DNA from: Schmidtea polychroa | Lineage: Eukaryota | Length of the DNA: 64,000 nucleotides | Assembly (NCBI GenBank): GCA_044892525.1 | Contig: CM097885.1 | Span: forward strand, 21,020,001 to 21,084,000 | Direction: 5' to 3' | In this document: positions 1-64,000 of the stretch, piece after piece | Layout: each line of letters starts with the position of its first letter | How positions within the stretch are numbered: position 1 is the first letter of the stretch | Made by a program: the position numbers and the translations under genes | The notes under the pieces: generated by a model | Seen by the model: the letters and a program-made list of their open reading frames with translations, nothing else | Databases searched by the model: none | Told to the model about the DNA's origin: nothing

Positions 1-1205
1 TGGGGGCACCAGTTTACTTGAAGTCTAACGCCGCATTCACTGCTAGAGTGACAATTCATTAATTTTTGCAAGTTAAAAACTGTGGTATAATGGAAATTAT
101 CACCGTCTTCCAACAAAAGTAAGTATAAGGGTTCACCACCTATAACTTTAGAGCGGTGAATAATATCTAAATATGGATGATGGGGAATATAGTTACTATC
201 ATCGTTTTCTATAGGCTTAGCTGGGTTTTTCCTATATGTCAATACATTAATTGATAAATTTAATTCTTTATTTTTCCTCTCGAATTTGGGGATATCACAT
301 AATTTCATGGGACAATCATTTATTGGGTCAAAATTTAACTCGTCAAGATAATTTTCATAGGAACTAACTCTATTTCTATTTATATGTACTACATTGCGTT
401 TTAACAGTGCTAAAATACTATAGATAAAGCACATATCGTCGGTGTTTTTGACGTTTACTATTGCTTTTTTAGAATTTAAAGCTGATGGGGTGGGGATATA
501 ACTATGTCCAGCTAGCCTATTCATAATCTTATACTTATTTATTATGAAGTCAATTTCTTTGATTTTAACAACCCGCCATCCGCTACCTAAATACGTAAAT
601 TTTTCAATTTTATTATTTAATTTAGTGATTCCATTAATCAAAAAATTTTCTGAAAAAACCTCTGCATTATTAGAGAAAAAATTATCTCTAATTTCCCCAT
701 CTTTCTCAAACTGGATGAGGATGGTGAACTGAATTTTGACTGTGCCCATTCCTTTCCTTTCGGAAATTAATTTATCAACAATCTTATTTGTGAGGGAAAT
801 TTCAACCAAATTATCCTTTTCAACGTCAAATCTTAAATTTTTTCGTGCCCCCTTAAAATCGATTTCAATTTCTGGTTCATCATCAAGATCGACCGAACCA
901 CCTACTTGATAAAACATGGGGTTATCCTTAATTTTAGTAATTTTTGAGGGAACACCAGACCCAATACTAACAGCAAGCCGTTTATTATTATTATTATTAG
1001 TATTTACAGAAGAACTTATCACAGAAGCAGTTATATTCACTGGAGAAGATATAATCACGGGCGAAGTATTTGTAGAGATATTTTTTGTTATAGGTCGCGA
1101 ATTATTATTTACATGTGTATTATTTACAGGTGTTTTACTTTTTATTTTATTAAAAAGTTTCTTTTTATTTATTGTATACTGGTTAAGATGAGTCTTATGG
1201 GTCAT
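1..1205 (-). CDS. Protein-primed DNA polymerase B, N-terminal region (ORF runs off the left edge, so it is absent from the ORF track)
   Basis: Manual translation is open from ATG 1205 to base 1: YLGSGWRVVKIKE...SYIPTPSALNSKKAIVNVKNTDDMCFIYSILALL...CDIPKFERKN...SINV...FHYTTVFNLQKL, matching Polinton pPolB N-terminal motifs. The true start may lie upstream or be spliced. Confidence 0.85.
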   Translation of the reverse strand, partial: MTHKTHLNQYTINKKKLFNKIKSKTPVNNTHVNNNSRPITKNISTNTSPVIISSPVNITASVISSSVNTNNNNNKRLAVSIGSGVPSKITKIKDNPMFYQVGGSVDLDDEPEIEIDFKGARKNLRFDVEKDNLVEISLTNKIVDKLISERKGMGTVKIQFTILIQFEKDGEIRDNFFSNNAEVFSENFLINGITKLNNKIEKFTYLGSGWRVVKIKEIDFIINKYKIMNRLAGHSYIPTPSALNSKKAIVNVKNTDDMCFIYSILALLKRNVVHINRNRVSSYENYLDELNFDPINDCPMKLCDIPKFERKNKELNLSINVLTYRKNPAKPIENDDSNYIPHHPYLDIIHRSKVIGGEPLYLLLLEDGDNFHYTTVFNLQKLMNCHSSSECGVRLQVNWCP

Positions 1206-1739
1206 ATAAAAACACTTATATTTTATATTTTGGGATGTCTCGCATATGGGACAAATATAGTAGTTGATGCCAATCTATGACCGTAGTATTTTTTCATGGT
1301 CTTATGGCATAAATTGGAATGGCCTCTTGAAGATTGGCAATATTTGCGATATAATTTACCTGTTAACGAGAAATTATAAAAGATGGTGAAAAATATTATA
1401 ATCAATTGTTATTAGTTAGTCTATTTTTATCTTTATAAAAAAAAAAAGATTAACTAATAACCATTAAAAATAATAATCTATAATATTCGTTTTTTTTTTT
1501 CAAAGATAGTTGTAAACTACTTTGAACATTAATATAAGAAGAATATTTATTATTATTTATATTATTATTATTAATATTATTATTATTATTATTACTATAG
1601 TAGGTAGATAGTAGCCCGCGGGAAAAATTACCCCCCCCCCCGGGGGGGTTGTTCCCAACTTTTTATTACGCAATTGTTCCCAACTCATTTTTTTGCTTTC
1701 AGGGATTTTTGGTCCAAATTTTTTTTTATCACACTTATT

Positions 1740-2300
1740 TCGATGGTCCTGGGATTTTCAATACAAAAAATTTTTTTCAATACAAAAAGCTGGTCTACAC
1801 TAAAAAAGCCAAGGAATTTTCAGACTATAGTGAGGGGGTCTCGATGGTCCTGGGATTTTCAATACAAAAAATTTTTTTCAATACAAAAATCCGACTACCA
1901 CTAAAAAAGCATAGAATTTTCAGACTATAGTGAGGGGGTCTCGATGGTCCTGGGATTTTCTATACAAAAATCCGACTACCAATAAAAAAGCATGGAATTT
2001 TCAGACTATAGTGAGGGGGTCTCGATATTCCTGGGATTTTCAATACAAAAATCCGACTACCACTAAAAAAGCATGGAATTTTCAGACTATAGTGAGGGGG
2101 TCTCGATGGTCCTAGGATTTTCAATACAAAAAAAATTTTTCAATACAAAAAGCTGGTCTACACTAAAAAAGCATGGTAATTTAAGGTCTCAGGATATTTT
2201 CAATACAAAAATCTGACTACCACTATAAAAGCCAAGGATTTTTTCAGACTATAGTGAGGTGAGTCTCCTTGGTCCTGAGAAATAGGTGGTCTACACTAAA
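1740..2300 (+). repeat. Subterminal tandem array, ~81-100-bp unit (CAGACTATAGTGAGGGGGTCTCGATGGTCCTGGGATTTTCAATACAAAAA...)
   Basis: Units start at 1821, 1921, 2002 and 2083. Mirrored at ~13130-13610; larger versions at ~44685-45755 and ~60230-61240. Confidence 0.9.
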
Positions 2301-2304
2301 AACG

Positions 2305-3010
2305 TGGTAAATTTTTCAATTAAAGTAAATAATGGTCCAAATTTTTAAATTAAAGTAAATTATGGTTCTAAAAATTAAATTACAGTAAATTATGGCTCAA
2401 ATTTTTCAATTAAAGTAAATAATGGTTCTAAAAAAATTAAATTACAGTAAATTATGGCTCAAATTTTTGAAATACAGTAAATTATGGTCAAAATTTTTGA
2501 ATTACAGTAAATAATGGTCCAAAAATTAAATTAAAGTAAATTATGGTTCTAAAAAATTAAATTAAAGTAAATTATGGCTCAAATTTTTCAATTACACTAA
2601 ATAATGGTTCTAAAAATTGAATTTAAGTAAATAATGGTCTAAAAAAAATTAAATGAAAGTTAATTAAGGTCCAAATTTTTAAATTAAAGTAAATAATGGC
2701 TCAAATTTTTCAATTACAGTAAATTATGGTCCTAAAAAATTAAATTACAGTGAATTATGGTTCTAAAAATTAAATTAAAGTAAATAATGGTCCAAATTTT
2801 TAAATTAAAGTAAATTAAGGTTCTAAAAATTAAATTAAAGTAATTATGGTCCAAATTTTTCAATTACAGTAAATAATGGTTCTAAAAAATTAAATTACAG
2901 TAAATTATGGTTCTAAAAATTAAATTAAAGTAAATAATGGTCCAAATTTTTAAATTAAAGTAAATTAAGGTTCTAAAAATTAAATTAAAGTAATTATGGT
3001 CCAAATTTTT
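2305..3010 (+). repeat. ~30-bp tandem array (AAATTTTTCAATTA[A/C]AGTAAAT[A/T]ATGGT[C/T]C)
   Basis: More than 20 degenerate units. Mirrored at ~12340-13125; also at ~45760-46410 and ~59815-60225. Confidence 0.9.
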
Positions 3011-4140
3011 AGGTACTAACAACTAGTTACCTAATACTAAGTACCTACAACCACCTAACAAGTACTAACAACCAAAAACAAGCAACCAAACAGGTACCAG
3101 ATACCACCTACTAAGTACCAACAACCAACTAGTTACCAGATACCTACAACTAGATACTAACAACTAGATACCAAGTACCTACAACCACCAACCCATTAAC
3201 TAGCTACCAAGTACTAACAACCAGGTCTCAAACAACTAAATACTAACAACCAGTTACCAACTACTAAGCATTAATTACCTACAACTAGTTACTAACAACT
3301 AGATACCAAGTACTTACAACCAACATCAACCAAGTACTAAGCATCATCAACTAACTACTAAGTACCTACAACCTACAACTAGATACTAACAACCAGTTAC
3401 CTGCTACCAAGTACCTACAACTGGTACTAACAACCAACCAACTAGGTACTAGATACCAACTACTTACAACCAACATCAACCAGGTACTAAGCATTATCAA
3501 CCAACTAAATACTAAGTACTAACAACCAACCGACTAGGTACTAGATACCAAGTACTCACAACCTACAACAACCAGGTACTAAGCATTAATTACCAACTAC
3601 TAAGTACCTACAACCTACAACTAGATACTAACAACCAGTTACCTGATACCAAATACTTACAACTAGATACCAAGTACTATCAACCAAAAACCACCAACCA
3701 ACTAGGTACTAGATACCAAGTACTCACAACCGACAACAACCAGTTACTAAGCATTATTAACCAACTACTAAGTACCTACAACCAACTAGCTACCATCTAC
3801 CATGTACTAACAACCGACAACAACCAGGTACTAAGCATTAATTACCTACAACTGGTACTAACAACCAACCAACTAGGTACTAGATACCAAGTACTCACAA
3901 GCGACAACAACCAAGTACTAAGCATTATTAACCAACTACTAAGTACCTACAACCAACTAACAACCACCTACCAAGTACTAACAACCAGTTACCAACTACT
4001 AAGCACCTACAACCACCTACAAAGTACATACAACCAACATCAACCAGGTACTAAGCATTATCAACCAAGTACTAACAACCAAGTAACTTACCTAGTACTA
4101 AGCACTGTCAACTAGATACCAAACACTTACAACCAGATGA
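3011..4140 (+). repeat. Strand-biased modular repeat (A/C-rich on +), built from words such as CAACTAGATAC, CAAGTACT, AACAACC, ACTAAGC
   Basis: Visible directly. Mirrored at ~10695-12060; also at ~46750-48355 and ~58320-59470. Confidence 0.85.
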
Positions 4141-4478
4141 CCACATGAAATTATTGGTTAAATATGAAAATAAGGGTTATATTTAGTTGTTAAGTAAATT
4201 ATGGTGTAAAATTAAGTAATAAAGCATAAATAGGTAAATTAAGGATAAGTAAATTAAAGTTAAAAAATTAAATTAAAGTTAATTAAGGTCCAAATTTTAA
4301 AAATAAGTAATCAATGTTCTAAAAAATTAAATTAAAGTTAAATAAGTAAATTAAAGTAATAATTTTTAAATAAGTAATGTAATATGAAAATTAAAGTAAG
4401 ATTTTTAAATTTATTATCAAAAGATTGAATAACCACCAACTTTTTTGAGAAATGTAATTTTTAATGAAAATTTAAATG

Positions 4479-4534
<56 letters not shown>

Positions 4535-5934
4535 TTAATAATAATTATAATAATAATTAAACAGTTACCAACAATCGGTTACTGATTATTTTTAACTAGG
4601 TGCTAACAAATACTTTCAACATGATACCACGTACTAACTAACTCTCAAACAACCACATACTTACAACTAACTACTTACAATCAACTAAATATTCTTCATT
4701 GTATTTTATGAAATGATTTTTAAATTAATTTTTTATCTATCTTCAAAAATATATTTAATTACAATCAGTAGAAAAACCTTTTCAAATTTAACAAAAAATG
4801 TTGATTTTCATCAAAAAACCACAACTCAACCACTTTAAAACACCACGTGAAATTCAAAATAATTACAATGAAAGACTAATGAATTCTAATTCACAAAACA
4901 TTCTTCTTTTAATTGATAACTTATTATTGCAATGTAAAAATCGCATTCAATAAATACTTATTGTTGATCAGTTTTATTATATATACTCTGAGTTTATCCG
5001 ACAGGATGTTTTGACCCCCTAAGGGTACTGGTCGTAAGGGTACTGGTCGTAAGGGTATTGGTAACACTCAACCCCCCACCTACTCATTAATTAGTTACCA
5101 TGTACTAACAACTAGGTTTCAAACAACTAAATACTAAACACTAACAACCAACAACAACCAGGTACTAAGCATTATCAACCTACAACTATATAACAACAAT
5201 CAGTATACAACACTGTACCAACTACCAAATACAAGAAACCAACAACTTAGTACCAACAATCAACTAACAACACATAAAAATAATAGCAATTAAATAAAAA
5301 AATTATTCTTCATCGCATACACTATTTTCTTATCAAAATCTAAAAAGTCAACCAACTACTTACAACCAACAACTATGTACTAACAAATTGATCTTTAAAA
5401 GCAAATACTCATCACTTGAAAAAAATTAGATGAAAAATTAATTGAACTCAAGGCACTTTTAAGATATTTGAACTCAAGGCATCAATAACTTGGTAAAAAT
5501 TGATTAAATTATTGTAAAAATTTAAATTATTCAAAATATACTAAATTAAAAAAATATAATTAATGGACAAGAAAGAACTTTAAATTCTAGTCATTGATCA
5601 TTCAAGTTAATATGAATCAACTAAGATAATAAATTAATAAGAATTTTGAAATAAGATCTAGTAGATAATTGATTTAGATTGAATAAATTAATTTAAATAA
5701 AATTAAATTTAATTATTTTTGTAAAAGTAATACATGTACTCAAATTGATTGACTGATTTCTCAATATATTCAAAAAAATCAGTATAAATTCATTACAATT
5801 ATCAAAGTCAGCAATCTACAATAAAAATAATTATCATTAAATTCCAAAAGAGACTAGATAACTAATGATAACATCTAACAAACCAGTAAATTCATTTAAA
5901 TGACAATAATTGGTATATCCAAGTGAATTCTCCA

Positions 5935-6430
5935 ATAAAATCATCTAAAAAGAATCATTTTCCCCTAAATATATCAATATTTAAAGATTGGTATTTTAAT
6001 GATAAGTACTTGTTAAAGATCATATATTCACCTCAAACTAACAAGATTCCTTAAAATCCCCTTAAATGACTACATTTCTATCCTTAATTCATATTATTAC
6101 AAATATCATCTAAAAAGCATCAAATTTCATTGAAATAACACTATCTTTAAAGATTGATATTTTAATGATAAGTACCCTTAAAAGACTATATATTCACCTC
6201 AAACTAACAAGATTCCTTAAAATCTCTTAAATGACTATATTTCTACCCTTAATCCATATTATTACAAATATTTCACTAAAATCATCTAAAAAGCATCAAA
6301 TTTCCCTGAAATAACTATCTTTAAAGATTAGTATTTTATCGATAAATATCCTTAAAAGGTTATATATTTACCTCAGACTAATAAGATTGCTTAAAATCCC
6401 CTTTAAATGACTTTAATTCCTATTATCATG
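5935..6430 (+). repeat. ~170-bp tandem repeat x3 within the palindrome arm
   Basis: ATCATCTAAAAAG recurs at ~5940, ~6105 and ~6281; mirrored at ~8410-8895. Confidence 0.75.
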
Positions 6431-7539
6431 AATATTTCCCTATAAAACATGTAAAATAATTTGGTCATTAACCCTAGATAATTGATAAAATCTAATGATA
6501 AAACCGGTTATAATTAACTTTTTGTTAATCACTGTACTCGAAATTTAAAATAAATATAACTGACTAGGTCCCATTAAAAGATTAAATTTATCCATTCAAT
6601 AAAATATATTTCTTCAAATGATCATTTTACCGATATTCAACCGATTTAATTACTAATTAAAATCAATCGATAGATTTCTTTCAATAAAGATCAATTTTAT
6701 TTAGTCGATGTTTTAAGTCCATATTTCTAAACTTTTATCATTTTTGTAAATTTCTATTATTTTTGTGGATTTCTAACATTTTTGCAAATTTGATGTTTAT
6801 TGAATGAATATTTAATAATTTAATGCTAATTCTAAGATAAATTTAATTAATTTCTTGATAATTGGATGTATTTTTATTGACTTGTTTTTTTTAATTTTAA
6901 ATAAAAATTATTTTCAATGAGGTTAATAATTAGAGATTTTACAATAATGAAGTGATATGATAAATTTTTATGAGGATATTGAATAATTTTCTAAGAATTT
7001 CATGTTGACTGATAAATTTAATTGATAAATTTAATTAATTTCTTGATAATTAGTTGTATTTTATTGAATAGTTTCTAAATAAAAATTAATTTCATTGACA
7101 ATTAGGTTAATAATTAAGTGATTTTTGATGATAACTTTGTAATGTATTTGACTAAATAATTTTTTCAATAATTTACTCATTGATGAACTTTAAAAAACAT
7201 AAGCTAAGAAACCAGTTAACTTTAAATTTACATGAAAATGATTGTAGGATATACAGAAATTTAGTTTGCTTGAAAATGATTGGTTGAATCGATGAAGAAT
7301 TATGATCAAACAATATATATCATCTCCAGTATTTGATGGTAAATATTTGTAGAAAATATTGATTTTTGATCTTTTAGTGGGCTCTTATTATTTAGCTTCT
7401 AAATTATTTCAATGGAAGAATATTTGGTGTCTATAACAATTCATTTGTTTTTTTGAAGAATTCTTTAAGGATTTTAAGAGGATTGACTGAATTAAAGGAG
7501 GATTCAAGTGGGTAGAATTGAAGGATATATTTGGTTAGA

Positions 7540-7860
7540 TGTTTAAAGAGGTAGAAATATTTAATGAGAGATCGATTAAGATGGGAAAATATGATCTTTT
7601 AAGGGAGATATAGTCGGTTAGATTTAATGAAGGATGGGTTAAGATGGAAATAGATCATTGTAAGGGAGATATAGTCGATTGACTTTAATAAGAAATCGAT
7701 TAAGATGGGAATATATGATCTTTTGAGGGGATATAGTCGGTTAGATTTAATGAGAGATCAGATAAGGTGGGAATATATTATTGTAAGGGAGATATAGTCG
7801 GTTGCTTTTAATGAGGGAAGGGTTTCGATGGGAATATATGATTTTTTAAGGGTGATGTTG
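7540..7860 (+). repeat. ~60-bp purine-rich tandem repeat (TTTAATGAGAGATCG...GGGAATATATGATC...GATATAGTCGG)
   Basis: About 5 degenerate units; homologues at ~50950-51230 (-) and ~55030-55320 (+). Confidence 0.75.
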
Positions 7861-8090
7861 GTAAAATATCAATGTTTTTTAAGGAAATTGCAATACATTA
7901 GTCAGTTATGAATCAATAATAATTATATCGTTTTATTAGGTTGTGATTAATCCATTGTATATTAATTTAGATTTATGGATTATTAAGTAGGGATAATGAG
8001 CGATTTACTTGGTTTTGACAATGAAAACTTTACAGATAATTGGGATTGATATCAACTTTAAATTATTTTTATCTTTATTTAGACGGAGAA

Positions 8091-10296
8091 TGACAAAAGT
8101 TTAGAAATATGGACTTAAAACATCGATTAAATAAAATTGATCTTTATTGAAAGAAATCTATCGATTGATTTTAATTAGTAATTAAATCGGTTGAATATCG
8201 GTAAAATGATCATTTGAAGAAATATATTTTATTGAATGGATAAATTTAATCTTTTAATGGGACCTAGTCAGTTATATTTATTTTAAATTTCGAGTACAGT
8301 GATTAACAAAAAGTTAATTATAACCGGTTTTATCATTAGATTTTATCAATTATTTAGGGTTAATGACCAAATTATTTTACATGTTTTATAGGGAAATATT
8401 CATGATAATAGGAATTAAAGTCATTTAAAGGGGATTTTAAGCAATCTTATTAGTCTGAGGTAAATATATAACCTTTTAAGGATATTTATCGATAAAATAC
8501 TAATCTTTAAAGATAGTTATTTCAGGGAAATTTGATGCTTTTTAGATGATTTTAGTGAAATATTTGTAATAATATGGATTAAGGGTAGAAATATAGTCAT
8601 TTAAGAGATTTTAAGGAATCTTGTTAGTTTGAGGTGAATATATAGTCTTTTAAGGGTACTTATCATTAAAATATCAATCTTTAAAGATAGTGTTATTTCA
8701 ATGAAATTTGATGCTTTTTAGATGATATTTGTAATAATATGAATTAAGGATAGAAATGTAGTCATTTAAGGGGATTTTAAGGAATCTTGTTAGTTTGAGG
8801 TGAATATATGATCTTTAACAAGTACTTATCATTAAAATACCAATCTTTAAATATTGATATATTTAGGGGAAAATGATTCTTTTTAGATGATTTTATTGGA
8901 GAATTCACTTGGATATACCAATTATTGTCATTTAAATGAATTTACTGGTTTGTTAGATGTTATCATTAGTTATCTAGTCTCTTTTGGAATTTAATGATAA
9001 TTATTTTTATTGTAGATTGCTGACTTTGATAATTGTAATGAATTTATACTGATTTTTTTGAATATATTGAGAAATCAGTCAATCAATTTGAGTACATGTA
9101 TTACTTTTACAAAAATAATTAAATTTAATTTTATTTAAATTAATTTATTCAATCTAAATCAATTATCTACTAGATCTTATTTCAAAATTCTTATTAATTT
9201 ATTATCTTAGTTGATTCATATTAACTTGAATGATCAATGACTAGAATTTAAAGTTCTTTCTTGTCCATTAATTATATTTTTTTAATTTAGTATATTTTGA
9301 ATAATTTAAATTTTTACAATAATTTAATCAATTTTTACCAAGTTATTGATGCCTTGAGTTCAAATATCTTAAAAGTGCCTTGAGTTCAATTAATTTTTCA
9401 TCTAATTTTTTTCAAGTGATGAGTATTTGCTTTTAAAGATCAATTTGTTAGTACATAGTTGTTGGTTGTAAGTAGTTGGTTGACTTTTTAGATTTTGATA
9501 AGAAAATAGTGTATGCGATGAAGAATAATTTTTTTATTTAATTGCTATTATTTTTATGTGTTGTTAGTTGATTGTTGGTACTAAGTTGTTGGTTTCTTGT
9601 ATTTGGTAGTTGGTACAGTGTTGTATACTGATTGTTGTTATATAGTTGTAGGTTGATAATGCTTAGTACCTGGTTGTTGTTGGTTGTTAGTGTTTAGTAT
9701 TTAGTTGTTTGAAACCTAGTTGTTAGTACATGGTAACTAATTAATGAGTAGGTGGGGGGTTGAGTGTTACCAATACCCTTACGACCAGTACCCTTACGAC
9801 CAGTACCCTTAGGGGGTCAAAACATCCTGTCGGATAAACTCAGAGTATATATAATAAAACTGATCAACAATAAGTATTTATTGAATGCGATTTTTACATT
9901 GCAATAATAAGTTATCAATTAAAAGAAGAATGTTTTGTGAATTAGAATTCATTAGTCTTTCATTGTAATTATTTTGAATTTCACGTGGTGTTTTAAAGTG
10001 GTTGAGTTGTGGTTTTTTGATGAAAATCAACATTTTTTGTTAAATTTGAAAAGGTTTTTCTACTGATTGTAATTAAATATATTTTTGAAGATAGATAAAA
10101 AATTAATTTAAAAATCATTTCATAAAATACAATGAAGAATATTTAGTTGATTGTAAGTAGTTAGTTGTAAGTATGTGGTTGTTTGAGAGTTAGTTAGTAC
10201 GTGGTATCATGTTGAAAGTATTTGTTAGCACCTAGTTAAAAATAATCAGTAACCGATTGTTGGTAACTGTTTAATTATTATTATAATTATTATTAA

Positions 10297-10355
<59 letters not shown>

Positions 10356-13300
10356 CATTTAAATTTTCATTAAAAATTACATTTCTCAAAAAAGTTGGTG
10401 GTTATTCAATCTTTTGATAATAAATTTAAAAATCTTACTTTAATTTTCATATTACATTACTTATTTAAAAATTATTACTTTAATTTACTTATTTAACTTT
10501 AATTTAATTTTTTAGAACATTGATTACTTATTTTTAAAATTTGGACCTTAATTAACTTTAATTTAATTTTTTAACTTTAATTTACTTATCCTTAATTTAC
10601 CTATTTATGCTTTATTACTTAATTTTACACCATAATTTACTTAACAACTAAATATAACCCTTATTTTCATATTTAACCAATAATTTCATGTGGTCATCTG
10701 GTTGTAAGTGTTTGGTATCTAGTTGACAGTGCTTAGTACTAGGTAAGTTACTTGGTTGTTAGTACTTGGTTGATAATGCTTAGTACCTGGTTGATGTTGG
10801 TTGTATGTACTTTGTAGGTGGTTGTAGGTGCTTAGTAGTTGGTAACTGGTTGTTAGTACTTGGTAGGTGGTTGTTAGTTGGTTGTAGGTACTTAGTAGTT
10901 GGTTAATAATGCTTAGTACTTGGTTGTTGTCGCTTGTGAGTACTTGGTATCTAGTACCTAGTTGGTTGGTTGTTAGTACCAGTTGTAGGTAATTAATGCT
11001 TAGTACCTGGTTGTTGTCGGTTGTTAGTACATGGTAGATGGTAGCTAGTTGGTTGTAGGTACTTAGTAGTTGGTTAATAATGCTTAGTAACTGGTTGTTG
11101 TCGGTTGTGAGTACTTGGTATCTAGTACCTAGTTGGTTGGTGGTTTTTGGTTGATAGTACTTGGTATCTAGTTGTAAGTATTTGGTATCAGGTAACTGGT
11201 TGTTAGTATCTAGTTGTAGGTTGTAGGTACTTAGTAGTTGGTAATTAATGCTTAGTACCTGGTTGTTGTAGGTTGTGAGTACTTGGTATCTAGTACCTAG
11301 TCGGTTGGTTGTTAGTACTTAGTATTTAGTTGGTTGATAATGCTTAGTACCTGGTTGATGCTGGTTGTAAGTAGTTGGTATCTAGTACCTAGTTGGTTGG
11401 TTGTTAGTACCAGTTGTAGGTACTTGGTAGCAGGTAACTGGTTGTTAGTATCTAGTTGTAGGTTGTAGGTACTTAGTAGTTAGTTGATGATGCTTAGTAC
11501 TTGGTTGATGTTGGTTGTAAGTACTTGGTATCTAGTTGTTAGTAACTAGTTGTAGGTAATTAATGCTTAGTAGTTGGTAACTGGTTGTTAGTATTTAGTT
11601 GTTTGAGACCTGGTTGTTAGTACTTGGTAGCTAGTTAATGGGTTGGTGGTTGTAGGTACTTGGTATCTAGTTGTTAGTATCTAGTTGTAGGTATCTGGTA
11701 ACTAGTTGGTTGTTGGTACTTAGTAGGTGGTATCTGGTACCTGTTTGGTTGCTTGTTTTTGGTTGTTAGTACTTGTTAGGTGGTTGTAGGTACTTAGTAT
11801 CAGGTAACTAGTTGTTAGTACCTAGTTGTAGATACTTGGTATCTGGTAATTTGTTGTAGGTACTTGGTTGTTTTTGGTTGTTAGTACTTAGTAGTTGGTT
11901 GTAGGTACTTGGTAGGTGGTAGTTAGTTGTTAGCTAATTGTTGTGGGTTGTTAGTACTTGGTATCAGGTAACTGGTTGTTAGTAACTAGTTGTAGGTATC
12001 TGGTTGTAACTACATGTTCGTAAGTTACTGGTTGTTGGTACTAAGTTGTTGGTTTGTTGTTGAATTATTATTAAAATTTGTCTTTGAAAAATTATTTCAT
12101 AAAAATTTCCATTAAAAATTACCATTAAAAAATATTTCATAAAAATTTCAATTAAAAATTAACTTAAAAAATTATTTCATAAAAATTTTAATTAAAAAAT
12201 TTCAATTCTCAAACACCTATTATTTCAACTTTTTGTTAATAAATTTAAAAATCTTACTTTAATTTACTTATTACATTACTTATTTAAAAATTATTACTAT
12301 AATTTACTTATTTAAAATTTTTTACCATTGATTACTTAATTTAAAAATTTGGACCTTAATTAACTTTAATTTAATTTTTTAGAACCTTAATTTACTTTAA
12401 TTTAAAAATTTGGACCATTATTTACTGTAATTTAATTTTTAGAACCTTAATTTACTTTAATTGAAAAATTTGGACCATTATTTACTTTAATTGAAAAATT
12501 TGAACCATAATTTACTTATTTAGACCATAATTTACTTTAATTTAATTTTTTAGAACCATTATTTACTGTAATTGAAAAATTTGGACCATAATTACTTTAA
12601 TTTAATTTTTAGAACCTTAATTTACTTTAATTTAAAAATTTGGACCATTATTTACTTTAATTTAATTTTTAGAACCATAATTTACTGTAATTTAATTTTT
12701 TAGGACCATAATTTACTGTAATTGAAAAATTTGAGCCATTATTTACTTTAATTTAAAAATTTGGACCTTAATTAACTTTCATTTAATTTTTTTTAGACCA
12801 TTATTTACTTAAATTCAATTTTTAGAACCATTATTTAGTGTAATTGAAAAATTTGAGCCATAATTTACTTTAATTTAATTTTTTAGAACCATAATTTACT
12901 TTAATTTAATTTTTGGACCATTATTTACTGTAATTCAAAAATTTTGACCATAATTTACTGTAATTCAAAAATTTGAGCCATAATTTACTGTAATTTAATT
13001 TTTTAGAACCATTATTTACTTTAATTGAAAAATTTGAGCCATAATTTACTGTAATTTAATTTTTAGAACCATAATTTACTTAAATTTAAAAATTTGGACC
13101 ATTATTTACTTTAATTGAAAAATTTACCACGTTTTTAGTGTAGACCACCTATTTCTCAGGACCAAGGAGACTCACCTCACTATAGTCTGAAAAAATCCTT
13201 GGCTTTTTTAGTGGTAGTCAGATTTTTGTATTGAAAATATCCTGAGACCTTAAATTACCATGCTTTTTTAGTGTAGACCAGCTTTTTGTATTGAAAAATT

Positions 13301-13739
13301 TTTTTTGTATTGAAAATCCTAGGACCATCGAGACCCCCTCACTATAGTCGGAAAATTCCATGCTTTTTTAGTGGTAGTCGGATTTTTGTATTGAAAATCC
13401 CAGGACCATCGAGACCCCCTCACTATAGTCTGAAAATTCCATGCTTTTTTATTGGTAGTCGGATTTTTGTATAGAAAATCCCAGGACCATCGAGACCCCC
13501 TCACTATAGTCTGAAAATTCTATGCTTTTTTAGTGGTAGTCGGATTTTTGTATTGAAAAAAATTTTTTGTATTGAAAATCCCAGGACCATCGAGACCCCC
13601 TCACTATAGTGTGATAAAAAAAAATTTGGACCAAAAATCCCTGAAAGCAAAAAAATGAGTTGGGAACAATTGCGTAATAAAAAGTTGGGAACAACAGGGG
13701 GGGGGGGTAATTGTTCCCGCGGGCTACTATCTACCTACT
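8091..13739 (-). repeat. Right arm of the element A inverted repeat
   Basis: Reverse complement of 1599..6740. The spacer 6741-8090 is homologous to ~54260-55610 of element B. Confidence 0.9.
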
Positions 13740-14225
<486 letters not shown>

Positions 14226-14592
14226 TATTATTATTATTATTTTTATTATTTCTAAACTTAAATTATAACTTTCTCAAGAATATTTAAAAATTTTCTTCTA
14301 CATTTTCATCGTATTAAATTTTCATCATCATTTCATATAAATTTTCATAATTTCATATAATTTGTTCAGGATTTTCAAATAAAATTGTTCAGGATTTTTC
14401 AAATAAATTTTCATCATCTGTTCATATAAATTTTCTTCATATAAATTTTCTTCATATAAATTTAAATTGTCAATTACAAAAATTTACAGCATTTTTTTTT
14501 AAAAAATAATTTAAAGAAAGTTATAATTTAAGTTTATAAATAATTTATAAATAATTATGATTAATAAAAAATATTATTCATGAAAAAAAAAA

Positions 14593-15323
14593 CTAACATT
14601 TAGACTCTGAATCAGAGTCTGTTTCGTCCTCAGTGAGGATATTTCCAAAGACCTCCCTAATAGTGGCATCTCCAATAAAAGTTGAGGCATAATCTGCTTC
14701 CTCCCCAATAGCATTGGGGGCATCTCCAATAGGTGCATCTCCAATAAAAGTTGAGGCATAATCCGCTACCTCCTCAATAGCAGTGGGGGCATCAATTAGT
14801 ATTGTTTCATCAATAGGTGCAGCATAAATTGGAGCATCATCCTCAGAGAGGGCATACCGAATAGGGCCATCATTCAAAACATTTGAAGCTTCTAAATCAT
14901 TTTTAAAATTACATATAAAAATAATAAAAACTTACGAGTATTTTCTATCATCGCATGTTCGATGAAAAACTCATTGTCGATGTGATTAGGAATCATTTGA
15001 CTATGGCCTAAAAAAGGTTTTTAATACAATAATAATAATAATAATAATAATAAATTACTTGATAAATCATCATCATCCTCACTAATGACTATTGTATCGT
15101 CATTGTCGCTAATAATTATGGGATCTTCATTATCGCTAATAATGATAGGTTCTAAAGAAAATTAATTTAATAAAAATTAAAATAATAAATTTACCGAATA
15201 TATTATCCACATTTAAGATAGAATCGTTCTCCGTCACTTCATACCAATCGAAAACATCTAAAATAAAATAAAATAAAATATAATAAAATTACCAGTTGAC
15301 AAAATATTGTTTCGGTTAGCCAT
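14593..15323 (-). CDS. Five-exon acidic protein (~185 aa) with tandem SIM-like motifs; Polinton accessory gene
   Basis: Exons 15323-15293, 15257-15195, 15151-15059, 15007-14936, 14891-14593. GT-AG introns of 35, 43, 51 and 44 nt give one open frame: MANRNNILSTDVFDWYE...EPIIISDNEDPIIISDNDDTIVISEDDDD...SESKC*. Confidence 0.75.
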
Positions 15324-15379
15324 TTTGATTAATTTGAAAAAAATTGTGAAAGGTTTGAGATTTGTCAATGTTTATAACG

Positions 15380-15700
15380 AAAAAAATTTTTTTGAAAAAG
15401 TTTTTGCATTAGCAGTTATCTACTAAAAATACTTAATAATACTTAATAATACTTAGTTGAATTTTTAGGACTACTTTAGATGGTCGTCTAAAAAATTTTG
15501 AAAAAAATGTTTTTGAAAAAATTTTTGCATTAGCAGTTATCTACTAGCCAAAATACTTCGTCGAATTTCTTGGACTATTTCAGATGGTCGTCTAAAAAAT
15601 TTTGAAAAATTTTTTTTGAAATAATTTTTGCATTAGCAGTTATACACTAGTCGAAATACTTAGTTGAATTTTTAGGACTACTAAAGATGGTCATCTCAAT
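15380..15700. repeat. ~100-120-bp tandem repeat x3 upstream of the five-exon gene
   Basis: TTTTTGCATTAGCAGTTAT...GATGGTC recurs at ~15400, ~15522 and ~15625. Confidence 0.8.
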
Positions 15701-15936
15701 TTTTTAATTAAATAAGCCTATTTACAACAGCAATATACTGTAGTAAATAGGCTTAAAATTTATCTGTGTGATGAACTGGTAAACGGCGGTAGTTACTAAA
15801 CTAACCTCACCTTAAGTCAGTCTTTTTTACTCCCGCTGTTGACCATTTGACTACTAAGCAGTTACTGTTAACCAGTTATTATTCAGTTATATAGAAATTT
15901 ACCAATAGCACTGCTACCCAGGAATACAAATATAAG

Positions 15937-16230
15937 TTACCACAGGGGTAACTGGCTTGTGGTAGTTAAAAAACAGCCAATAGCCAGTTAACTGAATGCA
16001 AAAATGCATTGAAAACACTATTACCACTGGGTTAATTGGATTATGGTAGTTAAAAAACATCCAATAGCCAGTTAACCGAATGCATTGAAAACACTATTAC
16101 CACGGGGTTAATTGGCTTATGGTGGTTAAAAAACATCCAATAGCCAGTTAACCGAATGCATTGAAAACACTATTACCACGGGGTTAATTGGCTTATGGTG
16201 GTTAAAAAACATCCAATAGCCATCCAATAG
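15937..16230. repeat. ~76-bp tandem repeat x4
   Basis: TTACCAC..GG at 15937, 16021, 16097 and 16173. Confidence 0.85.
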
Positions 16231-16369
16231 CACTCGAGCTGTACATGCACGAGTCATTATTTTTCTTTATCTGACATGCACTGATCATGCACTGTCTTTG
16301 TTATTAATCATTTTCTTTATGCAATGATCACGTATTTAATAATAAAACTTTGTAAATAATAATATTATT

Positions 16370-16409
<40 letters not shown>

Positions 16410-16470
16410 TTAATAATAATAATAATAATATTAATAATAATACTAATAATAATAATAAAAATAATAATAA

Positions 16471-16594
<124 letters not shown>

Positions 16595-16625
16595 CCATGA
16601 CAACTTTTTGTGTTTCAATATACAT

Positions 16626-17849
16626 TTATACCAACACTGTTCTATTTGCAGTAATTTGAACTTCATTTTCAAATACTCCATATATTATAACATGTACCGG
16701 TTCAGTAATAGCTTTTGCAAACTTTATATCCAGTCGTAAATTTCCATTTTGTGGTAATTGACTTTGATTTAAATCAAAATCAGGGGCTAAAACAAATGTA
16801 AAAAATGGATATTTGCTTTTAAAATCTTCTAGAGTAATTCCACAATTCAAATTTTTATCTAAATAACCCAGATTTCTAACAATACTCTGCATATATGTCG
16901 CACAGTAATTGTCATTCTCGAAATCTTGAATATATGTTTCTCTATAATCAGTATTTTTCGACAAAGTCAATGAAGTAACATTAAAGTTTTTGAAAATTGA
17001 GCTGGAAGCAGTATAAGATCCATTATATTGTGCTTCACTTTGAAATGTTATCAGAATAAAATTAGGCATTCTTCTGTCACCAAATATTTGTTCTTTATAG
17101 AATGATGAAGCACCTTTAGCAATAGCGAATTGTACAATTTCCTTTGTCTTTAATGGATAAATTGCATGTTTTGAATTAAGACCCAATTGATGACCAGCTA
17201 ATACTGAGGGGTCCACTCGAACTCTTCTCACCAATAATTTTGCATCGACTAATTGACATATTGGTGCACCAGTTGCACTAGTAAGAGATAATGCAGAATC
17301 GGACCTTTTCAATCTAATGTGTACATTAACTCCCGGTAGTAAATATTTCGGTTGATCCATAAAATCAAGTTGTAACGATGAGCACATGGCGAAAACCTTT
17401 GAACCTTTAACCCACTTTTTTCTTTCATCATCTGTTGCTGCATAACCCATAGGTGTAAGACAGGTATTTTTAGTATCGGAATTGTAATTTAAAATAGTTT
17501 CTATCAAAGCCTTGTGAATGAATGTATTATTTCCACCCTCAATCTTGATATTATTAAATCCCAACACTGCATCTTTAAACAGAGTATGAAACATGAAATT
17601 GTTCGGTATTACATCTGCATTGGCATCCAAAACTTTTCTATCTTTATCTACAACCTTGATCTTAACAGTCAATAAAGTATCGTTCAAATCTAAATATTCA
17701 GTTTGCGAACCATTAATATAAAACTCTATATCATTTCTACTATCGGTAATTGAATTCATAGGAAAAACTTCCTCAAATGCCCCAAATTCTATTACAGCCT
17801 GGGGCGATGGTCTATCAAATATACATAATTCAGATTTACCACAAATCAT
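16626..17849 (-). CDS. Polinton major capsid protein (double jelly-roll, PY)
   Basis: 407 aa. N-terminal CGKSELCIFDRPSPQ...IEFYINGSQTEYLDLNDTLL and C-terminal GNLRLDIKFAK...IIYGVFENEVQI match Maverick MCPs. Confidence 0.9.
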   Translation of the reverse strand: MICGKSELCIFDRPSPQAVIEFGAFEEVFPMNSITDSRNDIEFYINGSQTEYLDLNDTLLTVKIKVVDKDRKVLDANADVIPNNFMFHTLFKDAVLGFNNIKIEGGNNTFIHKALIETILNYNSDTKNTCLTPMGYAATDDERKKWVKGSKVFAMCSSLQLDFMDQPKYLLPGVNVHIRLKRSDSALSLTSATGAPICQLVDAKLLVRRVRVDPSVLAGHQLGLNSKHAIYPLKTKEIVQFAIAKGASSFYKEQIFGDRRMPNFILITFQSEAQYNGSYTASSSIFKNFNVTSLTLSKNTDYRETYIQDFENDNYCATYMQSIVRNLGYLDKNLNCGITLEDFKSKYPFFTFVLAPDFDLNQSQLPQNGNLRLDIKFAKAITEPVHVIIYGVFENEVQITANRTVLV

Positions 17850-18214
17850 TTTGCAAATATAGTTCCATGTCCTTTCATTCGTTTGTTTATACGTGATATT
17901 CCATGTCTTTTACGTTTTGGAACAGGAGCTGGAGCTGGAGATTTTTCTTTTTGAAACATACCTGCAACCCCGGGTAAAACTTTACCTAATTCAGCTAAAG
18001 CATTTGTTTTTAGAGATGGTAATATTTTCTGTTCATTCATAATAACATCTTTTGCAGTTTTCATACCAAAACTACCAATACGTTTAAGAATAGGCAATGC
18101 AAATCTACCAATTGTTCTCAACCATCCCGATCCGTACTGTTTACCAATAAAATATGGTAATTCGCCACCAGATTGGCTACCGCTATACATACTAATAATA
18201 TCAGAATTTGCCAT
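17846..18214 (-). CDS. Polinton small virion protein (PM-like)
   Basis: QSGG and QYGSG motifs, amphipathic WLRTIGRFALPILK, basic C-terminus; lies between mCP and MCP. Confidence 0.7.
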   Translation of the reverse strand: MANSDIISMYSGSQSGGELPYFIGKQYGSGWLRTIGRFALPILKRIGSFGMKTAKDVIMNEQKILPSLKTNALAELGKVLPGVAGMFQKEKSPAPAPVPKRKRHGISRINKRMKGHGTIFAK

Positions 18215-19134
18215 CTACTTTACGAAAATGTAATGTCAAATGAGTTTTTGAACCTTTTGGAAAGTTTATAAGTTTTCCACTATCATCACGAATATTTATT
18301 TCTATATTGTTTATACATGAACTTGCTATTGGTAAATACATGGGATTATCGATATTTATATTGACAACTTCATCATGTTCATATTTTCCAATCCATACCG
18401 ATTTCAAAAGAGGAACACTGGAATCACCAACAATTATGGGTTCGATAATGTTAGTATATATGAACATTTGTTGATGATGTTCTAGTATTCTTGGTTTGCG
18501 TATACCAGTCGATTTTTCTCGATATTTTTGCCTATCTAATCCAAGTGAATTTGCCAAATTTTTATCAAATGTAACTTCGCAAATATCCTCATTCAAACTG
18601 AAGGTAAACATCAAATCTTTCACAATTTCCAAATTTTTAAATATGTGTGAACAATTGAACTTTAAATATTTAAGTAAATCATCAAGTTTATCAAAATATA
18701 ATTCATCAGCAAAGGTAAATGATTCTTCAACTTCATCATTATACGACACAGATATTTTGATTTCTTCTTTCATTACACTGTTTGCTTCAAATAGATTAAA
18801 ACGTAATAAATACTCGGTCTCCGTAACAATATTTTTCAACTTATTGCAACCCATTCGTTTGGCATCTTCAATAATTACTAATAATAAAGATACCGCTACA
18901 TGTTTTCACAATATTCCTTTTGAAATCAATCTTACATTGACTATAAAATGGGAATGTGTTGTACACGAATGTAAAATCTTGCAGTGCAACTTCCCAGTCA
19001 CCATTTAAAGAAATCGGATTCTGGAGATTGACCATAAATTTACTGGCTTGATTGTCTGGATGAATTAATGGGCAACTATTGCTCGGTAAAATAGTATAAA
19101 AAATCACTTTACTAGGTCTTTTGCTGATATCCAT
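18201..19134 (-). CDS. Polinton minor capsid protein (penton-like, PX), split over two frames by a probable intron or frameshift
   Basis: N-terminal FYTILPSNS...PISLNGDWEVAL; C-terminal MFIYTNIIEPIIVGDSSVPLLK...NIEINIRDDSGKLINF...LTLHFRK. Confidence 0.85.
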
Positions 19135-19733
19135 GACGGGTTTTGATAACCATGCCATTTGACATAGTATTGTTTATCCTTACCTACCTTTTTAGTTTTC
19201 AATATTTTTTGAATTCTAAATACTTTTGGAGGAGGAATGACTTGTAATTCCTGCTCATAAAATTTCCCTTGTACAATATTATTATCACTGTCTTTGATGA
19301 CATACATTACAGGATTCTGTTTAGTATTTATTTTTGAAATTACAAAGACTTCATCACTCCAATTTGTATCGAAATTTTTAATAAATGGTGATGCACTAAT
19401 TTTACTAATTCTAACATGGTCACCGACTTTATATTTAGGTTTTGCAATTTTTACAGATTTCTTAGAATAGAATGTTTTTGATGTAATATCAACCGGTCTC
19501 AATCCATCCAGTCCTCGATGTGATGAATGATTATAACTTGTTATTATTTTCGGTAAAGCATTTACCCATTTTTTATTACCTTGATGCACGAACAATTTCT
19601 TTAATCGATCTCTCAATGTTCGATTAAATCTTTCAACGTGGGCAGCTTTGTATTGAGAATGTACCGAGTAGTGATTTATTTTCAGTTTATCGAGGATTTG
19701 CTTAACTTTACTATTGTAGAATTCTTTACCTAA

Positions 19734-19798
<65 letters not shown>

Positions 19799-20186
19799 CT
19801 AAATCTGTTTGCAAGTTATTAGGATGTCCATCTTTAAATAAAATATTAATTGCCTTGGACATTTCTTCTGCAGATTTTGCCTTGACCGGTATTGCTCGTG
19901 CAAACCTGCTGTATACATTAATACATGTTAAAATATATTTATTCCCATTGTTAATTTTCGAATAGGGTATCATCTCCATCAAATCCATTTGCCATAAATC
20001 GTCAATACCAAATGTTTTATACGCTCTTGTTGGAAATCTTTTCCGCATTGGTTTGTTCAAACTGTACGCAAGCTGATCTGATAACCACTTCTGGGTTTCT
20101 TTTTTCGAATTCGGAACTCTTTTGTTTAATTTTGCCACTCCACCGAAACCGGCTTCGTCTTCTGGGTTCATCCAAATCTTCTCCAT
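19104..20186 (-). CDS. Polinton retroviral-like DDE integrase with C-terminal chromodomain; one 69-nt intron (19730-19798)
   Basis: Motifs WQMDL, QTDLG^KEF and HVERFNRTL; chromodomain YYVKWHGY..PSWI. The poly-Ile run in the ORF track is an (ATT)n tract bounded by GT...TAG. Confidence 0.92.
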
Positions 20187-20244
20187 TACAGCAAGAAGAT
20201 TTAAAATTAAATTTTATGTCAGGCAATGAAGGATTAGCACCCAT
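20017..20244 (-). CDS. Small ORF overlapping the integrase start; possible N-myristoylated protein
   Basis: Starts 3 nt after the upstream stop; MGANPS fits the MGxxxS consensus; contains SSCC. Confidence 0.4.
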   Translation of the reverse strand: MGANPSLPDIKFNFKSSCCNGEDLDEPRRRSRFRWSGKIKQKSSEFEKRNPEVVIRSACVQFEQTNAEKISNKSV

Positions 20245-20247
20245 TGT

Positions 20248-20769
20248 TTATGACTGTGTAACTCCACCTAATAATGATAATGCCAGAGGTATCAATGCAC
20301 CAATAAATCCACCTTGTTGTTTATATATAATTTTCCTCATTTGCTTACGATTTTTATTATTTACTAAAGATAACAATGGTTTCCTATGTTTGCTCAATAA
20401 ATGCTTTTTTGATTTACTGATTTTAATTTTGCCTTTGACTACTTTAAGTATAATATTGAGTAAATCATCGACAACAAAATTTGGGAATGATTGCAATATA
20501 TTCATTCTTTTCATACTCGGGGCCTTTAACAATGCATTAAAAAATGGAAAACTGCGATGATTTTTAACTACTTTTTTACTGGTTTTACGGGTTTTACGGG
20601 TTTTACGTTTAGGTTTAGGATTTTTAGAAATAAGATTCATTGCCGAGAAATTTTCAGTTACAAGTTTTTTAGACGGTGTAGTTGTTGGTGGAACTTTTGG
20701 AACTTTAATAGTCTTTCTAATACCTTTTCTTAATTTCTTAATATTTTTCACCCTTGCTTTTAGAAACAT
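20248..20769 (-). CDS. Basic Polinton protein (PW-like)
   Basis: Lys/Arg-rich, ends QQGGFIGALIPLALSLLGG; lies between ATPase and integrase. Confidence 0.7.
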   Translation of the reverse strand: MFLKARVKNIKKLRKGIRKTIKVPKVPPTTTPSKKLVTENFSAMNLISKNPKPKRKTRKTRKTSKKVVKNHRSFPFFNALLKAPSMKRMNILQSFPNFVVDDLLNIILKVVKGKIKISKSKKHLLSKHRKPLLSLVNNKNRKQMRKIIYKQQGGFIGALIPLALSLLGGVTQS

Positions 20770-20787
20770 TATTATTCATAGAGGTTT

Positions 20788-21414
20788 TCAACTTTGTTTA
20801 TAAACCATGGCACCTTTTGGGTTGAAAATATCTGTTTTTACTCGTAAATCATCGGGACATTGTTGTGTGAAATCAAGAAATATATATCCATGAGGTATTT
20901 TTGTAGCATCTTGAAATGCACTGATAAGAAAATTACGATTGTTAGGGTATGCTTGGCGTGCAAGAAAATAAATCACTGTTGCATCTCTAGGATTCTTGAA
21001 AATAACTAAATATTGTACATTTAAATTACGTGTTCGATGTGCCCCACCTTGATGAAATAGATTTTGTGTTATGAAAATAACTGTTACACCGACATGTCTG
21101 CTAATCTTTGTAAATAAATTATTAAAATCTTTTTCTTTATTAGCTTCTTGATACAAATCATCGATAATAATGACATCACCTTTCTTTAATCGGCTGGACC
21201 AGTTTTTATCGAATCCCTTTACTATTTTCATGTTTTTTAATTTACAGAAACTTGATTGAGTTAATCCATGTTCTTCTTCAGCACCCCTATGCCAATAAAT
21301 CCTGTTGAATTTTGATTTGAATAAATATGATTTTAGTAATTTACAAACAAATAATGTTTTTCCACTACCACTCGGACCAACGATTTGGTATACTGCATCA
21401 TTTCTTAATTCCAT
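20788..21414 (-). CDS. A32-like (FtsK/HerA) DNA-packaging ATPase
   Basis: Walker A GPSGSGKT, Walker B IIIDD, plus SRH..VTVIFITQN and FKNPRD. Confidence 0.93.
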   Translation of the reverse strand: MELRNDAVYQIVGPSGSGKTLFVCKLLKSYLFKSKFNRIYWHRGAEEEHGLTQSSFCKLKNMKIVKGFDKNWSSRLKKGDVIIIDDLYQEANKEKDFNNLFTKISRHVGVTVIFITQNLFHQGGAHRTRNLNVQYLVIFKNPRDATVIYFLARQAYPNNRNFLISAFQDATKIPHGYIFLDFTQQCPDDLRVKTDIFNPKGAMVYKQS

Positions 21415-21513
21415 TTCAAAAATTTTATAAATGTGTATTTGTTTATATTCGATGATTTAATGAACTCGTACTCAATTTGTATATAAAGACTAATTTTCAT
21501 AAATGATTTAATA

Positions 21514-21951
21514 ATGTTAGCAAATATAAATTATCGAGGAAATTTTGATGTAACAAATATGAGGTTCCCACCAGGAAAACCCCAGCAAATTATCGATAGA
21601 AGCGGGAAATACCCGATAATATTTTTCAAGACTGGTAAATGTAGAATCATGGGATGTAAGAAACCCTTGGATTTTAATAAATTACAATATCGAATAAATA
21701 ATATTAAAATCCAATCAATTACCGTTACTATGGATATGGGACATAGTATCAATTTATATAACATGTCGAAAAAATGTGATTGTATGTTTGAACCGGAATT
21801 TTTTCCCGCACTAAGACTAATAAAATATAACCCTTTATGTGTCAACGTGTTTGCTAGTGGAAAGGTTGTCATGCTGGGGTTGAGAAATTTGGAGTATAGA
21901 GAATTTGTTGACAATGTTCGAAATGAGATAATTTCATTGGTCAATTTCTAA
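21514..21951 (+). CDS. Divergent TATA-binding-protein-like protein
   Basis: Two TBP-repeat-like halves: IIFFKTGKCRIMGCK and FEPEFFPALRL...VNVFASGKVVMLG (compare TBP YEPELFPGL...LIFVSGKVVLTG). TATATAAAG about 25 nt upstream. Confidence 0.8.
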   Translation: MLANINYRGNFDVTNMRFPPGKPQQIIDRSGKYPIIFFKTGKCRIMGCKKPLDFNKLQYRINNIKIQSITVTMDMGHSINLYNMSKKCDCMFEPEFFPALRLIKYNPLCVNVFASGKVVMLGLRNLEYREFVDNVRNEIISLVNF

Positions 21952-22025
21952 TTGGTTAATTTCTAATTGGTTAATGATTGTTTTAAACAATATGTTTTCT
22001 GTTTAGAAATCATTTATTCAACAAA

Positions 22026-22461
22026 ATGTACAACATACAAAGTTCCGCAATCACCTCAATGAAAGAGCATGCAAATTATGGTAATTTCAAATGTTTATTA
22101 TTACATTAATATATATTTTACAGATGAATATCAATCAATTATCCTGCAAAGATTATGCTTCTATTATCCAGAATTAAATGAAATTCTACAAGATAGAGAT
22201 CCAGCTATCATTCCGGATTTGGTATACAACCAAACACGAATCTGGATATTCGATATAATAAACACCTTTCTATGGGATGTCAAGATAGGAAGGGTGATGA
22301 AAGAAATGAAACCAGAGGCTCCTTGCATTTTCGGATGTAGCTGCTGCAATTTCCGTTATCATCAATATGTTGAATGGTTTTTGGTGAAGACTCTGAGAAA
22401 TCACCACTCGTCATATTGTATCAAAATAAATTTTTATGTTGAATTGTTTTTGTTAATATAA
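22026..22461 (+). CDS. Two-exon hypothetical Polinton protein (~130 aa)
   Basis: Exon 22026-22080, 43-nt GT-AG intron, exon 22124-22461 in frame (MYNIQSS...HANYDEYQSIILQRL...); Cys cluster CIFGCSCC. Confidence 0.55.
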
Positions 22462-22707
22462 ATAATAGAAATAGAAATAATAGTAATAGAAATAGTAATA
22501 ATATAAGTAATAATAGTAATATTAGAAATAATAATAAAAAAAAACAATATTTATAATAAAAACATTAATGCAACATTAATGCAAATGACATACAATTTAA
22601 TCAAAGACATGCAATTTAAACAAAGACATGCAGCAATCTGATTGGTTGATAAACAATAGTCATAGGTATAAAAACCCTGTACCATTTCATTTTAATCATA
22701 ATTCACG

Positions 22708-23127
22708 ATGACAAAGAAAATTTCAAGCACTGAAAAGCCGAAAGTTGTTCCAGAACTTGTACAACCCGTTCAAATGTTCCACAACTATAAAATGTATTTT
22801 TTAAAAGAAGAAATCAATATGAAATTTGTGTCACCGATCAAGCTAATTCCTACCCAATTTCAATTTTTATCCGGCACGCTTTCAACGATAGATGTTAAAT
22901 CTATTGATGAGGTTTTCAAACGGTTGAATACGAATCTATCTTGTAATCAACATGCATTTTTCAACAACCGATATGCAAGATTTTATGATTCCTTTGATGA
23001 AATCAGCTTCAAAGAAAACGAAAATTGGTATATAACAATTGCAATCCAAGGATATAAAGTTGATAATAATGATGTGTATTCTCCAATTTGGAAAATTATG
23101 TCTGCTAGACTTTCACAACTATTTTAA
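22708..23127 (+). CDS. Hypothetical Polinton protein (139 aa)
   Basis: Clean ORF preceded by CTGATTGGTT and TATAAAAA, followed by AATAAA. Confidence 0.6.
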   Translation: MTKKISSTEKPKVVPELVQPVQMFHNYKMYFLKEEINMKFVSPIKLIPTQFQFLSGTLSTIDVKSIDEVFKRLNTNLSCNQHAFFNNRYARFYDSFDEISFKENENWYITIAIQGYKVDNNDVYSPIWKIMSARLSQLF

Positions 23128-23260
23128 TGTTATATTGAATAAATGTATTAGTCATATTTGTTTTTTCTCTTTATTAATTGCAACATTAATGCAAATGACA
23201 TGCAAATTTAACAAAGAAAATCTATAAACAAACTTATAATATAGTTTTAAAGTGTTAATA

Positions 23261-23475
23261 ATGTCTGCAGAAAAAGGTTAACATGATTAATTAATTTCCA
23301 AATTATTTATTATTTAGAATTTGTAATCAACTTTTTGTTGGCAAAATTAGCTGAAATATCTGGGGTAAAAATTGAGGATATATTATCTGTTACAAATGCA
23401 TTAAATATGGGCTGGGTAGTTGAGAGTCAAGATACAGGATTTGATGATGAGGAAGAAACTCAAGAAATTGATTGA
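23261..23475 (+). CDS. Two-exon small acidic protein (~57 aa)
   Basis: Exon 23261-23276, 41-nt GT-AG intron, exon 23318-23475: MSAEKEFVINFLLAKLAE...DTGFDDEEETQEID*. Confidence 0.45.
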
Positions 23476-23640
23476 CGAAATCTATGAACCTATAGAGGAA
23501 CCTAAAGATAATATTACGAATGATTGTATTGATCATGTCGTTGAAAATATAATGAAATGTGGAGATGATGATTGCGAATGTGTTAATAAATTTTAAAATT
23601 GAATTATTTTAATTTAAATATACTATTAAAAACAATAACA

Positions 23641-24169
23641 TTAATTTTTATTCATATATCTACAGAAAATATACATTATAACAACTCCAGTTGTAAGTTT
23701 TATATAGTTTTTCATTTTTCTTTTGATTTCATCAATTTCTTTAAAATTGCAGGCCAGTTTATTCAATACACCCCATCCGCCATTGGCTTCTATCCATGGG
23801 GTAAACTTGGACTTGATTATCTAGAAATGAATATTATTAAAATATATATGTAGATTATAAAAGAAATCTTACTTCTAAAGACCACTGATAATAATGTTCT
23901 GAGTCATGTTGACCTTTTGCAATGATTATCTTCATGTAGGTGAATCCTACAATTATCCTTGTCCATTTCATGTCTTCATCGAAAAGACACTGAAATATTC
24001 TATTGAAGTAATACTTCTTGGTTTCCAGGGATTCTATCTCCATCATTTGCTGATAATCGATATGTTCACCTTCAATGATTTGTTCAGTTCGATTGATCAG
24101 GAAATTGAGGCTGTCGACTATATTCGCGGTGACAATTCCGTTTAGAACATTTTCACTAAATTGAGACAT
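23641..24169 (-). CDS. Two-exon Bcl-2-family-like protein (~158 aa)
   Basis: Exon 24169-23873, 52-nt GTAAG...TAG intron, exon 23820-23641. BH1-like LFDEDMKWTRIIVGFTY, BH2 WIEANGGW, C-terminal hydrophobic tail LTTGVVIMYIFC. Confidence 0.8.
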
Positions 24170-24362
24170 TTTTATAATAATTTTTAATATACTGCTTTAT
24201 TTATATTACTACTGAAATAACATATGTTCTGATTGGTTGATAGACTATAAAAATAGGAGTTTTGATTTGATACACCATTAAAACTAAATTCATATTGGTA
24301 TAATGAGTGTGTGCTAAAACTAATAATAATAATAATAATAATACCATTGCGAGTTGTTGAGC

Positions 24363-24433
24363 GTGAGCAGTACCCTTGTGAGCATTACCCATAGGGGGAC
24401 AAAATATTTTGTCGGATAAACTCGGAGTATATA
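24363..24433 (+). promoter_or_regulatory. Conserved cis motif shared between the Polinton and the palindromic elements (function unknown)
   Basis: ...TACCCATAGGGGGACAAAATATTTTGTCGGATAAACTCGGAGTATATA differs from 52367-52438 by 4 substitutions and 1 indel. Confidence 0.6.
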
Positions 24434-24699
24434 GATTAATACTAATACTAATAATAATAATAATTATATGACCTTGAAAATGGTCTCGGGAAAACGATAA
24501 TAACTTTGTCAATATTAATGATGATGATACCTTCAATAGCTCATTCGAAAGGTCTTGCACTAAGCTTTAAAATGAGCTATCGAACGATGAAATAAAATGA
24601 TTGAAACGACAACTTTTGGGCAAACGAAAACCAGGAGCCCGCTAGATCACTAATAATATTTTGAATAATAATAATAAAATAATAATATTTTTTTAAATA

Positions 24700-24931
24700 A
24701 TAATATGACCTTGATGAGTCATCACGATGAGTCATATGACCTTGAGAATGGTATTGATGAGTCATGGTCTTTGTTTAAATGACCTTGATGAGTCATATGT
24801 CTTTGTTTAAAATTTGACCTTGAAAAAAAATGTACTTTTAGACTTAGAAAATTTTTTTAAAATTTTCCGGCCAAGGGAGGGGGTATGTGATCTAGCGGGC
24901 TCCTGATCTAGCGGGCTCCAATCCATCTACT
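24700..24931 (-). repeat. Probable Polinton right terminal/TIR region
   Basis: Short repeats (TGACCTTGATGAGTCA; TGATCTAGCGGGCTCC x2) ending in CTACT. Predicted TSD CATGGT (24932-24937); the partner end is not in the window. Confidence 0.65.
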
Positions 24932-25596
24932 CATGGTACCTATACTTGTACATATAGTACTACATTCACATACGCAACTTTTGTGTTGAATTTTACAATA
25001 CAAGTGAATACTATCGGCCACTCTTTCTAATATTTGAAATGGTGATATTTTTATTGTTGGATTTGTTTAAATGAAGTAAAATAAGTATATATATGTAACA
25101 CTAAATAGAGAACAATGAAGAATCAGAGGTACGCGGAGCGATTATTTTAGAATGAATATATTTCCTACTTCATGTTATTGTAAAAGCATTCTGCCGATGA
25201 AAGTTCTCCCATAAAAAAGAGTATCATTGCCGATATTTATTGTCAGTTCTAGCTAGAAAGTAAAATTTATGCAGTCCTCCTTTCTATATGTAAACACGCA
25301 ATTTTCATGCAATTTCATGCAATGATTTCTAGTGAGTTTTATCATAAATTCATAAATTAAAGAATTCCATCTAGAGAGCTAATGCAAATTGGTCATATAA
25401 TTCAGATAAATTTGTATCTACAACAAAGTAAATTTTTTTATCAAAACTTTATTTATCAATGTATAAAGTGATGAATATTAATGAAATTGCTATGTTATAG
25501 TCGGAAAATTTTTAATTTGTATGAAATATATTATTCGCAGCAAAAAAGGCTTAAATTATCATTTAATTGTTTTATATTTATCAACATTATATTAAA

Positions 25597-26076
25597 TCTA
25601 ATATATAAAGATGAAAGTTTGTTACCCATAGAATTCCCTACCGTTGAATCTATGGTGCTGAAATTTTACATGTGACTATCATTTGACTCGGGACCACATC
25701 TAGAGGTTGTCCGGTCAGCAATTTACCATATAAATAATAATTTATATGCTTGCTACTTACAGTTGAAAATAATATAATTTAGTCAAAAGTTTTCAAAGCA
25801 GAATTCAAACATGGAGAATTTGAATTTTATTTGATTAGTGAACCAGTTTGCAATTGGAAAAATATTGTCAGTTATTTTTCGATTAAAATTGGAGTGTGTT
25901 TTCGATTTAAGAAATTGAAATTGATTTTAAAAGCTTTTCTTATTGTGAATTAAACATGGAATTGAAGATGTTATAAAATTAATACTGGACCGTAATAACA
26001 TCATTAAACAAAAAATTAATTTAAATGAATTATTATAATAAATGTAAACTCGGGCGAAGCCGGGTACAACAGCTAG
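25597..26076 (+). mobile_element. Non-autonomous Helitron
   Basis: A|TCTAATATATAAAG 5' end; 3' hairpin ACTCGGGCGAAGCCGGGT followed by CTAG|T; no TSD. Confidence 0.7.
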
Positions 26077-26295
26077 TTATCTATATTTAAAATTTATATC
26101 AATTTATAAATAAAATATTGTTTAACTATTTACAAAGTAAAAAATAAAGTTTATTTAAATAAACGAGAAAAGACACGTTGCAGAGATAAACTTAAGATAA
26201 AATTCAAGAGACTAAAAGTTTTGTGCCCGCTGATTTTTCAAACAATTCAAACTCCAATGTTGAACTGTCGACTTCCAATTTTGTTTCTTGTCCAG

Positions 26296-26529
26296 TATGA
26301 GGAAGTTTTATGATGAAGAAATTTTTAAATTGAAAATTTTAAAAATTAAATTTTAGATTAATTTTTAAAAAACAAAATAAGAAGATATTTTAATTAAAAA
26401 TATCTTCGTAGAAAATTTGTTTAAATAAGAAATTTCAAAGAAGATATAATTTGATTTTGATATTTACTGAAATAAAATTTATGGAAACAAAAACTGATTT
26501 TAATGTTTTACAGGATGAACCTCTTAATA
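26296..26529 (+). repeat. 5' LTR
   Basis: 4 differences from the 3' LTR over 234 bp. Confidence 0.95.
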
Positions 26530-27573
26530 TGGTGGCAGCGGTAAACACGGACGCAATCACCGAAAGATTGCTACCAAAGGTATTCTGCCAAGGAGACGAT
26601 TTGGAAAAGTTCATTAAAAGATGCGAAATTTATTTCGACGCCAAGGGAATCACGCAGAAGAAAGATCAGGAAAGATTAACATCTTGCATGATTGATGAGG
26701 ATCTCCTGGAAGTGTACGCCAAAACACTGAAAAAAGCCGAAGGATTCCAGGCTAGATTGCGATTGGCATTCGATCGCGAAAGAGATGTTTTAAAGGATCT
26801 ACAAAACTTGTTGAATTACAAGCGGAAGGGTGAAGAAATAGAAACGTATTTTAAAAAGGTGGAGGACCTTGTTGATAGATTGTTTGAAAATAAAGAATTT
26901 ACCAAAGAGAAATTAACAGCAAGGATGTTAATAGTATGCGGAGAATAAAGAAGTTGAGAAAGAAGTGATACTACGGAAGATAAAAAGCACAGAAGAAATA
27001 AAGGAAACACTAACTCTGATGGACAAAGTATACAAGCAAAGAGATCAGATAAACAGTATGAAAAGTTACGCCAGAGTGGTCTATCAGGAACCACAGGGAA
27101 GAGTACAATACAAGAAGAAAGAACAGAGAGAAGAAAGTATCCGAAGAGAAATGCCAGAATGCTGGTTATGCCACAAAATAGGACACATGAAAATTGATTG
27201 TCCAATAAAAGGTAAAATAGAATGCTGGACATGCCATAGAAGCGGACATATAAGTAGAAACTGTCCAGATAAAAAAGCTCCAAGATGTTTTGGGTGTGGG
27301 AAAGAAGGTCATATAAGAAGATTGTGTCAGGAAATACGTTGTGAAAGATGTAGCAGAAATGGTCATAGATCCGAGGAGTGTTATACAAAGATGAGGTACG
27401 GGAGGGCGACGGAGAGACAAAGATTCACGGGAAACAGATACAGTCGGATAAATGGTATCGAGGAAGAAGAAGAAAGGGAATCGTGTGTAGAGACAAATGA
27501 AGATAATTTTAGGAAGACGTACCCAAACAACAGGGCTCCACCAGTAGAGGAGTTGGTTGGAGCCATATTCTAA
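26529..27573 (+). pseudogene. gag: gag, frameshifted near 26945; four CCHC zinc knuckles
   Basis: Two ORFs in different frames; knuckles CWLCHKIGHMKIDC, CWTCHRSGHISRNC, CFGCGKEGHIRRLC, CERCSRNGHRSEEC. Confidence 0.85.
26530..26542 (+). promoter_or_regulatory. Primer-binding site, tRNA-Leu type
   Basis: TGGTGGCAGCGGT immediately after the LTR, complementary to the tRNA-Leu 3' end ACCGCUGCCACCA. Confidence 0.8.
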
Positions 27574-27581
27574 CAGAAAAT

Positions 27582-30500
27582 TTGATGGGATATCCTCAAG
27601 GAGCAGAAAAGTGGGAGAATGTTGGAAGGGTAAGCGAGAAAGTATACAGGTTCCTAAAGAGAGAAATGTTTGAAGAGGAAGTGGAAAGAATTGGAACCAT
27701 TGAAACGGAGCAGGTTGTTGAAATTTTGTATAACAGAATGCAAGGAAGGCCTAGTATAACAGTAAGGATGAATGGGAAAATTTCGACTGTTTTTTAGACA
27801 CTGGGGCAAGAATCAATGTAATGAGTGTGAACTGCTTTAACAAGCTACGAGGACAACAATTGACGAAAAGTGACGATAAGTTACGATGCGCAAACGAGAG
27901 TACGATCGAGACAATAGGAAAAACGAAGGTGCAAGTAACCATTGGAAATGTTTCGAAGGAAGATATATTCATTGTGGCGGAGAAAGTGACACCAGACGTG
28001 ATTGGAGGAATCGAATTTCAAGAAACATTTGGATTTAGACTGTTAAAAATTAAAGATATCGAGGCTAGTGAAAAAGACAAGAACTATATTTGTAACATTG
28101 AAGCAAAATTTGGCAGAAAAATAAAGGATGAAGAACGATTGATACGAGCGTTGGAACAGTTAAAGATAAATGAAGATAGCAAATTAAAGGAAATTATAAC
28201 AAACAGTGGAAACGTGTTTATGGCAGATAAATGGGATGTGGGTCGCACACATTTGGTAAAACACAAGATAGTTACAAGAGGTGAGCCGATAAACATAAAA
28301 CCATATCGCCAACCACTAAATTTGGAATCAAAGATTGAAGAAGCAATACAAAATTTGTACGAAAATGGAATTATACGGAAATGTAACTCTCCATGGAATA
28401 CACCGCTAATATGTGTATGGAAAAAAGAGAAAAAGGATATTAGACTATGCTTGGACTTTAGACAGCTGAACGCGGTAATAGAGAGGCAGGCATTTCCAAT
28501 GCCAAACATAGACGAGATGTTGGATTTGTTAGGAGGATCCGTCTTTTTCAGCTCAATCGATCTAGGTAATGCATATTACCAAGTGGAACTAGAAGAAGAA
28601 TCATAGGAGAAAACAGTTTTCTCAACAAAGAACGGACAATATTGTTTTAACAGAATGCCGTTTGGAATTACAGCAGCACCAGGTAAGTTCCAAGAAATGA
28701 TGACAAAAGTATTAGGCAAAATAAAGGGAGCAGTGGTGTATTTGGATGACATCTTGATTTATTCAAGCAGTAAAGAGAAACACTATACAATACTCGGAGA
28801 AGTGTTAAAGGCGATTGAGGAAGCAGGCCTAAGGATTAATCCAGACAAATGCCAAATAATAAAGGAAGAAATCAGATTCTTAGGACACATAATCAGCAAG
28901 GAAGGAGTACAGACAGATCCATCTAAAATTCAGGCCATACAGAACTTTGGGAAGCCTAATTGCGTAAAGAAACTCCGAAGCTTTTTAGGTATTTGCAATT
29001 ATTATAGAAGATTCATCAGTGATTATGCAAAGAAGGCAAGGATGTTAGAACAATTATGTAGCGGACCAAGTAACAAAAAATTAGAATATAGTGAAGGAAC
29101 GAATAGCGGGTTTGAGGGATTGAAATTAGCACTCACGACGGCGCCAATCTTATGTTTTCCGGATCTGAAAAAGGAGTTCATTTTAGATACCGACGCTAGT
29201 TTCGATACCATTAGAGCAGTACTTTCACAAAGAGATAAAGATGGAAAGGAAAGAGTAATTGCGTATGGATCACACTCGATGACGAGCAACGAGAAAAGAT
29301 ATTGTATTACAAGAAAGGAACTATTGGCGGTATATTATCTTTGCATTCATTTTAAGCACTATCTCTACGGAAGAAGATTCACGCTCAGGACAGACCACAA
29401 GGCAATCACGTTTATGATGACAACCAAGAAGCCGATTACTTCACAATTCCAAACATGGATCAATTATTTGAGCAGTTTAGATATAAGAGTAGAATACAGA
29501 AAGGGTATTAATCACCAAAATGCAGACATGGTGTCGAGAACTAAATGTGACACGTGTGTTCAATGTCAAATGGCCCACGAAGAAGCTAAGAAAGGAAAGA
29601 TAAAAACCAGATTACTATACTCGATCAGAGAACAAGGAAGAAGCAACATCCAACATGGAATTGTAGAAGAAGTACGAAAGAAAACGATGATACCTGAAAA
29701 TGAGTTACAAGAAACAATAAAGGAAATACATAGACTATTGTGTCATGCTGGAGTCGAGAAGATAGCCGATTATATGAAAGATAGATATGTTGGAAAACAC
29801 CTGTGGAGTCAGATTCAGGAAATTGTTGGAATTTGTGAGATTTGTCAAAAAACCAAGGCTTTAACAATAACAACGAAAGAACCAGTAAAAAAACAAGATT
29901 CGAAGGAAATGTTCGAAATTATATTCGTGGATATATGTGGACCGTTGACAGAAACAAAAGGACGAAAGAAGTATATATTGGGCATAATAGATCAGTATAG
30001 TAAGTATCAAGTCTTGACAGTGATAACAAAACAAGACGAAGAAACAATAAAGAAAACGATTTTAGAAAAGTGGATTTTAAGATTTGGATGCCCAAAGGAG
30101 ATAAGAGTTGATTGCGGAAAGGCGTTTGAATCAGGAATGATGAGAGAATTCACAAAGATGCTAGATATTAAATTATGTTTTTCGAGTCCATACCATCACC
30201 AAACAAACGGTCAGATAGAAAGACAATTCAGGACAATACGGGATTTTATAAATGCTACTTTACAGGATAGAAAGAAGACGGATTGGGCAGAGATATTACC
30301 AGAAGTCGAATTCACTTTAAATGCAACCAAACAAAAAACGACAGGGAAAAGCCCGGCAGAGATAGTTTTTGGAAAAAAGATTAGCAGGGAAAAATGGTAC
30401 GGGTCCAAAGAAATACCGATAAAGGAAGAACTAGAAGAACAAACAAGGAGAAAATTCAATGTAGAAGAAGAAGTATTAGTAAAAGTAGAAACACGCCACA

Positions 30501-30640
30501 AAGGCCAGGACAGGTATGAAGGTCCGTACAAAGTGATAGAGAAAGTGCATGACAGACGATACATCTTAAGAAATGAAGATGGAAAAAGGATCGAAAGAAA
30601 TGTGGAAAAACTTAAAAATTTCTTAAGAAGGAGGATATGA
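27582..30640 (+). pseudogene. pol: pol (protease, RT, RNase H, integrase) with a frameshift near 27790 and an in-frame TAG at 28604-28606
   Basis: Motifs LDTGA, LCLDFRQLN, MPFG, YLDD, DTDAS, TDH, HHCC, VDICGP, VDCG, NGQIER, YEGPY. Confidence 0.92.
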
Positions 30641-30869
30641 GGAAGTTTTATGATGAAGAAATTTTTAAATTGAAAATTTAAAAAATTAAATTTTAGATTA
30701 ATATTTAAAAAACAAAATAAGAAGATATTTTAATTAAAAATATCTTCGTAGAAAATTTGTTTAAATAAGAAAGTTCAAAGAAGATATAATTTGATTTTGA
30801 TATTTACTGAAATAAAATTTATGGAAACAAAAACTGATTTTAATGTTTTACAGGATGAACCTCCTAATA
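30636..30869 (+). repeat. 3' LTR
   Basis: Direct repeat of 26296-26529. Confidence 0.95.
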
Positions 30870-30940
30870 TCCAGTTTGATCATATGCAGAATCAATACAA
30901 TCAATCATGAATATCGTTTTCAAGCTGATCAGTGTGGAGC

Positions 30941-31170
30941 CAGTGGCGTAACTAGTGGACCCAGGACCCTGCGTTGCGGGGGCCCACCAGCTATAGGGGC
31001 CCAAAATTATTACTAAAAAAATATTTACAATCATTTTCTGAAACTTTTTTCCCGCAGTTATATTTGCCTACAAACATAAAACTATCATTGAATAGCGGCT
31101 GCTGTGAATAACTATGTATTTAACTTTAACCGAAAAATTTAAGTGGAAATATTTTGAAGTTCCGCCACTG
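30941..31170. mobile_element. hAT-type MITE
   Basis: TIR CAGTGGCGTAACT / AGTTCCGCCACTG; 8-bp TSD TGTGGAGC / TGTGGAAC. Confidence 0.8.
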
Positions 31171-31796
31171 TGTGGAACTGATGACTATTATAAATATCAA
31201 CTTCGAAAACTGTTATGATAAAAATAAATTAAATTGGGATTTAATTTATGGCTTCTCAAATATTTCTCAAGAAATGTTTCATATAGAATTTTTGAGAAAC
31301 GTTGGGCTAGGTGATTATTCAATATTAGAACAGTACATAATGTGTAATTGTTTAAATTTGATTGTCCATTTCAAGTATGTCACATACAAATTTTGACATA
31401 CAAATTTTGCCCATGACTTAAGTGTAAAAGGGATATGAATAAAAATGTTATGTAGTATGTCAAAATTTTCCAGATATTAATCAGTTAAATGTCAAAAACT
31501 ACTAACCCCATATCTCATTATTTGTTTATTCTACCTTGTTTTCGTAATTCTTTTGACAAAGTTTTTGTTGTAAATTAATAGTGAAATAATGATATCCTTG
31601 TTTAAATGATTGAAAAAAAATTAAAATTGATAACAGCATAAAATAGATGAAATTGCCCAAATTTATCCCTATTGTAACATTACTTTCAAATAACAAATCA
31701 CATGTAAAAACGAATATCCGCTGAAGCAATCTCCTGTTGACTGATTTCATACGGATTATCATAATCAAAAATATATTGTTTATATTTTGTCCCTAG

Positions 31797-35684
<3,888 letters not shown>

Positions 35685-36099
35685 GTAAGCAATTGCGTCA
35701 TTTAAGAATTATTCGAAATCTACGTATGTTTGACGGAGCAGCATCACAATATTAGTTTCTAACGGATAGTAAATTAAATATTTACTTTTTTATAATTTTT
35801 TTATTGAACACGGACAATGGACATATTTTAATGAGAAATTTTCTTCGACCTTATTTGATATGAAAATATATTTTATTGAATTTTCTTTATGAGTTCTAGT
35901 TTTCATTATCACTATGCTTTAGGTCAGAAGTCTTCAATGAAATGACAACAAATTCCAGACCTTTGACAGTTTTTAAATCATGGCATTGGTTACTACTGTT
36001 AGCCACATGCAAAAGTTATTTTTGAGTGCTTACTAATTTCTACTAATGACGATAATGCAAGGGGTGTCCGTAAGCATTTTGTGTTCTTATGTACTAAAT

Positions 36100-36341
36100 C
36101 AGTGGTGGCCAACCCAAATCAATCGAAGGGCCAAATTTTCGGAAAAATACTATCACGGGCCACAATAAATTCATTTAAATAAATACAACTCGTTTTTACG
36201 ATTCAAGTGTACTAAGAATCAATTTTTTAAATTAAAAACATGCTTAATTCGAATATGAATTCTAAAATTATTGATTTGATGTTTAAAATTGTGTCCGGGC
36301 CACATCAAAACGCTTCGCGGGCCACCGGTTAGCCATGGCTG
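36100..36341. mobile_element. hAT-type MITE
   Basis: CAGTGGTGGCCAACC...GGTTAGCCATGGCTG; perfect 8-bp TSD TACTAAAT. Confidence 0.85.
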
Positions 36342-36914
36342 TACTAAATCAACAAATTCTCATTAAGACATGCTAACAATGACACATCAGCTATGAAATT
36401 CAACAGTGAGACGGATATGTAAATGTAATTATTTCCTTTTCTTCAGTTATTTCTTTGATCATCAAACCCTTCAAAGATTTTTTAAATATGTACTGGCAGC
36501 TGATTTTTGTTTCATGATCTTCTATATTCACTCATCTTAGCTAATTTCCATTTAATTTACCAATGCTTTCCTTCATGCCCGTCCATTGCTTTGACATAAG
36601 GACAATAAATACAATCTACCCACGGAGGTAATGTGTTTTCCTTTACTATTTTCAATTTAGTTCAACAAAATTTTTAAATTCTTTTTGATTAATTCTTTTT
36701 ACCTTTAATGTTTTCTTTGAATTTAGCTTTTCATGATCATTGAGTGGTAATGTTTATTATTTTTCCGCATCCTAAAAACCAACACAATAAATAACAAGTT
36801 TTGTTTCCCCCGCCAAATAGAGAACATGTCTCAATAAGATTTTTAGTTAAGTTTAATAATGGTAAAGTCTTGTAAAAAATGGATGGCCTTTTAACATAAT
36901 TTGATGCTTTAAAT

Positions 36915-37292
36915 CAGTGTTTCCCAACCGATGAGTCGCGAGAGATCTACAGGTGTGTCCATAGATTAAAATAAGAAAACGAACTCCTCCCCTTCAGGAG
37001 CTTTCAAAATACTAAGATACATTTATCTTTTATCATTTGAAAGCTTATGCTTCTTATTTTGGAAAGTTATTTTTTCTGCAACTTTAAATTATAATTTTTT
37101 GAATACCCCATGTATTTTTTTTCAATGTTTTTCTCTTCAATATGAATTCAAAATTTATATCTTCATCTAAATGCGATGGTACAAAATTTAAACTTTAGAA
37201 AGTAAACAACTACATAATTTTTTGTTTAAGGGAGTCATGAAAAAAATCGATTTTTTGGTGTGTCGTGGGCTACAAAAGGTTGCGAATCACTG
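36915..37292. mobile_element. hAT-type MITE
   Basis: CAGTGTTTCCCAACC...GGTTGCGAATCACTG; perfect 8-bp TSD CTTTAAAT. Confidence 0.85.
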
Positions 37293-37817
37293 CTTTAAAT
37301 CTTAAAAGGATTGACAAAACCTTCTGGTGTCAATCAACCAGAAAAGATAATTTTGAATTTACATCTTTTGATTATCTATTTATTTGTGTTTTCAGTTGTA
37401 AATCTCACACAGCAGCGTTCAGGGATTCATCGGGGAAACAAAAGGAGAAATAAAGAAATGATGTTTTCATGACTATGTATCAAGACAGAATGAATAATAG
37501 AGTTGGAATACAAAGTTGAACGAAGCTCAAATATCAAAGTTGAGGAAATTACTATAATAGTAGACTGTATATCATGCCAGAGGTTGACTCGTTTCAAGTC
37601 ATTAGTTACAAAAAAAATTATTATACTTTAAGTGGAAGAGCAAAACTCTCAGAGAGCAAAAATATTTCATTTGATAAGAACCGAGAAGAAAGCTGCGTGT
37701 AAATGAAGGTAAATCAAAGCTAGAATAAAACAATTATTTTTGAAAAGCAAGGTAAAGAAATAAATTGGTATTAAACTGATTTCAAAGAACTGTGATATAA
37801 AAAGAAATAATATAGAG

Positions 37818-38785
37818 CAGCCATGGCCAACCGGTGACCCACGAAGCGTTTTGATGTGGCCCGGACACAAATTTAACCACTTGCCGGGCGATATTTTTTT
37901 CATGTTTTCGGTCAAAAAAAACTATTTTTTTTAAATCATTAATTAATAGTATATAATCAAAATATAACGTAAATATTTTTTAATTTTCTGAGTTTGTATT
38001 CACTAATTATTAATTATTGTTATTATATAAAAAAAATAAGAGCCACTGTGTAGATATCATCTCTTAGGATATTAAATAAGAGTCCCATCATAAAATTAGT
38101 CAACTGTGAGGCTATTAATAATACAGTGGGTCATTCATTTTACAAAACATATGTTTCTCAGATTCCAGCGTTTCCTAAACTGTTTTTTTAACAGTTAAAA
38201 ATAAAATAGTTCAAAGTGCACACACACACAAACACACAAACAAAAAAAACAGTTTGAAAAACACGAAATGTCCGAAGAACGAAGTGAAACAATTCAAAAG
38301 CGATGCAGTCGCGCACGTGGTTATTGGACAACTGATATTTTAGAAAATATGAAAAAAATACGAACCTGGAATTCATGTGTGTATAGCCGAAAATTCACAT
38401 GTGTTTATAAAAAAAAATGACCTAAGAAATGGCAGTTTAGAACATAAATATCGTAAAATAATGTTGTTCGAAATATCGCTCATATGTTAGTCCACGCCCG
38501 GGATCAGATTTCTTATTCAAAGGACAATATTTTTTCTATATGAGTTTGCGCTCACATGTGAGCGCTCGCCCGAAATGATACACATTTTTTGCACTCATAT
38601 TTGAGCGCGCGCCCGGCAAGTGGTTAAACATCAAATCAATAATTGCCTTTTTTAGAATTCATATTCGAATTAAGCATGTTTTTAATTTAAAAAATTGATT
38701 CTAAGTTTGCCTGAATCGTAAAAACGAGTTATATTTATTTAAATGAATTTATTGTGGCCCGTGATAGTATTTTTCCGGAAATTTG
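37818..38785. mobile_element. Inverted, truncated copy of the 36100-36341 MITE, interrupted by a piggyBac-like element
   Basis: 37818-37876 and 38624-38785 match the reverse complement of ~36130-36341. Confidence 0.8.
37877..38623. mobile_element. Non-autonomous piggyBac-like element
   Basis: TTAA-CCACTTGCCGGGCG...CGCCCGGCAAGTGG-TTAA. Confidence 0.85.
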
Positions 38786-39680
38786 TTAACTCAGGTTTAT
38801 GTTAGGTTTCCAACCCAGATATGCAGTTACATTACATATATTTAATTTTTCGGAACCTGGGGATAAGAATATGATTGTTTGCTACTCTTTTGAAGGTCAA
38901 AACAACTGAATTTAATAACTAAATCACTGAAAGAAAACATTGACTTTGAAGTACGTACAAAAGCAAACGTCAAATGTTATAAGTAATGACATCTTCAGTA
39001 TAACCACCATAAAAATCTTGTGTTTAAGGTTTTGAGTCTCAATAACCAGAATATTAATCTGAATCATACAGAACATATCCAAGCTTGAGCAACAGCATTT
39101 GAAAACATAAAATGACATCTAAAACTTTTATTTCTGTAACGCCTTAGGTGAAGTTCATTTGATTTGTTGAAAATTTTTATTTGAATTAAAAATCTTTTAA
39201 TCAGTGTTATTTTTTATATATACAAATGACAAAAGTTGAGAATTTGGAACCTCAACAAAAGTATTTATTTTTATATTAATTTTAAAAAATAAACATACAA
39301 ATGTCATTTTGAATGTCACATACAAATACTTCTTTTCATATATTTTTACAGATAAATTGTCATCTGTCAAGTAAAAGTTCTATATAAAATCCCGAATTAA
39401 AACGCAATGTAACGGAGATGACAATATGCACAAAAACGAGGATTCTGAGACTCAGAACTTACCATAAAGTGTGTGTGTGTGTGTTGTATGTTATTTTTTA
39501 TGTTTGCAAATTGAGTTTCGTTTTTGCGATTAACAAATGATTTCGATAGAGTACTAAACCAACCTTTAGTATCATTATTTGTTTGCTTTTCATTTAAACT
39601 TTCCATCCGATGTTTAATTATTATTTTAATTAACTGTATTTAATTTTTTGCTAAAATTATTTCCAACCCTCATATTTATA

Positions 39681-40391
39681 CAGGGGTAATCATATTTTTC
39701 CGTACACACAAAAAATGTTTAAAAATAAAACTCCCAGAAGTTTTTATTTTTTAATTTTATCTCTGTAATTAAAATTAAGAGAAAATTTTCTTTGTATATC
39801 TGTATATGCATACTTAAAGTACCTCAAGGTTCTATGAACTGTTGATAAAGAGGCCAGAATATTTAATTTCTGCTTTAAATCTCGAGCAGTGCATTTCTCA
39901 TTTAACTTAAAAGAGTGTTCTAACTCGGTTTTCATATGCCTTACTTCACATTTTGAAATTTTTGGCTTTGGTCCTCTTTTCCCTTTTATTATTGTCCATT
40001 TTTGGATAATATATTGTACGGATGATCGTGCAACTTGGTATTCTTTTGAAATACATCCATATGACAAAGCATCTTCATAATCCTCATAAATATTCTTTCT
40101 TAATGTTAAATCAAGCTATTTTAGATAATACAATCAAAAATATATAATATGTATAAAAAAACTAACCATATATATATATATATATATTTGTGCTAAAGTT
40201 GAATATGTATGGAAAAATATGATTTTATTAAAACTAAATTTGTGAAATTGGTAAACCTACTTAACTTTATACTAAAATTGTATATTAAAACAAACACGCT
40301 AATACAATATTGCTTAATTAAATAACAAAACTTTTATTTATTGCAATGGATTTAAATAAATCTAGTGTACGGAAAAATTTGATTACCCCTG
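39681..40391 (-). mobile_element. Internally deleted Tc1-like transposon
   Basis: TA-CAGGGGTAATCATATTTTTCCGTACAC...GTGTACGGAAAAATTTGATTACCCCTG-TA. ORF 39744-40067 resembles the transposase HTH region (SYGCISKEYQVARSSVQYII...RGPKPK). Confidence 0.85.
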
Positions 40392-40592
40392 TATATTATT
40401 AAAAGAACATTTAACAAATTTGATTTAAAAATTAAAAAATCAATATCACCATATCTCCATTGCAAATAACTCAATTAGAAAAACATAAAATAATGGAAAG
40501 AAAATTGGAATGCCTTGAAAATAATAGAAATTTGAAATTGCAAACAAAGTCCATATTGAAGATCATAGCGTATTATTTTTTTTCTTTTTTAA

Positions 40593-40825
40593 CCACTTAA
40601 TGTACGTGCCCGTGACATATACGGGCGCATCTTACTGGCAATTTTGTACGCGCCCGTGACATAGACGGGCGAACATTATATTTACTTATGATATTTACGT
40701 ATAGCGTGTTTATAACGTGTTGTTTGAATTGTTTAATTATTTAATTTTTTTGAATTACTTTCTTTATTATATTATTTTTATTATATTATTACAAAAAATT
40801 CAAAATAAATGTGTACATTAAGTGG
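40593..40825. mobile_element. piggyBac-like MITE
   Basis: TTAA-CCACTTAATGTAC...GTACATTAAGTGG-TTAA. Confidence 0.8.
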
Positions 40826-42985
40826 TTAATAAAAGTTGTCATAATTTTATTATTTGTTAATTTTAAATTTATTTACATACACTCATCCCAGATTTTCAAC
40901 ACAGATTTTAAAGGTAACTCTTCTGGGCTCAATTCTCTATCGCAGGGGTTCCATACCTTTTCATAGTATCGTACCTGTACGTTGTAAAAAATTTGATGGC
41001 GTACTGGTAAACCTAATTTTTTTAATTGGTTAGAAGATGCAATGGAGATTTGTAATTAAGACAAGTAACTGCTAAGCATATAAATAAAATATAATTATGA
41101 CTTAAAAAATAGTTAGTGAGAAGGTTCGGCTTGTCGGTTCAACCCTTTGGGCCCCGGTTTTTTGATAAAAAATATCAATAAAAATGATAAAAACATTTAT
41201 TAGTTATTTAAATTTTGAAGAAAATATTTTTTCATTTGTATTAAATATATTCTTTGCAGCAAAAGGCTTAAATTATCATTTAATTGTGTTGGGTTATTAT
41301 TTTTCAAGTCGGTTTTCTCTGACTCCTCGTGTTCTTATTTAAACAAATGAATCGAAACCCAACACAGAATAACTTTATTAAACTTCAATCAAAATTACAA
41401 TTTGTAACTAAATTTGCACCTTTTTTGAAATGTTTTGGCCCACAAGGACACTTTGCAAAATTTCCGTTTGGCGCTTAACCTGTTAATTAAGAAAATATAT
41501 GTGTCGTTTGCTATAAACAGTATTGCCATGACTTAATGTTAACTTTTGGAAATACTTTCTCATTTCAGTACTTTTGCCAAAAAAAATCTTCAAAGTTTTT
41601 CCTAAATCAATTTGTGACTTCGATCAACTGACTATTCCAAAATCGTTGGTTTATGGCAAAGACCCTTTCTTGACGGACTCATATTGGATCCTTTCCAAAA
41701 TCAAGTGGTGTTCCAAATATCAGTAATAAAACCCATCGAATGAAATACAGAACTTGTTAATTGACTAACTCAACTTTTTCAGGAATCTTCTACTTATAAC
41801 CCCATGAAACTTATTGGTTTGAAGTTTATTATACTAAAAGATTTAATTGAAAATAATCCAAATAAAATTAATCTTACACTACTTACAATTGTCAGTGAAA
41901 TAAAAATAGTAAAATTTCAATCTAAATTTTTATAATGATTAATAAATTCATTTAAGCACAACTAGGGTCCCCTAAAAATCAGGGCTGATAGGACCAAATA
42001 GAATAATGAATCCGATTTTTAATTTTGATTCACATTAGTTCTTAAAAAATGGTAAAATAATGTTATGAATTTTCCTTGCACTTTCAGTTCGATGGCCAAG
42101 AAGAGACATTCATTTCTCTGCTAGAAACCAGAAAATTATTTGTCTACTCTTTTTTGTAAAGAAAGGGGGGTTAAAAATAAATTGTTATAGTGCACATAAA
42201 ACATACATTTTCGATATATTTTGACAGTTTTCCAATCATCGTCAGATAGCATAAGAAAACTATAGCTATTATAGTTTTAATAAACAAATTACAAAATTAT
42301 TATTATTACAGTGTTTCCATGATAAAAAAACTATATTGCAAAATAAAAAAACTATAAAAAAATAAATACACTTTAATACCCACATCATTAAATCATTTTT
42401 ATCATATAAGTTGAGGTTACATAACAAATTAACAATAAGTTTTTTAATTTTTTGATATCAAAAATATTATGGTTATATAAATAAATAAGATTCTATAAAA
42501 TAGTGTTATTGTTTTTTTGTGGTTAATAAAATCCAAAAAATAATTATCAATTTATATATTAAAAAACCGCAGTTATTATTGGAGCGAATTATAAAGGATA
42601 TTTTATGATTAAACTTATGTTTTTTCAAATTATTTTAAACAATAAAAACTCTGTTTTTAAGCATATTGATTTTAAGCCAATGAAAAATAATTTAAAATAT
42701 TAAACAATTTTTAAAAAAGAAAAATTATATTTTTTATAATTATATTTTGAAAATTCATTTATTGAATAATTTAAAATATTAAACAATTTTTAAAAAAGAA
42801 AAATTATATTTTTTATAATTATATTTTGAAAATTCATTTATTGGTGTTTACACAAAAACTTTGAAAAGTTAGTTTTAATTGTTGCATTTTATAGGTGGAA
42901 TTAAATATATTAAATACATATAATATAATACAATATAGTTTTTTTATTTTACAAAATAGTTTTTTTATCATGGAAACCCTCCTGT

Positions 42986-43166
<181 letters not shown>

Positions 43167-43218
43167 TAAAACAATAAAATGATAATTTAAGCCTTTTGCT
43201 GCAAATAATGTATTTAAT

Positions 43219-43257
43219 GAAAGAATTTTCGACTATACGATAGTCCTTGTCAATCTC
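43219..43257 (-). ncRNA. Candidate minimal variant hammerhead ribozyme in the Penelope 3' repeat
   Basis: GAGA-UUGACAA-G-GACUAU(CGU)AUAGUC-GAA-AAUU-C-UUUC; folded by eye. Confidence 0.45.
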
Positions 43258-43653
43258 CTGGAATTTAGCAATGTTCTTCCCCAAAATACCTTTCAATCTT
43301 TCTTTGATTTCCTTTCTCTTAATTCTCATTGGTTGTAAATATAATGAATTGTTTTACTAAAAACTTTTAAAATTTTTTACATTTAAAATTTCAAAATGAC
43401 ACAAACTAAAAATTTTTAAATTTTTTTACAGCTTCTATAATTAGCTTCTAGAAGCCTAATAAAATATTTGAAAATATTTTAAATAAAGCCTCCAATAACC
43501 ACTTATATATGCTATTTAAATATTTCAATAAATGTGTCAATTTTGATTTTCAAACCCTATTTTTTAAAATTTTTTTTTATATTATTCTAATTATTACTTT
43601 TTAATTTATTCTATTTTTTTAATTTCTTTATATATTGTCAGTTATTCTCAAAG

Positions 43654-44575
43654 TCAATGACAACAGATCAAATTCATGATTTCATTGATTTCTTCTTTAG
43701 TGTTGATCTTTGGCTGTCTGTTTATGATGAGAATTGCTTCTTTGATTCTGACATTTTTCTTTTGGATGTTTCCATTAGCTATGATTTTTATTGAAATATT
43801 TTTTCTTTCTTCTGTTGGCTGACACTGCCGGAGATGTCTGCCCAACGATGATGTTCCACCAGGATCTAGATGTTCTTTAACTCTTTGGTGCAATGTCCTG
43901 AGGGTACTTCCAATGTAGATTTCATTGCATACATTGCACGTGATGCAATAGACGATGTTTTTTCTAAAGCACATATCTTTCGGTGTCTGGCAGTTTTTCA
44001 TTGTGCAATTGTTTTCTCTATTTATGTTGCCTGCCAGAGCCCTTCTCAATGTCCAAGATTTATGTGCTATCCGAATTGGAAGACCGGTACGTTTAAGTTC
44101 TTTCAAGATCTTGAAGTCGAGTATGTCACTGATGAATGGGATATTCAGATAGAAATATTTCTGATTCTTTTGTGTTAATTCCCTAGATCTTCTTGGGGTA
44201 GAATTCATTCTTTCAATGTCCTCACCTTGGTATCCGTTTCGGTGTAGGATTTTATTGAAATTTGATTGCTCTTTAAAGTTTTCGTTTTTCTCCGTTTTTC
44301 TCGTTTCTTATGACATGTACTTTCTGTAAGTATGGAAGCGCTGATCTTTGGTGCATAAATATTTCTTTGCGAGCTGGTTTTCTGTAGAACCCGTATGTTG
44401 GAGTATTTTCTTCTATTTTGATTCTCAAATCCAATAAATTGAGGGATCCATCTTCTTCCGGATATTCGATTTCGAACTTAATATCTTGATGAGCCGCATT
44501 GAATGTATGAAATATTTCCTCCGCTTCTTTTTTGTTTTTGGTCGTGATGAAGATATCATCTACATATCTTGCATA
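43654..44575 (-). pseudogene. Penelope RT C-terminal part and GIY-YIG endonuclease; frameshift near 44290
   Basis: YARYVDDIF, LNLLDLRI, FYRKP, LHRNGY, NIVYCITCNVCNEIYIGST..LHQRVKEH. Confidence 0.9.
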
Positions 44576-47500
44576 AGTAGGTAGATAGTAGCCTACGGCA
44601 GCAATGACCCCCCCCCCGGGGGGGGGGGGGGGGGGTTCTGCTGCCGTAATTTTTTTGCTGCAACTTTTGATTACGCAATTTTTCACACTATAGTGAGGGG
44701 GTCTCGATGGTCCTGGGATTTTCAATACAAAAAAATTTTTTCTATACAAAAACGATGGTCCTGGGATTTTCAATACAAAAAAAATTTTTCTATACAAAAA
44801 TCCGACTACCACTAAAAAAGCATGGAATTTTCAGACTATAGTGAGGGGGTCTCGATGGTCCTGGGATTTTCAATACAAAAAATTTTTTTCTATACAAAAA
44901 TCCTACTATCAATAAAAAAGCCAAGGATTTATCACGCTATAGTGAGGTGAGTCTCCTTGGTCCTGAGAAATAGGTGTTCTACACTAAAAACGTGGTAATT
45001 TAAGGTCTCGGGATATTTTCAATACAAAAAGCTGGTCTACACTAAAAAGCATGGTAATTTAAGGTCTCATGATATTTTCAATACAAAAAGGCGGTCTCAC
45101 TAAAAAAGCATGGAATTTTCAGACTATAGTGAGGGGGTCTCGATGGTCCTGGGATTTTCAATACAAAAAAAATTTTCTATACAAAAACGATGGTCCTAGG
45201 ATTTTCAATACAAATAAATTTTTTCAATACAAAAACGATGGTCCTGGGATTTTCAATACAAAAAATTTTTTTCAATACAAAAATCCGACTATCAATAAAA
45301 AAGCATGGAATTTTCAGACTATAGTGAGGGGGTCTCGATGGTCCTGGGATTTTCTATACAAAAATCCGACTATCAATAAAAAAGCATGGTAATTTAAGGT
45401 CTCAGGATATTTTCAATACAAAAAGCCGGTCTACACTAAAAAAGCCAAGGATTTTTCAGACTATAGTGAGGTGAGTCTCCTTGGTCCTGAGAAATAGTTG
45501 GTCTACACTAAAAAAAAACGTGGTAATTTAAGGTCTCAGGATATTTTCAATACAAAAATCCGACTACCACTAAAAAAGCCAAGGATTTTTCAGACTATAG
45601 TGAGGCGAGTCTTCAATAAAGAAGCATGGTAATTTAAGGTCTCAGGATATTTTCAATACAAAAAGCTGGTCTACACTAAAAAAGCCAAGGATTTTTCAGA
45701 CTATAGTGAGGTGAGTCTCCTTGGTCCTGAGAAATAGGTGGTCTACACTAAAAAACGTTGTAAATTTTTCAATTAAAGTAAATAATGGTTCTAAAAAATT
45801 AAATTATAGTAAATTATGGCTCAAATTTTTAAATTACAGTAAATTATGGTTCTAAAAATTAAATTAAAGTTAATTATGGCTCAAATTTTTAAATTACAGT
45901 AAATTATGGTCCTAAAAAAATAAATTACAGTAAATTATGGCTCAAATTTTTAAATTACAGTAAATTATGGTCCAAATTTTTAAATTACAGTAAATAATGG
46001 TTCTAAAAATTGAATTACAGTAAATAATGGTCCTAAAAAATTAAATTACAGTAAATTATGATCCAAATTTTTCAAATACAGTAAATTATGGTCCTAAAAA
46101 ATTAAATTACAGTAAATTATGGTCCAAATTTTTCTATTACAGTTAATTATGGTCCTAAAAAATTAAATTAAAGTAAATTATGGTTCTAAAAATTAAATTA
46201 AAGTAAATTATGGCTCAAATTTTTCAATTACAGTAAATAATGGTCCTAAAAAATTAAATTACAGTAAATTATGGTCTAAATTTTTAAATTAAAGTAAATT
46301 ATGGTCCTAAAAATTAAATTAAAGTAAATTATGGTTCTAAATTTTAAATTAAAGTAAATTAAGGTTCTAAAAAATTAAAATAAAGTAAATTAAGGTCCAA
46401 ATTTTAAATTAAGTAATCAATGGTAAAAAAATTTTAAATAAGTAAATTGAAGTAATAATTTTTAAATTAAGTAATCAATGGTAAAAAATTTTAAATAAGT
46501 AAATTAAAGTAAGATTTTAAAATTTAATTACAAAAAGTTGAAGGTGTTTGAGAATTGAAATTTTTTAATGAAAATTTTCAATGGTAATTTTTAATGAAAA
46601 TTTTTATGGAATATTTTTTTTAAGTAATTTTTAATGGAAATTTTTATGAAATATTTTTCAATGATAATTTTAGATGGAAATTTTTAAGATAATTTTTAAT
46701 GAAAATTTTTATGAAATATTTTTCAAAGACAAATTTTAATAATAATTCAACAACAAATCAACAACTTAGTACCAACAACCAGTAACTTACGAACATGTAT
46801 TACCAACCAGATACCTACAACCAGTTACCTGATACCAAGTACCAACAACCAAAAACATGCAACCAACTAGGTACCAAGTACTAACAACTAACTACCACCT
46901 ACCAAGTACCTACAACCAACTACTAAGTACTAACAACCAAAAACAACCAACTAGGTACTAGATACCAAGTACTTACAACAAACATCAACCAAGTACTTAC
47001 TACCAACTACCAAGTACTTACAACTAGTTACTAACAACTAGTTACCTGCTACCAAGTACTTACAATTAGTTACTAACAACCAGTTACCTGATACCAAGTA
47101 CCTACAACCAACTACTAAGTACTAACAACAAAAAACAACGAAGTACCTACAACAAATTACCAGATACCAAGTGCCTACAACTAGTTACTAACAACTAGTT
47201 ACCTGATACTAAGTACCTACAACCACCTAACAAGTACTAACAACCAAAAACAAGCAACCAAACAGGTATCAGATACCACCTACTAAGTACCAACAACCAA
47301 CTAGTTACCAGATACCTACAACTAGATACTAACAACTAGGTCTCAAACAACTAAATACTAACAACCAGGTACTAAGCATTAATTACCAACTACTAAGTAC
47401 CTACAACCTACAACTAGATACTAACAACCAGTTACCTGATACCAAGTACTAACAACCGTCAACAACCAGGTACTAAGCCTTATCAACCTACAACTAGTTA

Positions 47501-48651
47501 CTAACAACCAGTTACCAACTACTAAGCATTAATTACCTACAACTAGTTACTAACAACTAGATACCAAGTACATACAACCAGACACTAAGCATTATCAACC
47601 AAGTACTAACAACTAAATACTAAACACTAACAACCGACAATAACCAGGTACTAAGCATCATCAACCAACTACTAAGTACCTACAACTAGATACTAACAAC
47701 CAGTTACCCATTAACTAGCTACAACCAGCACTCAACTAGCTACCAACTACTAAGTACCTACAACCAACTAGCTACCACCTACCAAGTACTAACAACCAGT
47801 TACCAACTACTAAGCATTAATTACCTACAACTGGTTACTAACAACATGATACCAAGTACATACAACCAGACACTAAGCATTATCAACCAAGTACTAACAA
47901 CTAAATACTAAACACTAACAACCGACAATAACCAGGTACTAAGCATCATCAACCAACTAATAAGTACCTACAACTAGTTACTAACAACTAGATACCAAGT
48001 ACATACAACCAGACACTAAGCATTATCAACCAAGTACTAACAACTAAATACTAAACACTAACAACCGACAATAACCAGGTACTAAGCATCATCAACCAAC
48101 TACTAAGTACCTACAACTAGTTACTAACAACTAGATACCAAGTACATACAACCAACTAGCTACCAACTACCAAGTACTAACAACCAGTTACCAACTACTA
48201 AGCATTAATTACCTACAACTAGTTACTAACAACTAGATACCAAGTACATACAACCAACATCAACCAGGTACTAGATACCAAGTACTAACAACCAAGTAAC
48301 TTACCTAGTAATAAGCACTGTCAACTAGATACCAAACACTTACAACCAGATGACCACATGAAATTATTGGTTAAATATGAAAATAAGGGTTATAATTAGT
48401 TGTTAAGTAAATTATGGTGTAAAATTAAGAAATAAAGAATAATTAGGTAAATTAAAGTAATAATTTTTAAAAAAGTAAATTAAGGTTCAAATTTTAAATT
48501 AAATAAGTAAATTAAAGTAATAATTTTTAAATAATTAATGTACTAAGTAAATTAAACTAAGATTTTTAAATTTATTATCAAAAGATTGAATAACCACCAA
48601 CTTTTTTGAGAAATGTAATTTATAATGTAAATTTAAATGGAAATTTAAATG

Positions 48652-48687
<36 letters not shown>

Positions 48688-51600
48688 TACTAATAATAAT
48701 TCAACAGTTACCAACAATCGGTTACTAAATATTTTTAACTAGGTGCTGACAAATAAGTACCAAATACTTACAACATGATACCACGTACTAACTAACTCTC
48801 AAACAACCAGATACTTACAACTAGCTACTAAATATTCTTCACTGTATTTTATGAAATGCTTTTTAAATTTATTTTTTATCTATCTTCAAAAATATATTTA
48901 ATTACAATCATTAGAAAAACCTTTTCAAATTTAACAAAAATGATGATTTTCATCAAAAAACCACAACTCATCACCACGTGGAATTCAAAATAATTACAAT
49001 GAAAGACTAATGAATTCTAATTTACAAAACATTCTTCTTTTAAATGATAACTACTGACTTATTATTGCAAAGTAAAAATCGCATTCAATAAATACTTATT
49101 GTTGATCAGTTTTATTATATATACTCTGAGTTTATCCGACAGGATGTTTTGACCACCCGAAGGGTACAGGTCGTAAGGGTACTGGTCGTAAGGGTACTAG
49201 TCGTAGGGGTATTGGTAACACTCAACCCCCACCTACTCATTAATTAGTTACCATGTACTAACAACTAGGTTTCAAACAACTAAATACTAAGTACTAACAA
49301 CTAACAACAACCAGGTACTAGATACCAAGTACTAACAACCTACAACTATATAACAACAATCAGTAAACAACACTGTACCAACTACCAAATACAAGAAACC
49401 AACAACTTAGTACCAACAATCAACTAACAACACATAAAAATAATAGCAATTAAATAAAAAAAATTATTCTTCATCGCATACACTATTTTCTTATCAAAAT
49501 CTAAAAAGTCAACCAACTACTTACAACCAACAACTATGTACTAACAAATTGATCTTTAAAAGCAAATACTCATCACTTGAAAAATTAGATGGAAAATTAT
49601 TTGAACTCAAGGCATCAATAACTAGGTAAAATTTGATTAAATTATTGTAAAAATTTAAATTATTCAAAATAAATATCATAAAAATTTAATTAATGGACAG
49701 GAAAAAATTCTAATCATTAATCATCCAATAAATAAAAAAAATACTGATCATTCAAGTTGAATCAACTAAGATAATAAATTAATAAAAGTTTTGAAATAAG
49801 ATCTAGATTTAGATTAAATAAAATTAATTTTAATTATTTTTGTAAAAGTAATACATGTACTCAAATTGATTGACTGATTTCTCAATATATTCAAAAAATC
49901 TGTATGAATTCATTAAAATTATCAAAGTCAGCAATCTACAATAAAAATAATTATCATTAAATTCCAAAAGAGACTAGATAACTAATGATAACATCTAACA
50001 AACCAGTAAATTCATTCAAATGACAATAATTGGTATATCCAAGTGAATTCTCCAATAAAAGCATCTAAAAAGCATCATTTTCCCCCTAAATATATCAATA
50101 TTTAAAGATTGGTATTTTAATGATAAATACTTGTTAAAGATCATATATTCTCCTCAAACTAACAAGATTCCTTAAAATCCCTTAAATGACTATATTTCAA
50201 CCCTTAATTCATATTATTACAAATAATTCATTAAAATCATCTAAAAAGCATCATTTCCCCTAAATATATCAATATTTAAAGATTGATATTTTAATGATAA
50301 GTACCCGTAAAGGATCATATATTCCCCTCAGACTAATAAGATTCCTTAAAATCCCCTTTAAATGACTATAATTCTAACTTTAATTCGTATTATCACGAAT
50401 ATTTCCCTATAAAACATGTAAAATCATTAACCCTAAATAATTTATAAAATCTAATGATAAAACTGGTTATAATTAATTTTTTGTTTTTCACTGTACTCGA
50501 TATTTTAAATAAATATTACTACAATATAACTGACTAGGTCCCATTGAAAGATTAAATTTATCCATTCAATAAAATATATTTCTTCAAATGATCATTTTTA
50601 CCAATATTCAACCGATTTAATTACTAATTAAAATCAAGATTTCTTCCAATAAAGATCAATTTTATTTAGTCAATGTTTTAAGTCCATATTTCTCAACTTT
50701 TGTCGTTGTCCGTCTAAATAAAGATAAAAATAAATTAAAGTTGATATCAATCCCAATTATCTGTAAAGATTTCATTGTCAAAACCAAGTAAATCGATCAT
50801 TATCCCTACTTAATAAAACATTGTTCTAAATTAATTTACTGTGCATTAATCACAACCTAATAAAACGATATAATTATTATTGATTCATAACTGACTAATT
50901 GACATTTCCCTTAAAACAATGATATTTTACCAACATCACCATTAAAAAAATCATATATTCCCATCTTAACCCATCTCTCATTAAATTTAACCGACTATAT
51001 TCCAATCTTAACCCATCCTTCATTAAAGTCAATCGACTATATCTCCCTTACAATGATATATTCCCATCTTAACCCATCTCACATTAAATCTAACCGACTA
51101 TATCCCCTTAAAAGATCATATTTTCCCCATCTTAACCGATCACTCATTAAATCTCACCGACAATATCCCATCTTATCCGATCTCTCAGCAAATATTTCTA
51201 CCCTTTTAAACATCTATCCGATTATATCCCTTATTTTCCCTAAAGATTTCACCCACTTGAGCCCTTTAATATATATCAATCCTCTTAAAATCCTCAGAGA
51301 ACTTCAAAAATATGACTTTTAATTAATTGTTATAGAACCAGACAAATAATAAGAGCCCACTAAAAGATCAAAATTCACTAAATTTTCTACAAATATATAC
51401 CATCAAATACTGGAGATGATATATATTGATTGATCATAATTCTTCATCGATTCAGCCAATCATTTTCAAGCGCTATCAGCAAACTAAATTTCAGTATATT
51501 CTACAATCATTTTCAAGTAAATTTAAATTCCTTGTTAAAGTTAACTAGTTTCTTAGCTCATGTTTTTTAAAGTTCATCAATGAGTAAATATTCTTAGAAA

Positions 51601-54600
51601 ATTATTGAAAAAATTATTTAGTGAAATATATTACAAACTTATCATTAAAAATTTATTCTATCACTTGAAATTAATTTTTATTTAAAAACTATTCAATAAA
51701 ATACCACTAATTATCAAGAAATTAATTAAATTTATCAATCAAATTTATCACCATTAAAACTTTTAATCAGTCAACATGAAATTCTTAGAAAATTGTTCAA
51801 TATCCTCATAAAAATTTATCCTACCACTTGATTATTGTACAAACTCTAATTATTAACCTCATTAAAAATTAAAAATACATCCAATTATCAAGAAATTAAT
51901 TAAATTTATCTTAGAACTAACTTTGAATTATTAAATATTCATTCAATAATCATGAAATCCACAAAAATAATAGAAATTTACAAAAATCAAAGAAATTCAC
52001 AAAAATGATAAAAATTCATGAAAATGATAGAAATTCACAAAAACGATAAAAATTCATAAAAATTATAGCAATTCGCAAAAATAATAGGAAATTCACAAAA
52101 ATGATAGATATCCACAAAAATTACAGATAATCAAAAAAATTACGGAAAATAATAGAAATCCGCAAAAATAATAGAAATTCACAAAAAAACGATAAAAATT
52201 CACAATAAAAAAACGATAAAAATTCACAAAAAAGATAGAAATTTACTTGAATAAAACCATCAACTCTAAAAATTATGAATACCTTAAACAACAAATTTGC
52301 CTAAATAATCATTCAAATAAAAACATTAAATACCTTTACGACTAATACCCTTACGACATGTTGAATGTGAGTAGTACCCTTTGTGAGCAATACCCATAGG
52401 GGGACAGAATATTTTGTCGGATAAACTCAGAGTATATATTAATTAACTCATTTTTCATTGAATTAGTAAAATTATCATAATTTCGATAAAAATTCTAAAG
52501 TGGTAAGCAATGTAAAGAGAATCATTCTTTAAACTTTGATAAAATTAACAATGAAGGTGGTAAGAATCTTCATTAAAGTGAGGAAATTATTCATTACTCG
52601 ATTCAAATGGGTGAAATTAATTGGTAGAATAATTCATTAATGGATCATTGAATGGGCATAGATAAGAAGAAGGTTGATAAGAATGCAAATATATTAATTG
52701 AATTTATTTAAAATTATTTCATAAAATTCATAAATTTAATAAAAAAAAAACTTTTAAAACAAATATTTGTGGGGATGTTTTAAGTGAATAATTAATGGAA
52801 AATCGGGGGGATATAAGTGATAATAATTAATGGAAAATCGGGGGGATATAAGTGATAATAATTAGTGGAAAATAGAGAATCGGGGGGATATAAGTGATAA
52901 TAATTAGTGGAAAATAGAGAATCGGGGGGATATAAGTGAGAAGGATATGTAATTTAAACTAGTTTATTACATAACAAGCCGTAACTAGTTTATTACATAA
53001 CAAGCTGTGAATGTTATTTTATTGAGAATTATTGATTAGGTCTTTTTTTTTTTTTAATTTTTGAATAGGTACTTTAATACCTTAATAATTTAAATGTTTT
53101 GATTTACACTAAATAATTTCTAAATCAATTACCCTTTTCAATCAAAATAAGTTAATATTCAAATATAAGTCTTATAAAATACAATTAAAATTAAATACAT
53201 CACAAATTTTAAGTTTTTTAAATTCTCAAATAAATGTTAACAAGATATTAATTTATTAATTATTATAGATTTTTTAAACTTATTATTGAAATTAAACAAT
53301 AGAATGATATTCAAAATATATACAATTTTAAAATATAATTAAAATTAAATTACATACTTTAAAAATTTAGTAAAATGTTGGTAAAATACCATTCACAGCT
53401 TGTTATGTAATAAACTAGTTACGGCTTGTTATGTAATAAACTAGTTTAAATTACATATCCTTCTCACTTATATCCCCCCGATTCTCTATTTTCCACTAAT
53501 TATTATCACTTATATCCCCCCGATTCTCTATTTTCCACTAATTATTATCACTTATATCCCCCCGATTTTCCATTAATTATTATCACTTATATCCCCCCGA
53601 TTTTCCATTAATTATTCACTTAAAACATCCCCACAAATATTTGTTTTAAAAGTTTTTTTTTTTATTAAATTTATGAATTTTATGAAATAATTTTAAATAA
53701 ATTCAATTAATATATTTGCATTCTTATCAACCTTCTTCTTATCTATGCCCATTCAATGATCCATTAATGAATTATTCTACCAATTAATTTCACCCATTTG
53801 AATCGAGTAATGAATAATTTCCTCACTTTAATGAAGATTCTTACCACCTTCATTGTTAATTTTATCAAAGTTTAAAGAATGATTCTCTTTACATTGCTTA
53901 CCACTTTAGAATTTTTATCGAAATTATGATAATTTTACTAATTCAATGAAAAATGAGTTAATTAATATATACTCTGAGTTTATCCGACAAAATATTCTGT
54001 CCCCCTATGGGTATTGCTCACAAAGGGTACTACTCACATTCAACATGTCGTAAGGGTATTAGTCGTAAAGGTATTTAATGTTTTTATTTGAATGATTATT
54101 TAGGCAAATGTGTTTAAGGCATTCATTGATAATTTTTAGAGTTGATGGTTTTATTCAAGTAAATTTCTATCATTTTTATGAATTTCTATTATTCTTGTGA
54201 ATTTCCATAATTTTTTGTGAATATCAGTAATTTTTGTGGATATCTATCATTTTAATGAATTTTTATCATTTTTGTAAATTTCTATTATTTTTGTGGATTT
54301 CTAACATTTTTGCAAATTTGATGTTTATTGAATGAATATTTAATAATTTAATGCTAATTCTAAGATAAATTTAATTAATTTCTTGATAATTGGATGTATT
54401 TTTATTGACTTATTTTTTTTATTTTTAAATAAAAATTTATTTCAATGAGGTTAATAATTAGAGATTTTACAATAATGAAGTGATATGATAAATTTTTATG
54501 AGGATATTGAATAATTTTCTAAGAATTTCATGTTGACTGATAAATTTAATTGATAAATTTAATTAATTTCTTGATAATTAGTTGTATTTTATTGAATAGT

Positions 54601-57600
54601 TTTTAAATAAAAATTAATTTCATTGACAATTAGGTTAATAATTAAGTGATTTTTGATGATAACTTTGTAATATATTTGACTAAATAATTTTTCAATAATT
54701 TTCTAAGAATATTTACACATTGATGCACTTTAAAAAACATAAGCTAAGAAACCAACTTTATCAATGACTTTAAATTTACTTGATAATTATTGTAGGATAT
54801 ACAGAAATTTAGTTTGCTGTTATTGCTTGAAAATGATTGGTTGAATCGATGTAGAAAATATTGATTTTTGATCTTTTAGTGAACTCTTACTACATAGCTA
54901 CTAAATTATTTCAATGGAAGAATATTTGGTGTCTATAACAATTAAGTCATATTTTTGAAGTTCTTTAAAGATTTTAAGAGGATTGATATATATTAAACGG
55001 CTCAAGTGGGCGGAATCTTTAGGGAAAATAAGGGATATATTCGGTTAGATGTTTAAAGGGGGTAGAAATATTTGGTGAGAGATCGGTTAAGATGGGATAT
55101 TGTTGGTTAAATTTAATGAGGGATGGGTTAAGATGGGAATATATGATCTTTTGAGGGGATATAGTCGGTTAGATTTAATGAGAGATCAGATAAGGTGGGA
55201 ATATATCATTGTAAGGGAGATATAGTCGATTGACTTTAATGAAGGATGGGTTAAGATTGGAATATAGTCGGTTAAATTTAATGAGAGATGGGTTAAGATG
55301 GGAATATATGATTTTTTTAATGGTGATGTTGGTAAAATATCATTGTTTTAAGGGAAATGTCAATTAGTCAGTTATGTATCAATAATAATTATATCGTTTT
55401 ATTAGGTTGTGATTAATCCATTGTATATTAATTTAGATTTATGTTTTAGAACAATGTTTTATTAAATTTTCTATTAATTATCCAGGGTTTTATTACGTAG
55501 TGTTAATGACCGATTTACTTGGTTTTGACAATGAAATCTTTATAGATAATTGGGATTGACTTCAACTTTAATTTATTTTTATCTTTATTTAGGCGGAGAA
55601 TGACAAAAGTTGAAAAATATGGACTTAAAACATCGACAACAACTAAATAAAATTGATCTTTATTGGAAGAAATCTTGATTTTAATTAGTAATTAAATCGG
55701 TTGAAAATTGGTAAAAATGATCATTTTAAGAAATATATTTTATTGAATGGATAAATTTAATCTTTCAATGGGACCTAGTCAGTTATATTTATTTTAAATT
55801 TCGAGTACAATGATTTACAAAAATTTACAGTGATTAACAAAAATTTTATTATAACCGGTTTTGTCATTAGATTTTATAAATTCTTTAGGGTTAATGATTT
55901 TACATGTTTTATAAGGAAATATTCGTGATAGTAGGAATTATAGTCATTTGAAGGGATTTTAAGCAATCTTATTAGTCAGAGGTAAATATATAACCTTTTA
56001 AGGATATTTATCGATAAAATACTAATCTTTAAAGATATAGTTATTTCAGGGAAATTTGATGCTTTTTAGATGATTTTAGTGAAATATTTGTAATAATACG
56101 AATTAAGGGTAGAAATATAGTCATTTGAGGGATTTTAAGGAATCTTGTTAGTTCGAGGTGAATATATGATCTTTAACAAGTACTTATCGATAAGATACCA
56201 ATCTTTAAATATTGATATATTTCAGGGAAAATGATTCTTTTTAGATGATTTTATTAGAGAATTCGCTTGAATATACCAATTATTTAAATGAATTTACTGG
56301 TTTGTTAGATGTTATCATTAGTTATCTAGTCTCTTTTGGAATTTAATGATAATTATTTTTATTGTAGATTGCTGACTTTGATAATTTTAATGAATTCATA
56401 CTGATTTTTTGAATATATTGAGGAATTAGTAAATAGATTTGAGTACATGTATTACTTTTAAAAAAATACTTAAAATTAATTTTATTTCAAATAATTTATT
56501 CAATCTAAATCAATTATCTACTAGATCTTATCTTATTAATTTATTATCTTAGTTGATTCAACTTGAATGATCAGCATTTTTTTTTATTTATTGGATGATT
56601 AGAATTTTTTCTTGTCCATTAATTAAATTTTTATGATATTTATTTCGAATAATTTAAATTTTTTACAATAATTTAATCAATTTTTATCAAGTTATTGATG
56701 CCTTGAGTTCAATTAATTTTCCATCTAATTTTTCAAGTGATGAGTATTTGCTTTTAAAGATCAATTTGTTAGTACATAGTTGTTGGTTGTAAGTAGTTGG
56801 TTGACTTTTTAGATTTTGATAAGAAAATAGTGTATGTGATGAAGAGTATTTTGTATTTAATTGCTATTATTTTTATGTGTGGTTAGTTGATTGTTTGTAC
56901 TAAGTTGTTGGTATCTTGTATTTGGTAGTTGGTACAGTGTTGTTTATTGATTGTTGTTATATAGTTGTAGGTTGATATTTGTTAATTTCTCGATGGGTTT
57001 TGATGGTGGTTGTTAGTAGTTGGTATCAGGTAACTGGTTGTTAGTACTTAGTAGCTAGTTAATGGGTAGGTTGTGGTTGAGTGTTACCAATACCCCTACG
57101 ACTAGTACCTTTACGACCAGTACCCTTGCGACCAGTACCCTTACGACCTGTACCCTTAGGGGGTCAAAACATCCTGTCGGATAAACTCAGAGTATATATA
57201 ATAAAACTGATCAACAATAAGTATTTATTGAATGCGATTTTTACATTGCAATAATAAGTTATCATTTAAAAGAAGAATGTTTTGTAAATTAGAATTCATT
57301 AGTCTTTCATTGTAATTATTTTGAATTCCAAGTGGTGATGAGTTGTGGTTTTTTGATGAAAATCAACATTTTTGTTAAATTTAGACATTTTGAAAAGGTT
57401 TTTCTAATGATTGTAATTAAATATATTTTTGTAGATAGATAAAAAATTAATTTAAAAAGCATTTCATAAAATACAGTGAAGAATATTTAGTAGTTAGTTG
57501 TAAGTATCTGGTTGTTTGAGAGTTAGTTAGTACGTGGTATCATGTTGAAAGTATTTGTTAGCACCTAGTTAAAAAATAATCAGTAACCGATTGTTGGTAA

Positions 57601-57617
57601 CTGTTGAATTATTATTA

Positions 57618-57680
<63 letters not shown>

Positions 57681-60600
57681 CATTTAAATTTCCATTTAAA
57701 TTTTCATTATAAATTACATTATTATAAATTACTTATTTTAAATTTTTAACTTTAATTTACCTAATTATTCTTTATTTCTTAATTTTACACCATAATTTAC
57801 TAACAACTAAATATAATCCTTATTTTCATATTTAACCAATAATTTCATGTGGTCATCTGGTTGTAAGTGTTTGGTATCTAGTTGACAGTACTAGGTATCT
57901 TGAACTTGGTTGTTAGTACTTGGTGGTTATTCAATCTTTTGATAATAAATTTAAAAATCTTACTTTAATTTACTTATTTAGCTTTAATTTAAAATTTGAA
58001 CCATTGGTTACTTAATTTAAAATTTGAACCTTAATTTACTTTTTTAAAAATTATTACTTTAATTTACCTAATTATTCTTTATTTCTTAATTTTACACCAT
58101 AATTTACTTAACAACTAAATATAATCCTTATTTTCATATTTAACCAATAATTTCATGTGGTCATTGATTAATTGACGAAGATTTGCATCTAAAATTAACA
58201 TTGAATATCCCAGAAAACTTTCATCTTAAATTGACTTTAACTTTAATATTTTAGACCATTGATTAGTTAATTTCAAAATTAAATATTAATTTACTTATTT
58301 AACCAATAATTTCATGTGGTCATCTGGTTGTCAGTGCTTGGTATCTAGTTGACAGTGCTTAGTACTAGGTATCTAGTTGTTAGCTGGTTGTTAGTACTTA
58401 GTATTTAGTTGGTTGATAATGCTTAGTACTTGGTAGGTGGTTGTAGGTGCTTAGTAGTTGGTAACTGGTTGTTAGTACTTGGTATCTAGTACCTAGTTAG
58501 CTGGTTGTAGCTAGTTAATGGGTAGGTGGTTGTAGGTACTTGGTAACTGGTTGTTAGTATCTAGTTGTAGGTACTTGGTAGGTGGTTGTTGAGTAGTTGG
58601 TATCAGGTAAATAGTTGTTAGTAACTAGTTGTAAGTACTTGGTATCTGGTTGTTAGTTGTTATCTGGTTGTGAGTAGTTGGTATCAGGTTGTTAGCTGGT
58701 TGATAGTACTTGGTATCTGGTAATTATTTGTAGGTACTTGGTTGTTTGAGAGTTATTTAGTACGTGGTATCTAGTTGTAGGTACTTGGTATCAGGTAACA
58801 GGTTGTTAGTAACTAGTTGTAAGTTGTAAGTGTTTGGTATCTAGTTGACAGTGCTTAGTACCTGGTTGTTGTCGGTTGTAGGTACTTGGTATCTAGTACC
58901 TAGTTGGTTGTAGGTACTTAGTAGTTGGTAATTAATGCTTAGTACCTGGTTGTTGTTGGTTGTGAGTACTTGGTATCTGGTAACTGGTTGTTAGCTGGTT
59001 GATGTTGGTTGTTAGTACTTGGTATCTAGTTGTTTGCTGGTTGTAGCTAGTTAATGGGTAGGTGGTTGTAGGTACTTGGTAACTGGTTGTTGGTATCTAG
59101 TTGTAGGTGGTTGTATGTACTTGATATCTAGTTGACAGGGCTTAGTACTTGTTATCTAGTTGTTAGTACTTGGTATATAATGCTTAGTATCTGGTTGATG
59201 TTGGTTGTAAGTACATAGTTGGTTGTAGGTACTTAGTAGTTGGTAACTGGTTGTTGGTATCTAGTTGTAGGTATCTGGTTGATGTTGGTTGTAAGTACTT
59301 GGTATCTAATTGACATGGCTTAGTACTTGGTTATTGTCGGTTGTTATTATTTGGTATCTTGTACTTGGTATCAGGTAACTGGTTGTTAGTATCTAGTTTT
59401 AGGTAACTGGTTGCAAATACATGTTCGTAAGTTACTGGTATTTGGTACTAAGTTGTTGGTTTGTTGTTGAATTATTATTAAAATTTGTCTTTGAAAAATA
59501 TTTCATAAAAATTTCCATCTAAAATTATCATTGAAAAATATTTCTTAAAAATTTCCATTAAAAATTAACTTAAAAAATTATTCCATAAAAATTTCCATTA
59601 AAAATTACCATTGAAAAATATTTCATTAAAATTTTCATTAAAAAATTTCAATTCTCAAACACCTTCTATTATTTCAACTTTTTGTTAATAAATTTTAAAA
59701 TCTTACTTTAATTTACTTATTTAAAATTTTTTACCATTGATTACTTATTTAAAAAATTATTACTTTAATTTACTTATTTAACTTTAATTTTAATTTTTTA
59801 CTTTGATTACTTAATTTTAAAATTTGGACCATTATTTACTGTAATTTAATTTTTAAGAACCTTAATTTACTTTAATTTAAAAATTTGGACCATTATTTAC
59901 TTTAATTCAAAAATTTGGACCATAATTTACTTTAATTTAAAAATTTGGACCATTATTTACTTTAATTGAAAAATTTGGACCATAATTTACTTTAATTTAA
60001 TTTTTAGAACCATAATTTACTGTAATTTAATTTTTTAGAACCAATATTTACTGTAATTTAATTTTTTTAGAACTATTATTTACTGTAATTGAAAAAATTG
60101 GACCATAATTTACTGTAATTTAATTTTTTAGGACCACAATTTACTGTATTTGAAAAATTTGGATCATAATTTACTGTAATTTAATTGTTTAAGACCATTA
60201 TTTACTTTAATTGAAAAATTTACCACGTTTTTTAGTGTAGACCACCTTTTTCTCAGGACCAAGGAGACCCACCTCACTATAGTCTGAAAAATCCTTGGCT
60301 TTTTTAGTGTAGACCGCCTATTTGTATTGAAAATATCCTGAGACCTTAAATTACCATGCTTTTTTATTGAAGACCGCATTTTTCTATTGAAATTCTCAGG
60401 ACCAAGGAGACCCACCTGAATTGACCTAGAAAAATCCATGCTTTTTTAGTGACAATCGGATTTTTGTATTGAAAATATCCTGAGACCTTAAATTACCATG
60501 CTTTTTTATTGAAGACCGCATTTTTCTATTGAAATTCTCAGGACCAAGGAGACCCACCTGAATTGACCTAGAAAAATCCATGCTTTTTTAGTGACAATCG

Positions 60601-61376
60601 GATTTTTGTATTGAAAATATCCTGAGACCTTAAATTACCATGCTTTTTTTATTGAAGACCACCTTTTTGTATTGAAAATATCCTGAGACCTTAAATTACC
60701 ATGCTTTTTTATTGTAGACCAGCTTTTGTATTGAAAATATCCTGAGACCTTAAATTACCATGCTTTTTTATTGATAGTCGGATTTTTGTATTGAAAATAT
60801 CCTGAGACCTTAAATTACCATGCTTTTTTAGTTTAGACCAGCTATTTCTCAGGTCCAAGGAGACTCACCTCACTATAGTCTGAAAAATCCTTGGCTTTTT
60901 AGTGTAGACCACCTATTTGTATTGAAAATATCCTGAGACCTTAAATTACCATGCTTTTTTATTGATAGTAGGATTTTTGTATAGAAAAAAAAATTTTTGT
61001 ATTGAAAATCCCAGGACCATCGAGACCCCCTCACTATAGTCTGAAAATTCCATGCTTTTTTAGTGAGACCGACTTTTTGTATTGAAAAAATTTTATTTGT
61101 ATTGAAAATCCCAGGACCATCGAGACCCCCTCACTATAGTCTGAAAATTCCATGCTTTTTTAGTGAGACCGCCTTTTTGTATTGAAAAAATTTTATTTGT
61201 ATTGAAAATCCCAGGACCATCGAGACCCCCTCACTATAGTGTGATAAAAAAAAATTTGGACCAAAAATCCCTGAAAGCAAAAAAATGAGTTGGGAACAAT
61301 TGCGTAATAAAAATTTGGGAACAAACCCCCCCCCGGGGGGGGGGTAATTGTTCCCGTAGGCTACTATCTACCTACT
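44576..61376. mobile_element. Element B: 16.8-kb non-coding palindromic element, same family as element A
   Basis: Ends AGTAGGTAGATAGTAGCCTACGG...CCGTAGGCTACTATCTACCTACT. 6-bp TSD TGCATA at 44570-44575 and 61377-61382. Arms ~44576-53013 and ~53390-61376 with a ~375-bp spacer. Confidence 0.92.
52310..54110. repeat. Inner near-perfect inverted repeat of element B (~700-bp arms)
   Basis: ~52310-53013 versus 53390-~54110; contains ATCGGGGG(G)ATATAAGTGA x4 and AACTAGTTTATTACATAACAAGC x2. Confidence 0.9.
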
Positions 61377-61880
61377 TGCATAGAAACCGATGGGTTGTAT
61401 GGTCCTCAGTGTCTGTCGTTCGAGGTTATCCATAAAGATGATTGCTAGCAGTCCTGATATGCTAGAACCCATAGGCAGACCTTTAACTTGTTTATAGATA
61501 TTTTTTTCAAAGGTAAAATAGGTGTTCTCGAGGATAACAGTAAGTAGTTTGGTGATATTCTCGATATTCATTTCCTTTATTAACAAGTTGCTTTCTCTTA
61601 ATTTCTTTTCTAAACATTGAATAGCCTCTGTTGGTTCGATAGATGTGTATAGTGATACGACATCAAGACTAAATGGGTATTGGAATTCTCTATGATAAAT
61701 CATGTTATTATTTAGTCTTGTCATGAGGCAGTCGCTGCTTTGAAGATGGTGTGGTATCGTGTCTAATAAAGGTTTCAAGATCTTTGCAAGGAGCCAACTT
61801 GTTTTAGTTGTTGGTCCATTTTTGTTGGACACTATAGGTCTAATTTTGATACCAGGACCCTCTTTGTGAGTTTTAATTAG
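61377..61880 (-). pseudogene. Penelope RT N-terminal part (5'-truncated)
   Basis: IKTHKEG..IRPIVS, FSLDVVSLYTSI, YKQVKGLPMGSSISGLLAIIFM, ending IGFYA at the TSD. Confidence 0.9.
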
Positions 61881-62868
61881 GAATATCCCATTCATCAGTG
61901 ACATACTCGACTTCAAGATCCTGAAAGAACTTAAACGTACCGGTCTTCCAATTCGGATAGCACATAAATCTTGGACATTGAGAAGGGCTCTGGCAGGCAA
62001 CATAAATAGAGAAAACAATTGCACAATGAAAAACTGCCAGACACCGAAAGATATGTGCTTTAGAAAAAACATCGTCTATTGCATCACGTGCAATGTATGC
62101 AATGAAATCTACATTGGAAGTACCCTCAGGACATTGCACCAAAGAGTTAAAGAACATCTAGTTCCTGGTGGAACATCCTCGTTGGGCAGACATCTCCGGC
62201 AGTGTCAGCCAACAGAAGAAAGAAAAAATATTTCAATAAAAATCATAGCTAATGGAAACATCCAAAAGAAAAATGTCAGAATCAAAGAAGCAATTCTCAT
62301 CATAAACAGACAGCCAAAGATCAACACTAAAGAAGAAATCAATGAAATCATGAATTTGATCTGTTGTCATTGACTTTGAGAATAACTGACAATATATAAA
62401 GAAATTAAAAAAAATAGAATAAATTAAAAAGTAATAATTAGAATAATATAAAAAAAAATTTTAAAAAATAGGGTTTGAAAATCAAAATTGACACATTTAT
62501 TGAAATATTTAAATAGCATATATAAGTGGTTATTGGAGGCTTTATTTAAAATATTTTCAAATATTTTATTAGGCTTCTAGAAGCTAATTATAGAAGCTGT
62601 AAAAAAATTTAAAAATTTTTAGTTTGTGTCATTTTGAAATTTTAAATGTAAAAAATTTTAAAAGTTTTTAGTAAAACAATTCATTATATTTACAACCAAT
62701 GAGAATTAAGAGAAAGGAAATCAAAGAAAGATTGAAAGGTATTTTGGGGAAGAACATTGCTAAATTCCAGGAGATTGACAAGGACTATCGTATAGTCGAA
62801 AATTCTTTCATTAAATACATTATTTGCAGCAAAAGGATTAAATCATCATTTTATTGTTTTAAATAATA
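61881..62868 (+). repeat. Inverted Penelope 3' copy (pLTR-like), including a GIY-YIG fragment ending at 62373
   Basis: Near-identical reverse complement of ~43160-44146. Confidence 0.9.
62771..62809 (+). ncRNA. Second, identical copy of the candidate hammerhead ribozyme
   Basis: GAGATTGACAAGGACTATCGTATAGTCGAAAATTCTTTC. Confidence 0.45.
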
Positions 62869-62897
62869 AATGCTGCTACCAAGCAATCATCATTTTA

Positions 62898-63021
<124 letters not shown>

Positions 63022-64000
63022 AAATTCTGTAATTTGTTTTTTAAATCTATAATATCTAGTTTTTTTATATCCTGCCTGACTCATTTGAAATTTAAGTTTA
63101 AAAGTTAAACAATTCTACTGAATTAGATAAAGTAATGTTTCATAAATATACGGATAAAAATAACAAAAACATGGCTGTCCTAGTAATGTTAAAACACGAA
63201 CATTGTGACACATATTCCCATTTCCTACATTGTTTAAAGTTAGACGTCCAATTTTATAGTGATTTAATGTCGTTAGTTGTTCAGAAACATTAGTACCACA
63301 CATTACTTACTGACATAGATTTTCAAAATTAAATTTATGTTAAGAACCATTTATGAGTATCTGAAATTTAAAATGAAACTAAATTAAAGGTGAAGTAGCT
63401 AAAAGATTTTGAAGATAATAAATTAACGAAATAAAATGTCAGATGGATGACTAATTTAGTTAAAATAATGTTTCATTTATTTAAACAAATCAAAGATGAA
63501 TAAAAAAAATTAGAATTTTGTAGATAAAATAAAGTTCATTGTGATAATCGATGCAATTTCTAATGTTGGACTAATTTCGAGCTTATTTAGTTATTAGCAT
63601 CAACAAATGAGAAACTGAATATCATGCAATATTTGGATAGGTTAATATATTTATACGAAACCAATCGAATTGAGACAAGACTGTAATATTTTGAGGCGAT
63701 TAACATTTAAGCAAATAACTGGAAAATTAATGTTTTAATTCTAACATCAATTTAGTTTTATGTAATTTGAATAATTAAATTTATATACATTTTAAAAAAC
63801 TTTAAACTGATCAAAATAATATTTTAAATTTTTACTATTGAGTAAAAGGAAATTATAACTAAAATCTCGAAATCATTTAAACAAAATCAAATTTAAATTA
63901 TTTTTTAACATATAAACAAAAAAAATTATTACAAAAATAAAATAATTTCATTGATAAATATTATTTGTATTCGTGAATAATATTATAGTTATTATTTGTC

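Follow-up and report, generated by a model that had tools for sequence, protein, structure and literature searches.

Element A, a gene-less palindrome of 12,141 bp at positions 1599–13739 of the analysed 64,000-nucleotide stretch of the Schmidtea polychroa genome (the window), is best explained as a non-autonomous derivative of a Polinton/Maverick that would be moved in trans and whose palindrome would have formed by copy-back before integration. We place the probability of this reading, which is drawn from sequence comparison, at roughly 60%. The palindrome itself would probably be the template-switch product of protein-primed replication.

Anatomy of element A and its surroundings

At its left end element A reads tactat followed by AGTAGGTAGATAGTAGCCCGCGGG, starting at 1599, and at its right end CCCGCGGGCTACTATCTACCTACT, finishing at 13739 and followed by tactat. 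It thus has AGTAG...CTACT termini within a perfect 6-bp TSD, TACTAT (Table 1), and the family terminus sequence at its ends is AGTAGGTAG. The 18-mer terminus had four matches in the window and none in 100 shuffles. The subterminal palindrome, whose stems covary between subfamilies, is well formed in other copies (DNA fold z about -5) and partly decayed in element A (z -1.2); given these decayed hairpins, element A itself may no longer be mobile.

Table 1. Positions of the features of element A, its host Polinton and element B in the window
Feature	Position	Strand	Remarks
TSD TACTAT, left copy, element A	1593..1598	.	
Left 18-bp terminus, element A	1599..1616	+	AGTAGGTAGATAGTAGCC; identical to E3 terminus; invariant across family
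Subterminal palindrome, element A	1620..1656	.	stem, C(n)G(n), matching stem
Left arm, element A	1599..6742	+	5,144 bp
81/100-bp repeats, left arm	1740-2276		
30-bp array, left arm	2318-3010		
CA-rich arrays, left arm	3063-4143		
(AAT)26, left arm	4480-4557		
166-bp repeats, left arm	5939-6412		
19-bp tandem array, element A	6720..6791	.	straddles the join between 6742 and 6743; template T ends, mirrored arm starts
Unique centre, element A	6743..8088	-	1,346 bp; template T continued, read inward from right end
Right arm, element A	8089..13739	-	5,651 bp; mirrors left arm
Right 18-bp terminus, element A	13722..13739	-	
TSD TACTAT, right copy, element A	13740..13745	.	
Host Polinton, left part	1..1598	-	N-terminal part of pPolB gene
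Host pPolB ORF	3-1205	-	runs off window
Host Polinton, right part	13746..24931	-	
Host 407-aa ORF	16626-17849		capsid-like candidate
Host rve+chromo integrase	19104-20186		
Host A32-type ATPase	20788-21414		
Host right terminus	24911-24931		then TSD CATGGT at 24932-24937
Element B, second family member	44576..61376	.	16,801 bp
TSD TGCATA, element B	44570-44575 and 61377-61382		

From the terminus inward, each arm runs through 81/100-bp, 30-bp, CA-rich (14–242-bp), (AAT)n, 166-bp and 19-bp units, and the first ~1.4 kb of the left arm is homologous to the subterminal region of a gene-bearing Polinton. The inverted pair 4480–6742/8089–10351 is 100% identical over 2,263 nt; the pairs 3010–4557/10277–11824 and 1817–2440/12994–13617 are 99% identical and 2431–2927/12508–13004 is 98% identical. 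In a gapped comparison the arms differed by 0–1.2% substitutions per 500 bp and by three array indels of 91, 80 and 519 bp, the right arm being changed by +519, +80 and -91 bp relative to the left. GC skew is mirror-imaged as well (-0.57 at 3001–4000, +0.58 at 11001–12000).

Only six stop-to-stop frames of at least 70 aa occur in element A, each confined to a terminus or to the CA-rich array, and none of the six gave a domain-level Pfam match. With no such ORF outside low-complexity arrays and termini, no domain-level match and no pPolB or integrase gene of its own, element A is not an autonomous Polinton, and that assignment was rejected.

Element A is nested in a 17.5-kb host Polinton with its own TSD (CATGGT), ~690-bp TIRs (96.7%) and termini AGTAGATGGATTGGAGCCCGC. 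The left end of this host falls 4,721 bases ahead of the window start and its right end at 24931. The arms of element B differ by 2–10%, the innermost ~900 bp excepted, and its two subterminal hairpins belong to different subfamily types, which identifies it as a hybrid. An earlier note on the window had described 12.1 kb without a credible gene, two ~5-kb inverted arms of ordered repeat arrays, AGTAG...CTACT ends with the TSD TACTAT, a second member with a different TSD and insertion inside a Polinton. Each of these points was borne out, with arms of 5.1 and 5.7 kb, both ends read directly, and a host that has TIRs, a TSD, an integrase and an ATPase.

A genome-wide family with Polinton termini

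In the 781-Mb genome the 18-bp terminus had 1,359 forward and 1,363 reverse matches, and a reversed-control 18-mer had none. TSDs were perfect 6-bp repeats in 9 of 11 sampled pairs and agreed at five of six positions in the remaining two; AGTAG...CTACT was present at 30/30 termini read, and AGTAG starts were also found in the host Polinton and in two further families, R and Q, described below. The Polinton integration signature that the earlier note had read from the window holds outside it as well. Two termini within the first 30 loci (L002/L003 and L029/L030) had duplicated or inverted flanks, so that some stretches of the assembly are duplicated. The first 100 termini listed include 33 adjacent pairs, whose median length was 16.2 kb; 26 of these pairs measured 10–19 kb, so that "Polinton-sized", the wording of that note, is a fair description. 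Gene-less lengths did not exceed the gene-bearing length, nested composites excepted.

Twelve elements were read, chosen by order and size within the initial 72 Mb of a single contig; in this non-random sample ten copies were gene-less. E3, a young gene-bearing Polinton of 16,575 bp with 1.1-kb TIRs, matches element A in the 18-bp terminus and over ~1.4 kb of the subterminal region. It carries genes for pPolB, an A32-type ATPase and an rve+chromo integrase. Its 1,374-aa ORF contains exonuclease and polymerase motifs and shares 55% identity with a PF03175-positive PolB, and at least 34 intact pPolB copies were found at 98–99% identity.

The Polinton/Maverick superfamily was reportedly defined by Kapitonov & Jurka (2006) and Pritham et al. 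(2007). Tlr elements of Tetrahymena, relatives of Mavericks, carry 19-mers in tandem within their long TIRs and have genes between sub-kilobase TIRs; to our knowledge they are not whole-element palindromes. The present family resembles Tlr in being of Maverick type with long TIRs of short tandem repeats. It resembles Polintons in general in its 5'-AG...CT-3' ends within TIRs, its 6-bp TSD, a length no greater than that of the gene-bearing form, and termini in common with E3, whose genes include pPolB and an rve integrase. A published restatement of typical Polinton/Maverick features names a 6-bp TSD together with a long TIR (584 bp; PMC3014272). TIRs in this superfamily usually measure a few hundred bp to ~1 kb, whereas those described here reach 5–8 kb and make nearly the whole element palindromic. 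In further contrast, the body does not correspond to a Polinton with internal deletions but to a dedicated non-coding template; the join points vary among copies, and the genome has ~1,360 termini per orientation.

Drosophila Foldback (FB) has a 9-bp TSD and Galileo a 7-bp TSD, and full Galileo copies carry a P-type transposase. The very long inverted arms of tandem subrepeats, the near absence of coding sequence and the structural variability from copy to copy all recall FB and Galileo, the latter a foldback-like element of the P superfamily (PMC3573991). Element A might accordingly be a Foldback-type cut-and-paste DDE transposon unrelated to Polintons, in which the 6-bp TSD and AG...CT ends are coincidental. 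This is very improbable, since a gene-bearing Polinton has the same 18-bp terminus and adjoining ~1.4 kb, 9/11 pairs carry a 6-bp TSD, and no transposase ORF was present in any of the ten gene-less copies read. Among the 12 elements read, none combined a transposase with these termini and a lack of Polinton genes. Identity with Galileo or the P superfamily was rejected on the 6-bp TSD and on the full copy E3, which encodes Polinton genes and no P transposase; identity with Drosophila Foldback was rejected on the TSD (6 versus 9 bp), although the long subrepeat arms do fit.

One template, variable joins and hybrids

The gene-less copies read have one linear template, T, in common, in the layout T(1..x) plus the reverse complement of T(1..y), with x and y varying. 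The body of element A is T(1..6490) placed head-to-head with the reverse complement of T(1..5144). Elements B, E1, E2 and E4–E8 match 11,200–12,141 of its 12,141 bases, and E3 matches only 3,509, at the ends. The layout fits A, B, E1, E5, E6, E7, E9 and E10, the last being a palindrome that has lost part of one arm by deletion, and E8 when its nested element is included. Arm length and middle size (bp) are 5,144/1,346 in A, 5,023/1,578 in E9, 6,623/1,402 in E1, 7,402/993 in E7, 8,446/360 in B, ~1,400/5,186 in E5 and 2,522/5,665 in E6.

The unique centre of element A is present in both arms of E7 and E1, and many loci, spread over four large contigs, have it as inverted pairs separated by ~4.0 kb, which indicates that the palindromic forms are themselves copied. 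The E7 arms show 0.0% substitutions over 7.4 kb. In five of six elements the two arms group as identical or sister sequences, judged from a shared 540-bp segment in both arms; B is the exception, and its placement is ambiguous. Palindromic chimeras are a recognised long-read artefact, and the flanks at L002/L003 and L029/L030 would suit an origin of the palindrome in fold-back reads. Such an origin is scarcely credible for a layout that recurs at many loci on four large contigs, in elements (A, B, E2, E5–E10 and others) that end in unique flanks with the same 6-bp duplication; the arms also differ by indels and a few substitutions, unlike those of a fold-back chimera.

E8, a composite of 26.8 kb with a matching TSD (ATTAAT), bears on how the arms arise. 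Over 5.4 kb its left part is a mirror copy of its right end (99.2%), and this copy takes in the terminal ~1 kb of a nested 13-kb element, at whose inner end no TSD was found. Because the mirrored arm includes part of the nested element, arms are formed when one end is duplicated in inverted orientation. Two hybrids bear on the timing: E2 consists of a T arm and the left 7.4 kb of the gene-bearing Polinton within a perfect TSD (TTTATA), and B combines arms of two subfamilies within its own perfect TSD. Perfect TSDs on such hybrids fit formation before integration.

The two further Polinton-type families of this genome, R and Q, are also whole-element palindromes and fit the layout End(1..x) plus the reverse complement of End(1..y). 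Family R measures 13,233 bp and has different AGTAG termini, the TSD CACCTA, arms at 99.8% and no ORF of at least 150 aa. Family Q (~13 kb; 154/150 termini; perfect TSDs in 9/10) carries an intact 870-aa pPolB (PF03175, E 3e-31) in each arm, reading outward, and corresponds exactly to a mirrored polymerase end of a Polinton.

These structures could instead have grown in place. A non-autonomous Polinton with ~1.4-kb TIRs, similar to E5, would have suffered breaks after integration that were repaired from the other arm, extending the inverted repeat inward, or one long palindrome would have lost its centre by deletions, and the products would have transposed later. Short-armed E5 (~1.4 kb) and E6 (2.5 kb) do coexist with long-armed forms, element A and E5 have the same inner end x and different y, and E10 shows that arm deletions occur. 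Centres of long palindromes are unstable. Deletions across the centre of one old long palindrome could yield the same set of structures, and repair from the other arm would also retain the TSD; the join in element A lies within an AT-rich 19-bp array, in which any microhomology would be masked. We nevertheless judge growth in place unlikely, as the hybrids E2 and B with perfect TSDs would need 7–8-kb conversion tracts from a donor elsewhere, three separate lineages (T, R and Q) are whole-element palindromic in one genome, and Q mirrors the polymerase end of a Polinton exactly.

Copy-back replication and its implications

On the reading of copy-back before integration, element A retains the cis parts alone, namely the 18-bp terminus, the subterminal palindrome with iteron-like half-sites and the repeat arrays. 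Its common termini and TSDs suggest that it would borrow pPolB, integrase and capsid, and the family's retroviral-type integrase, given in trans, would insert it and generate the 6-bp duplication. The joins would arise during an extrachromosomal stage, on a linear copy that the protein-primed polymerase replicates end-in. Departure from one template, either by this enzyme or through recombination of co-replicating molecules, would be followed by copying back along another end-in strand, giving a molecule with a valid terminus at each end.

Palindromic or one-ended defective genomes are found in adenovirus incomplete particles, and the yeast killer plasmid pGKL1 has palindromic or hairpin derivatives. 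For phi29, subgenomic and in-vitro-evolved molecules are documented; a review describes template switching by the polymerase and subgenomic molecules of 1–8 kb that stem mainly from one genome end (PMC4974454). Such molecules are reportedly palindromic (Esteban 1997; Murthy 1998). The families described here have the same arrangement, End(1..x) plus the reverse complement of End(1..y) with the same origin at both ends, and family Q mirrors precisely the polymerase-bearing end. Those defective genomes were observed as free molecules of viruses or plasmids, either in culture or in vitro, whereas the present ones are chromosomally integrated with TSDs, inherited, and present in hundreds or thousands of copies.

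More tentatively, T, R and the polymerase-only Q might be copy-back defective genomes of still-replicating Maverick viruses that have become fixed in the chromosomes, and might constitute the first sequence-level record of linear end-primed Polinton replication in animal cells. Their arms might be kept identical by displaced-strand snap-back and repair, and they perhaps act as defective interfering genomes that are inherited and draw on the polymerase, integrase and capsid in competition with the gene-bearing virus. Our literature search found no paper describing such palindromic gene-less Polinton derivatives.

It is doubtful that, besides mobility, the palindromes are kept for a host or anti-helper role, whether as very long hairpin RNA that, if transcribed, would direct small-RNA silencing of Polinton ends, or as DNA that, like a defective interfering genome, competes with the gene-bearing elements for the polymerase, integrase and capsid. 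The ~1.4 kb that the arms have in common with gene-bearing Polinton ends, the excess of gene-less over gene-bearing copies (10/12 in the non-random sample) and lengths no greater than the gene-bearing length, nested composites apart, would all suit such a role, but parasitism alone accounts for the high copy number.

As this case shows, non-autonomous relatives can exceed gene-bearing Mavericks in number, and repeat annotation that expects TIRs of at most 1 kb around genes will misfile palindromic elements. The self-synthesising model of Polintons/Mavericks (excision, protein-primed linear copying and integration) has drawn its support mainly from gene content. One end joined to its own reverse complement, with x and y free to differ, is a typical error of end-primed, strand-displacing polymerases and is unexpected under simple cut-and-paste. 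The hundreds to thousands of such palindromes in this genome, in three lineages and with clean 6-bp duplications, offer a natural, testable record of the replication step, for which young targets are plentiful in the polymerase-only palindrome Q and the gene-less palindromes T and R.

Element A, its Polinton host and the second family member

The earlier note had described a palindromic element of about 12.1 kb with inverted arms, AGTAG...CTACT ends, the target-site duplication (TSD) TACTAT and no credible gene, and this description of A was confirmed by end reads, arm alignment and a frame scan. The left end reads AGTAGGTAGATAGTAGCC and the right end GGCTACTATCTACCTACT, and TACTAT directly abuts the element on both outer sides. 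The inverted arms, which consist of tandem arrays in a fixed order with strand skew mirrored between them, contain one 2,263-nt block at 100% identity and other blocks at 98–99%. In a gapped comparison, substitutions between the arms amounted to 0–1.2% per 500 bp, with array indels of 91, 80 and 519 bp. The centre is single-copy within A, and the join falls inside an AT-rich array of 19-bp units, which makes any microhomology there ambiguous. Only six stop-to-stop frames of at least 70 aa were present, all at the termini or within a CA-rich array, and Pfam analysis of the six gave no domain-level match. The 199-aa stop-free frame across the CA-rich array is Q/L/N/T-rich with heptad-like repeats; scored as a bZIP_1 protein, it lay just above the whole-sequence cut-off (E 7e-7) with no stretch passing, and it was rejected as compositional because it has no counterpart in B (the second family member) or in E1 and E7, two of ten further genomic elements (E1–E10) with A's 18-bp terminus. 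Rfam scans of the whole window (E ≤ 0.1), of A's left arm and centre (E ≤ 5), and of the left halves of E7, E1, E9 and E4 (E ≤ 1) revealed no meaningful match, the sole matches being those of the terminal hairpin to unrelated hairpin models. Four public runs placed on window positions 900–13900 gave only short repeat-derived contigs of very high word depth and without usable ends, and an empty-site joint was absent among the joints listed.

The proposal that A is nested inside a Polinton was borne out by an inverted repeat of 687 bp (96.7%) around it, termini AGTAGATGGATTGGAGCCCGC, the TSD CATGGT, and genes for an rve+chromo integrase and an A32-type ATPase. This host is about 17.5 kb long when A is subtracted. 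It also encodes a 407-aa ORF, which an Atlas look-up associated with double-jelly-roll-like clusters (feature scores 0.97–0.98) and for which Pfam gave no double-jelly-roll match; its nearness to these clusters is taken as a lead only. The host is 72–81% identical at the nucleotide level to E3, a gene-bearing Polinton with A's terminus, and its own termini occur 43 and 41 times in the genome at up to one mismatch; it is a distinct and older lineage. A Ty3/Gypsy-type retrotransposon (zinc-knuckle gag, reverse transcriptase, RNase H and integrase) adjoins its right end.

A second family member with a different TSD had also been reported, and B indeed carries TGCATA. A Penelope-like element (RVT_1 and GIY-YIG) has its reverse-transcriptase gene split by B, at a point that reads as a YVDD motif on the minus strand, and parts of B's flanks form a mutual inverted repeat at 99%. 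The two arms of B belong to different subfamilies, 2–10% apart; the hairpin stems differ at its two ends, and the TSD is perfect.

Locations and dimensions of the elements and features described (arm and middle in bp)
Feature	Location	Length	TSD	Arm	Middle
A	window 1599–13739	12,141 bp	TACTAT	5,144	1,346
A centre	window 6743–8088	1,346 bp
199-aa frame of A	window 3516–4115 (+), 10719–11318 (-)
Host inverted repeat	4.7 kb before window start; window 24176–24852	687 bp
Ty3/Gypsy-type retrotransposon	window 26451–30640 (+)
Penelope-like element	window 43159–44575, 61377–62869
Inverted repeat flanking B	window 43159–44146, 61881–62869
B	window 44576–61376		TGCATA	8,446	360
E1				6,623	1,402
E2	L033+L034, G000:C1:4717073-4732320		TTTATA
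E3		16,575 bp
E3 TATA-binding-protein-domain ORF	L035:2514-2990 (-)	158 aa
E3 pX-like ORF	L035:3859-4182 (+)	108 aa
E3 polymerase ORF	L036:2344-6465 (+)	1,374 aa
E4	L037–L039, G000:C1:487852-515000
R in E4	E4 positions 3241–16473	13,233 bp	CACCTA
E5				~1,400	5,186
E6				2,522	5,665
E7				7,402	993
E8	G000:C1:68848-95655	26,808 bp	ATTAAT
Q in E8	L046–L048, E8 positions 8794–21837
Q polymerase ORF	L047:459-3068 (-)	870 aa
Q, second copy	L086+L087, G000:C1:23046104-23058938	12,835 bp
E9				5,023	1,578
E10				palindrome, internal deletion in one arm

Shared termini, a common template and variable joins

To the 18-bp terminus of A corresponded 1,359 forward and 1,363 reverse sites in the 781-Mb assembly, compared with none for the reversed control. 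Among the first 100 termini listed, 33 adjacent plus/minus pairs had a median length of 16.2 kb, with 26 of them in the 10–19 kb range; another 34 termini had no partner. These counts and lengths agree with the suggestion of a Polinton-sized family with shared ends. Other copies carry the 6-bp TSD whose absence the earlier note would have held against its reading: it was perfect in nine of the 11 pairs with flanks read and matched at five of six positions in the other two. In two cases termini share flanking sequence: L002 and L003, 16 kb apart, have the same flank, and L029 and L030, 214 kb apart, have reverse-complementary ones. Around these family members the sequence has either been duplicated or inverted locally, or been duplicated in the assembly. 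Adjoining the invariant 18-mer is a palindrome in which two complementary stems enclose a C(n)G(n) tract; its 3' half-site recurs just inward. The stems vary by subfamily yet remain complementary (TACGGCAGCA/TGCTGCCGTA, TGGAACAATT/AATTGTTCCA, GGGAACA/TGTTCCC, TGCAGCA/TGCTGCA, TGCAACA/TGTTGCA). On DNA folding, good copies of this palindrome gave z of about -5, and the two present in A, which are decayed, gave -1.2 and -1.6. In public collections the 18-mer was found at one viral_contigs and 12 metagenome_contigs loci; none of the 13 had the subterminal hairpin or a similar context, and they are therefore regarded as chance matches.

Twelve elements with A's terminus (A, B and E1–E10) were read, E4 without its final 190 bp. 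They were selected for their order and size within the initial 72 Mb of a single contig and so are not a random sample. One was gene-bearing (E3), one was a chimera (E2) and ten were gene-less. All ten gene-less copies have 11,200–12,141 of A's 12,141 bases in common, indicating one linear non-coding template, T. Because the single-copy centre of A occurs in both arms of E7 and of E1, every copy can be given the formula T(1..x) + revcomp T(1..y); x and y vary, and the head-to-head joins thus fall at variable points. The main alternative, of lower probability, is that the palindrome grew or decayed in place after integration; in its favour are A and E5, which share x and differ in y, and the arm deletion evident in E10. 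A small tree built on 540 bp shared by the arms showed the two arms as identical or sister in five of the six elements that have this segment twice, and did not resolve those of B. The arms of E7 showed 0.0% substitutions across 7.4 kb; BLAST identity between elements was 82–92% with gaps counted. The palindromic forms were themselves amplified: on four large contigs, many loci contain two inverted copies of A's centre spaced by about 4.0 kb (40 scored of 3,490 first-look candidates).

Two composite elements bear on the timing of the joins. E8 contains, in its right half, a nested 13-kb copy of Q, another palindromic family. Its left 5.4 kb mirrors its right end at 99.2%, taking in roughly 1 kb from the end of Q, and then switches to inner T sequence in inverted orientation. 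Starting at its right end, E8 has the structure W(1..~20.4 kb) + revcomp W(1..~5.1 kb), W being a T arm already containing Q. Since the mirror includes part of Q, the arm was duplicated after Q insertion, and the TSDs of the composite still match; this is evidence for an origin of arms through duplication of a single end. E2 combines T(1..~7,845), one T-type arm with the centre, and the leftmost 7.4 kb of the gene-bearing Polinton, which holds the ATPase, the integrase and other ORFs, and its TSD is perfect. For hybrids with perfect TSDs, such as E2 and B, joins made before integration fit better than exchange between chromosomal loci.

A gene-bearing Polinton and two further palindromic lineages

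E3, the putative helper, has the same terminus as A, TIRs of 1.1 kb and a complete set of genes. Among these are genes for an A32-type ATPase, an rve+chromo integrase and an adenovirus-pX-like peptide, the last passing the Pfam cut-off for the pX/mu core family (PF05829, E 2e-6). A TATA-binding-protein domain (PF00352, E 3.4e-16) is encoded by an ORF located after the left TIR and before the ATPase gene. The 1,374-aa ORF of E3 contains exonuclease and polymerase motifs characteristic of B-family polymerases that use protein priming. Pfam matched it to no PolB family, PF03175 included, a PDB sequence search gave no match, and PHROGs gave only a weak endonuclease-VII match; it was named pPolB because of these motifs and its 55% identity to the PF03175-positive polymerase of Q. 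A weak endonuclease-VII/HNH-like insert (PF02945) precedes the exonuclease II motif in both polymerases (E 8e-4 in E3, 2.5e-4 in Q). At least 34 intact copies of the E3 polymerase are present in the genome at 98–99% identity. E3 and A have only the terminal ~1.4 kb per side in common (3,509 of A's 12,141 bases).

Including T, the palindromic form occurs in three lineages. Q, an element of about 13 kb with AGTAG ends, has termini AGTAGTGAATAGTAAGG counted 154 and 150 times in the genome and perfect 6-bp TSDs in nine of ten pairs. Each arm carries an outward-reading polymerase ORF (PF03175, E 3e-31), and upstream of it a 247–249-aa ORF matching the N-terminal part of the E3 polymerase; all 52 polymerase matches scored were intact, at 99–100%. 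A full read of the second Q copy revealed arms at 99.7% and no integrase or capsid ORF. Q looks like a polymerase-only mini-Polinton, the form that would be expected if a polymerase-bearing Polinton end had been mirrored. R, nested in the T-type element E4, has 20/20 inverted termini AGTAGTATGATTGGTCACCG with 82 and 88 copies in the genome. Its arms are 96% identical in the outer part and 99.8% over the inner 4.8 kb, its centre is 638 bp, and it contains no ORF of at least 150 aa.

Possible origin of the palindromes

The gene-less copies are non-autonomous elements with Polinton-type ends and TSDs. In the features tested, A agrees with a non-autonomous Polinton and disagrees with an autonomous one, and its TSD differs in length from those of Foldback (9 bp) and Galileo (7 bp). 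A is very probably a non-autonomous Polinton derivative. Palindromic products are known for phi29, adenovirus and pGKL. A phi29 review describes template switching and 1–8-kb subgenomic molecules arising mainly from one end (PMC4974454), and according to another paper phi29 polymerase switches onto the displaced strand (PMC4176320). Polinton derivatives that are palindromic over their whole length were not found described in the literature searched, which included passages of PMC6431247, PMC3014272 and two preprints; one of these preprints mentions only 52-nt terminal palindromes, in virophages.

Collectively, these observations support the interpretation in the earlier note of non-autonomous satellites, which may borrow Polinton functions. 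We favour a compound explanation of A, a non-autonomous Polinton/Maverick derivative with a palindrome formed by template switching or recombination during replication, with a probability of roughly 0.6; copy-back by the polymerase in particular is rated as somewhat less likely than not. The joins would form on a free, linear, replicating molecule, either by template switching of an end-primed polymerase or by recombination among co-replicating molecules, and integrase, polymerase and perhaps capsid may be provided to these elements in trans.

Follow-up and report, generated by a model that had tools for sequence, protein, structure and literature searches.

Why would a Polinton carry its own gene for a TATA-binding protein (TBP), and what would that protein do? 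The question is raised by a 64,000-nt stretch of the Schmidtea polychroa genome (the window; positions 21,020,001 to 21,084,000 of contig CM097885.1, assembly GCA_044892525.1). An earlier note, made from the letters alone, had read a compact 145-aa open reading frame in it as a Polinton-encoded TBP-like protein, either an element-specific transcription factor or a TBP decoy. The frame is present as described, and we refer to its product as mini-TBP.

The mini-TBP gene lies in a truncated Polinton copy (Table 1), head-to-head with the packaging ATPase gene, whose ATG (position 21414, minus strand) is 99 nt away; the gene is thus divergent from the ATPase-integrase-capsid block, as had been claimed. 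Behind the ATPase follow the basic ORF, the integrase, the putative penton, the 122-aa ORF and the capsid. The names penton, pX and core protein are putative labels that lean on gene position, and the 122-aa ORF is what we take to be a pX-like protein. Pfam gave no match for the small MGANP ORF, and family searches gave none for the putative penton or the 122-aa ORF. Homologues of the basic 173-aa ORF occur in 10 of 55 metagenome loci. Protease and polymerase genes are absent from the window's copy.

Table 1. The Polinton copy, its genes and its putative promoter elements, in window coordinates.
Feature	Position	Strand	Evidence or remark
Truncated Polinton copy	16591..24931 (about)	.	Right-hand ~8.3 kb; right end is the family's terminal sequence
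Double jelly-roll major capsid protein	16626..17849	-	Foldseek E=2e-15 to iridovirus MCP; also PBCV-1, mavirus
122-aa ORF, pX-like virion protein	17846..18214	-	Putative label
ATAAAC box	17885..17890	-	41 nt before major capsid ATG
Putative minor capsid protein (penton)	18201..19158	-	Label by position; two frames in this copy
Two ATAAAC boxes	18264..18314	-	55 and 100 nt before 122-aa ORF
Retroviral-like integrase with chromodomain	19104..20186	-	rve E=1e-5, Chromo E=3e-4, both below curated cut-offs
ATAAAC box in integrase tail	19172..19177	-	46 nt before second Met of putative penton
Small ORF starting MGANP	20017..20244	-	Start conserved in relatives
ATAAAC box	20246..20251	-	65 nt before integrase ATG; 7 nt before small ORF ATG
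Basic 173-aa ORF, putative virion core protein	20248..20769	-	Labelled from charge and position
ATAAAC box	20319..20324	-	80 nt before small MG-start ORF
A32-like packaging ATPase	20788..21414	-	Pox_A32 E=2e-6, above cut-off
ATAAAC box in ATPase tail	20796..20801	-	32 nt before basic ORF
ATAAAC box, intergenic	21441..21446	-	32 nt before ATPase ATG
Canonical TATA (TATATAAAG)	21480..21488	+	34 nt before TBP ATG; presumed early-type promoter
Mini-TBP gene	21514..21951	+	145-aa ORF; Pfam, PDB, AlphaFold2, Foldseek
CCAAT (ATTGG) and canonical TATA before ORF139	22640..22676	+	Presumed early-type promoter
ORF139	22708..23127	+	Homologue beside TBP gene in 17/55 metagenome loci
Bcl-2-like ORF	23855..24169	-	Bcl-2 E=0.002, below cut-off; CCAAT and canonical TATA upstream

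Ten sister copies were inspected over 20 kb, six of them extended. All six long copies, which span about 19-21.5 kb, are flanked by 6-bp target duplications and end in inverted repeats that start with AGTAG. An adenain protease is encoded in sister copies, and polymerase frames of 1277-1357 aa were found in all three copies listed; these match a PHROG DNA polymerase (E=3e-21) and have exonuclease and KxxxNSxYG motifs, with no Pfam PolB match. By its inverted repeats, target duplications, integrase, ATPase, protease, polymerase and capsid the element is a Polinton/adintovirus, so that this assignment of the earlier note stands. It has no RNA polymerase gene, and three host TFIIB/Brf exon queries found no TFIIB-like gene in the six long copies, ten other stretches of the same genome or the 55 metagenome loci.

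Some further features of the element were noted. ORF139 is the commonest neighbour of the TBP gene among the metagenome loci and gave no usable family or Atlas match; it is a candidate partner of mini-TBP. The small MGANP ORF overlaps the integrase start, has a conserved CC motif and is kept in distant relatives; it starts with Met-Gly and is possibly a lipid-modified virion protein. Within the integrase (19720-19800), an in-frame AAT microsatellite produces poly-Ile runs, as it does in other copies. Sister copies have a RING-finger ORF near the left end (L051:6457-7002); Bcl2 and IAP homologues of adintoviruses are mentioned in PMC8502044. Elsewhere in the window, an LTR retrotransposon lies just right of the Polinton end (26296-30870), with 235-bp direct repeats that are 98% identical, a zinc-knuckle gag and RT/RNase H/integrase frames broken by stops and frame changes. 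The window also has two large regions of nested inverted repeats (1817-13617 and about 43159-62869), with arms of up to 2263 nt that are 100% complementary; the latter region contains GIY-YIG and RT pieces.

That the 145-aa frame encodes a protein with the TBP fold, a shrunken TATA-binding protein, was confirmed by sequence and structure searches. The match to the Pfam TBP family (PF00352; E=1.9e-14) scores 53.7 bits, well above the curated cut-off of 22.9, and spans residues 63-125, the C-terminal half-repeat. A sequence search of the PDB gave 35 matches at E<=1, all of them TBP or TBP fusions. The AlphaFold2 model, computed from a 77-sequence alignment, has a mean pLDDT of 96.2 and forms a two-lobed saddle, and every chain among the Foldseek PDB matches listed at E<=0.001 contains TBP. 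Both lobes align over about 170 columns with TM(query) values of 0.67-0.77 and 20-25% identity. The earlier reading of two TBP-like half-repeats holds at the sequence level for the C-terminal one; the N-terminal half-repeat is degenerate and is recognised by its fold only. Before residue 81 the model has no helix of four or more residues, so both N-lobe helices are absent, and the distance from the phenylalanine to the stirrup is 55 residues, as against 69-73 in full-length sequences.

The surface that faces DNA is conserved and altered. Yeast TBP positions were placed on the alignment of 77 family members by motif positions that we presume to be correct. Three of the four DNA-kinking phenylalanines are kept in the family, F38, F97 and F113 each in 77/77 sequences (equivalent to F116, F190 and F207), and the first intercalating phenylalanine, equivalent to F99, is proline in 76 of 77. 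Equivalents of N69 (N4, 74/77) and P191 (69/77) are also kept. Nine non-canonical DNA-face residues are fixed: N6 (74 of 77), P23 (76), R44 (76), M46 (77), S68 (74), T70 (75), R101 (76), C109 (77) and N111 (77). They include the replacements V71 to N, F99 to P, V122 to R, T124 to M, N159 to S, V161 to T and L205 to N, each fixed in 74-77 of the 77 sequences. Of the two acidic stirrup residues at TFIIB-contact positions, E95 is invariant (77/77) and position 93 is E in 73 and D in 4 sequences. It is the 3' half of a TATA box that the N-lobe of TBP reads, and in this half the element's box, described below, differs.

The residue numbers for yeast TBP were taken from Table 1 of PMC12529657; the steps of phenylalanine insertion are described in PMC1935006 in a passage that does not assign them to a lobe. 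TFIIB contacts two acidic residues of TBP, and TFIIA, TAF1, Mot1 and Brf contact an N-lobe basic patch (PMC7221094). Viral TBPs are generally diverged at both sites (PMC7221094); of the two, the mini-TBP family has lost only the basic patch.

The gene is widespread and under selection. In this AT-rich 781-Mb genome we found at least 150 matches at 96-100% identity (the best 150 of 4166 candidates were scored), and all 150 are stop-free, in a sample that is biased because it holds top matches only. Five further subfamilies in the same genome carry diverged versions, against which mini-TBP has dN/dS of 0.11-0.21 (dN 0.26-0.34, dS 1.3-2.9); against six metagenome genes dS is saturated. Purifying selection thus acts on mini-TBP, as judged from these sequence comparisons. 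In a protein collection, 103 of 105 candidates were mini-TBP homologues, mostly of 140-165 aa, and a profile search gave 61 clusters at E<=1e-30. A Polinton hallmark gene is present in 24 of the 55 metagenome loci; another 10 have an ORF139 homologue only, and 21 (on contigs of 1-3 kb) have neither. The gene order varies. When loci were picked by a family-type ATPase instead of by TBP, six of seven had the head-to-head TBP gene, and in the seventh the sequence ends just upstream of the ATPase. The presence of the gene in related Polintons, which had been proposed as a check, is therefore borne out by sister copies and metagenome elements alike.

In a 54-row tree, 21 TBP rows with Polinton context separate with 100/99 support from 10 cellular rows, which include six host loci (three of them partial), so that the gene is distinct from the host paralogues. 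The 24 short TBP forms make up a clade (100/99) nested among longer unplaced relatives; because the root is a midpoint root, we claim no donor. The stop-free copies among the 150 scored, the dN/dS values and the tree rule out a chance ORF or a decayed host retrocopy. In a distant element (L105:1-1199; its ATPase is 36% identical), the TBP is longer and more of the N-lobe is preserved, yet ATAAAC stands before the ATPase here too, which suggests that the ATAAAC box predates the shortened TBP form. At least six loci of the TBP family are present in the host genome. The host's TFIIB core is interrupted by an intron, and the genome also holds 13 clustered TFIIB-repeat matches with open frames of 301-310 aa (C3 38.2-39.1 Mb, C1 23.8-24.2 Mb).

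The virion-module genes share a short upstream motif. Its consensus with flanks is (T)ATAAAC(A)(A), with T in 27 of 31 and the next A in 29 of 31 cases, giving the box form TATAAACA, which matches a TATA box everywhere except at position 7. In one long copy, ATAAAC occurs within 100 nt upstream of six of the seven virion-block genes and of none of the five right-arm genes (permutation P=1.1e-4, with 16% of random windows containing ATAAAC; because lineages are related, P values overstate independence); the gene for the protease has none upstream in the long copy tested. The virion block of one long copy holds 10 sense and 1 antisense occurrences. Counted over metagenome loci and the subfamilies of this genome, the box is found upstream of 23/25 ATPase genes (18/19 non-redundant), 14/14 capsid genes (9/9) and 13/14 pX-like genes (8/9), as against 4/57 TBP genes (4/42).

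Several of these boxes lie within the end of the preceding gene, where the codon pattern shows constraint on the DNA itself. Ile-Asn is encoded as ATA AAC in 34 of 59 cases in gene tails, as against 14 of 115 in gene bodies. The box is found in two reading frames as well as in intergenic DNA, and in the integrase tail the box keeps its bases although the encoded residue may be D, H, Y or N. Protein constraint alone as the cause of the box's conservation is ruled out by codon choice, the two frames and the intergenic cases.

Two promoter classes can be distinguished in these elements. The start of the box lies at a median of 36 nt from the ATG (n=30, range 32-84), and the canonical TATA box of TBP and accessory genes at a median of 41 nt (n=26, selected within 25-60 nt). 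An initiator-like TCA follows 22-34 nt downstream in 23 of 26 canonical cases and in only 1 of 30 cases after ATAAAC, and CCAAT was found upstream of 12/42 TBP genes and 1/19 ATPase genes. A canonical TATA box at 25-55 nt was present in only 21 of 42 TBP upstream regions. From the TATA, initiator and CCAAT counts, the non-structural genes look host-type and the virion-module genes have a bare variant box; a variant TATA box specific to structural genes is what is found in these elements.

For comparison, we used another Polinton family that is present in high copy number in this genome. Its copies (five inspected) are about 15 kb long and very young, with 98-99% identity between them, and its integrase is fused to a phospholipase A2-like domain. 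Two profiles detected no TBP in it at E<=10, with a spike-in recovered at 1.5e-56. In one copy, none of ten genes has an ATAAAC box upstream, and the family shows no obvious shared promoter motif. The box is thus not a general Polinton or host feature, and co-evolution with the TBP gene is not shown by this comparison, since the family is a single distant lineage (its capsid is 21% identical to that of the mini-TBP element). Scans of IMG/VR with TBP, ATPase and capsid alignments returned no relative and hence no external TBP-less control, and no TBP-less Polinton family of the same clade was found in the own genome. Since the control is one distant lineage and the clade itself yielded no TBP-less member, common ancestry may be all that links box and gene.

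Taken with the fold and the promoter data, mini-TBP is probably the element's late-gene switch, which would bind TATAAACA before the virion-module genes and steer host Pol II to them. Host TFIID would transcribe the TBP and accessory genes from ordinary TATA-plus-initiator promoters. Mini-TBP would then bend the variant box with its three remaining phenylalanines and, by way of the two acidic residues kept in the stirrup, recruit TFIIB and Pol II of the host without TAFs; recruitment of host TFIIB is proposed because no TFIIB gene was found in the elements. Without the N-lobe helices it may escape control by TAF1, Mot1 and TFIIA, which fits the missing initiator in the virion-module promoters. 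Bound at TATAAACA, it would switch on the packaging, capsid and integrase genes, and it is expected to prefer TATAAACA over TATAAAAG, the difference being the C at position 7. Some observations sit less easily with this switch: one of the four phenylalanines is lost, whereas KSHV ORF24 needs all four, one box is only 7 nt from an ATG, the protease gene lacks the box, and half of the TBP upstream regions have no canonical TATA at the expected place.

Other readings of the box and the protein have to be weighed against the late-gene switch. Host TBP, a host TBP paralogue or a forkhead protein might read ATAAAC, with the element's TBP doing something else: ATAAACA fits the forkhead consensus, there are at least six host TBP-family loci to consider, and the TBP-less control is one lineage. 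Cellular TBP has also been crystallised on a C(-25) TATA variant (title of PDB entry 1qn3; Patikoglou et al., 1999, cited via PMC4402545). We nevertheless regard reading by a host factor as unlikely, given that the box is fixed in strand and position, that the alternative forkhead form GTAAAC is rare upstream of the ATPase (4/25, as against 23/25 for ATAAAC), that other genes of the same elements use canonical TATA and initiator, and that the TBP-less family in the same host has no box. The box might instead be an initiator at which transcription starts, with mini-TBP binding elsewhere or more loosely. In some late promoters of large DNA viruses, transcription does start inside an initiator of this kind; a start 25-30 nt downstream of a box that is 32-37 nt from the ATG would leave very short leaders, and the box 7 nt before an ATG points the same way. 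The floor of 32 nt in the distances, their overlap with canonical TATA distances in the same elements, the departure from the TATA box at position 7 only and the lack of an RNA polymerase gene in the element make an initiator distinctly improbable.

The decoy proposed in the earlier note would act as a sponge, soaking up host TFIIB or occupying host TATA boxes, and so dampen host transcription. Retention of the acidic stirrup residues in 77/77 sequences and loss of one DNA-kinking phenylalanine would suit it, but a pure sponge has no need of nine fixed non-canonical DNA-face positions, the N-lobe helices that bind Mot1, TAF1 and TFIIA (PMC7221094) are absent, and the gene-class-specific box is left unexplained. 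Because the surfaces that a decoy for Mot1, TAF1 or TFIIA would need are gone, the other half of the proposal, an element-specific transcription factor, is favoured by the conserved DNA face, the lost regulator surfaces and the box, and we consider a decoy improbable. Very improbable, in our view, is a mini-TBP that represses virion genes in integrated copies from the box or serves replication or packaging. Co-activator surfaces are lost, as a repressor would allow, and the ATPase box sits between the two divergent genes; TFIIB-contact residues are retained, however, and known viral TBPs with variant boxes are activators.

Such activators provide the closest precedent for a late-gene switch. 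In beta- and gammaherpesviruses, viral TBPs that go with a variant late box are established, and KSHV ORF24, with the late box TATTWAA, depends on its phenylalanines (PMC12529657). Mini-TBP resembles ORF24 in combining a virus-encoded TBP fold with a minimal variant TATA box before structural genes and, as we infer here, reliance on host Pol II. Both have a polar, rewired DNA face, with changes at the positions of V122, T124, V161 and L205. With 752 aa, ORF24 is far longer than mini-TBP with its 145 aa; it has all four phenylalanines where mini-TBP has three, is without the acidic TFIIB-contact residues that mini-TBP retains, and acts within a complex of six proteins. The box that goes with mini-TBP, TATAAACA, is also a different one. 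More generally, the ORF24/BcRF1/UL87 proteins are large and multidomain, with a Pol II-binding N-terminal domain, and mini-TBP is the TBP fold only.

The named viral Foldseek matches in BFVD are mostly TBPs or uncharacterised proteins of large DNA viruses, and viral TBPs of such viruses are treated in PMC7221094, in agreement with the statement of the earlier note that TBP homologues occur in large nucleocytoviruses. Like mini-TBP, the Nucleocytoviricota TBPs are divergent and lack the eukaryotic N-lobe signature (Ravarani et al., 2020, PMC7221094). Their matches at E<=0.001 are longer (186-547 aa), and they have diverged at the TFIIB-contact positions, often alongside a TFIIB of their own (PMC7221094), whereas the mini-TBP family keeps these positions. 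Cellular TBP and TRF share with mini-TBP the two-lobed saddle and the equivalents of N69, F116, F190, P191, F207 and the stirrup glutamate; compared with cellular TBP, mini-TBP is about 35 residues shorter, lacks the N-lobe helices, has Pro at the F99 equivalent and is 20-25% identical.

For Polinton relatives, the only precedent that our searches found is a gene labelled TBP in the legend to a figure of MELD viruses that have an adintovirus-like PolB (Starrett et al., 2021, PMC8502044, and preprint). Like mini-TBP, it is a TBP-like gene in a Polinton-related virus. The label stands in a section on non-animal datasets, and the text gives with it no family description, residues, promoter or mechanism. 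The earlier note, which places TBP outside the core Polinton gene set, had omitted this legend. The word polinton is absent from PMC7221094, a word search of PMC11161782 and two 2026 preprints found no TBP, and a literature search whose scope largely left out subscription journals found no description of the mini-TBP family or of its box.

If mini-TBP is the late-gene switch, these elements would have a herpesvirus-like late-gene programme, a separate and far simpler counterpart of the herpesvirus late-promoter system. We see about an even chance that a widespread animal Polinton lineage runs such a two-stage transcription programme with one orthogonal TBP of 145 aa that reads TATAAACA and plugs into host TFIIB and Pol II. 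The protein would then be a naturally occurring TBP of altered specificity, from which one could learn how the saddle reads TATA-box position 7, and it might serve as an orthogonal transcription factor. With a factor of its own and a short box restricted to the virion module, the element opens to experiment the long-standing question whether animal Polintons cycle as viruses. Transcripts that belong to the particle stage can be predicted from the box, and the protein, being small and having a site of 7-8 bp, lends itself to in vitro assays. The late-gene switch would argue, on genetic grounds, that these 'transposons' pass through a regulated virion stage.

What the first reader, a model, noticed from the sequence alone, without database searches (positions are those of the whole stretch)
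23641..24169. Hidden spliced Bcl-2-like gene near the Polinton end
Seen: the ORF track stops at VRFLL, but splicing a 52-nt intron adds WIEANGGW (BH2) and a hydrophobic tail to a BH1-like motif in which NWGR is replaced by KWTR. Known: viral Bcl-2 mimics such as adenovirus E1B-19K block apoptosis. Inference: virus-like control of host cell death by a Polinton.
Basis: partly seen in the sequence, partly recalled or inferred. Interest (0 to 1): 0.75.

Follow-up and report, generated by a model that had tools for sequence, protein, structure and literature searches.

The report
Spliced Bcl-2 gene in a Polinton
A virus-like jumping element in an animal genome carries a real two-exon gene of the Bcl-2 cell-death-regulator family that likely helps keep its host cell alive; such cargo is already reported for these elements, though this copy has an altered binding motif and an intron at an unusual place.

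Summary
Exon 1 (24169-23873) and exon 2 (23820-23641) flank a 52-nt GT-AG intron and give 158 aa. That junction appears in two RNA-like runs of one study and in none of three runs that behave as DNA. Each exon on its own ranks the Bcl-2 family first (Pfam E 0.002, below the curated cut-off; PDB; NCBIfam). Together they score 22 bits on a Bcl-2 profile, against 7 unspliced (0 of 1000 shuffles). Differences among copies lean synonymous (21 of 46, no stops). The fold is not shown: only exon 1 could be modelled, at pLDDT under 50. Function is untested. An early, tail-anchored pro-survival role is most likely (0.6). BH1 Gly is replaced by Thr, there is no BH3 LxxxGD, and the tail is only weakly hydrophobic, so binding may be non-canonical. 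It is not new in kind: Starrett 2021 reports adintovirus Bcl2 homologues, and this scan already noted the same gene in at least eight other windows of this genome and Bcl-2 cargo in other genomes. The residual interest is the intron, which is not at the ancient GGW site, in an element class described as intronless in vertebrates.

The parts
23873..24169 (-). Exon 1, 99 aa: N-terminal helices, degenerate BH3 region, BH1 and most of the central hairpin
   Evidence: PF00452 E 0.0022, 18.9 bits, cut-off 31.4; Bak and A1 are the top PDB hits, E 0.12 and 0.18; Atlas score 0.93 to a Bcl-2 cluster
23821..23872 (-). 52-nt phase-0 GT-AG intron, holding the stop codon of the unspliced frame
   Evidence: Sequence; joint in X1 and X2 but not X4, X5, X6; 4 of the 5 indel sites listed for X5/X6 fall in it
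23641..23820 (-). Exon 2, 59 aa plus stop: BH2 motif, basic stretch, hydrophobic tail
   Evidence: Its only two PDB hits are BCL-2 and Bcl-xL, E about 1; its only NCBIfam hit is TIGR00865 bcl-2, E 0.079; no Pfam hit alone
23957..23968 (-). BH1 core K68-W69-T70-R71, with Thr at the conserved Gly position
   Evidence: Alignments; W-T-R also in P0001 and in P0002, which is 83% identical
23773..23796 (-). BH2 motif W108-IEANGG-W115
23662..23706 (-). Predicted short tail anchor, residues 138-152, flanked by Lys/Arg
   Evidence: Mean hydropathy 1.64 over 15 residues, against 2.19-2.47 in 52 cellular Bcl-2 tails; membrane insertion is inferred
24198..24236 (-). Candidate promoter: CCAAT at -67 and TATAAATA at -36 from the ATG
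   Evidence: Motif scan, no shuffle control
24866..24893 (.). Inferred right end of the element; the end motif is judged from recall of Polinton ends
   Evidence: Sequence; the other end lies outside the window, so TIR and target duplication were not testable
19104..20186 (-). Retrovirus-type integrase with C-terminal chromodomain, containing its own candidate 69-nt intron
   Evidence: PF00665 E 1.1e-5 and PF00385 E 2.9e-4; intron 19798-19730
20788..21414 (-). Packaging ATPase
   Evidence: PF04665 Pox_A32 E 2.1e-6, above cut-off
21514..21951 (+). TBP-like gene of the element
   Evidence: PF00352 E 1.9e-14
16626..18854 (-). Probable virion block: 407-aa major capsid, 122-aa core-type protein, 217-aa penton (labels recalled from Maverick gene layouts)
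   Evidence: ORFs; no supporting library hit
3..1274 (-). Probable N-terminal part of the protein-primed DNA polymerase, running off the window (label recalled)
   Evidence: 424-aa open frame; no diagnostic hit in Pfam or PHROGs

Best explanation
This is an intact two-exon Bcl-2-family gene carried near one end of a multi-copy Polinton/adintovirus-type element; its 158-aa product is predicted to anchor by its tail in the mitochondrial or ER membrane and likely holds back host pro-death proteins, so that a cell replicating or moving the element would survive. Shown: the gene model, a spliced form in RNA-like data, BH1 and BH2 motifs in family order, Arg71 kept, and a synonymous bias among copies. 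Inferred: the eight-helix Bcl-2 fold, the membrane anchor, early transcription by host polymerase II from a CCAAT/TATA promoter, capture from an animal host gene, and binding of BH3 helices of Bak/Bax-type or BH3-only proteins in a groove whose selectivity is shifted by Thr70.
For: Joint 23820/23873 in X1 and X2 and not in X4, X5, X6. Each exon separately ranks Bcl-2 first. Exon1-X-exon2 scores 22.1 bits on a 33-sequence Bcl-2 profile, against 7.1 unspliced; 0 of 1000 full shuffles and 0 of 1000 exon-2 shuffles reach it. Of 46 listed differences among copies 21 are synonymous and none is a stop; expected share 0.18-0.24, p 2e-5 to 1e-3, crude pN/pS 0.27-0.38. [quoted passage not shown] Precedent: adintovirus Bcl2 and IAP homologues (PMC8502044) and UniProt A0A5H3CWZ2 'Bcl2 [Branchiostoma lancelet adintovirus]' (listed). 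The promoter is canonical, unlike the YATAAAC box before 7 of 12 element genes scanned.
Against: The BH1 Gly is replaced, and even G138A abolishes Bcl-xL inhibition of BAX (PMC8363748 passages). The tail is weaker than all 52 cellular tails measured (1.64 vs 2.19-2.47; over 19 residues 0.91 vs 1.92). BH1-BH2 spacing is 39, against 44 in 118 of 120 family rows. There is no BH4 hit, and Pfam stays below its cut-off. The swapped exon order still scores 19.1 bits, so the profile gain is mostly additive, and the profile was seeded from a BH2-pattern hit, which favours exon 2. Splice support comes from one study, one contig per run, and the RNA status is the tool's guess. Variant tables were cut (13 and 52 rows hidden), and 21 listed rows come from one divergent contig. 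P0001 reads G-I-Y after exon 1, so its donor may differ. No functional data exist.
Confidence: 0.6

Rival explanations
1. The protein has the Bcl-2 fold but does not work through the BH3 groove: it acts on autophagy, calcium or innate-immune signalling, or as a dimer, as some poxvirus Bcl-2-fold proteins do (recalled).
For: Thr at the Gly position in both subfamilies seen. PMC8998228 says loss of this Gly makes a working groove unlikely in Trichoplax Bcl-2L4 and that Ser there alters selectivity in mouse Boo. The hairpin is shortened and the tail weak.
Against: Arg71, which pairs with the BH3 Asp in family members (PMC9027176), is kept. The BH2 motif is canonical and a tail is present. Viral members with altered BH1, such as ORFV125 SPGR, still bind BH3 peptides, more weakly.
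Confidence: 0.25
2. It is a captured host-gene passenger with no present function, copied along with the element.
For: No close relative outside this organism's data. This copy of the element is interrupted by a 12-kb insertion, and no protease gene was seen in the window.
Against: Synonymous excess and no stops among the listed differences. Indels cluster in the intron. An 83%-identical subfamily keeps the frame and W-T-R. Spliced transcripts exist.
Confidence: 0.1
3. It is a Bak/Bax-like pore former that promotes cell death or particle release late in the cycle.
For: Bak is the top PDB hit for exon 1 (E 0.12), and one Atlas lead is named BAX-like (0.87).
Against: No LxxxGD BH3. The Bak and A1 scores are tied. 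The promoter lacks the YATAAAC box of the virion-type genes.
Confidence: 0.05

Closest known systems
Bcl2 accessory genes of adintoviruses / animal Polintons-Mavericks (Starrett et al. 2021, PMC8502044, section 3.2 and Suppl. Fig. S2; UniProt A0A5H3CWZ2, Branchiostoma lancelet adintovirus)
   Same: A Bcl-2-family gene as cargo of an element with an rve-chromodomain integrase and a packaging ATPase.
   Different: This one is spliced and 158 aa (the lancelet entry is 197 aa), and has Thr for the BH1 Gly. Direct homology to the published genes was not shown: the fold match was E 3.6 on a poor model, and the sequences were not at hand.
Cellular multi-motif Bcl-2 family (PF00452; Bcl-2, Bcl-xL, A1, Bak)
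   Same: BH1 then BH2 then a hydrophobic tail; W and R of BH1 and WIxxNGGW of BH2 are kept; about 17-22% identity for exon 1.
   Different: No BH4 hit, no LxxxGD, BH1-BH2 spacing 39 vs 42-44, weaker tail. The intron lies 8 codons before BH2, not after GGW, where PMC8998228 places the conserved boundary.
Viral Bcl-2 proteins of large DNA viruses (adenovirus E1B-19K, KSHV KsBcl-2, orf virus ORFV125; PMC11209288, PMC9027176)
   Same: Compact size, degenerate BH3/BH4 and, by inference, the same purpose.
   Different: No sequence support for descent from E1B-19K (no PF01691 hit). Those proteins have been tested in the laboratory; this one has not.
BCL2-like domain of planarian Burro giant gypsy retroelements (PMC6431247, section 7)
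   Same: A Bcl-2-like module carried by a high-copy mobile element of an animal genome.
   Different: There it is a domain within a polyprotein of about 4,900 aa of an LTR element; here it is a free two-exon gene in a DNA element. The relationship was not tested.

Membership tests
Multi-motif Bcl-2 family | PF00452 above the curated cut-off (31.4 bits) | tested here: inconclusive
   Exon 1 alone 18.9 bits, E 0.0022, the only hit among 24,736 models. The full product could not be scanned against Pfam; it scores 22.1 bits on my own profile.
Multi-motif Bcl-2 family | BH1 with W and R at the start of helix 5 | tested here: met
   W69, R71 and I72 are invariant in the 10-row alignment; they align with Bak and A1.
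Multi-motif Bcl-2 family | BH1 glycine (NWGR) | tested here: not met
   Thr70 in the window, P0001 and P0002. Accepted members also lack it (Trichoplax Bcl-2L4, mouse Boo; PMC8998228), so it bears on the groove, not on membership.
Multi-motif Bcl-2 family | BH2 (WIxxxGGW) downstream of BH1 | tested here: met
   W108-W115.
Multi-motif Bcl-2 family | Helical bundle around a central hydrophobic hairpin | tested here: inconclusive
   Exon-1 models are all-helical but have pLDDT 47 and 49; no significant fold match.
Multi-motif Bcl-2 family | C-terminal membrane anchor | tested here: inconclusive
   A hydrophobic stretch at 138-152 with basic flanks, weaker than 52 of 52 cellular tails.
Pro-survival (viral) Bcl-2 | Binds BH3 helices and blocks mitochondrial permeabilisation | not testable with these tools
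   Needs binding and cell assays.
Bax/Bak/Bok effectors | Exposed BH3 motif LxxxGD | tested here: not met
   No such pattern in exon 1; the matching position reads L24-I-N-R-T-E29 (inferred from the Pfam register).
Orthologous cellular Bcl-2 gene structure | Intron directly after BH2 GGW | tested here: not met
   The intron follows E99, 16 codons before W115; the conserved boundary is from PMC8998228.
Adintovirus / animal Polinton (definition in PMC11071296) | rve integrase with C-terminal chromodomain | tested here: met
   PF00665 and PF00385 on 19107-20186, both below their cut-offs but in the expected order.
Adintovirus / animal Polinton | Packaging ATPase | tested here: met
   Pox_A32 27.9 bits, cut-off 22.8.
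Adintovirus / animal Polinton | Hexon-type major capsid protein | tested here: inconclusive
   407-aa ORF in the expected block; no library hit; label recalled.
Adintovirus / animal Polinton | Protein-primed PolB with N-terminal OTU-like domain | tested here: inconclusive
   Only 424 codons lie in the window; no diagnostic hit.
Adintovirus / animal Polinton | [quoted passage not shown] | not testable with these tools
   The left end is outside the window and no genome was held.

The most novel reading that the evidence does not exclude
A Polinton lineage that has gained its own spliceosomal introns transcribes, from many genomic copies, a Bcl-2 whose groove has been rebuilt (conserved Thr for the BH1 Gly, shortened hairpin) to neutralise one host killer selectively, or to act outside apoptosis. 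The summed output of the copies would shift the death threshold of host cells, so that a transposon-borne survival gene supplements the host's own.
Probability: 0.15. Interest if true: 0.65.

Novelty: new member of a known kind. Interest (0 to 1): 0.3.

Why it matters
If the function is confirmed, it would turn a one-line annotation for adintoviruses into a tested mechanism, and show that an integrated, virus-like element in an animal still needs to suppress host cell death. In practice it shows that ORF-only annotation misses accessory genes of these elements, since vertebrate Mavericks were described as intronless (PMC8097293) while this element has introns in the Bcl-2 gene and probably in its integrase. 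The natural Gly-to-Thr BH1 variant, kept across two subfamilies, is a small structural question. None of this is a new kind of system.

Tried and rejected
No whole genome was held, so copy number, the left end and the host's own Bcl-2 genes were not examined. Searches for relatives: the exon-1 ORF gave only P0001 and P0002 (2 of 2 candidates), both unnamed singletons; the profile search of 1.84 billion representatives gave only P0001; exon 2 against longer proteins gave 0 of 8 candidates; viral and metagenome contigs gave none; capsid and ATPase queries gave none in viral contigs; the Atlas had no usable hit for exon 2. Structure: two exon-1 models were low confidence. Foldseek on PDB had nothing under E 4, with five Bcl-2-family chains among 14 weak rows. 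VIA-wide had best Z 5.6 with a Bak dimer at rank 18. BFVD had nothing under E 1.3. These are uninformative, not negative. No listed holder run is on record as RNA, and X3 laid nothing. The unspliced 104-aa product as a selected isoform was rejected, because the read-through tail differs in all three sequences (VRFLL, GIY, VNLFLFIIIIIFR); intron-containing contigs in X1 may be pre-mRNA or DNA. Two alternative acceptors 9 and 15 nt downstream are in frame, but no joint for them was listed. A BH2-pattern scan of viral contigs gave 120 loci, of which 2 had NWGR upstream (L008, L034); none was a close relative. A complex prediction was not run, since no binding partner sequence was at hand. Literature searches for Polinton/Maverick/adintovirus with Bcl-2, apoptosis, splicing or planarian found no report of a spliced Polinton Bcl-2. 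The library is partial, and Suppl. Fig. S1 of PMC8502044 (slides) could not be read and may show such genes.

Full report
OBSERVATION. On the minus strand an ATG at 24169 opens a 104-codon frame that ends VRFLL-stop. A donor GTAAGA follows codon 99, and an acceptor TTCTAG lies 52 nt on; the intron (23872-23821) falls between codons, and the second exon adds 59 residues, 158 in all. Of 44 GT-AG combinations in the region it gives the longest product. Contigs of public runs show the joint 23820/23873 in X1 (short side 30 letters, just under the tool's threshold of 31) and X2 (39 letters), two samples of one study that the tool guesses to be RNA. It is not listed for X4, X5 or X6 (4,813, 190 and 248 contigs laid), which carry the intron; their kind is not on record, and I read them as DNA for that reason, which is partly circular. 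X3 laid nothing. Four of the five indel sites listed for X5/X6 in a 601-base stretch fall in the 52-base intron, and the fifth at the start codon.

FAMILY. Each exon points to Bcl-2 without help from the other. Exon 1: PF00452 is the only Pfam hit (E 0.0022, 18.9 bits, cut-off 31.4); Bak and A1 head the PDB list (E 0.12, 0.18); the Atlas gives 0.93 to a cluster 46% PF00452, with 10 of the 10 best family hits agreeing. Exon 2: its only two PDB hits are BCL-2 and Bcl-xL (E about 1) and its only NCBIfam hit is TIGR00865 bcl-2 (E 0.079); Pfam and the Atlas gave nothing. I built a profile from 33 of 120 family rows fetched here. Exon 1, an X and exon 2 score 22.1 bits; the unspliced frame 7.1; none of 1000 full shuffles (maximum 7.6) or 1000 exon-2 shuffles (maximum 14.1) reaches it. 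The swapped order scores 19.1, so most of the gain is additive, and the profile was seeded from a BH2-pattern hit, which favours exon 2. Among 870 six-frame stretches of the window the two exon frames rank first and second. The fold itself was not shown: only exon 1 was modelled, at pLDDT 47 and 49, and three fold searches were uninformative.

ANATOMY. W69, R71 and I72 match BH1, with Thr70 at the Gly position in the window, in P0001 and in the 83%-identical P0002. BH2 is canonical. BH1-to-BH2 spacing is 39 residues, against 44 in 118 of 120 family rows and 42 in viral L034. There is no LxxxGD BH3 and no BH4 hit. The tail (138-152) has basic flanks but is less hydrophobic than all 52 cellular tails measured. 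The intron lies 8 codons before BH2, whereas PMC8998228 (section 2.2 read) places the conserved boundary after GGW from sponge to mouse. Either the element gained the intron or the host donor gene has an unusual structure; I could not test which. A CCAAT box at -67 and TATAAATA at -36 precede the gene, while 7 of 12 element genes scanned have YATAAAC (no shuffle control; the two-promoter idea comes from earlier scan notes).

SELECTION. I pooled the differences listed inside the coding region: 15 of the 40 rows shown (25 lay outside it and were dropped) and all 40 shown, 46 distinct sites. Twenty-one are synonymous, 25 change a residue and none makes a stop; the expected synonymous share is 0.18 to 0.24 (p 2e-5 to 1e-3; crude pN/pS 0.27 to 0.38). 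None changes W69, T70, R71 or the BH2 W, G, G, W. Limits: 13 and 52 rows were hidden, sites were treated singly, and 21 rows come from one divergent contig.

CONTEXT. The gene lies about 720 nt inside an inferred element end at about 24893. Leftward are small ORFs, a TBP-like gene, a Pox_A32 ATPase, an rve integrase with chromodomain, a probable penton and capsid (labels recalled; no library hit) and, beyond a 12-kb palindromic insertion, a probable polymerase start (label recalled). The integrase-chromodomain pairing is part of the adintovirus definition in PMC11071296 (passages). The many variant contigs in X4-X6 indicate a multi-copy family; I could not count copies, as no genome was held. 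Earlier scan notes call the host a planarian and trace the gene to host bcl2-1; I did not test either claim. In planarians bcl2-1 knock-down gave total lysis (PMC4993586 passages), so the pathway would matter in such a host.

MECHANISM. Most likely (0.6) the host polymerase transcribes the gene early, the spliceosome removes the intron and thereby adds BH2 and the tail, and the protein sits in the mitochondrial or ER membrane and sequesters BH3 helices, so that the cell survives replication or integration of the element. Transcription and splicing are supported; timing, location and binding are inferred. The main doubt is Thr70: G138A abolishes Bcl-xL inhibition of BAX (PMC8363748 passages), and PMC8998228 doubts a working groove where the Gly is lost. 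On the other side, Arg71, the salt-bridge residue (PMC9027176 passages), is kept, and altered BH1 motifs in viral members shift affinity without removing binding. A non-groove role gets 0.25, a passenger 0.1 and a pro-death role 0.05.

WHAT IS KNOWN. Starrett et al. 2021 state that adintovirus homologues of Bcl2 and IAP were observed (PMC8502044; section 3.2 read and the text layer of Suppl. Fig. S2, which has three Bcl2 labels; Fig. S1 unreadable). BFVD holds a lancelet adintovirus Bcl2. Planarian Burro retroelements carry a BCL2-like domain (PMC6431247, section 7 read). A review of viral Bcl-2 does not mention Polintons or adintoviruses (PMC11209288 passages), which suggests these genes are untested. 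Intact vertebrate Mavericks are described as intronless (PMC8097293 passages). Six searches found no paper on a spliced Polinton Bcl-2, in a partial library. This scan has noted the same spliced gene in at least eight other windows of this genome and Bcl-2 cargo in Mavericks of other genomes; these notes are leads, not independent support, and they pointed me to the Starrett paper.

VERDICT. A real, spliced, probably functional gene that resembles a viral Bcl-2 and that I file as a divergent Bcl-2-family member on motif and profile evidence, with the fold untested. It is a new member of a known kind; interest 0.3. The boldest open reading, a groove-rebuilt survival gene expressed from many copies of an intron-gaining Polinton lineage, has probability about 0.15 and would deserve 0.65.

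Noticed in passing
window 19730-19798 (-): The integrase frame reads through a run of Ile codons that is a 69-nt in-frame GT-AG candidate intron made of an AAT microsatellite; not tested against RNA data.
   Followed up: partly
window 14593-15323 (-): An acidic gene at the far side of the capsid block with about four short candidate GT-AG introns of 35-75 nt and a TATAAAC box; no Pfam hit for its last exon.
   Followed up: partly
window 21514-21951 (+): The element's own 145-aa TBP-like gene (PF00352 E 1.9e-14), head-to-head with the ATPase; 7 of 12 element genes have a YATAAAC box upstream. Noted before by this scan.
   Followed up: partly
window 1599-13739: A giant palindromic repeat (arms) separates the probable polymerase gene at 3-1274 from the rest of the element; already a separate finding of the scan.
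   Followed up: no
window 24888-24919: A 16-nt tandem duplication straddles the inferred right end of the element, which blurs the exact boundary and target site.
   Followed up: no
window 26300-30870 (+): A gypsy-type LTR retroelement (zinc knuckles, RT, RNase H, integrase) with similar repeats at both ends, outside the Polinton end; its pol frame has a stop near 28606.
   Followed up: no
window 22708-23127 (+): A 139-aa ORF with a weak match to phage family phrog_18661 (E 0.0017); its upstream region shares a TCTGATTGGTTGATA box with the Bcl-2 gene, in the opposite orientation.
   Followed up: no
window 43159-62869: A second large nested palindromic element with arms 99% complementary at its ends.
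   Followed up: no

Follow-up and report, generated by a model that had tools for sequence, protein, structure and literature searches.

The window, by which we mean the whole stretch of 64,000 nucleotides that was analysed, contains a coding Polinton-like element, two gene-less palindromes, called here A and B, and other repeats. A block of about 70-100 bases is present in the coding Polinton and in the two gene-less mirror-image elements, in flanks that are unrelated. The coordinates are collected in Table 1.

Table 1. Features of the window and copies of the block, with the site and strand of each 24-bp core
Feature	Positions	Strand	Remarks
Palindrome A	1599..13739	.	12,141 bp, gene-less, ends AGTAGGTAG, 6-bp duplication TACTAT on both sides
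Block, outer type, palindrome A left arm	4980..5063	-	3381 bp from left end; core 4980-5003(-)
Block, outer type, palindrome A right arm	9768..9851	+	3888 bp from right end; core 9828-9851(+)
Coding Polinton-like element	16593..24931	.	right end 24931, reads AGTAGATGG inward
Double jelly-roll major capsid protein, 407 aa	16626..17849	-	model pLDDT 85, Foldseek
Retroviral-type integrase and chromodomain	19104..20186	-	Pfam rve E 1.1e-5, Chromo E 2.9e-4, both below curated cut-off
A32-type packaging ATPase	20788..21414	-	Pfam Pox_A32 E 2.1e-6, above cut-off
Short TBP-like protein, 145 aa	21514..21951	+	Pfam TBP E 1.9e-14; phmmer to solved TBPs, best E 1.5e-10
Last ORF before block, weak Bcl-2-like match	23855..24169	-	Pfam Bcl-2 E 0.0023, below cut-off
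Block, Polinton type	24339..24433	+	15-bp-phased units (TACC at -68, -39, -24), G-run, core 24410-24433(+)
Palindrome B	44576..61376	.	16,801 bp, gene-less, ends AGTAGGTAG, 6-bp duplication TGCATA
Block, outer type, palindrome B left arm	49118..49217	-	4542 bp from left end; core 49118-49141(-)
Zero-substitution tract between B arms	52295..53013	.	one gap
Block, inner type, palindrome B left arm	52331..52438	+	units at -84, -69, -40, -24; core 52415-52438(+)
Block, inner type, palindrome B right arm	53966..54073	-	mirror copy; core 53966-53989(-)
Block, outer type, palindrome B right arm	57085..57198	+	five 15-bp units; 4178 bp from right end; core 57175-57198(+)

Like Polintons/Mavericks, the coding element encodes a capsid protein of the double jelly-roll kind, an A32 ATPase and an integrase, the last with matches below cut-off. 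The model of the capsid protein matches by Foldseek an iridovirus capsid with E 7.5e-17 and the mavirus MCP with E 7.2e-15; the sequence alignment of the same protein, for which 163 homologues were found, gave 0 matches to solved structures, where the fold search matched, and neither protein nor alignment queries found capsid relatives among the viral contigs. The integrase frame includes an Ile run derived from an AAT repeat. Among the ORFs scanned in the coding element there is no protein-primed DNA polymerase B and no protease. The window holds the right end of the element, with no left end and no partner TIR, and because the left end is absent this copy is taken to be a fragment.

Some further observations were made in and around the coding element. 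The end word GGAGCCCGCTAGATC forms a tandem pair at the Polinton end (24889-24919) and occurs once, mirrored, about 270 bp inside (24634-24650). The word CTGATTGG (reverse CCAAT) followed by TATAAAAA occurs at 22638-22670 before a 139-aa ORF, and the same pair recurs at 24229-24256, between the Bcl-2-like ORF and the block, pointing to the block. The stretch 24469-24822, between the block and the Polinton end, contains all 5 TGACCTTG words and 4 of the 6 TGA[GC]TCA words of the window, which we take to resemble NR5A/ERR and AP-1 sites, respectively. To the left of the capsid gene, the stretch 14577-16222 holds an acidic open frame with internal repeats, tandem units of 103 bp and 76 bp and, at 15713-15755, a palindrome of 43 bp.

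Judged by their sequence, palindromes A and B are gene-less Polinton-type insertions. Both have a 6-bp target duplication, an AG-type end motif and terminal inverted repeats, as is expected of non-autonomous Polinton-type elements, and all four palindrome ends begin AGTAGGTAGATAGTAGCC. A tblastn search of A and B with 11 Polinton ORFs gave no match, and the longest ATG frame is 53 aa in A and 107 aa in B. Palindrome B lies in the YARYVDD motif of the RT of a Penelope-like element, and since the motif is split with the duplicated letters flanking B at both sides, B is a true insertion. The Penelope-like element (GIY-YIG, RT) thus split occupies 43010-44575 and 61377-63019, and about 1 kb of it is present twice, inverted, at 99.4%.

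The right arms of A and B are mostly 90-100% alike per 100 columns, with A and B belonging to one family. The two arms of A differ by 5 substitutions and 1 gap across 3.7 kb. Those of B outside the central tract (44576-52294 versus 54100-61376) are only 81-99% alike, and because in addition the right arm is like A, B may join two different monomers. The B loop, of 360 bp and 14% GC, lacks the AGTAG end word, which speaks against taking the loop of B for an end module. The A loop (6743-8088, 1.3 kb) matches B arm sequence at about 79%, and since this match stops before the inner block, A folds back earlier than B.

Elsewhere in the window there are an LTR retrotransposon at 26296-30870 (235-bp repeats at 98%; gag, RT, RNase H and integrase matches), a low-complexity minus-strand open frame of 424 codons at 3-1274, and a 212-bp direct duplication at 98% (13739-13950 and 14039-14250), which lies directly after palindrome A with a TAT array between its two units.

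Copies, anatomy and conservation of the block

A sequence-only reading of this DNA had claimed seven copies of a motif with a shared pattern, and the 24-bp core is indeed found seven times with 0 mismatches, and not once in any of 100 dinucleotide shuffles. The count therefore holds, but the copies are not independent: because four of them and two of them sit in mirror arms, the seven reduce to just three sequence types, the Polinton type with 1 copy, the inner type with 2 and the outer type with 4. A second block word, 24 bp upstream of the core, has 7 matches at the same seven sites, where the mean expected by chance is 0.72. When the whole window was scanned with three natural copies, the best other ungapped match to the core was 16/24, and 0 copies of the block occur in the 26,719 bp of the window that remain outside the coding Polinton and palindromes A and B. 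The block is real and non-random, and within the window it is confined to Polinton-type elements.

The inward and outward facing that had been assigned to the copies agrees with all the strands found here, and the Polinton copy, placed earlier about 500 bp from the element end, lies 498 bp from it. The close match noticed between the Polinton and inner copies also stands (46/48 identical), but the length of 71 bp given to it is too short, the match actually extending over 103 columns at 87% (24339-24440 versus 52343-52443). In all copies the TATATA side faces the nearest element end or the fold-back centre, at distances of 498 bp for the Polinton type, 3,381-4,542 bp for the outer type and, to the end of arm symmetry, 583/584 bp for the inner type.

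Read on the motif strand, the block consists of 2-5 units followed by a G-run, an AT-rich stretch and the core, and its outer edge is sharp. The word TACC recurs with a 15-bp phase, at -24, -39/-40, -54/-55, -68/-70 and -84, with the Polinton and inner types skipping one 15-bp step; this phase is retained in 7/7 copies despite the differing sequence and number of the units. The core is a near-dyad, ATAAACTC-N-GAGTATAT, with 7/8 pairs, and the sole variable base among the seven cores is the centre of the near-dyad. The Polinton type also forms a 16-bp palindrome, which is disrupted in the outer type.

Two candidates were rejected at the block. A structured RNA or hairpin was dismissed as all seven folds gave z of -0.81 to +1.32 relative to shuffles, and a 63-aa inward frame from the Polinton copy was set aside as it crosses an AAT repeat and is not conserved in the other types. 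Rfam gave 0 matches and the tRNA scan 0.

The possibility that the block is conserved no more than its flanks fails when the types are compared with each other, where the block is an island of identity: over 5 pairs, the types agree with each other at 0.96-1.00 within the core, at 0.75-0.96 in the preceding 24 bp and at 0.61-0.87 in the next 23 bp, and they are no more alike than shuffles as early as the first 30 bp past the core and at more than 75 bp before it. Within the palindrome family the flanks are 90-100% alike too, and there the block is not measurably more conserved. In wider flanks, 4 of 20 Smith-Waterman comparisons scored above all 40 shuffles; three were low-complexity matches (AT-rich or AAT-repeat) and one was a marginal match of element ends, that of the Polinton end with the palindrome A right end (score 30, best of 40 shuffles 29); the Polinton end and the palindrome B right end gave no alignment. 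Thus the earlier statement that the flanks have no other similarity is correct for the immediate flanks, but the far ends have common Polinton hallmarks, with 5/5 starting AGTAG.

In the outer type the units and the middle have changed (6/24 differences), with the core kept at 24/24 and the same outer edge. We infer selection on the block, since its core, phase and edge are common to two diverged palindrome types and another organism, in flanks that are unrelated. The earlier proposal of a retained cis signal is supported by the identity island, by the occurrence in the window in Polinton-type elements only and by the near block-only cover in a run labelled as another organism, which is described below. 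On these sequence comparisons the block is likely a retained cis site, and it is highly probable, by our own estimate and not by computation, that it is functional when all the functional readings are taken together.

Cover of the block in public contigs

The Polinton end is partly present in 19 of the 24 public runs listed, with none recorded as RNA. Contigs of 5 different runs were mapped, 4 of the runs on the inner copy and 4 on the Polinton end. Contig depth is not copy number, and mapping favours alike sequence; for the former reason the pattern of the depth alone is used here. On the inner copy the summed contig depth peaks at 52394-52437 in 4/4 runs. In run X1 the peak is 21.0 and 13.9 million versus 0.9-2.8 million in 15 bins from 52460, in run X5 it is 3.9 and 2.7 million versus 0.09-0.53 million, and in run X7 it is 12,342 and 7,490 versus 25-339. 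In run X10, which is labelled as organism B, the peak is 2.4 and 1.8 million, and 12 bins (52460-52723) are without cover. The loose ends at the outer edge, among those listed, are run-dependent and short, and in X10 they are unlike the window. Among the matches listed, at least two differences of at least 5% lie inside 52395-52438, both upstream of the 24-bp core.

On the Polinton end, where the block itself was left out as a repeat, the stretches 24469-24570 and 24724-24825 are also high in contig depth. A peak of depth is therefore no special property of the block, and the Polinton end is taken to be a mosaic of shared pieces, of which the block alone recurs in the palindromes.

Among viral contigs, two motif patterns gave 0 matches. 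Three matches of a 21-letter pattern to metagenome contigs were taken as chance, all three (3/3) lying in DNA of 44-53% GC unlike the window; one of them, L001, is phage-like coding DNA.

Possible roles of the block

We consider that the block is likely a protein-docking site required in cis, most likely a packaging-type signal that would be read by helper-encoded proteins, and give this reading a probability of roughly 0.35. Under it, a coding helper would provide the polymerase, integrase, capsid and ATPase in trans, and the satellites would retain just their ends and the block. The repeats would offer the packaging ATPase, together with a small partner, several footholds that are redundant, comparable to the A repeats inside the ITR of adenovirus, and mirror doubling would take the satellites to a packageable 12-17 kb. 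The full form of this proposal, in which the block is the Polinton packaging signal itself and the palindromes are natural 'gutless' satellites doubled to capsid size, is put forward tentatively.

Packaging is favoured because there is an island of identity between the three types with flanks at shuffle level, because the 15-bp phase in 7/7 copies, the confinement and the contig depth peak in 4/4 runs go with it, because the palindromes are without Polinton protein matches but with 6-bp duplications, and because the coding element encodes both a capsid and an A32 ATPase and carries the block 498 bp inside its end. It is also favoured by the precedent of adenovirus, whose packaging sequence, in the passages of PMC4189039 drawn on here, consists of seven redundant repeats beside the ITR, works at either end and has its A repeats bound by IVa2 (an ATPase) and L4-22K. 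According to the same passages, gene-less adenovirus vectors require only the ITRs and the packaging sequence, and vectors of 15 kb become packaged in dimeric form, both direct and inverted (PMC4189039). Counting against packaging is the position of the outer copies: they lie 3.4-4.5 kb from the ends, and the adenovirus signal no longer works when it is more than about 300 bp inside the end (PMC4189039, same passages). Because of this position, at 3,381-4,542 bp, the block is to be regarded as an analogue of the adenovirus signal and not as a member of its class. Palindrome A counts against packaging as well, having no inner copies and yet being an intact insertion. The same holds for the high contig depth in other parts of the Polinton end, for the likeness of the flanks within the palindrome family, where the block does not stand out, and for the lack of any observation of Maverick particles (PMC8097293). 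The present Polinton copy, moreover, is probably not the helper of the palindromes, since the ends read AGTAGA versus AGTAGG.

Among the other functional readings, the one closest to the earlier suggestion of a TATA-type promoter bound by the element's own TBP-like protein is that the block is a promoter, directed inward or outward and read by host TBP or by the TBP-like protein, with transcription itself needed by the satellites. TATATA at the block edge, ATAAAC within the core, the TBP-like gene of the coding Polinton and the enhancer-like cluster of 5 TGACCTTG and 4 TGA[GC]TCA words just outward of the Polinton copy speak for this reading, although the cluster is missing from both palindromes. 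A full word of the TATA consensus type TATAWAWR is present only in the outer type, which weakens the suggestion, and the link to TBP is weakened further as the block reads ATAAAC-TC, unlike the box that precedes the virion genes, which is ATAAACAA. The latter word occurs within 130 nt upstream of 6/7 minus-strand ORFs of the virion module (17883-21447), and the 7.7-kb gene block contains 9 of its occurrences against 7 in the other 56 kb of the window, whereas ATAAACT is not so enriched (4 in the gene block versus 16 in the rest) and the ATAAAC and TC of the block resemble background matches; as a late-promoter box, the full ATAAACAA word before an ORF is absent at the block. The ATAAACAA box also fits a forkhead-type word, so that it may be read by a host factor instead of the TBP-like protein of the element. 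Moreover, organism-B contigs diverge from the window after GAGTAT (at least 2) or GAGTATAT (at least 47), some of them before TATATA ends, no common ORF lies downstream (the inward frames are 63, 23 and 2 aa) and Rfam gave no match. A promoter is accordingly regarded as improbable, and binding of the block by the TBP-like protein finds little support in the sequence. Another reading, which we place second after packaging though we think it less likely than not, is that of a replication or repeat-boundary site, where a bound protein would mark the inner TIR edge at which copying pauses, switches template or resolves; in consequence, the sequence outward of it would be swapped between families and kept identical between arms. 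The sharp outer edge, with flanks differing in the three types and in the organism-B contigs, is in line with this, and so are the arms of B, which have 45 substitutions in the 595 bp before 52295 and then none through 53013, the tract beginning just inside the inner block. The inner copies, too, are opposed across the fold-back centre at 583 bp, which is similar to the 498 bp of the Polinton, and poxvirus resolution sites, as described in the part of PMC8956199 used here, form an inverted pair around an inverted repeat and are also late promoters. However, the identity step is a single case, the outer copies of B showing no such step, and A folded back without any inner copy. In addition, the left end of the coding element is absent, so the block is not placed in a terminal repeat, and no stable single-strand fold was found in the 7/7 folds (z -0.81 to +1.32).

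It could also be argued that the block does nothing and is a neutral passenger, a piece of a Polinton end that was picked up through template switching, multiplied along with the high-copy palindromes and stayed alike through recent common origin or gene conversion. The 46/48 identity of the inner and Polinton types is as expected of recent capture, there are just three independent types in the window, and high copy number would by itself explain the depth peak. Against this, the outer type differs in its units and middle (6/24) and yet keeps the core at 24/24, the 15-bp phase and the same edge, and two captures with one edge, together with block-only cover in the other organism, are unlikely without selection. 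We thus hold neutrality to be rather doubtful. Still less probable is that the outer and inner copies of each B arm form the inverted ends of a second transposon, recognised by a host TA-targeting transposase in the manner of the internal TIRs of Teratorn. The two pairs, which span 3,321 and 3,233 bp and are flanked by TA, do have 24-bp perfect inverted ends, subterminal repeats and a TA-rich edge, and the loose ends are heterogeneous at the edge, with an agreement of 0.53-0.70 in several of those listed; the internal TIRs of Teratorn, in the section of PMC6431247 relied on, serve integration. By contrast, no free copy occurs in the 26.7 kb of other window DNA, the loose ends are short (median 14-18 nt among the large sets listed) and AAT-rich with no long unique flanks, and there are no independent TA-duplicated insertions of the block in the window.

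Should the block be a docking signal, as in our preferred reading, it would be a testable handle on the movement of Polintons. The gene-less satellites may be viewed as a natural deletion series, in which any non-end sequence that is retained is a candidate for recognition by the helper. The 24-bp dyad core with its phased repeats is compact enough for binding tests with the ATPase, the TBP-like protein and small basic proteins. Maverick particles have not been observed, according to the portion of PMC8097293 considered here; if the packaging signal were true, it would be indirect genomic evidence of particle formation by animal Polintons, with a named DNA site. If the block were neutral, it would merely mark Polinton-derived repeats.

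Comparison with known systems

Polintons/Mavericks are 13-25 kb in size with TIRs of 100-1,500 bp (PMC10748475) and are marked by a 6-bp target duplication and AG-type ends (PMC8097293, PMC10748475); in the parts of the latter two papers that we cite, the conserved cis sequence given for Mavericks comprises the 6-bp end motifs only, with no internal block. The present elements share with them the 6-bp duplications, the AG-type end motif, the integrase, the packaging ATPase and the double jelly-roll capsid. Their ends, AGTAGG/AGTAGA, are unlike those of vertebrate Mavericks, which in the same parts are (AGT)2, (AG)3 and (AC)3A, and the palindromes are unlike Polintons/Mavericks in having arms of several kb and no genes. 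In the literature covered, which is mostly non-subscription, was seen in part and excludes Repbase, we found no mention of a cis block in the interior of Polintons, and giant gene-less palindromic Polintons are not described in the same literature (including PMC8097293, PMC10748475 and PMC10175614, each in part); for the novelty of both, this is weak evidence. As context, a Dugesia preprint reports a Maverick expansion in that genus (10.64898/2025.12.11.693146).

With the poxvirus concatemer resolution sequence (PMC8956199, in the part used above) the block shares the inverted pair around an AT-rich fold-back junction and a promoter-like word. It differs in that no resolvase or viral RNA polymerase gene is seen and in that the site lies 500-600 bp from the junction and also far from any. 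As in Teratorn (PMC6431247, same section), long inverted repeats have a further inverted pair at their boundary. Unlike in Teratorn, there is no known transposase for the block, and no independent jump is seen. The Tlr1 19-mer repeats are another possible analogue of the block.

A further likeness is to adenovirus. The sequence of the block is different, and the block is paired on both sides, strictly oriented, situated up to 4.5 kb from an end and known from sequence alone. Like the adenovirus signal, it has short redundant repeats, present in 7/7 copies, which in the coding element, a linear genome from broadly the same lineage, lie just inside the end, and like helper-dependent adenovirus vectors, the palindromes are gene-less, have ends and one internal signal, and would reach capsid size as dimers.

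Follow-up and report, generated by a model that had tools for sequence, protein, structure and literature searches.

Homologous termini and a shared subterminal cassette link two gene-less palindromes to a Polinton in Schmidtea polychroa

Introduction

How do very long transposable elements that carry no genes come to be replicated and inserted, and whose enzymes would they use? The question is raised by a 64,000-nt stretch of the genome of Schmidtea polychroa (GenBank assembly GCA_044892525.1, contig CM097885.1, positions 21,020,001 to 21,084,000 of the forward strand), hereafter the window, in which all coordinates are counted from the first base. The window is AT-rich, with a GC content mostly of 20 to 35%, and contains a cluster of virus-like open reading frames (ORFs) between two very long inverted-repeat elements, here called palindromes A and B. 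According to the original prediction, which was based on the bare sequence, the end of the Polinton to which the ORFs belong is homologous to the ends of the palindromes, the elements share integrase or terminal-protein recognition, and this Polinton family or a close relative is the helper of the palindromes. In the available text of the sources on which we draw, Polinton replication and excision are themselves treated as models without direct demonstration (PMC8097293, PMC2836005, PMC5499653). We compared the Polinton with both palindromes, asking what they share, where the shared sequence ends and which explanations can account for it.

Results

The ORF cluster belongs to a Polinton. The element with its putative right end at 24931 is a Polinton/Maverick, with pPolB, a double-jelly-roll capsid protein, an A32 ATPase and an rve-like integrase (Table 1). 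Residues 100-400 of pPolB align with a 1,191-aa PF03175 protein at 48% identity and 97% coverage (E 1e-73), and PF03175 is present in four of eight matches; the catalytic domain lies outside the window, and a search of the ESM Atlas with the visible piece returned unnamed clusters only. The capsid model was matched by Foldseek to an iridovirus capsid (E 4e-16) as well as to PBCV-1, Sputnik and mavirus, and the 407-aa ORF has 170 homologues, with an informative name in none of the 120 listed. Scores for both domains of the integrase-like ORF fall below the curated cut-offs (26.1 bits against 32.6 for rve), and a sequence search of the PDB gave no match to it; its positions 65, 126 and 185 we take to be DDE-like motifs. 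Within the integrase core, an (AAT)21 tract at 19730-19800 reads as an in-frame poly-Ile stretch, and, with GT and AG at its borders on the coding strand, the tract probably represents an intron filled by a microsatellite. An adenain-like protease was not matched among the 18 ORFs scanned and may lie left of the window. The visible Polinton ORFs are open and the family looks abundant. Upstream of 7 of the 11 ORFs checked, TATAAA[C/T] or GATAAAC occurs within 90 nt, at -33 to -60 for six of them, a count that has no chance control.

Table 1. Positions of the Polinton genes, termini, cassettes and palindromes in the window
Feature	Position	Strand	Remarks
pPolB, N-terminal part (401 aa visible)	3..1205	-	continues outside the window
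Palindrome A	1599..13739	.	gene-less; 12,141 nt, 89% self-paired, unpaired centre 6743-8088
A outer cassette, left arm, toward terminus	4967..5048	-	58/70 vs Polinton cassette
A outer cassette, right arm	9783..9864	+	
Major capsid protein, double jelly-roll, 407 aa	16626..17849	-	structure model pLDDT 90
RVE integrase-like ORF, chromodomain-like C-terminal part	19104..20186	-	rve E 1e-5, Chromo E 3e-4
A32-like packaging ATPase	20788..21414	-	Pox_A32 27.9 bits, cut-off 22.8
TBP-like ORF within Polinton	21514..21951	+	Pfam TBP E 2e-14; head-to-head with the ATPase
Shared subterminal cassette (Polinton)	24339..24446	+	degenerate 15-nt repeats, G-run, GTCGGATAAACTC box, TATATA end
Inverted internal copy, 17 nt of terminal block	24634..24650	+	
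Extended terminal homology block	24875..24931	-	41 aligned nt after skipping one 16-nt tandem unit
16-nt tandem duplication, 2.0 copies, 100%	24888..24919	.	in the Polinton end; absent from palindrome ends
Outer 21 nt of putative right Polinton terminus, starts AGTAG	24911..24931	-	A ends 17/21, B ends 15/21
CATGGT, candidate right copy of Polinton TSD	24932..24937	+	directly after 24931; left end outside the window
Palindrome B	44576..61376	.	gene-less; 16,801 nt, 97% self-paired, unpaired centre 53022-53381
B outer cassette, left arm	49105..49187	-	78% over 83 nt
B inner cassette, left arm, toward centre	52343..52443	+	87% over 103 nt (E 3e-29), core 65/70 vs Polinton cassette
B inner cassette, right arm	53961..54061	-	
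B outer cassette, right arm	57130..57211	+	57/70 vs Polinton cassette, 69/70 vs A outer

Contig depth supports, but does not prove, that 24931 is the right end of the Polinton element. Contigs from 4 of the 23 listed runs were aligned to 22700-25700; two runs, X1 and X2, come from one study, possibly the source of the assembly, and with X5 they represent two studies. Summed contig depth, which is not copy number, is 4e5, 2e5 and 9e4 (X1, X2 and X5) in the bin 24821-24921 and is flat at 248, 45 and 37 from 25124 on, and in all three runs the drop from the range of 1e5-1e6 falls in the bin that contains 24931. The Polinton end is barely covered in the fourth run, X9. Positions 24310-24473 were skipped in the contig alignment, so that the zero-depth bin 24316-24416 reflects the skipped repeat and is no finding. 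Runs X1 and X2 each have a single-copy contig with its start at 24907; on our inference that 31-mers set the contig breaks, the repeated sequence would stop between 24931 and 24936. Five shared flank bases are expected once per ~2,300 ends, which fits a very abundant Polinton family. Another high-depth repeat begins ~0.5 kb right of the Polinton end (25427-25700), and farther along an LTR-retrotransposon-type gag-pol occupies 26481-30640 on the forward strand, with several ORFs (zinc knuckle, RT, RNase H, integrase).

Both palindromes are flanked by target site duplications (TSDs) that are 6 bp long and free of mismatches. Palindrome A, which lies inside the Polinton between the pPolB and capsid ORFs, is bounded by TACTAT at 1593-1598 and 13740-13745, and in a paralogous target unit the hexamer is present once, unduplicated (14040-14045), which confirms the 6-bp duplication at A. 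Beside this insertion site a unit of ~300 nt is duplicated at 13740-14230, with an (ATT)n tract between the copies. Palindrome B is bounded by TGCATA at 44570-44575 and 61377-61382 and is inserted in a Penelope-like RT/GIY-YIG element; its target is a frame-consistent site, a test that fixes the duplication modulo 3 only. The retroelement split by B (43010-44575 and 61377-63019) retains RT/GIY-YIG pieces and has an inverted duplicate of its end of ~1.1 kb. Palindrome A has no ATG-initiated ORF of at least 70 aa, and in B there are three such ORFs of 89-107 aa, two of them within tandem arrays.

The arms of the palindromes have diverged to very different degrees. Those of A are 99.9% identical. 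In B the inner arms are 94-99% identical and the outer arms (48700-52100 against 54160-57700) 85% identical, no closer to each other than to A (85-86%), so that the arms of A and B, like the two outer arms of B, differ by ~15%. The unpaired centre of A (6743-8088) is homologous to a segment of the B arm (77-79%); a one-sided deletion therefore seems to have removed from A the centre that it once had, together with the inner cassettes.

The predicted match between Polinton and palindrome ends was reproduced exactly and exceeds chance. Read inward from 24931 to 24911, the Polinton end agrees with both ends of A (1599, forward; 13739, reverse) at 17 of 21 positions without gaps and with both ends of B (44576, forward; 61376, reverse) at 15 of 21. 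When the 21-mer of A is compared with both strands of the window, the Polinton end is the top match outside the four palindrome ends, with a runner-up at 15/21. A match of 17/21 was reached anywhere in the 35,058 non-palindrome bases in 2 of 300 dinucleotide shuffles; under an independence model, 0.002 such sites are expected in these bases and 2e-5 in the 762 nt past the last Polinton ORF.

By alignment, this homology is larger than the 21 nt first reported and stays in register to nt 41. After one 16-nt tandem unit is skipped, the Polinton end matches the palindrome ends at 30 (A-left), 31 (A-right), 27 (B-left) and 29 (B-right) of 41 positions, a score reached in 54 of 20,000 base shuffles. 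The skip of 16 was the optimum of 40 skips tested for all four ends and in each case equals the period of the tandem duplication, which had been found independently. Within the block, nt 1-18 do not vary among the four palindrome ends. The Polinton end differs from all of them at nt 6, 8, 12 and 14, and nt 1-5 and 15-18 are the same in all five ends. An exact copy of the palindrome-end 18-mer was also found at 12 loci in one metagenome scan, none with further similarity to the window; we rejected these loci as relatives and regard them as chance matches, the similarity being confined to the 18-mer. Scans of public viral contigs and of genome contigs found no relatives with DNA.

A second island of similarity lies ~0.5 kb inside the Polinton terminus and is oriented toward it. 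When six non-coding Polinton pieces were compared with A and B, this cassette was the sole match other than microsatellites. The Polinton segment 24339-24440 is 87% identical over 103 nt to a segment in both inner arms of B and 78-82% identical to segments in the outer arms of A and B, one per arm; of the seven occurrences of the cassette's 13-nt box in the window, six lie in the palindromes and one in the Polinton. Over a core of 70 nt, 65 positions agree between the Polinton and the inner cassette of B, and 57-58 agree when the outer cassettes are compared either with the Polinton or with the inner one; the inner cassette of B is thus nearer to that of the Polinton than to the palindromes' own outer cassette. 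The remainder of the window, 22 kb of non-element DNA, contains no copy (best E 0.036), and the 420 nt from the cassette to the terminal block have no similarity to A or B.

In all three contexts the similarity stops at TATATA, and the 150-nt flanks 3' of the cassette are only ~62-64% identical, except between the outer cassettes of A and B (140/150). With a TATA box at its limit and an orientation toward the terminus, the cassette looks like a promoter-type unit bound by protein, and judging from sequence features it is most likely an outward-facing element of this kind rather than an RNA gene. An RNA gene at or behind the cassette was considered and rejected: the window contains no Rfam match at the gathering level and no detected tRNA gene, 24200-24960 has no Rfam match at E<=1, and nothing stands out in how 24455-24625 folds (z -1.9; 11 of 200 shuffles). 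On one strand of the same region, TGACCTTGA, which we take to resemble a nuclear-receptor half-site, occurs five times (24469-24823) and nowhere else in the window. Near the centre of B, downstream of the inner cassette, 52790-52940 holds four repeats of 33-40 nt with a G-run, which have no match in the Polinton end.

Discussion

In our view A and B, which carry no genes, are probably foldback satellites that descend from and depend on the clade of this Polinton, a high-copy element with its probable right end at 24931. Most likely they are parasites that borrow the enzymes of its lineage. Two islands would have been retained from the ancestor, the terminal block of ~41 nt, which we propose as replication origin and integrase attachment site, and the TATA-ended cassette of ~70-100 nt. 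In the cycle that we envisage, pPolB of the helper would prime at the identical palindrome ends, the displaced strand would fold back over its full length and so regenerate a duplex origin, and the RVE integrase of the helper would insert the product with a 6-bp TSD. Fold-back may also homogenize the palindrome arms. Origin by snap-back template switching is known from other protein-primed systems. The idea of shared integrase or terminal-protein recognition has gained from the homology of the ends over the 41-nt register, from the second block formed by the cassette and from the 6-bp TSDs on both palindromes, and we regard it as supported.

Several observations weigh against this explanation. 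A fold-back cycle fits the arms of A and does not fit those of B, as a recent cycle of this type should leave no divergence such as that between the outer arms of B. The Pfam score of the integrase is below its cut-off, the similarity is interrupted for 420 nt between cassette and terminal block, and at 4 of its first 14 nt the Polinton end departs from every palindrome end. These four fixed differences also bear on the identity of the helper, for which the original prediction had named this family or a close relative. The palindrome ends are invariant over nt 1-18 even though the arms differ by ~15%, a pattern suggestive of selection for agreement with a helper that has precisely this end; taken together with the differences in the Polinton, this makes a sister family likelier than the present one. 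Our somewhat favored candidate for the main helper is accordingly a sister family that agrees with the palindromes at each of its first 18 nt, a narrower claim that we hold less firmly than descent from the clade, and we think it rather unlikely that the helper is now dead. A close relative is thus a plausible helper. That this very family does the work, a special case of the preferred explanation, is doubtful. Its integrase and pPolB would then have to tolerate the four differences, with recognition resting mostly on nt 1-5 and the AGCC/C-run block; in its favor, all five ends agree at nt 1-5 and 15-18, the inner cassette of B is close to that of the Polinton, the family is apparently abundant with its visible ORFs open, and A is nested in this very copy, which may reflect co-replication. 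Against this family stands the position of the differences, all within nt 1-14, where every palindrome end is invariant.

Further explanations depart from this reading. The Polinton family may have gained its end or cassette from a palindrome by recombination, or the cassette may have been captured independently by Polinton and palindromes from a host promoter, in which cases the shared sequence would be no proof of descent. The palindromes do hold the cassette in two versions and two orientations, and the visible Polinton end holds it once. Yet Polinton and palindromes have two separate blocks in common, including the very terminus, no copy of the cassette occurs in the non-element DNA of the window, and Polinton enzymes would still be needed because of the 6-bp TSDs; we regard these two scenarios, even jointly, as improbable. 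We give still less credence to a reading in which a DDE transposase from outside the Polintons moves the palindromes as common foldback DNA transposons, the Polinton-like ends being a relic. Their arms of tandem-repeat modules resemble Foldback-type elements, and the link of the palindromes to pPolB is indirect. However, the palindrome ends are kept invariant for 18 nt, and ends that begin with AG and 6-bp TSDs fit Mavericks as described in the available text (PMC8097293), and the integrase-related Ginger elements begin with TGTNR (PMC2836005). Chance, or convergence on a generic Polinton start, is scarcely credible as the source of the similarity. The AGTAG of the Polinton end makes up the first five of the six bases of the common Maverick motif (AGT)2 (PMC8097293), and the palindrome-end 18-mer recurs at 12 unrelated metagenome loci; but there are 12 more matches in nt 6-21, the alignment extends to nt 41, and the independent cassette block (E 3e-29) already contradicts such a reading.

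The terminal reiteration tells us less about the pairing of Polinton and palindromes than had been supposed. It had been argued that AGTAG-GTAG-ATAG-TAG would suit slide-back protein priming, and AG-T-AG is indeed common to all five ends. The argument was overstated, as the long reiteration is restricted to the palindromes; in the Polinton, three of the four mismatches (nt 8, 12 and 14) abolish it and leave AG-T-AG alone usable for jump-back. Judged from its sequence, this motif would allow a three-base jump of a dinucleotide primer. Backward translocation involving the first three to six terminal bases is described for phi29, PRD1, adenovirus and Bam35 (PMC5175343), and jump-back at Maverick end motifs has been proposed earlier in print (PMC8097293). 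The slide-back aspect is therefore neither new nor specific support for the pairing of the Polinton with the palindromes.

No account of gene-less, whole-length palindromic Polinton derivatives was found in our searches of the open-access literature. A phrase search of the same literature for non-autonomous Polintons or Mavericks led only to Tlr1, which encodes proteins (PMC5499653). The window presents whole-length palindromes of 12-17 kb that are tied to Polintons by sequence, beyond TSD length alone. A gene-less parasite reduced to two short islands amounts to a natural deletion experiment, and the 41-nt end block and the cassette of ~70 nt become candidate cis-signals of Polintons. Tentatively, and as a reading that we consider rather unlikely, we raise that polintoviruses have heritable satellite viruses of the snap-back type and that A and B, with gene-less hairpin genomes, are such viruses. 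If so, the stuffing with repeats would keep the satellites near the helper's genome length for packaging, which is speculation; the end block, together with a cassette multiplied to two to four copies per element, would mark the minimal cis-signals that a Polinton needs to replicate, to integrate and perhaps to be packaged; surplus cassettes would vie for factors of the helper, for example the TBP of the Polinton; and the satellites would act as defective-interfering brakes on a genome-expanding virus.

Among the known systems close to A and B are the non-autonomous Polinton derivatives of the Repbase type, which are gene-less internal-deletion copies with Polinton ends, short terminal inverted repeats (TIRs) and 6-bp TSDs, mobilized by a helper in trans. 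A and B resemble them in having no genes, Polinton-like ends and 6-bp TSDs, and with respect to the features of such derivatives they have a 6-bp TSD, termini homologous to a resident Polinton and no coding capacity; the only Polinton end available for a comparison of identical ends differs at 4 of the first 18 nt. Unlike those derivatives, they are 89-97% self-complementary and close in length to a full genome, and what they have in common with the visible Polinton is limited to two short islands. Snap-back or copy-back defective genomes, as in adenovirus and phi29, have both ends from one terminus, are self-complementary, helper-dependent and transient, and retain helper sequence. A and B, in contrast, are insertions flanked by TSDs, belong to a family that has diverged and carry a filling of their own tandem repeats. 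Foldback transposons of the Drosophila FB type have long modular inverted arms of tandem repeats with a short loop; they differ from A and B in their termini and TSD length and have no known Polinton link. An assignment to Ginger1 or Ginger2 was rejected, since the ends start with AGTAG and not with the TGTNR given for these elements (PMC2836005).

Tlr1 and the transpovirons, which encode proteins such as an SF1 helicase, are described as offshoots of the Polinton supergroup that consist of linear dsDNA bounded by terminal inverted repeats; Tlr1 is called a non-autonomous polinton, and transpovirons travel in the particles of their helper (PMC5499653). By comparison with this description, A and B are protein-less and palindromic over their whole length. 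The terminal palindromes of 52 nt in the available text of a Halocafeteria preprint are a different thing, and the available text of the Pannagram preprint reports gene-containing TIRs of 2 kb and does not contain the word stem "palindrom". Likewise, the available part of a report on Maverick expansion in Dugesia does not use the word palindrome (10.64898/2025.12.11.693146).

Mavericks themselves, according to the available text, have reiterated ends that start with AG, 6-bp TSDs, a size of 12.7-24.6 kb, for which a capsid-related constraint has been suggested, and TIRs of 46-1,447 bp (PMC8097293). The neighboring element has pPolB, an A32 ATPase and a double-jelly-roll capsid in common with Mavericks, resembles them in an RVE integrase-like ORF that scores below the cut-offs and in an AG-starting end that matches five of the six bases of (AGT)2, and differs from the Mavericks compared in its TBP-like gene. 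Its end, AGTAGA or AGTAGG when the palindromes are included, is unlike the (AGT)2 or (AG)3 given for Mavericks (PMC8097293). In contrast to Maverick TIRs, the arms of the palindromes reach ~5.1-5.7 kb (A) and 8 kb (B), and the palindromes are devoid of genes; they share the 6-bp TSD with Mavericks, and in size B (16.8 kb) lies within the Maverick range and A (12.1 kb) close to it (PMC8097293).

Follow-up and report, generated by a model that had tools for sequence, protein, structure and literature searches.

The E2 Insertion and its Target Site

The window analysed here is a stretch of 64,000 nucleotides of Schmidtea polychroa DNA. It holds E2 (44576..61376, no strand assigned, 16,801 bp), a foldback element without genes whose ends are of the Polinton type and which lies within a Penelope retrotransposon; a sister element, E1 (1599..13739, no strand assigned); and, to the right of E1, a coding Polinton segment (14041..24931, minus strand). 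E2 is flanked by a target site duplication (TSD), TGCATA, whose left copy (44570..44575, plus strand) reads Tyr-Ala on the minus strand and is matched exactly by the right copy (61377..61382, plus strand). When lengths of 3-11 are tried, only 6 matches, and the chance of this 6-mer is 3.3e-4 at the local base composition. Both ends of E2 carry the sequence AGTAGGTAGATAGTAGCC, of the AGTAG...CTACT type, which begins with AG and finishes with CT; within the window the motif occurs solely at the four ends of E2 and E1. The terminal 23 bp (44576..44598, plus strand) are identical at the two E2 ends and differ at 2 positions from both E1 ends. From base 24 onward, adjoining the unique junctions, the arms of E2 differ from each other. 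A subterminal hairpin forms around a C-run and a G-run (44594..44649, plus strand; z -4.45); the right end has a hairpin of the same kind with another stem sequence (z -5.0), and in E1 the hairpin is weaker (z about -1.7).

Removal of E2 restores its host. On the minus strand, the E2-less site reads through ...IQPIGFYARYVDDIF... in a single open frame (0 stops, vs 18 and 15 in the other frames), and eight intact Penelope-type proteins align over the break without a gap. The earlier note had proposed a comparison with uninterrupted Penelope copies, a different junction in which would speak against its reading. In all four public runs compared, from four studies, contigs of such copies exit the window at 44575 and resume with letters from 61383 onward, the same junction as in the rejoined site; past it, they agree with the window sequence at 0.72-1.0. 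The exact boundaries and 6-bp TSD claimed in that note are thereby confirmed (TGCATA on both sides, a single matching length, an exact empty site), and TSD, ends and the empty site in other copies agree with its view that E2 moved as one unit. The split of the reverse transcriptase (RT) motif is an ordinary nested insertion.

The host comprises a 5' part of the RT, truncated at an inversion junction (61383..61880, minus strand), and the 3' part of the RT with a GIY-YIG endonuclease (43654-44307) and the 3' end (43159..44569, minus strand). An inverted, 5'-truncated copy of the endonuclease part (61881..62869, plus strand) is followed by a one-sided extension of ~30 bp and an AAT microsatellite. 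This organization, an RT with C-terminal GIY-YIG endonuclease together with an inverted truncated copy on the 5' side, is that of EN+ Penelope-like elements; 5' truncation, a one-sided ~30-bp tail and microsatellite flanks are also shared with them, and the host is not unusual (PMC8557442). Over ~988 positions, 5 substitutions and 1 single-base indel separate the inverted copies (43159-44146 vs 61881-62869), which are near-identical as had been claimed. Their identity and the empty site support the view that the host is young and that E2 entered it later, with the proviso that the age rests on 5 substitutions and that conversion between the inverted copies could make the host look younger. E2 landed two codons before RYVDD. 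Compared with other copies, the host is missing 20 bp at ~44296, and its 5' truncation falls inside the RT; because this copy was already dead, a functional meaning of the position, whose closeness to the catalytic motif the earlier note had pointed out, was rejected, and the position is likely incidental, a matter of chance.

Architecture of the Arms

E2 had been described as a palindrome. It does have two inverted arms, but the term is a loose one: the arms measure 8,446 and 7,995 bp, flank a 360-bp loop, and are ~89% identical overall in aligned columns. That the arms do not match is a new observation. The outer left arm (44576..52289, plus strand) consists of tandem arrays, with 48/59/100-bp, 30/61-bp, 13-bp, 7-bp-based and 19-bp units, and unique blocks, and is 5-10% diverged from its counterpart, the outer right arm (54115..61376, minus strand). 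Over the outer ~7.7 kb, 82 of 1513 positions differ (about 5%), and the longest identical run is 181 bp. Divergence breaks sharply at ~52290. Across the inner 0.72 kb the arms are nearly identical, with 1 substitution in 706 well-aligned columns between the inner left arm (52290..53021, plus strand) and the inner right arm (53382..54114, minus strand). Between them lies the AT-rich loop (53022..53381, no strand assigned), which contigs of three runs also cover. The difference between the outer arms exceeds that between the host's inverted copies about tenfold (82/1513 vs 5/988; Fisher P 3e-13).

The inner arms have family-minority alleles in common; the allele at 52617, present in both, is absent from at least 99.8% of the depth in runs X1 and X9. 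Contigs of both these runs cover all 30 bins of the inner arm and loop (52200-53381). In run X2, which carries another species label, 11 of 30 bins are covered, almost solely at a block shared with the coding Polinton, and the uncovered bins are not read as absence. The contigs placed on the family number 28,775 in X1 and thousands in X1 and X9 alike, contig depth not being copy number. Cover is low just inside E2 in X1, X2 and X9, where 44602-44700 is masked as repeat and is not informative on presence or absence. Among the contig pieces listed, none bridges either E2 junction with 31 bases on each side and none spans E2.

The sister element E1 has the same ends and a different 6-bp TSD, TACTAT, which indicates independent insertions (n=2 in the window); its empty site is repeated at 14030-14052. 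E1 measures 12,141 bp and carries a 3.56-kb central deletion. Its arms show 12 differences in 4,219 columns (99.7% identical), with a longest identical run of 1,997 bp. The E1 arm is a patchwork of the E2-left and E2-right types (30 runs vs 43 expected, P 0.0025), so conversion among copies of the family does occur. Without two deletions, E1 would be ~16.3 kb long. Its present 12.1 kb was considered as a refutation of a size constraint and rejected as such, since E1 is a deletion derivative of the ~16.3-kb form. An origin from two head-to-head half elements was also rejected; no internal end motif is found at a match of at least 14/18.

Relationship to Polintons

The coding segment in the window is a genuine Polinton. 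On the minus strand it encodes a major capsid protein (MCP; 16626-17849) with a DJR fold (E 1.6e-17, pLDDT 90.6), an integrase (19104-20186), an A32-type ATPase (20788-21414), and TBP-like and Bcl-2-like ORFs, all within 14041..24931; the same gene block recurs in metagenome loci. The N-terminal part of a protein-primed-type DNA polymerase B (pPolB; 3..1274, minus strand), which runs off the window, is 47% identical to the relative P0216, which carries PF03175. The right end of the coding Polinton, at 24931, matches the E1 end at 17 of 21 bases and the E2 end at 15 of 21; a 17/21 match arose in 0 of 200 shuffles of 35,058 non-element bases. This Polinton is not an exact helper: 4-6 of the 21 end bases are different and the C/G hairpin is missing.

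E2 and the coding Polinton also share a block of ~100 bp (E 1e-28), situated at 24339-24446 in the latter. In E2 it lies at 52343..52443 (plus strand; 87% to the coding Polinton) with a mirror copy at 53961-54061, and older copies occur at 49105-49187 and 57130-57211 (78-80%). In X1 and X9, depth at the block peaks 5-20x above that of the adjacent bins; X2 covers the block as well. It folds weakly (-5.7 to -9.4 kcal/mol, raw energies without shuffle control). The Polinton affiliation proposed earlier is upheld by the block (78-87%) and the related end, and because E2 shares both with the coding Polinton, the best reading of it is that of a non-autonomous Polinton mobilized in trans.

E2 itself encodes none of the autonomous functions looked for. 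With tblastn at E<=0.01, 16 proteins (6 pPolB relatives, 8 Polinton proteins of the window and 2 Penelope proteins, a protease not being among them) gave 0 matches, and the longest stop-free frame is 135 aa; by these searches and open frames, the pPolB, integrase, ATPase and capsid genes of an autonomous Polinton are absent, and a transposase gene was not found. The best match in an Rfam scan is a sub-threshold miRNA (E=0.15). The end motif has 0 matches in metagenome contigs and a single one in viral contigs (L001), where the 18-mer stands isolated and is attributed to chance. An MCP search of the viral contigs confirmed 0 of 16 candidates, and none of 75 metagenome Polinton loci is similar in DNA to E2, the shared block or the Polinton end region at E<=1e-3.

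Non-autonomous Polinton derivatives in Repbase are gene-less or gene-poor, have Polinton ends and 6-bp TSDs, are moved in trans, and include internal-deletion forms. E2 resembles them in its ends, its TSD and the scarcity of genes; it is, however, a palindrome over its whole length, whereas those are internal deletions. Kapitonov and Jurka (2006) is reportedly a further source on Polinton elements. A search of the openly accessible literature brought up no paper on whole-length gene-less Polinton palindromes built of tandem arrays.

Animal Polintons, or Mavericks, have the same 6-bp TSD and 5'-AG...CT-3' inverted ends as E2 (PMC8097293; 10.1101/2023.08.22.554363; PMC6431247; PMC11161782). The size also agrees: at 16.8 kb, E2 falls inside the range of about 13-25 kb and equals intact vertebrate Mavericks, whose mean is 16,862 +/- 1,678 bp (PMC8097293). 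The earlier note had placed its length within a usual Polinton range of ~15-20 kb, which may, as that note suggested, reflect capsid packaging. E2 differs in its lack of the genes named above, in an inverted repeat of ~8 kb per arm that makes up 98% of the element, vs 46-1,447 bp in the vertebrate Mavericks covered by that source, and in an end motif AGTAGG, vs (AGT)2 or (AG)3 (PMC8097293).

Origin of the Unequal Arms

We consider it probable that E2 is a gene-less foldback Polinton derivative that was inserted as one linear molecule by the integrase of a helper, with hybrid arms from different family members. As its ends and TSD suggest, the helper's protein-primed polymerase would copy E2 starting at the AGTAG ends, and the integrase of the helper Polinton would insert the copy. 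Fold-back copying would equalize the arms, as in E1, and near 52290 (or at the mirror position, ~54115) a crossover or a switch of template could join the outer arm of one parent to the centre and arm of another before integration. The mismatch probably predates insertion, because the hybrid arms carry an intact TSD.

The arms may instead have become unequal in other ways in an element of the same non-autonomous Polinton origin, by a long ectopic conversion tract that replaced one arm after insertion, or in an old unequal-arm lineage in which local conversion or a template switch homogenised just the inner 0.72 kb. We regard this as possible, if rather unlikely. Donors would be plentiful in so abundant a family (28,775 contigs in X1), E1 is itself a mosaic of arm types, and local homogenisation would account just as well for the rare alleles common to the inner arms. 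In Drosophila, chimeric Galileo copies with arms from different subfamilies (12/170) are ascribed to ectopic exchange, and conversion is invoked for them (PMC3573991). A post-insertion tract would, however, have to span ~7.7 kb and stop inside the terminal 23 bp; the break is sharp, the outer arms keep no identical remnant beyond 181 bp, and homogenisation of a whole arm does happen, as the 1,997-bp run of E1 attests. The target sequences of Galileo chimeras do not match, whereas E2 combines mismatched arms with a matching TSD (PMC3573991). The data fit a pre-integration hybrid, a post-insertion conversion tract and an old unequal-arm lineage with homogenised centre alike.

Galileo also invites the view that E2 is a Foldback/Galileo-like element that an unrelated DDE transposase moved by cut and paste, the Polinton block having been acquired as cargo. 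Long, internally repetitive inverted arms, gene-less copies of two terminal inverted repeats (TIRs) and chimeric arms are common to both (PMC3573991), and the link to the Polinton of the window consists of ~100 bp and the end motif. We nevertheless think this improbable. Galileo has a P-superfamily transposase, a 7-bp TSD and TIRs up to 1.26 kb (PMC3573991), whereas the TSD is exactly 6 bp in both copies here and E2 has no transposase; moreover, its AG...CT ends match the neighbouring Polinton end far above chance and its length fits Mavericks. That the assembly fused two copies into a chimera, or that the structure arose by a local fold-back accident without any mobile unit, is least credible and highly improbable. 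Long palindromes of a high-copy family do assemble poorly, long reads were not seen, and E2 is spanned by none of the listed pieces; yet at both junctions the Penelope sequence is restored in exactly the form seen in the four runs, the arms differ from base 24, beside unique junctions, a second copy in the window carries these ends too, with a TSD of its own, and the inner arm and loop are covered in every bin in X1 and X9.

Implications

According to two sources, neither replication intermediates nor virions of animal Polintons have been observed so far (PMC8097293; 10.1101/2023.08.22.554363). A bolder proposal, which we hold only tentatively and judge unlikely, is that E2 palindromes are gene-less satellite genomes of an animal Polinton virus. 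They would be full-length snap-back molecules of ~16-17 kb kept at capsid size, copied by the helper polymerase from hairpin ends and recombining with one another extrachromosomally before integration, E2 being one such hybrid, with the conserved ~100-bp block, in up to four copies, as a cis-signal for packaging or replication. The sizes in the window are 16.8 kb for E2 and 12.1 kb for E1 (~16.3 kb counting its two deletions), from two copies only.

With a high-copy, gene-less palindromic derivative, the cis requirements shrink to the ends, one hairpin and a single shared block; every copy keeps a record of arm copying and arm exchange. E2 also brings a clock of its own, its insertion being dated by the young host retrotransposon, and the divergence of its arms is ten times what this clock would permit. 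Should other hybrids with an intact TSD be found repeatedly, this would mean that Polinton-type genomes recombine before integration and that their arms are not re-copied at each jump.

Insertion of E2 into a Penelope-like Element

E2 (44576-61376, 16,801 bp) is a gene-less foldback unit whose ends are of Polinton type; it lies in a Penelope-like retrotransposon copy, the host, where its insertion produced a 6-bp target-site duplication (TSD). TGCATA is present on either side of it; lengths of 3 to 11 were tried and only 6 gave a match, the chance of such a 6-mer duplication being 3.3e-4. Both ends read AGTAGGTAGATAGTAGCC, and the end 16-mer occurs four times in the whole window, only at the ends of E2 and of its sister element, E1. 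When the minus strand is read over the empty site, a single frame is free of stops, and it passes through the reverse transcriptase (RT) motif. The two halves of the split host RT match RVT_1 positions 7-143 and 149-184, and eight intact relatives (P0001 and others, 51-57% identical), picked out of 95 matches, align across the break with no gap. As the earlier note expected of uninterrupted Penelope copies, contigs from 4/4 sequencing runs compared at the left junction (X1, X2, X7, and X9, of 24 listed; region 44000-44700) depart from the window at 44575 and pass directly into the letters of 61383 onward. The boundaries proposed in that note are therefore exact.

The host is an EN+ element on the minus strand, with RT followed by GIY-YIG. 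Its 3' part recurs in inverted orientation at 61881-62869, with a one-sided extension of ~30 bp and microsatellite flanks, a layout that agrees with the description of EN+ Penelope-like elements (PMC8557442). Between the inverted copies there are 5 substitutions and a single-base indel in ~988 bp, and within 44000-44575 two positions and a 20-bp deletion deviate from nearly all family depth. Because these differences are so few, the host appears to be young, as had been suggested before from the near identity of the copies. It is dead irrespective of E2: it is 5'-truncated, its RT corresponding to P0006, an 841-aa relative, from about residue 361 onward, and it lacks 20 bp at ~44296 that are present in other copies, a deletion that splits the frame. 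Since the host is dead with or without E2, insertion two codons before RYVDD is likely due to chance.

Structure and Abundance of E2 and E1

The arms of E2 (8,446 and 7,995 bp) are separated by a 360-bp loop, and tandem arrays fill much of each arm (72 TRF rows). There was no tblastn match with 16 Polinton and Penelope proteins and no credible match in an Rfam scan; open frames reach 135 aa at most. A subterminal hairpin surrounds a C-run/G-run at each end (z -4.45 and -5.0); the E1 hairpins are weaker (z -1.7 and -1.8), and none is found at the end of the window Polinton (z -0.45). Between the two E2 ends (44594-44665 and 61305-61358) the stem is swapped, GGCAGCA/TGCTGCC vs. GGGAACAA/TTGTTCCC, with pairing kept, and a downstream repeat of the motif changes together with the stem. 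Of 30 bins spanning the loop and inner arm, contigs cover all 30 in both X1 and X9 and 25 in X7 (28,775, 4,809, and 57 records in X1, X9, and X7, a depth that gives no copy number). The family is therefore abundant and the loop is not specific to this copy.

E1 (1599-13739, 12,141 bp, TSD TACTAT) sits within a coding Polinton. Its left arm is short of ~575 bp, and the counterpart of E2 50708-54270 (3,563 bp) is missing; with both added back its length is ~16.3 kb. At the central deletion junction (6742-6743), counterparts of E2 50707 and 54271 are joined inside a short common word of the TATCATT/TGTCATT type. The stretch next to E1 (13740-14230) consists of ~301 bp duplicated in tandem, together with an ATT microsatellite, and the second unit of the duplication carries the E1 empty target site (14030-14052).

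At 16.8 kb, E2 has the mean size of intact vertebrate Mavericks, reported as 16,862 +/- 1,678 bp and taken by the authors as constrained (PMC8097293). The sizes of E2 and restored E1 are compatible with such a constraint, on two copies, although an ~8-kb unit doubled would reach the same size with no need of a capsid.

Relation to the Coding Polinton

The window contains the N-terminal part of a pPolB (3-1274, 47% to P0216, PF03175) and a major capsid protein (16626-17849) whose predicted structure (pLDDT 90.6) matches iridovirus, PBCV-1 and virophage capsids (best E 1.6e-17). The coding Polinton also has an integrase with a chromodomain, an A32 ATPase, and TBP-like and Bcl-2-like ORFs. The integrase frame (19104-20186) includes an in-frame isoleucine run derived from an ATT microsatellite. 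The TBP-like ORF (21514-21951; PF00352, E 2e-14) occurs in 8/75 related loci, and the weakly matching Bcl-2-like ORF (23855-24169; E 0.002) in 0/75. These 75 are metagenome loci with the capsid protein, mostly short; integrase is also present in 22, ATPase in 10 and polymerase in 4. The pPolB part runs in the same direction as the capsid gene, vs. convergent in 4/4 metagenome relatives with both (L003, L007, L031, and L064), and its orientation may be a family-level rearrangement or mark two abutting elements.

To the right of the Polinton end, ~24935-26080 terminates in a short GC-rich hairpin-like motif and then CTAG, which we take to resemble a Helitron 3' end. The window also holds Gypsy-type LTR retrotransposon genes (26412-30640: gag with zinc knuckle, protease, RT, RNase H, and integrase), interrupted by a stop near 28606, and a Tc1/mariner-type transposase fragment (39744-40115; HTH_SB, E 9e-8).

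E2 has the 6-bp TSD and AG...CT ends that are given as Polinton/Maverick features (PMC8097293). Of the first 21 bases of E1, 17 agree with the Polinton right end (24931), and of those of E2, 15 do; 200 shuffles of non-element window DNA gave no end match at 17. Microsatellites aside, the sole block connecting the Polinton with both elements is 24339-24446, with four copies in E2 (87% for the inner pair, 78-80% for the outer pair) and two in E1 (82%). This block looks like a conserved cis element, because depth is maximal there and X2, a run labeled as another species, covers it too; it is a candidate promoter, origin or packaging signal. Within it (24339-24446, 52343-52443) there is a site, GACAAAATATTTTGTC, that is nearly palindromic, along with the word ATAAAC and a run resembling TATA; in the Polinton the block lies upstream of the Bcl-2-like ORF. 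E2 behaves like a non-autonomous Polinton and is not an autonomous member; the window Polinton is its relative, not a proven helper.

Origin of the Mismatched Arms

In well-aligned columns the E2 arms differ at 171/1746 in the outer arrays, 82/1513 in 48561-50707, 62/855 in 50708-51953 and 1/706 in the inner arms (52290-53021). The break is sharp, and beyond the inner arms identical runs are at most 181 bp. The outer difference is about tenfold that of the host inverted copies (5/988; Fisher P 3e-13). The terminal 23 bp are the same at both ends, with two positions different from E1, and divergence starts at base 24. Both inner arms carry family-minor alleles, and in X1 and X9 at least 99.8% of the depth is without the one at 52617; because such rare alleles are shared, one inner arm was copied from the other. 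The E1 arms differ at 12/4,219 columns, and patches of E2-left type and of E2-right type alternate along the E1 arm (30 runs vs. 43 expected at 84 informative sites outside tandem arrays, P 0.0025).

We propose that a helper pPolB would replicate E2 starting at its ends and a helper integrase would insert it. Fold-back copying would yield perfect palindromes, E1 being a putative example, and a template switch or crossover near 52290, or at the mirror position, would have brought together arms from two parents of this kind, ahead of integration. Galileo has 12/170 chimeric copies, with non-matching target sequences (PMC3573991), as expected for exchange between inserted copies, whereas the TSD of E2 matches; set against these chimeras, the match points to an exchange that preceded insertion. 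The main rival, in-place conversion or an old unequal-arm lineage in which the centre alone was homogenised, we regard as less probable. The E2 arms, as known from assembled sequence, already differ right next to the junctions, and an assembly chimera is therefore unlikely.

E2 is real, and its insertion nested in the host is ordinary. Non-autonomous Polintons are known already, from Repbase and from Kapitonov and Jurka in 2006. Foldback architecture and chimeric arms are known in Galileo (PMC3573991). Among the papers listed in literature searches, none describes a Polinton that lacks genes and is palindromic over its whole length. The informative feature of this copy is the mismatch of its arms: it contributes arms that are both dated and mismatched.
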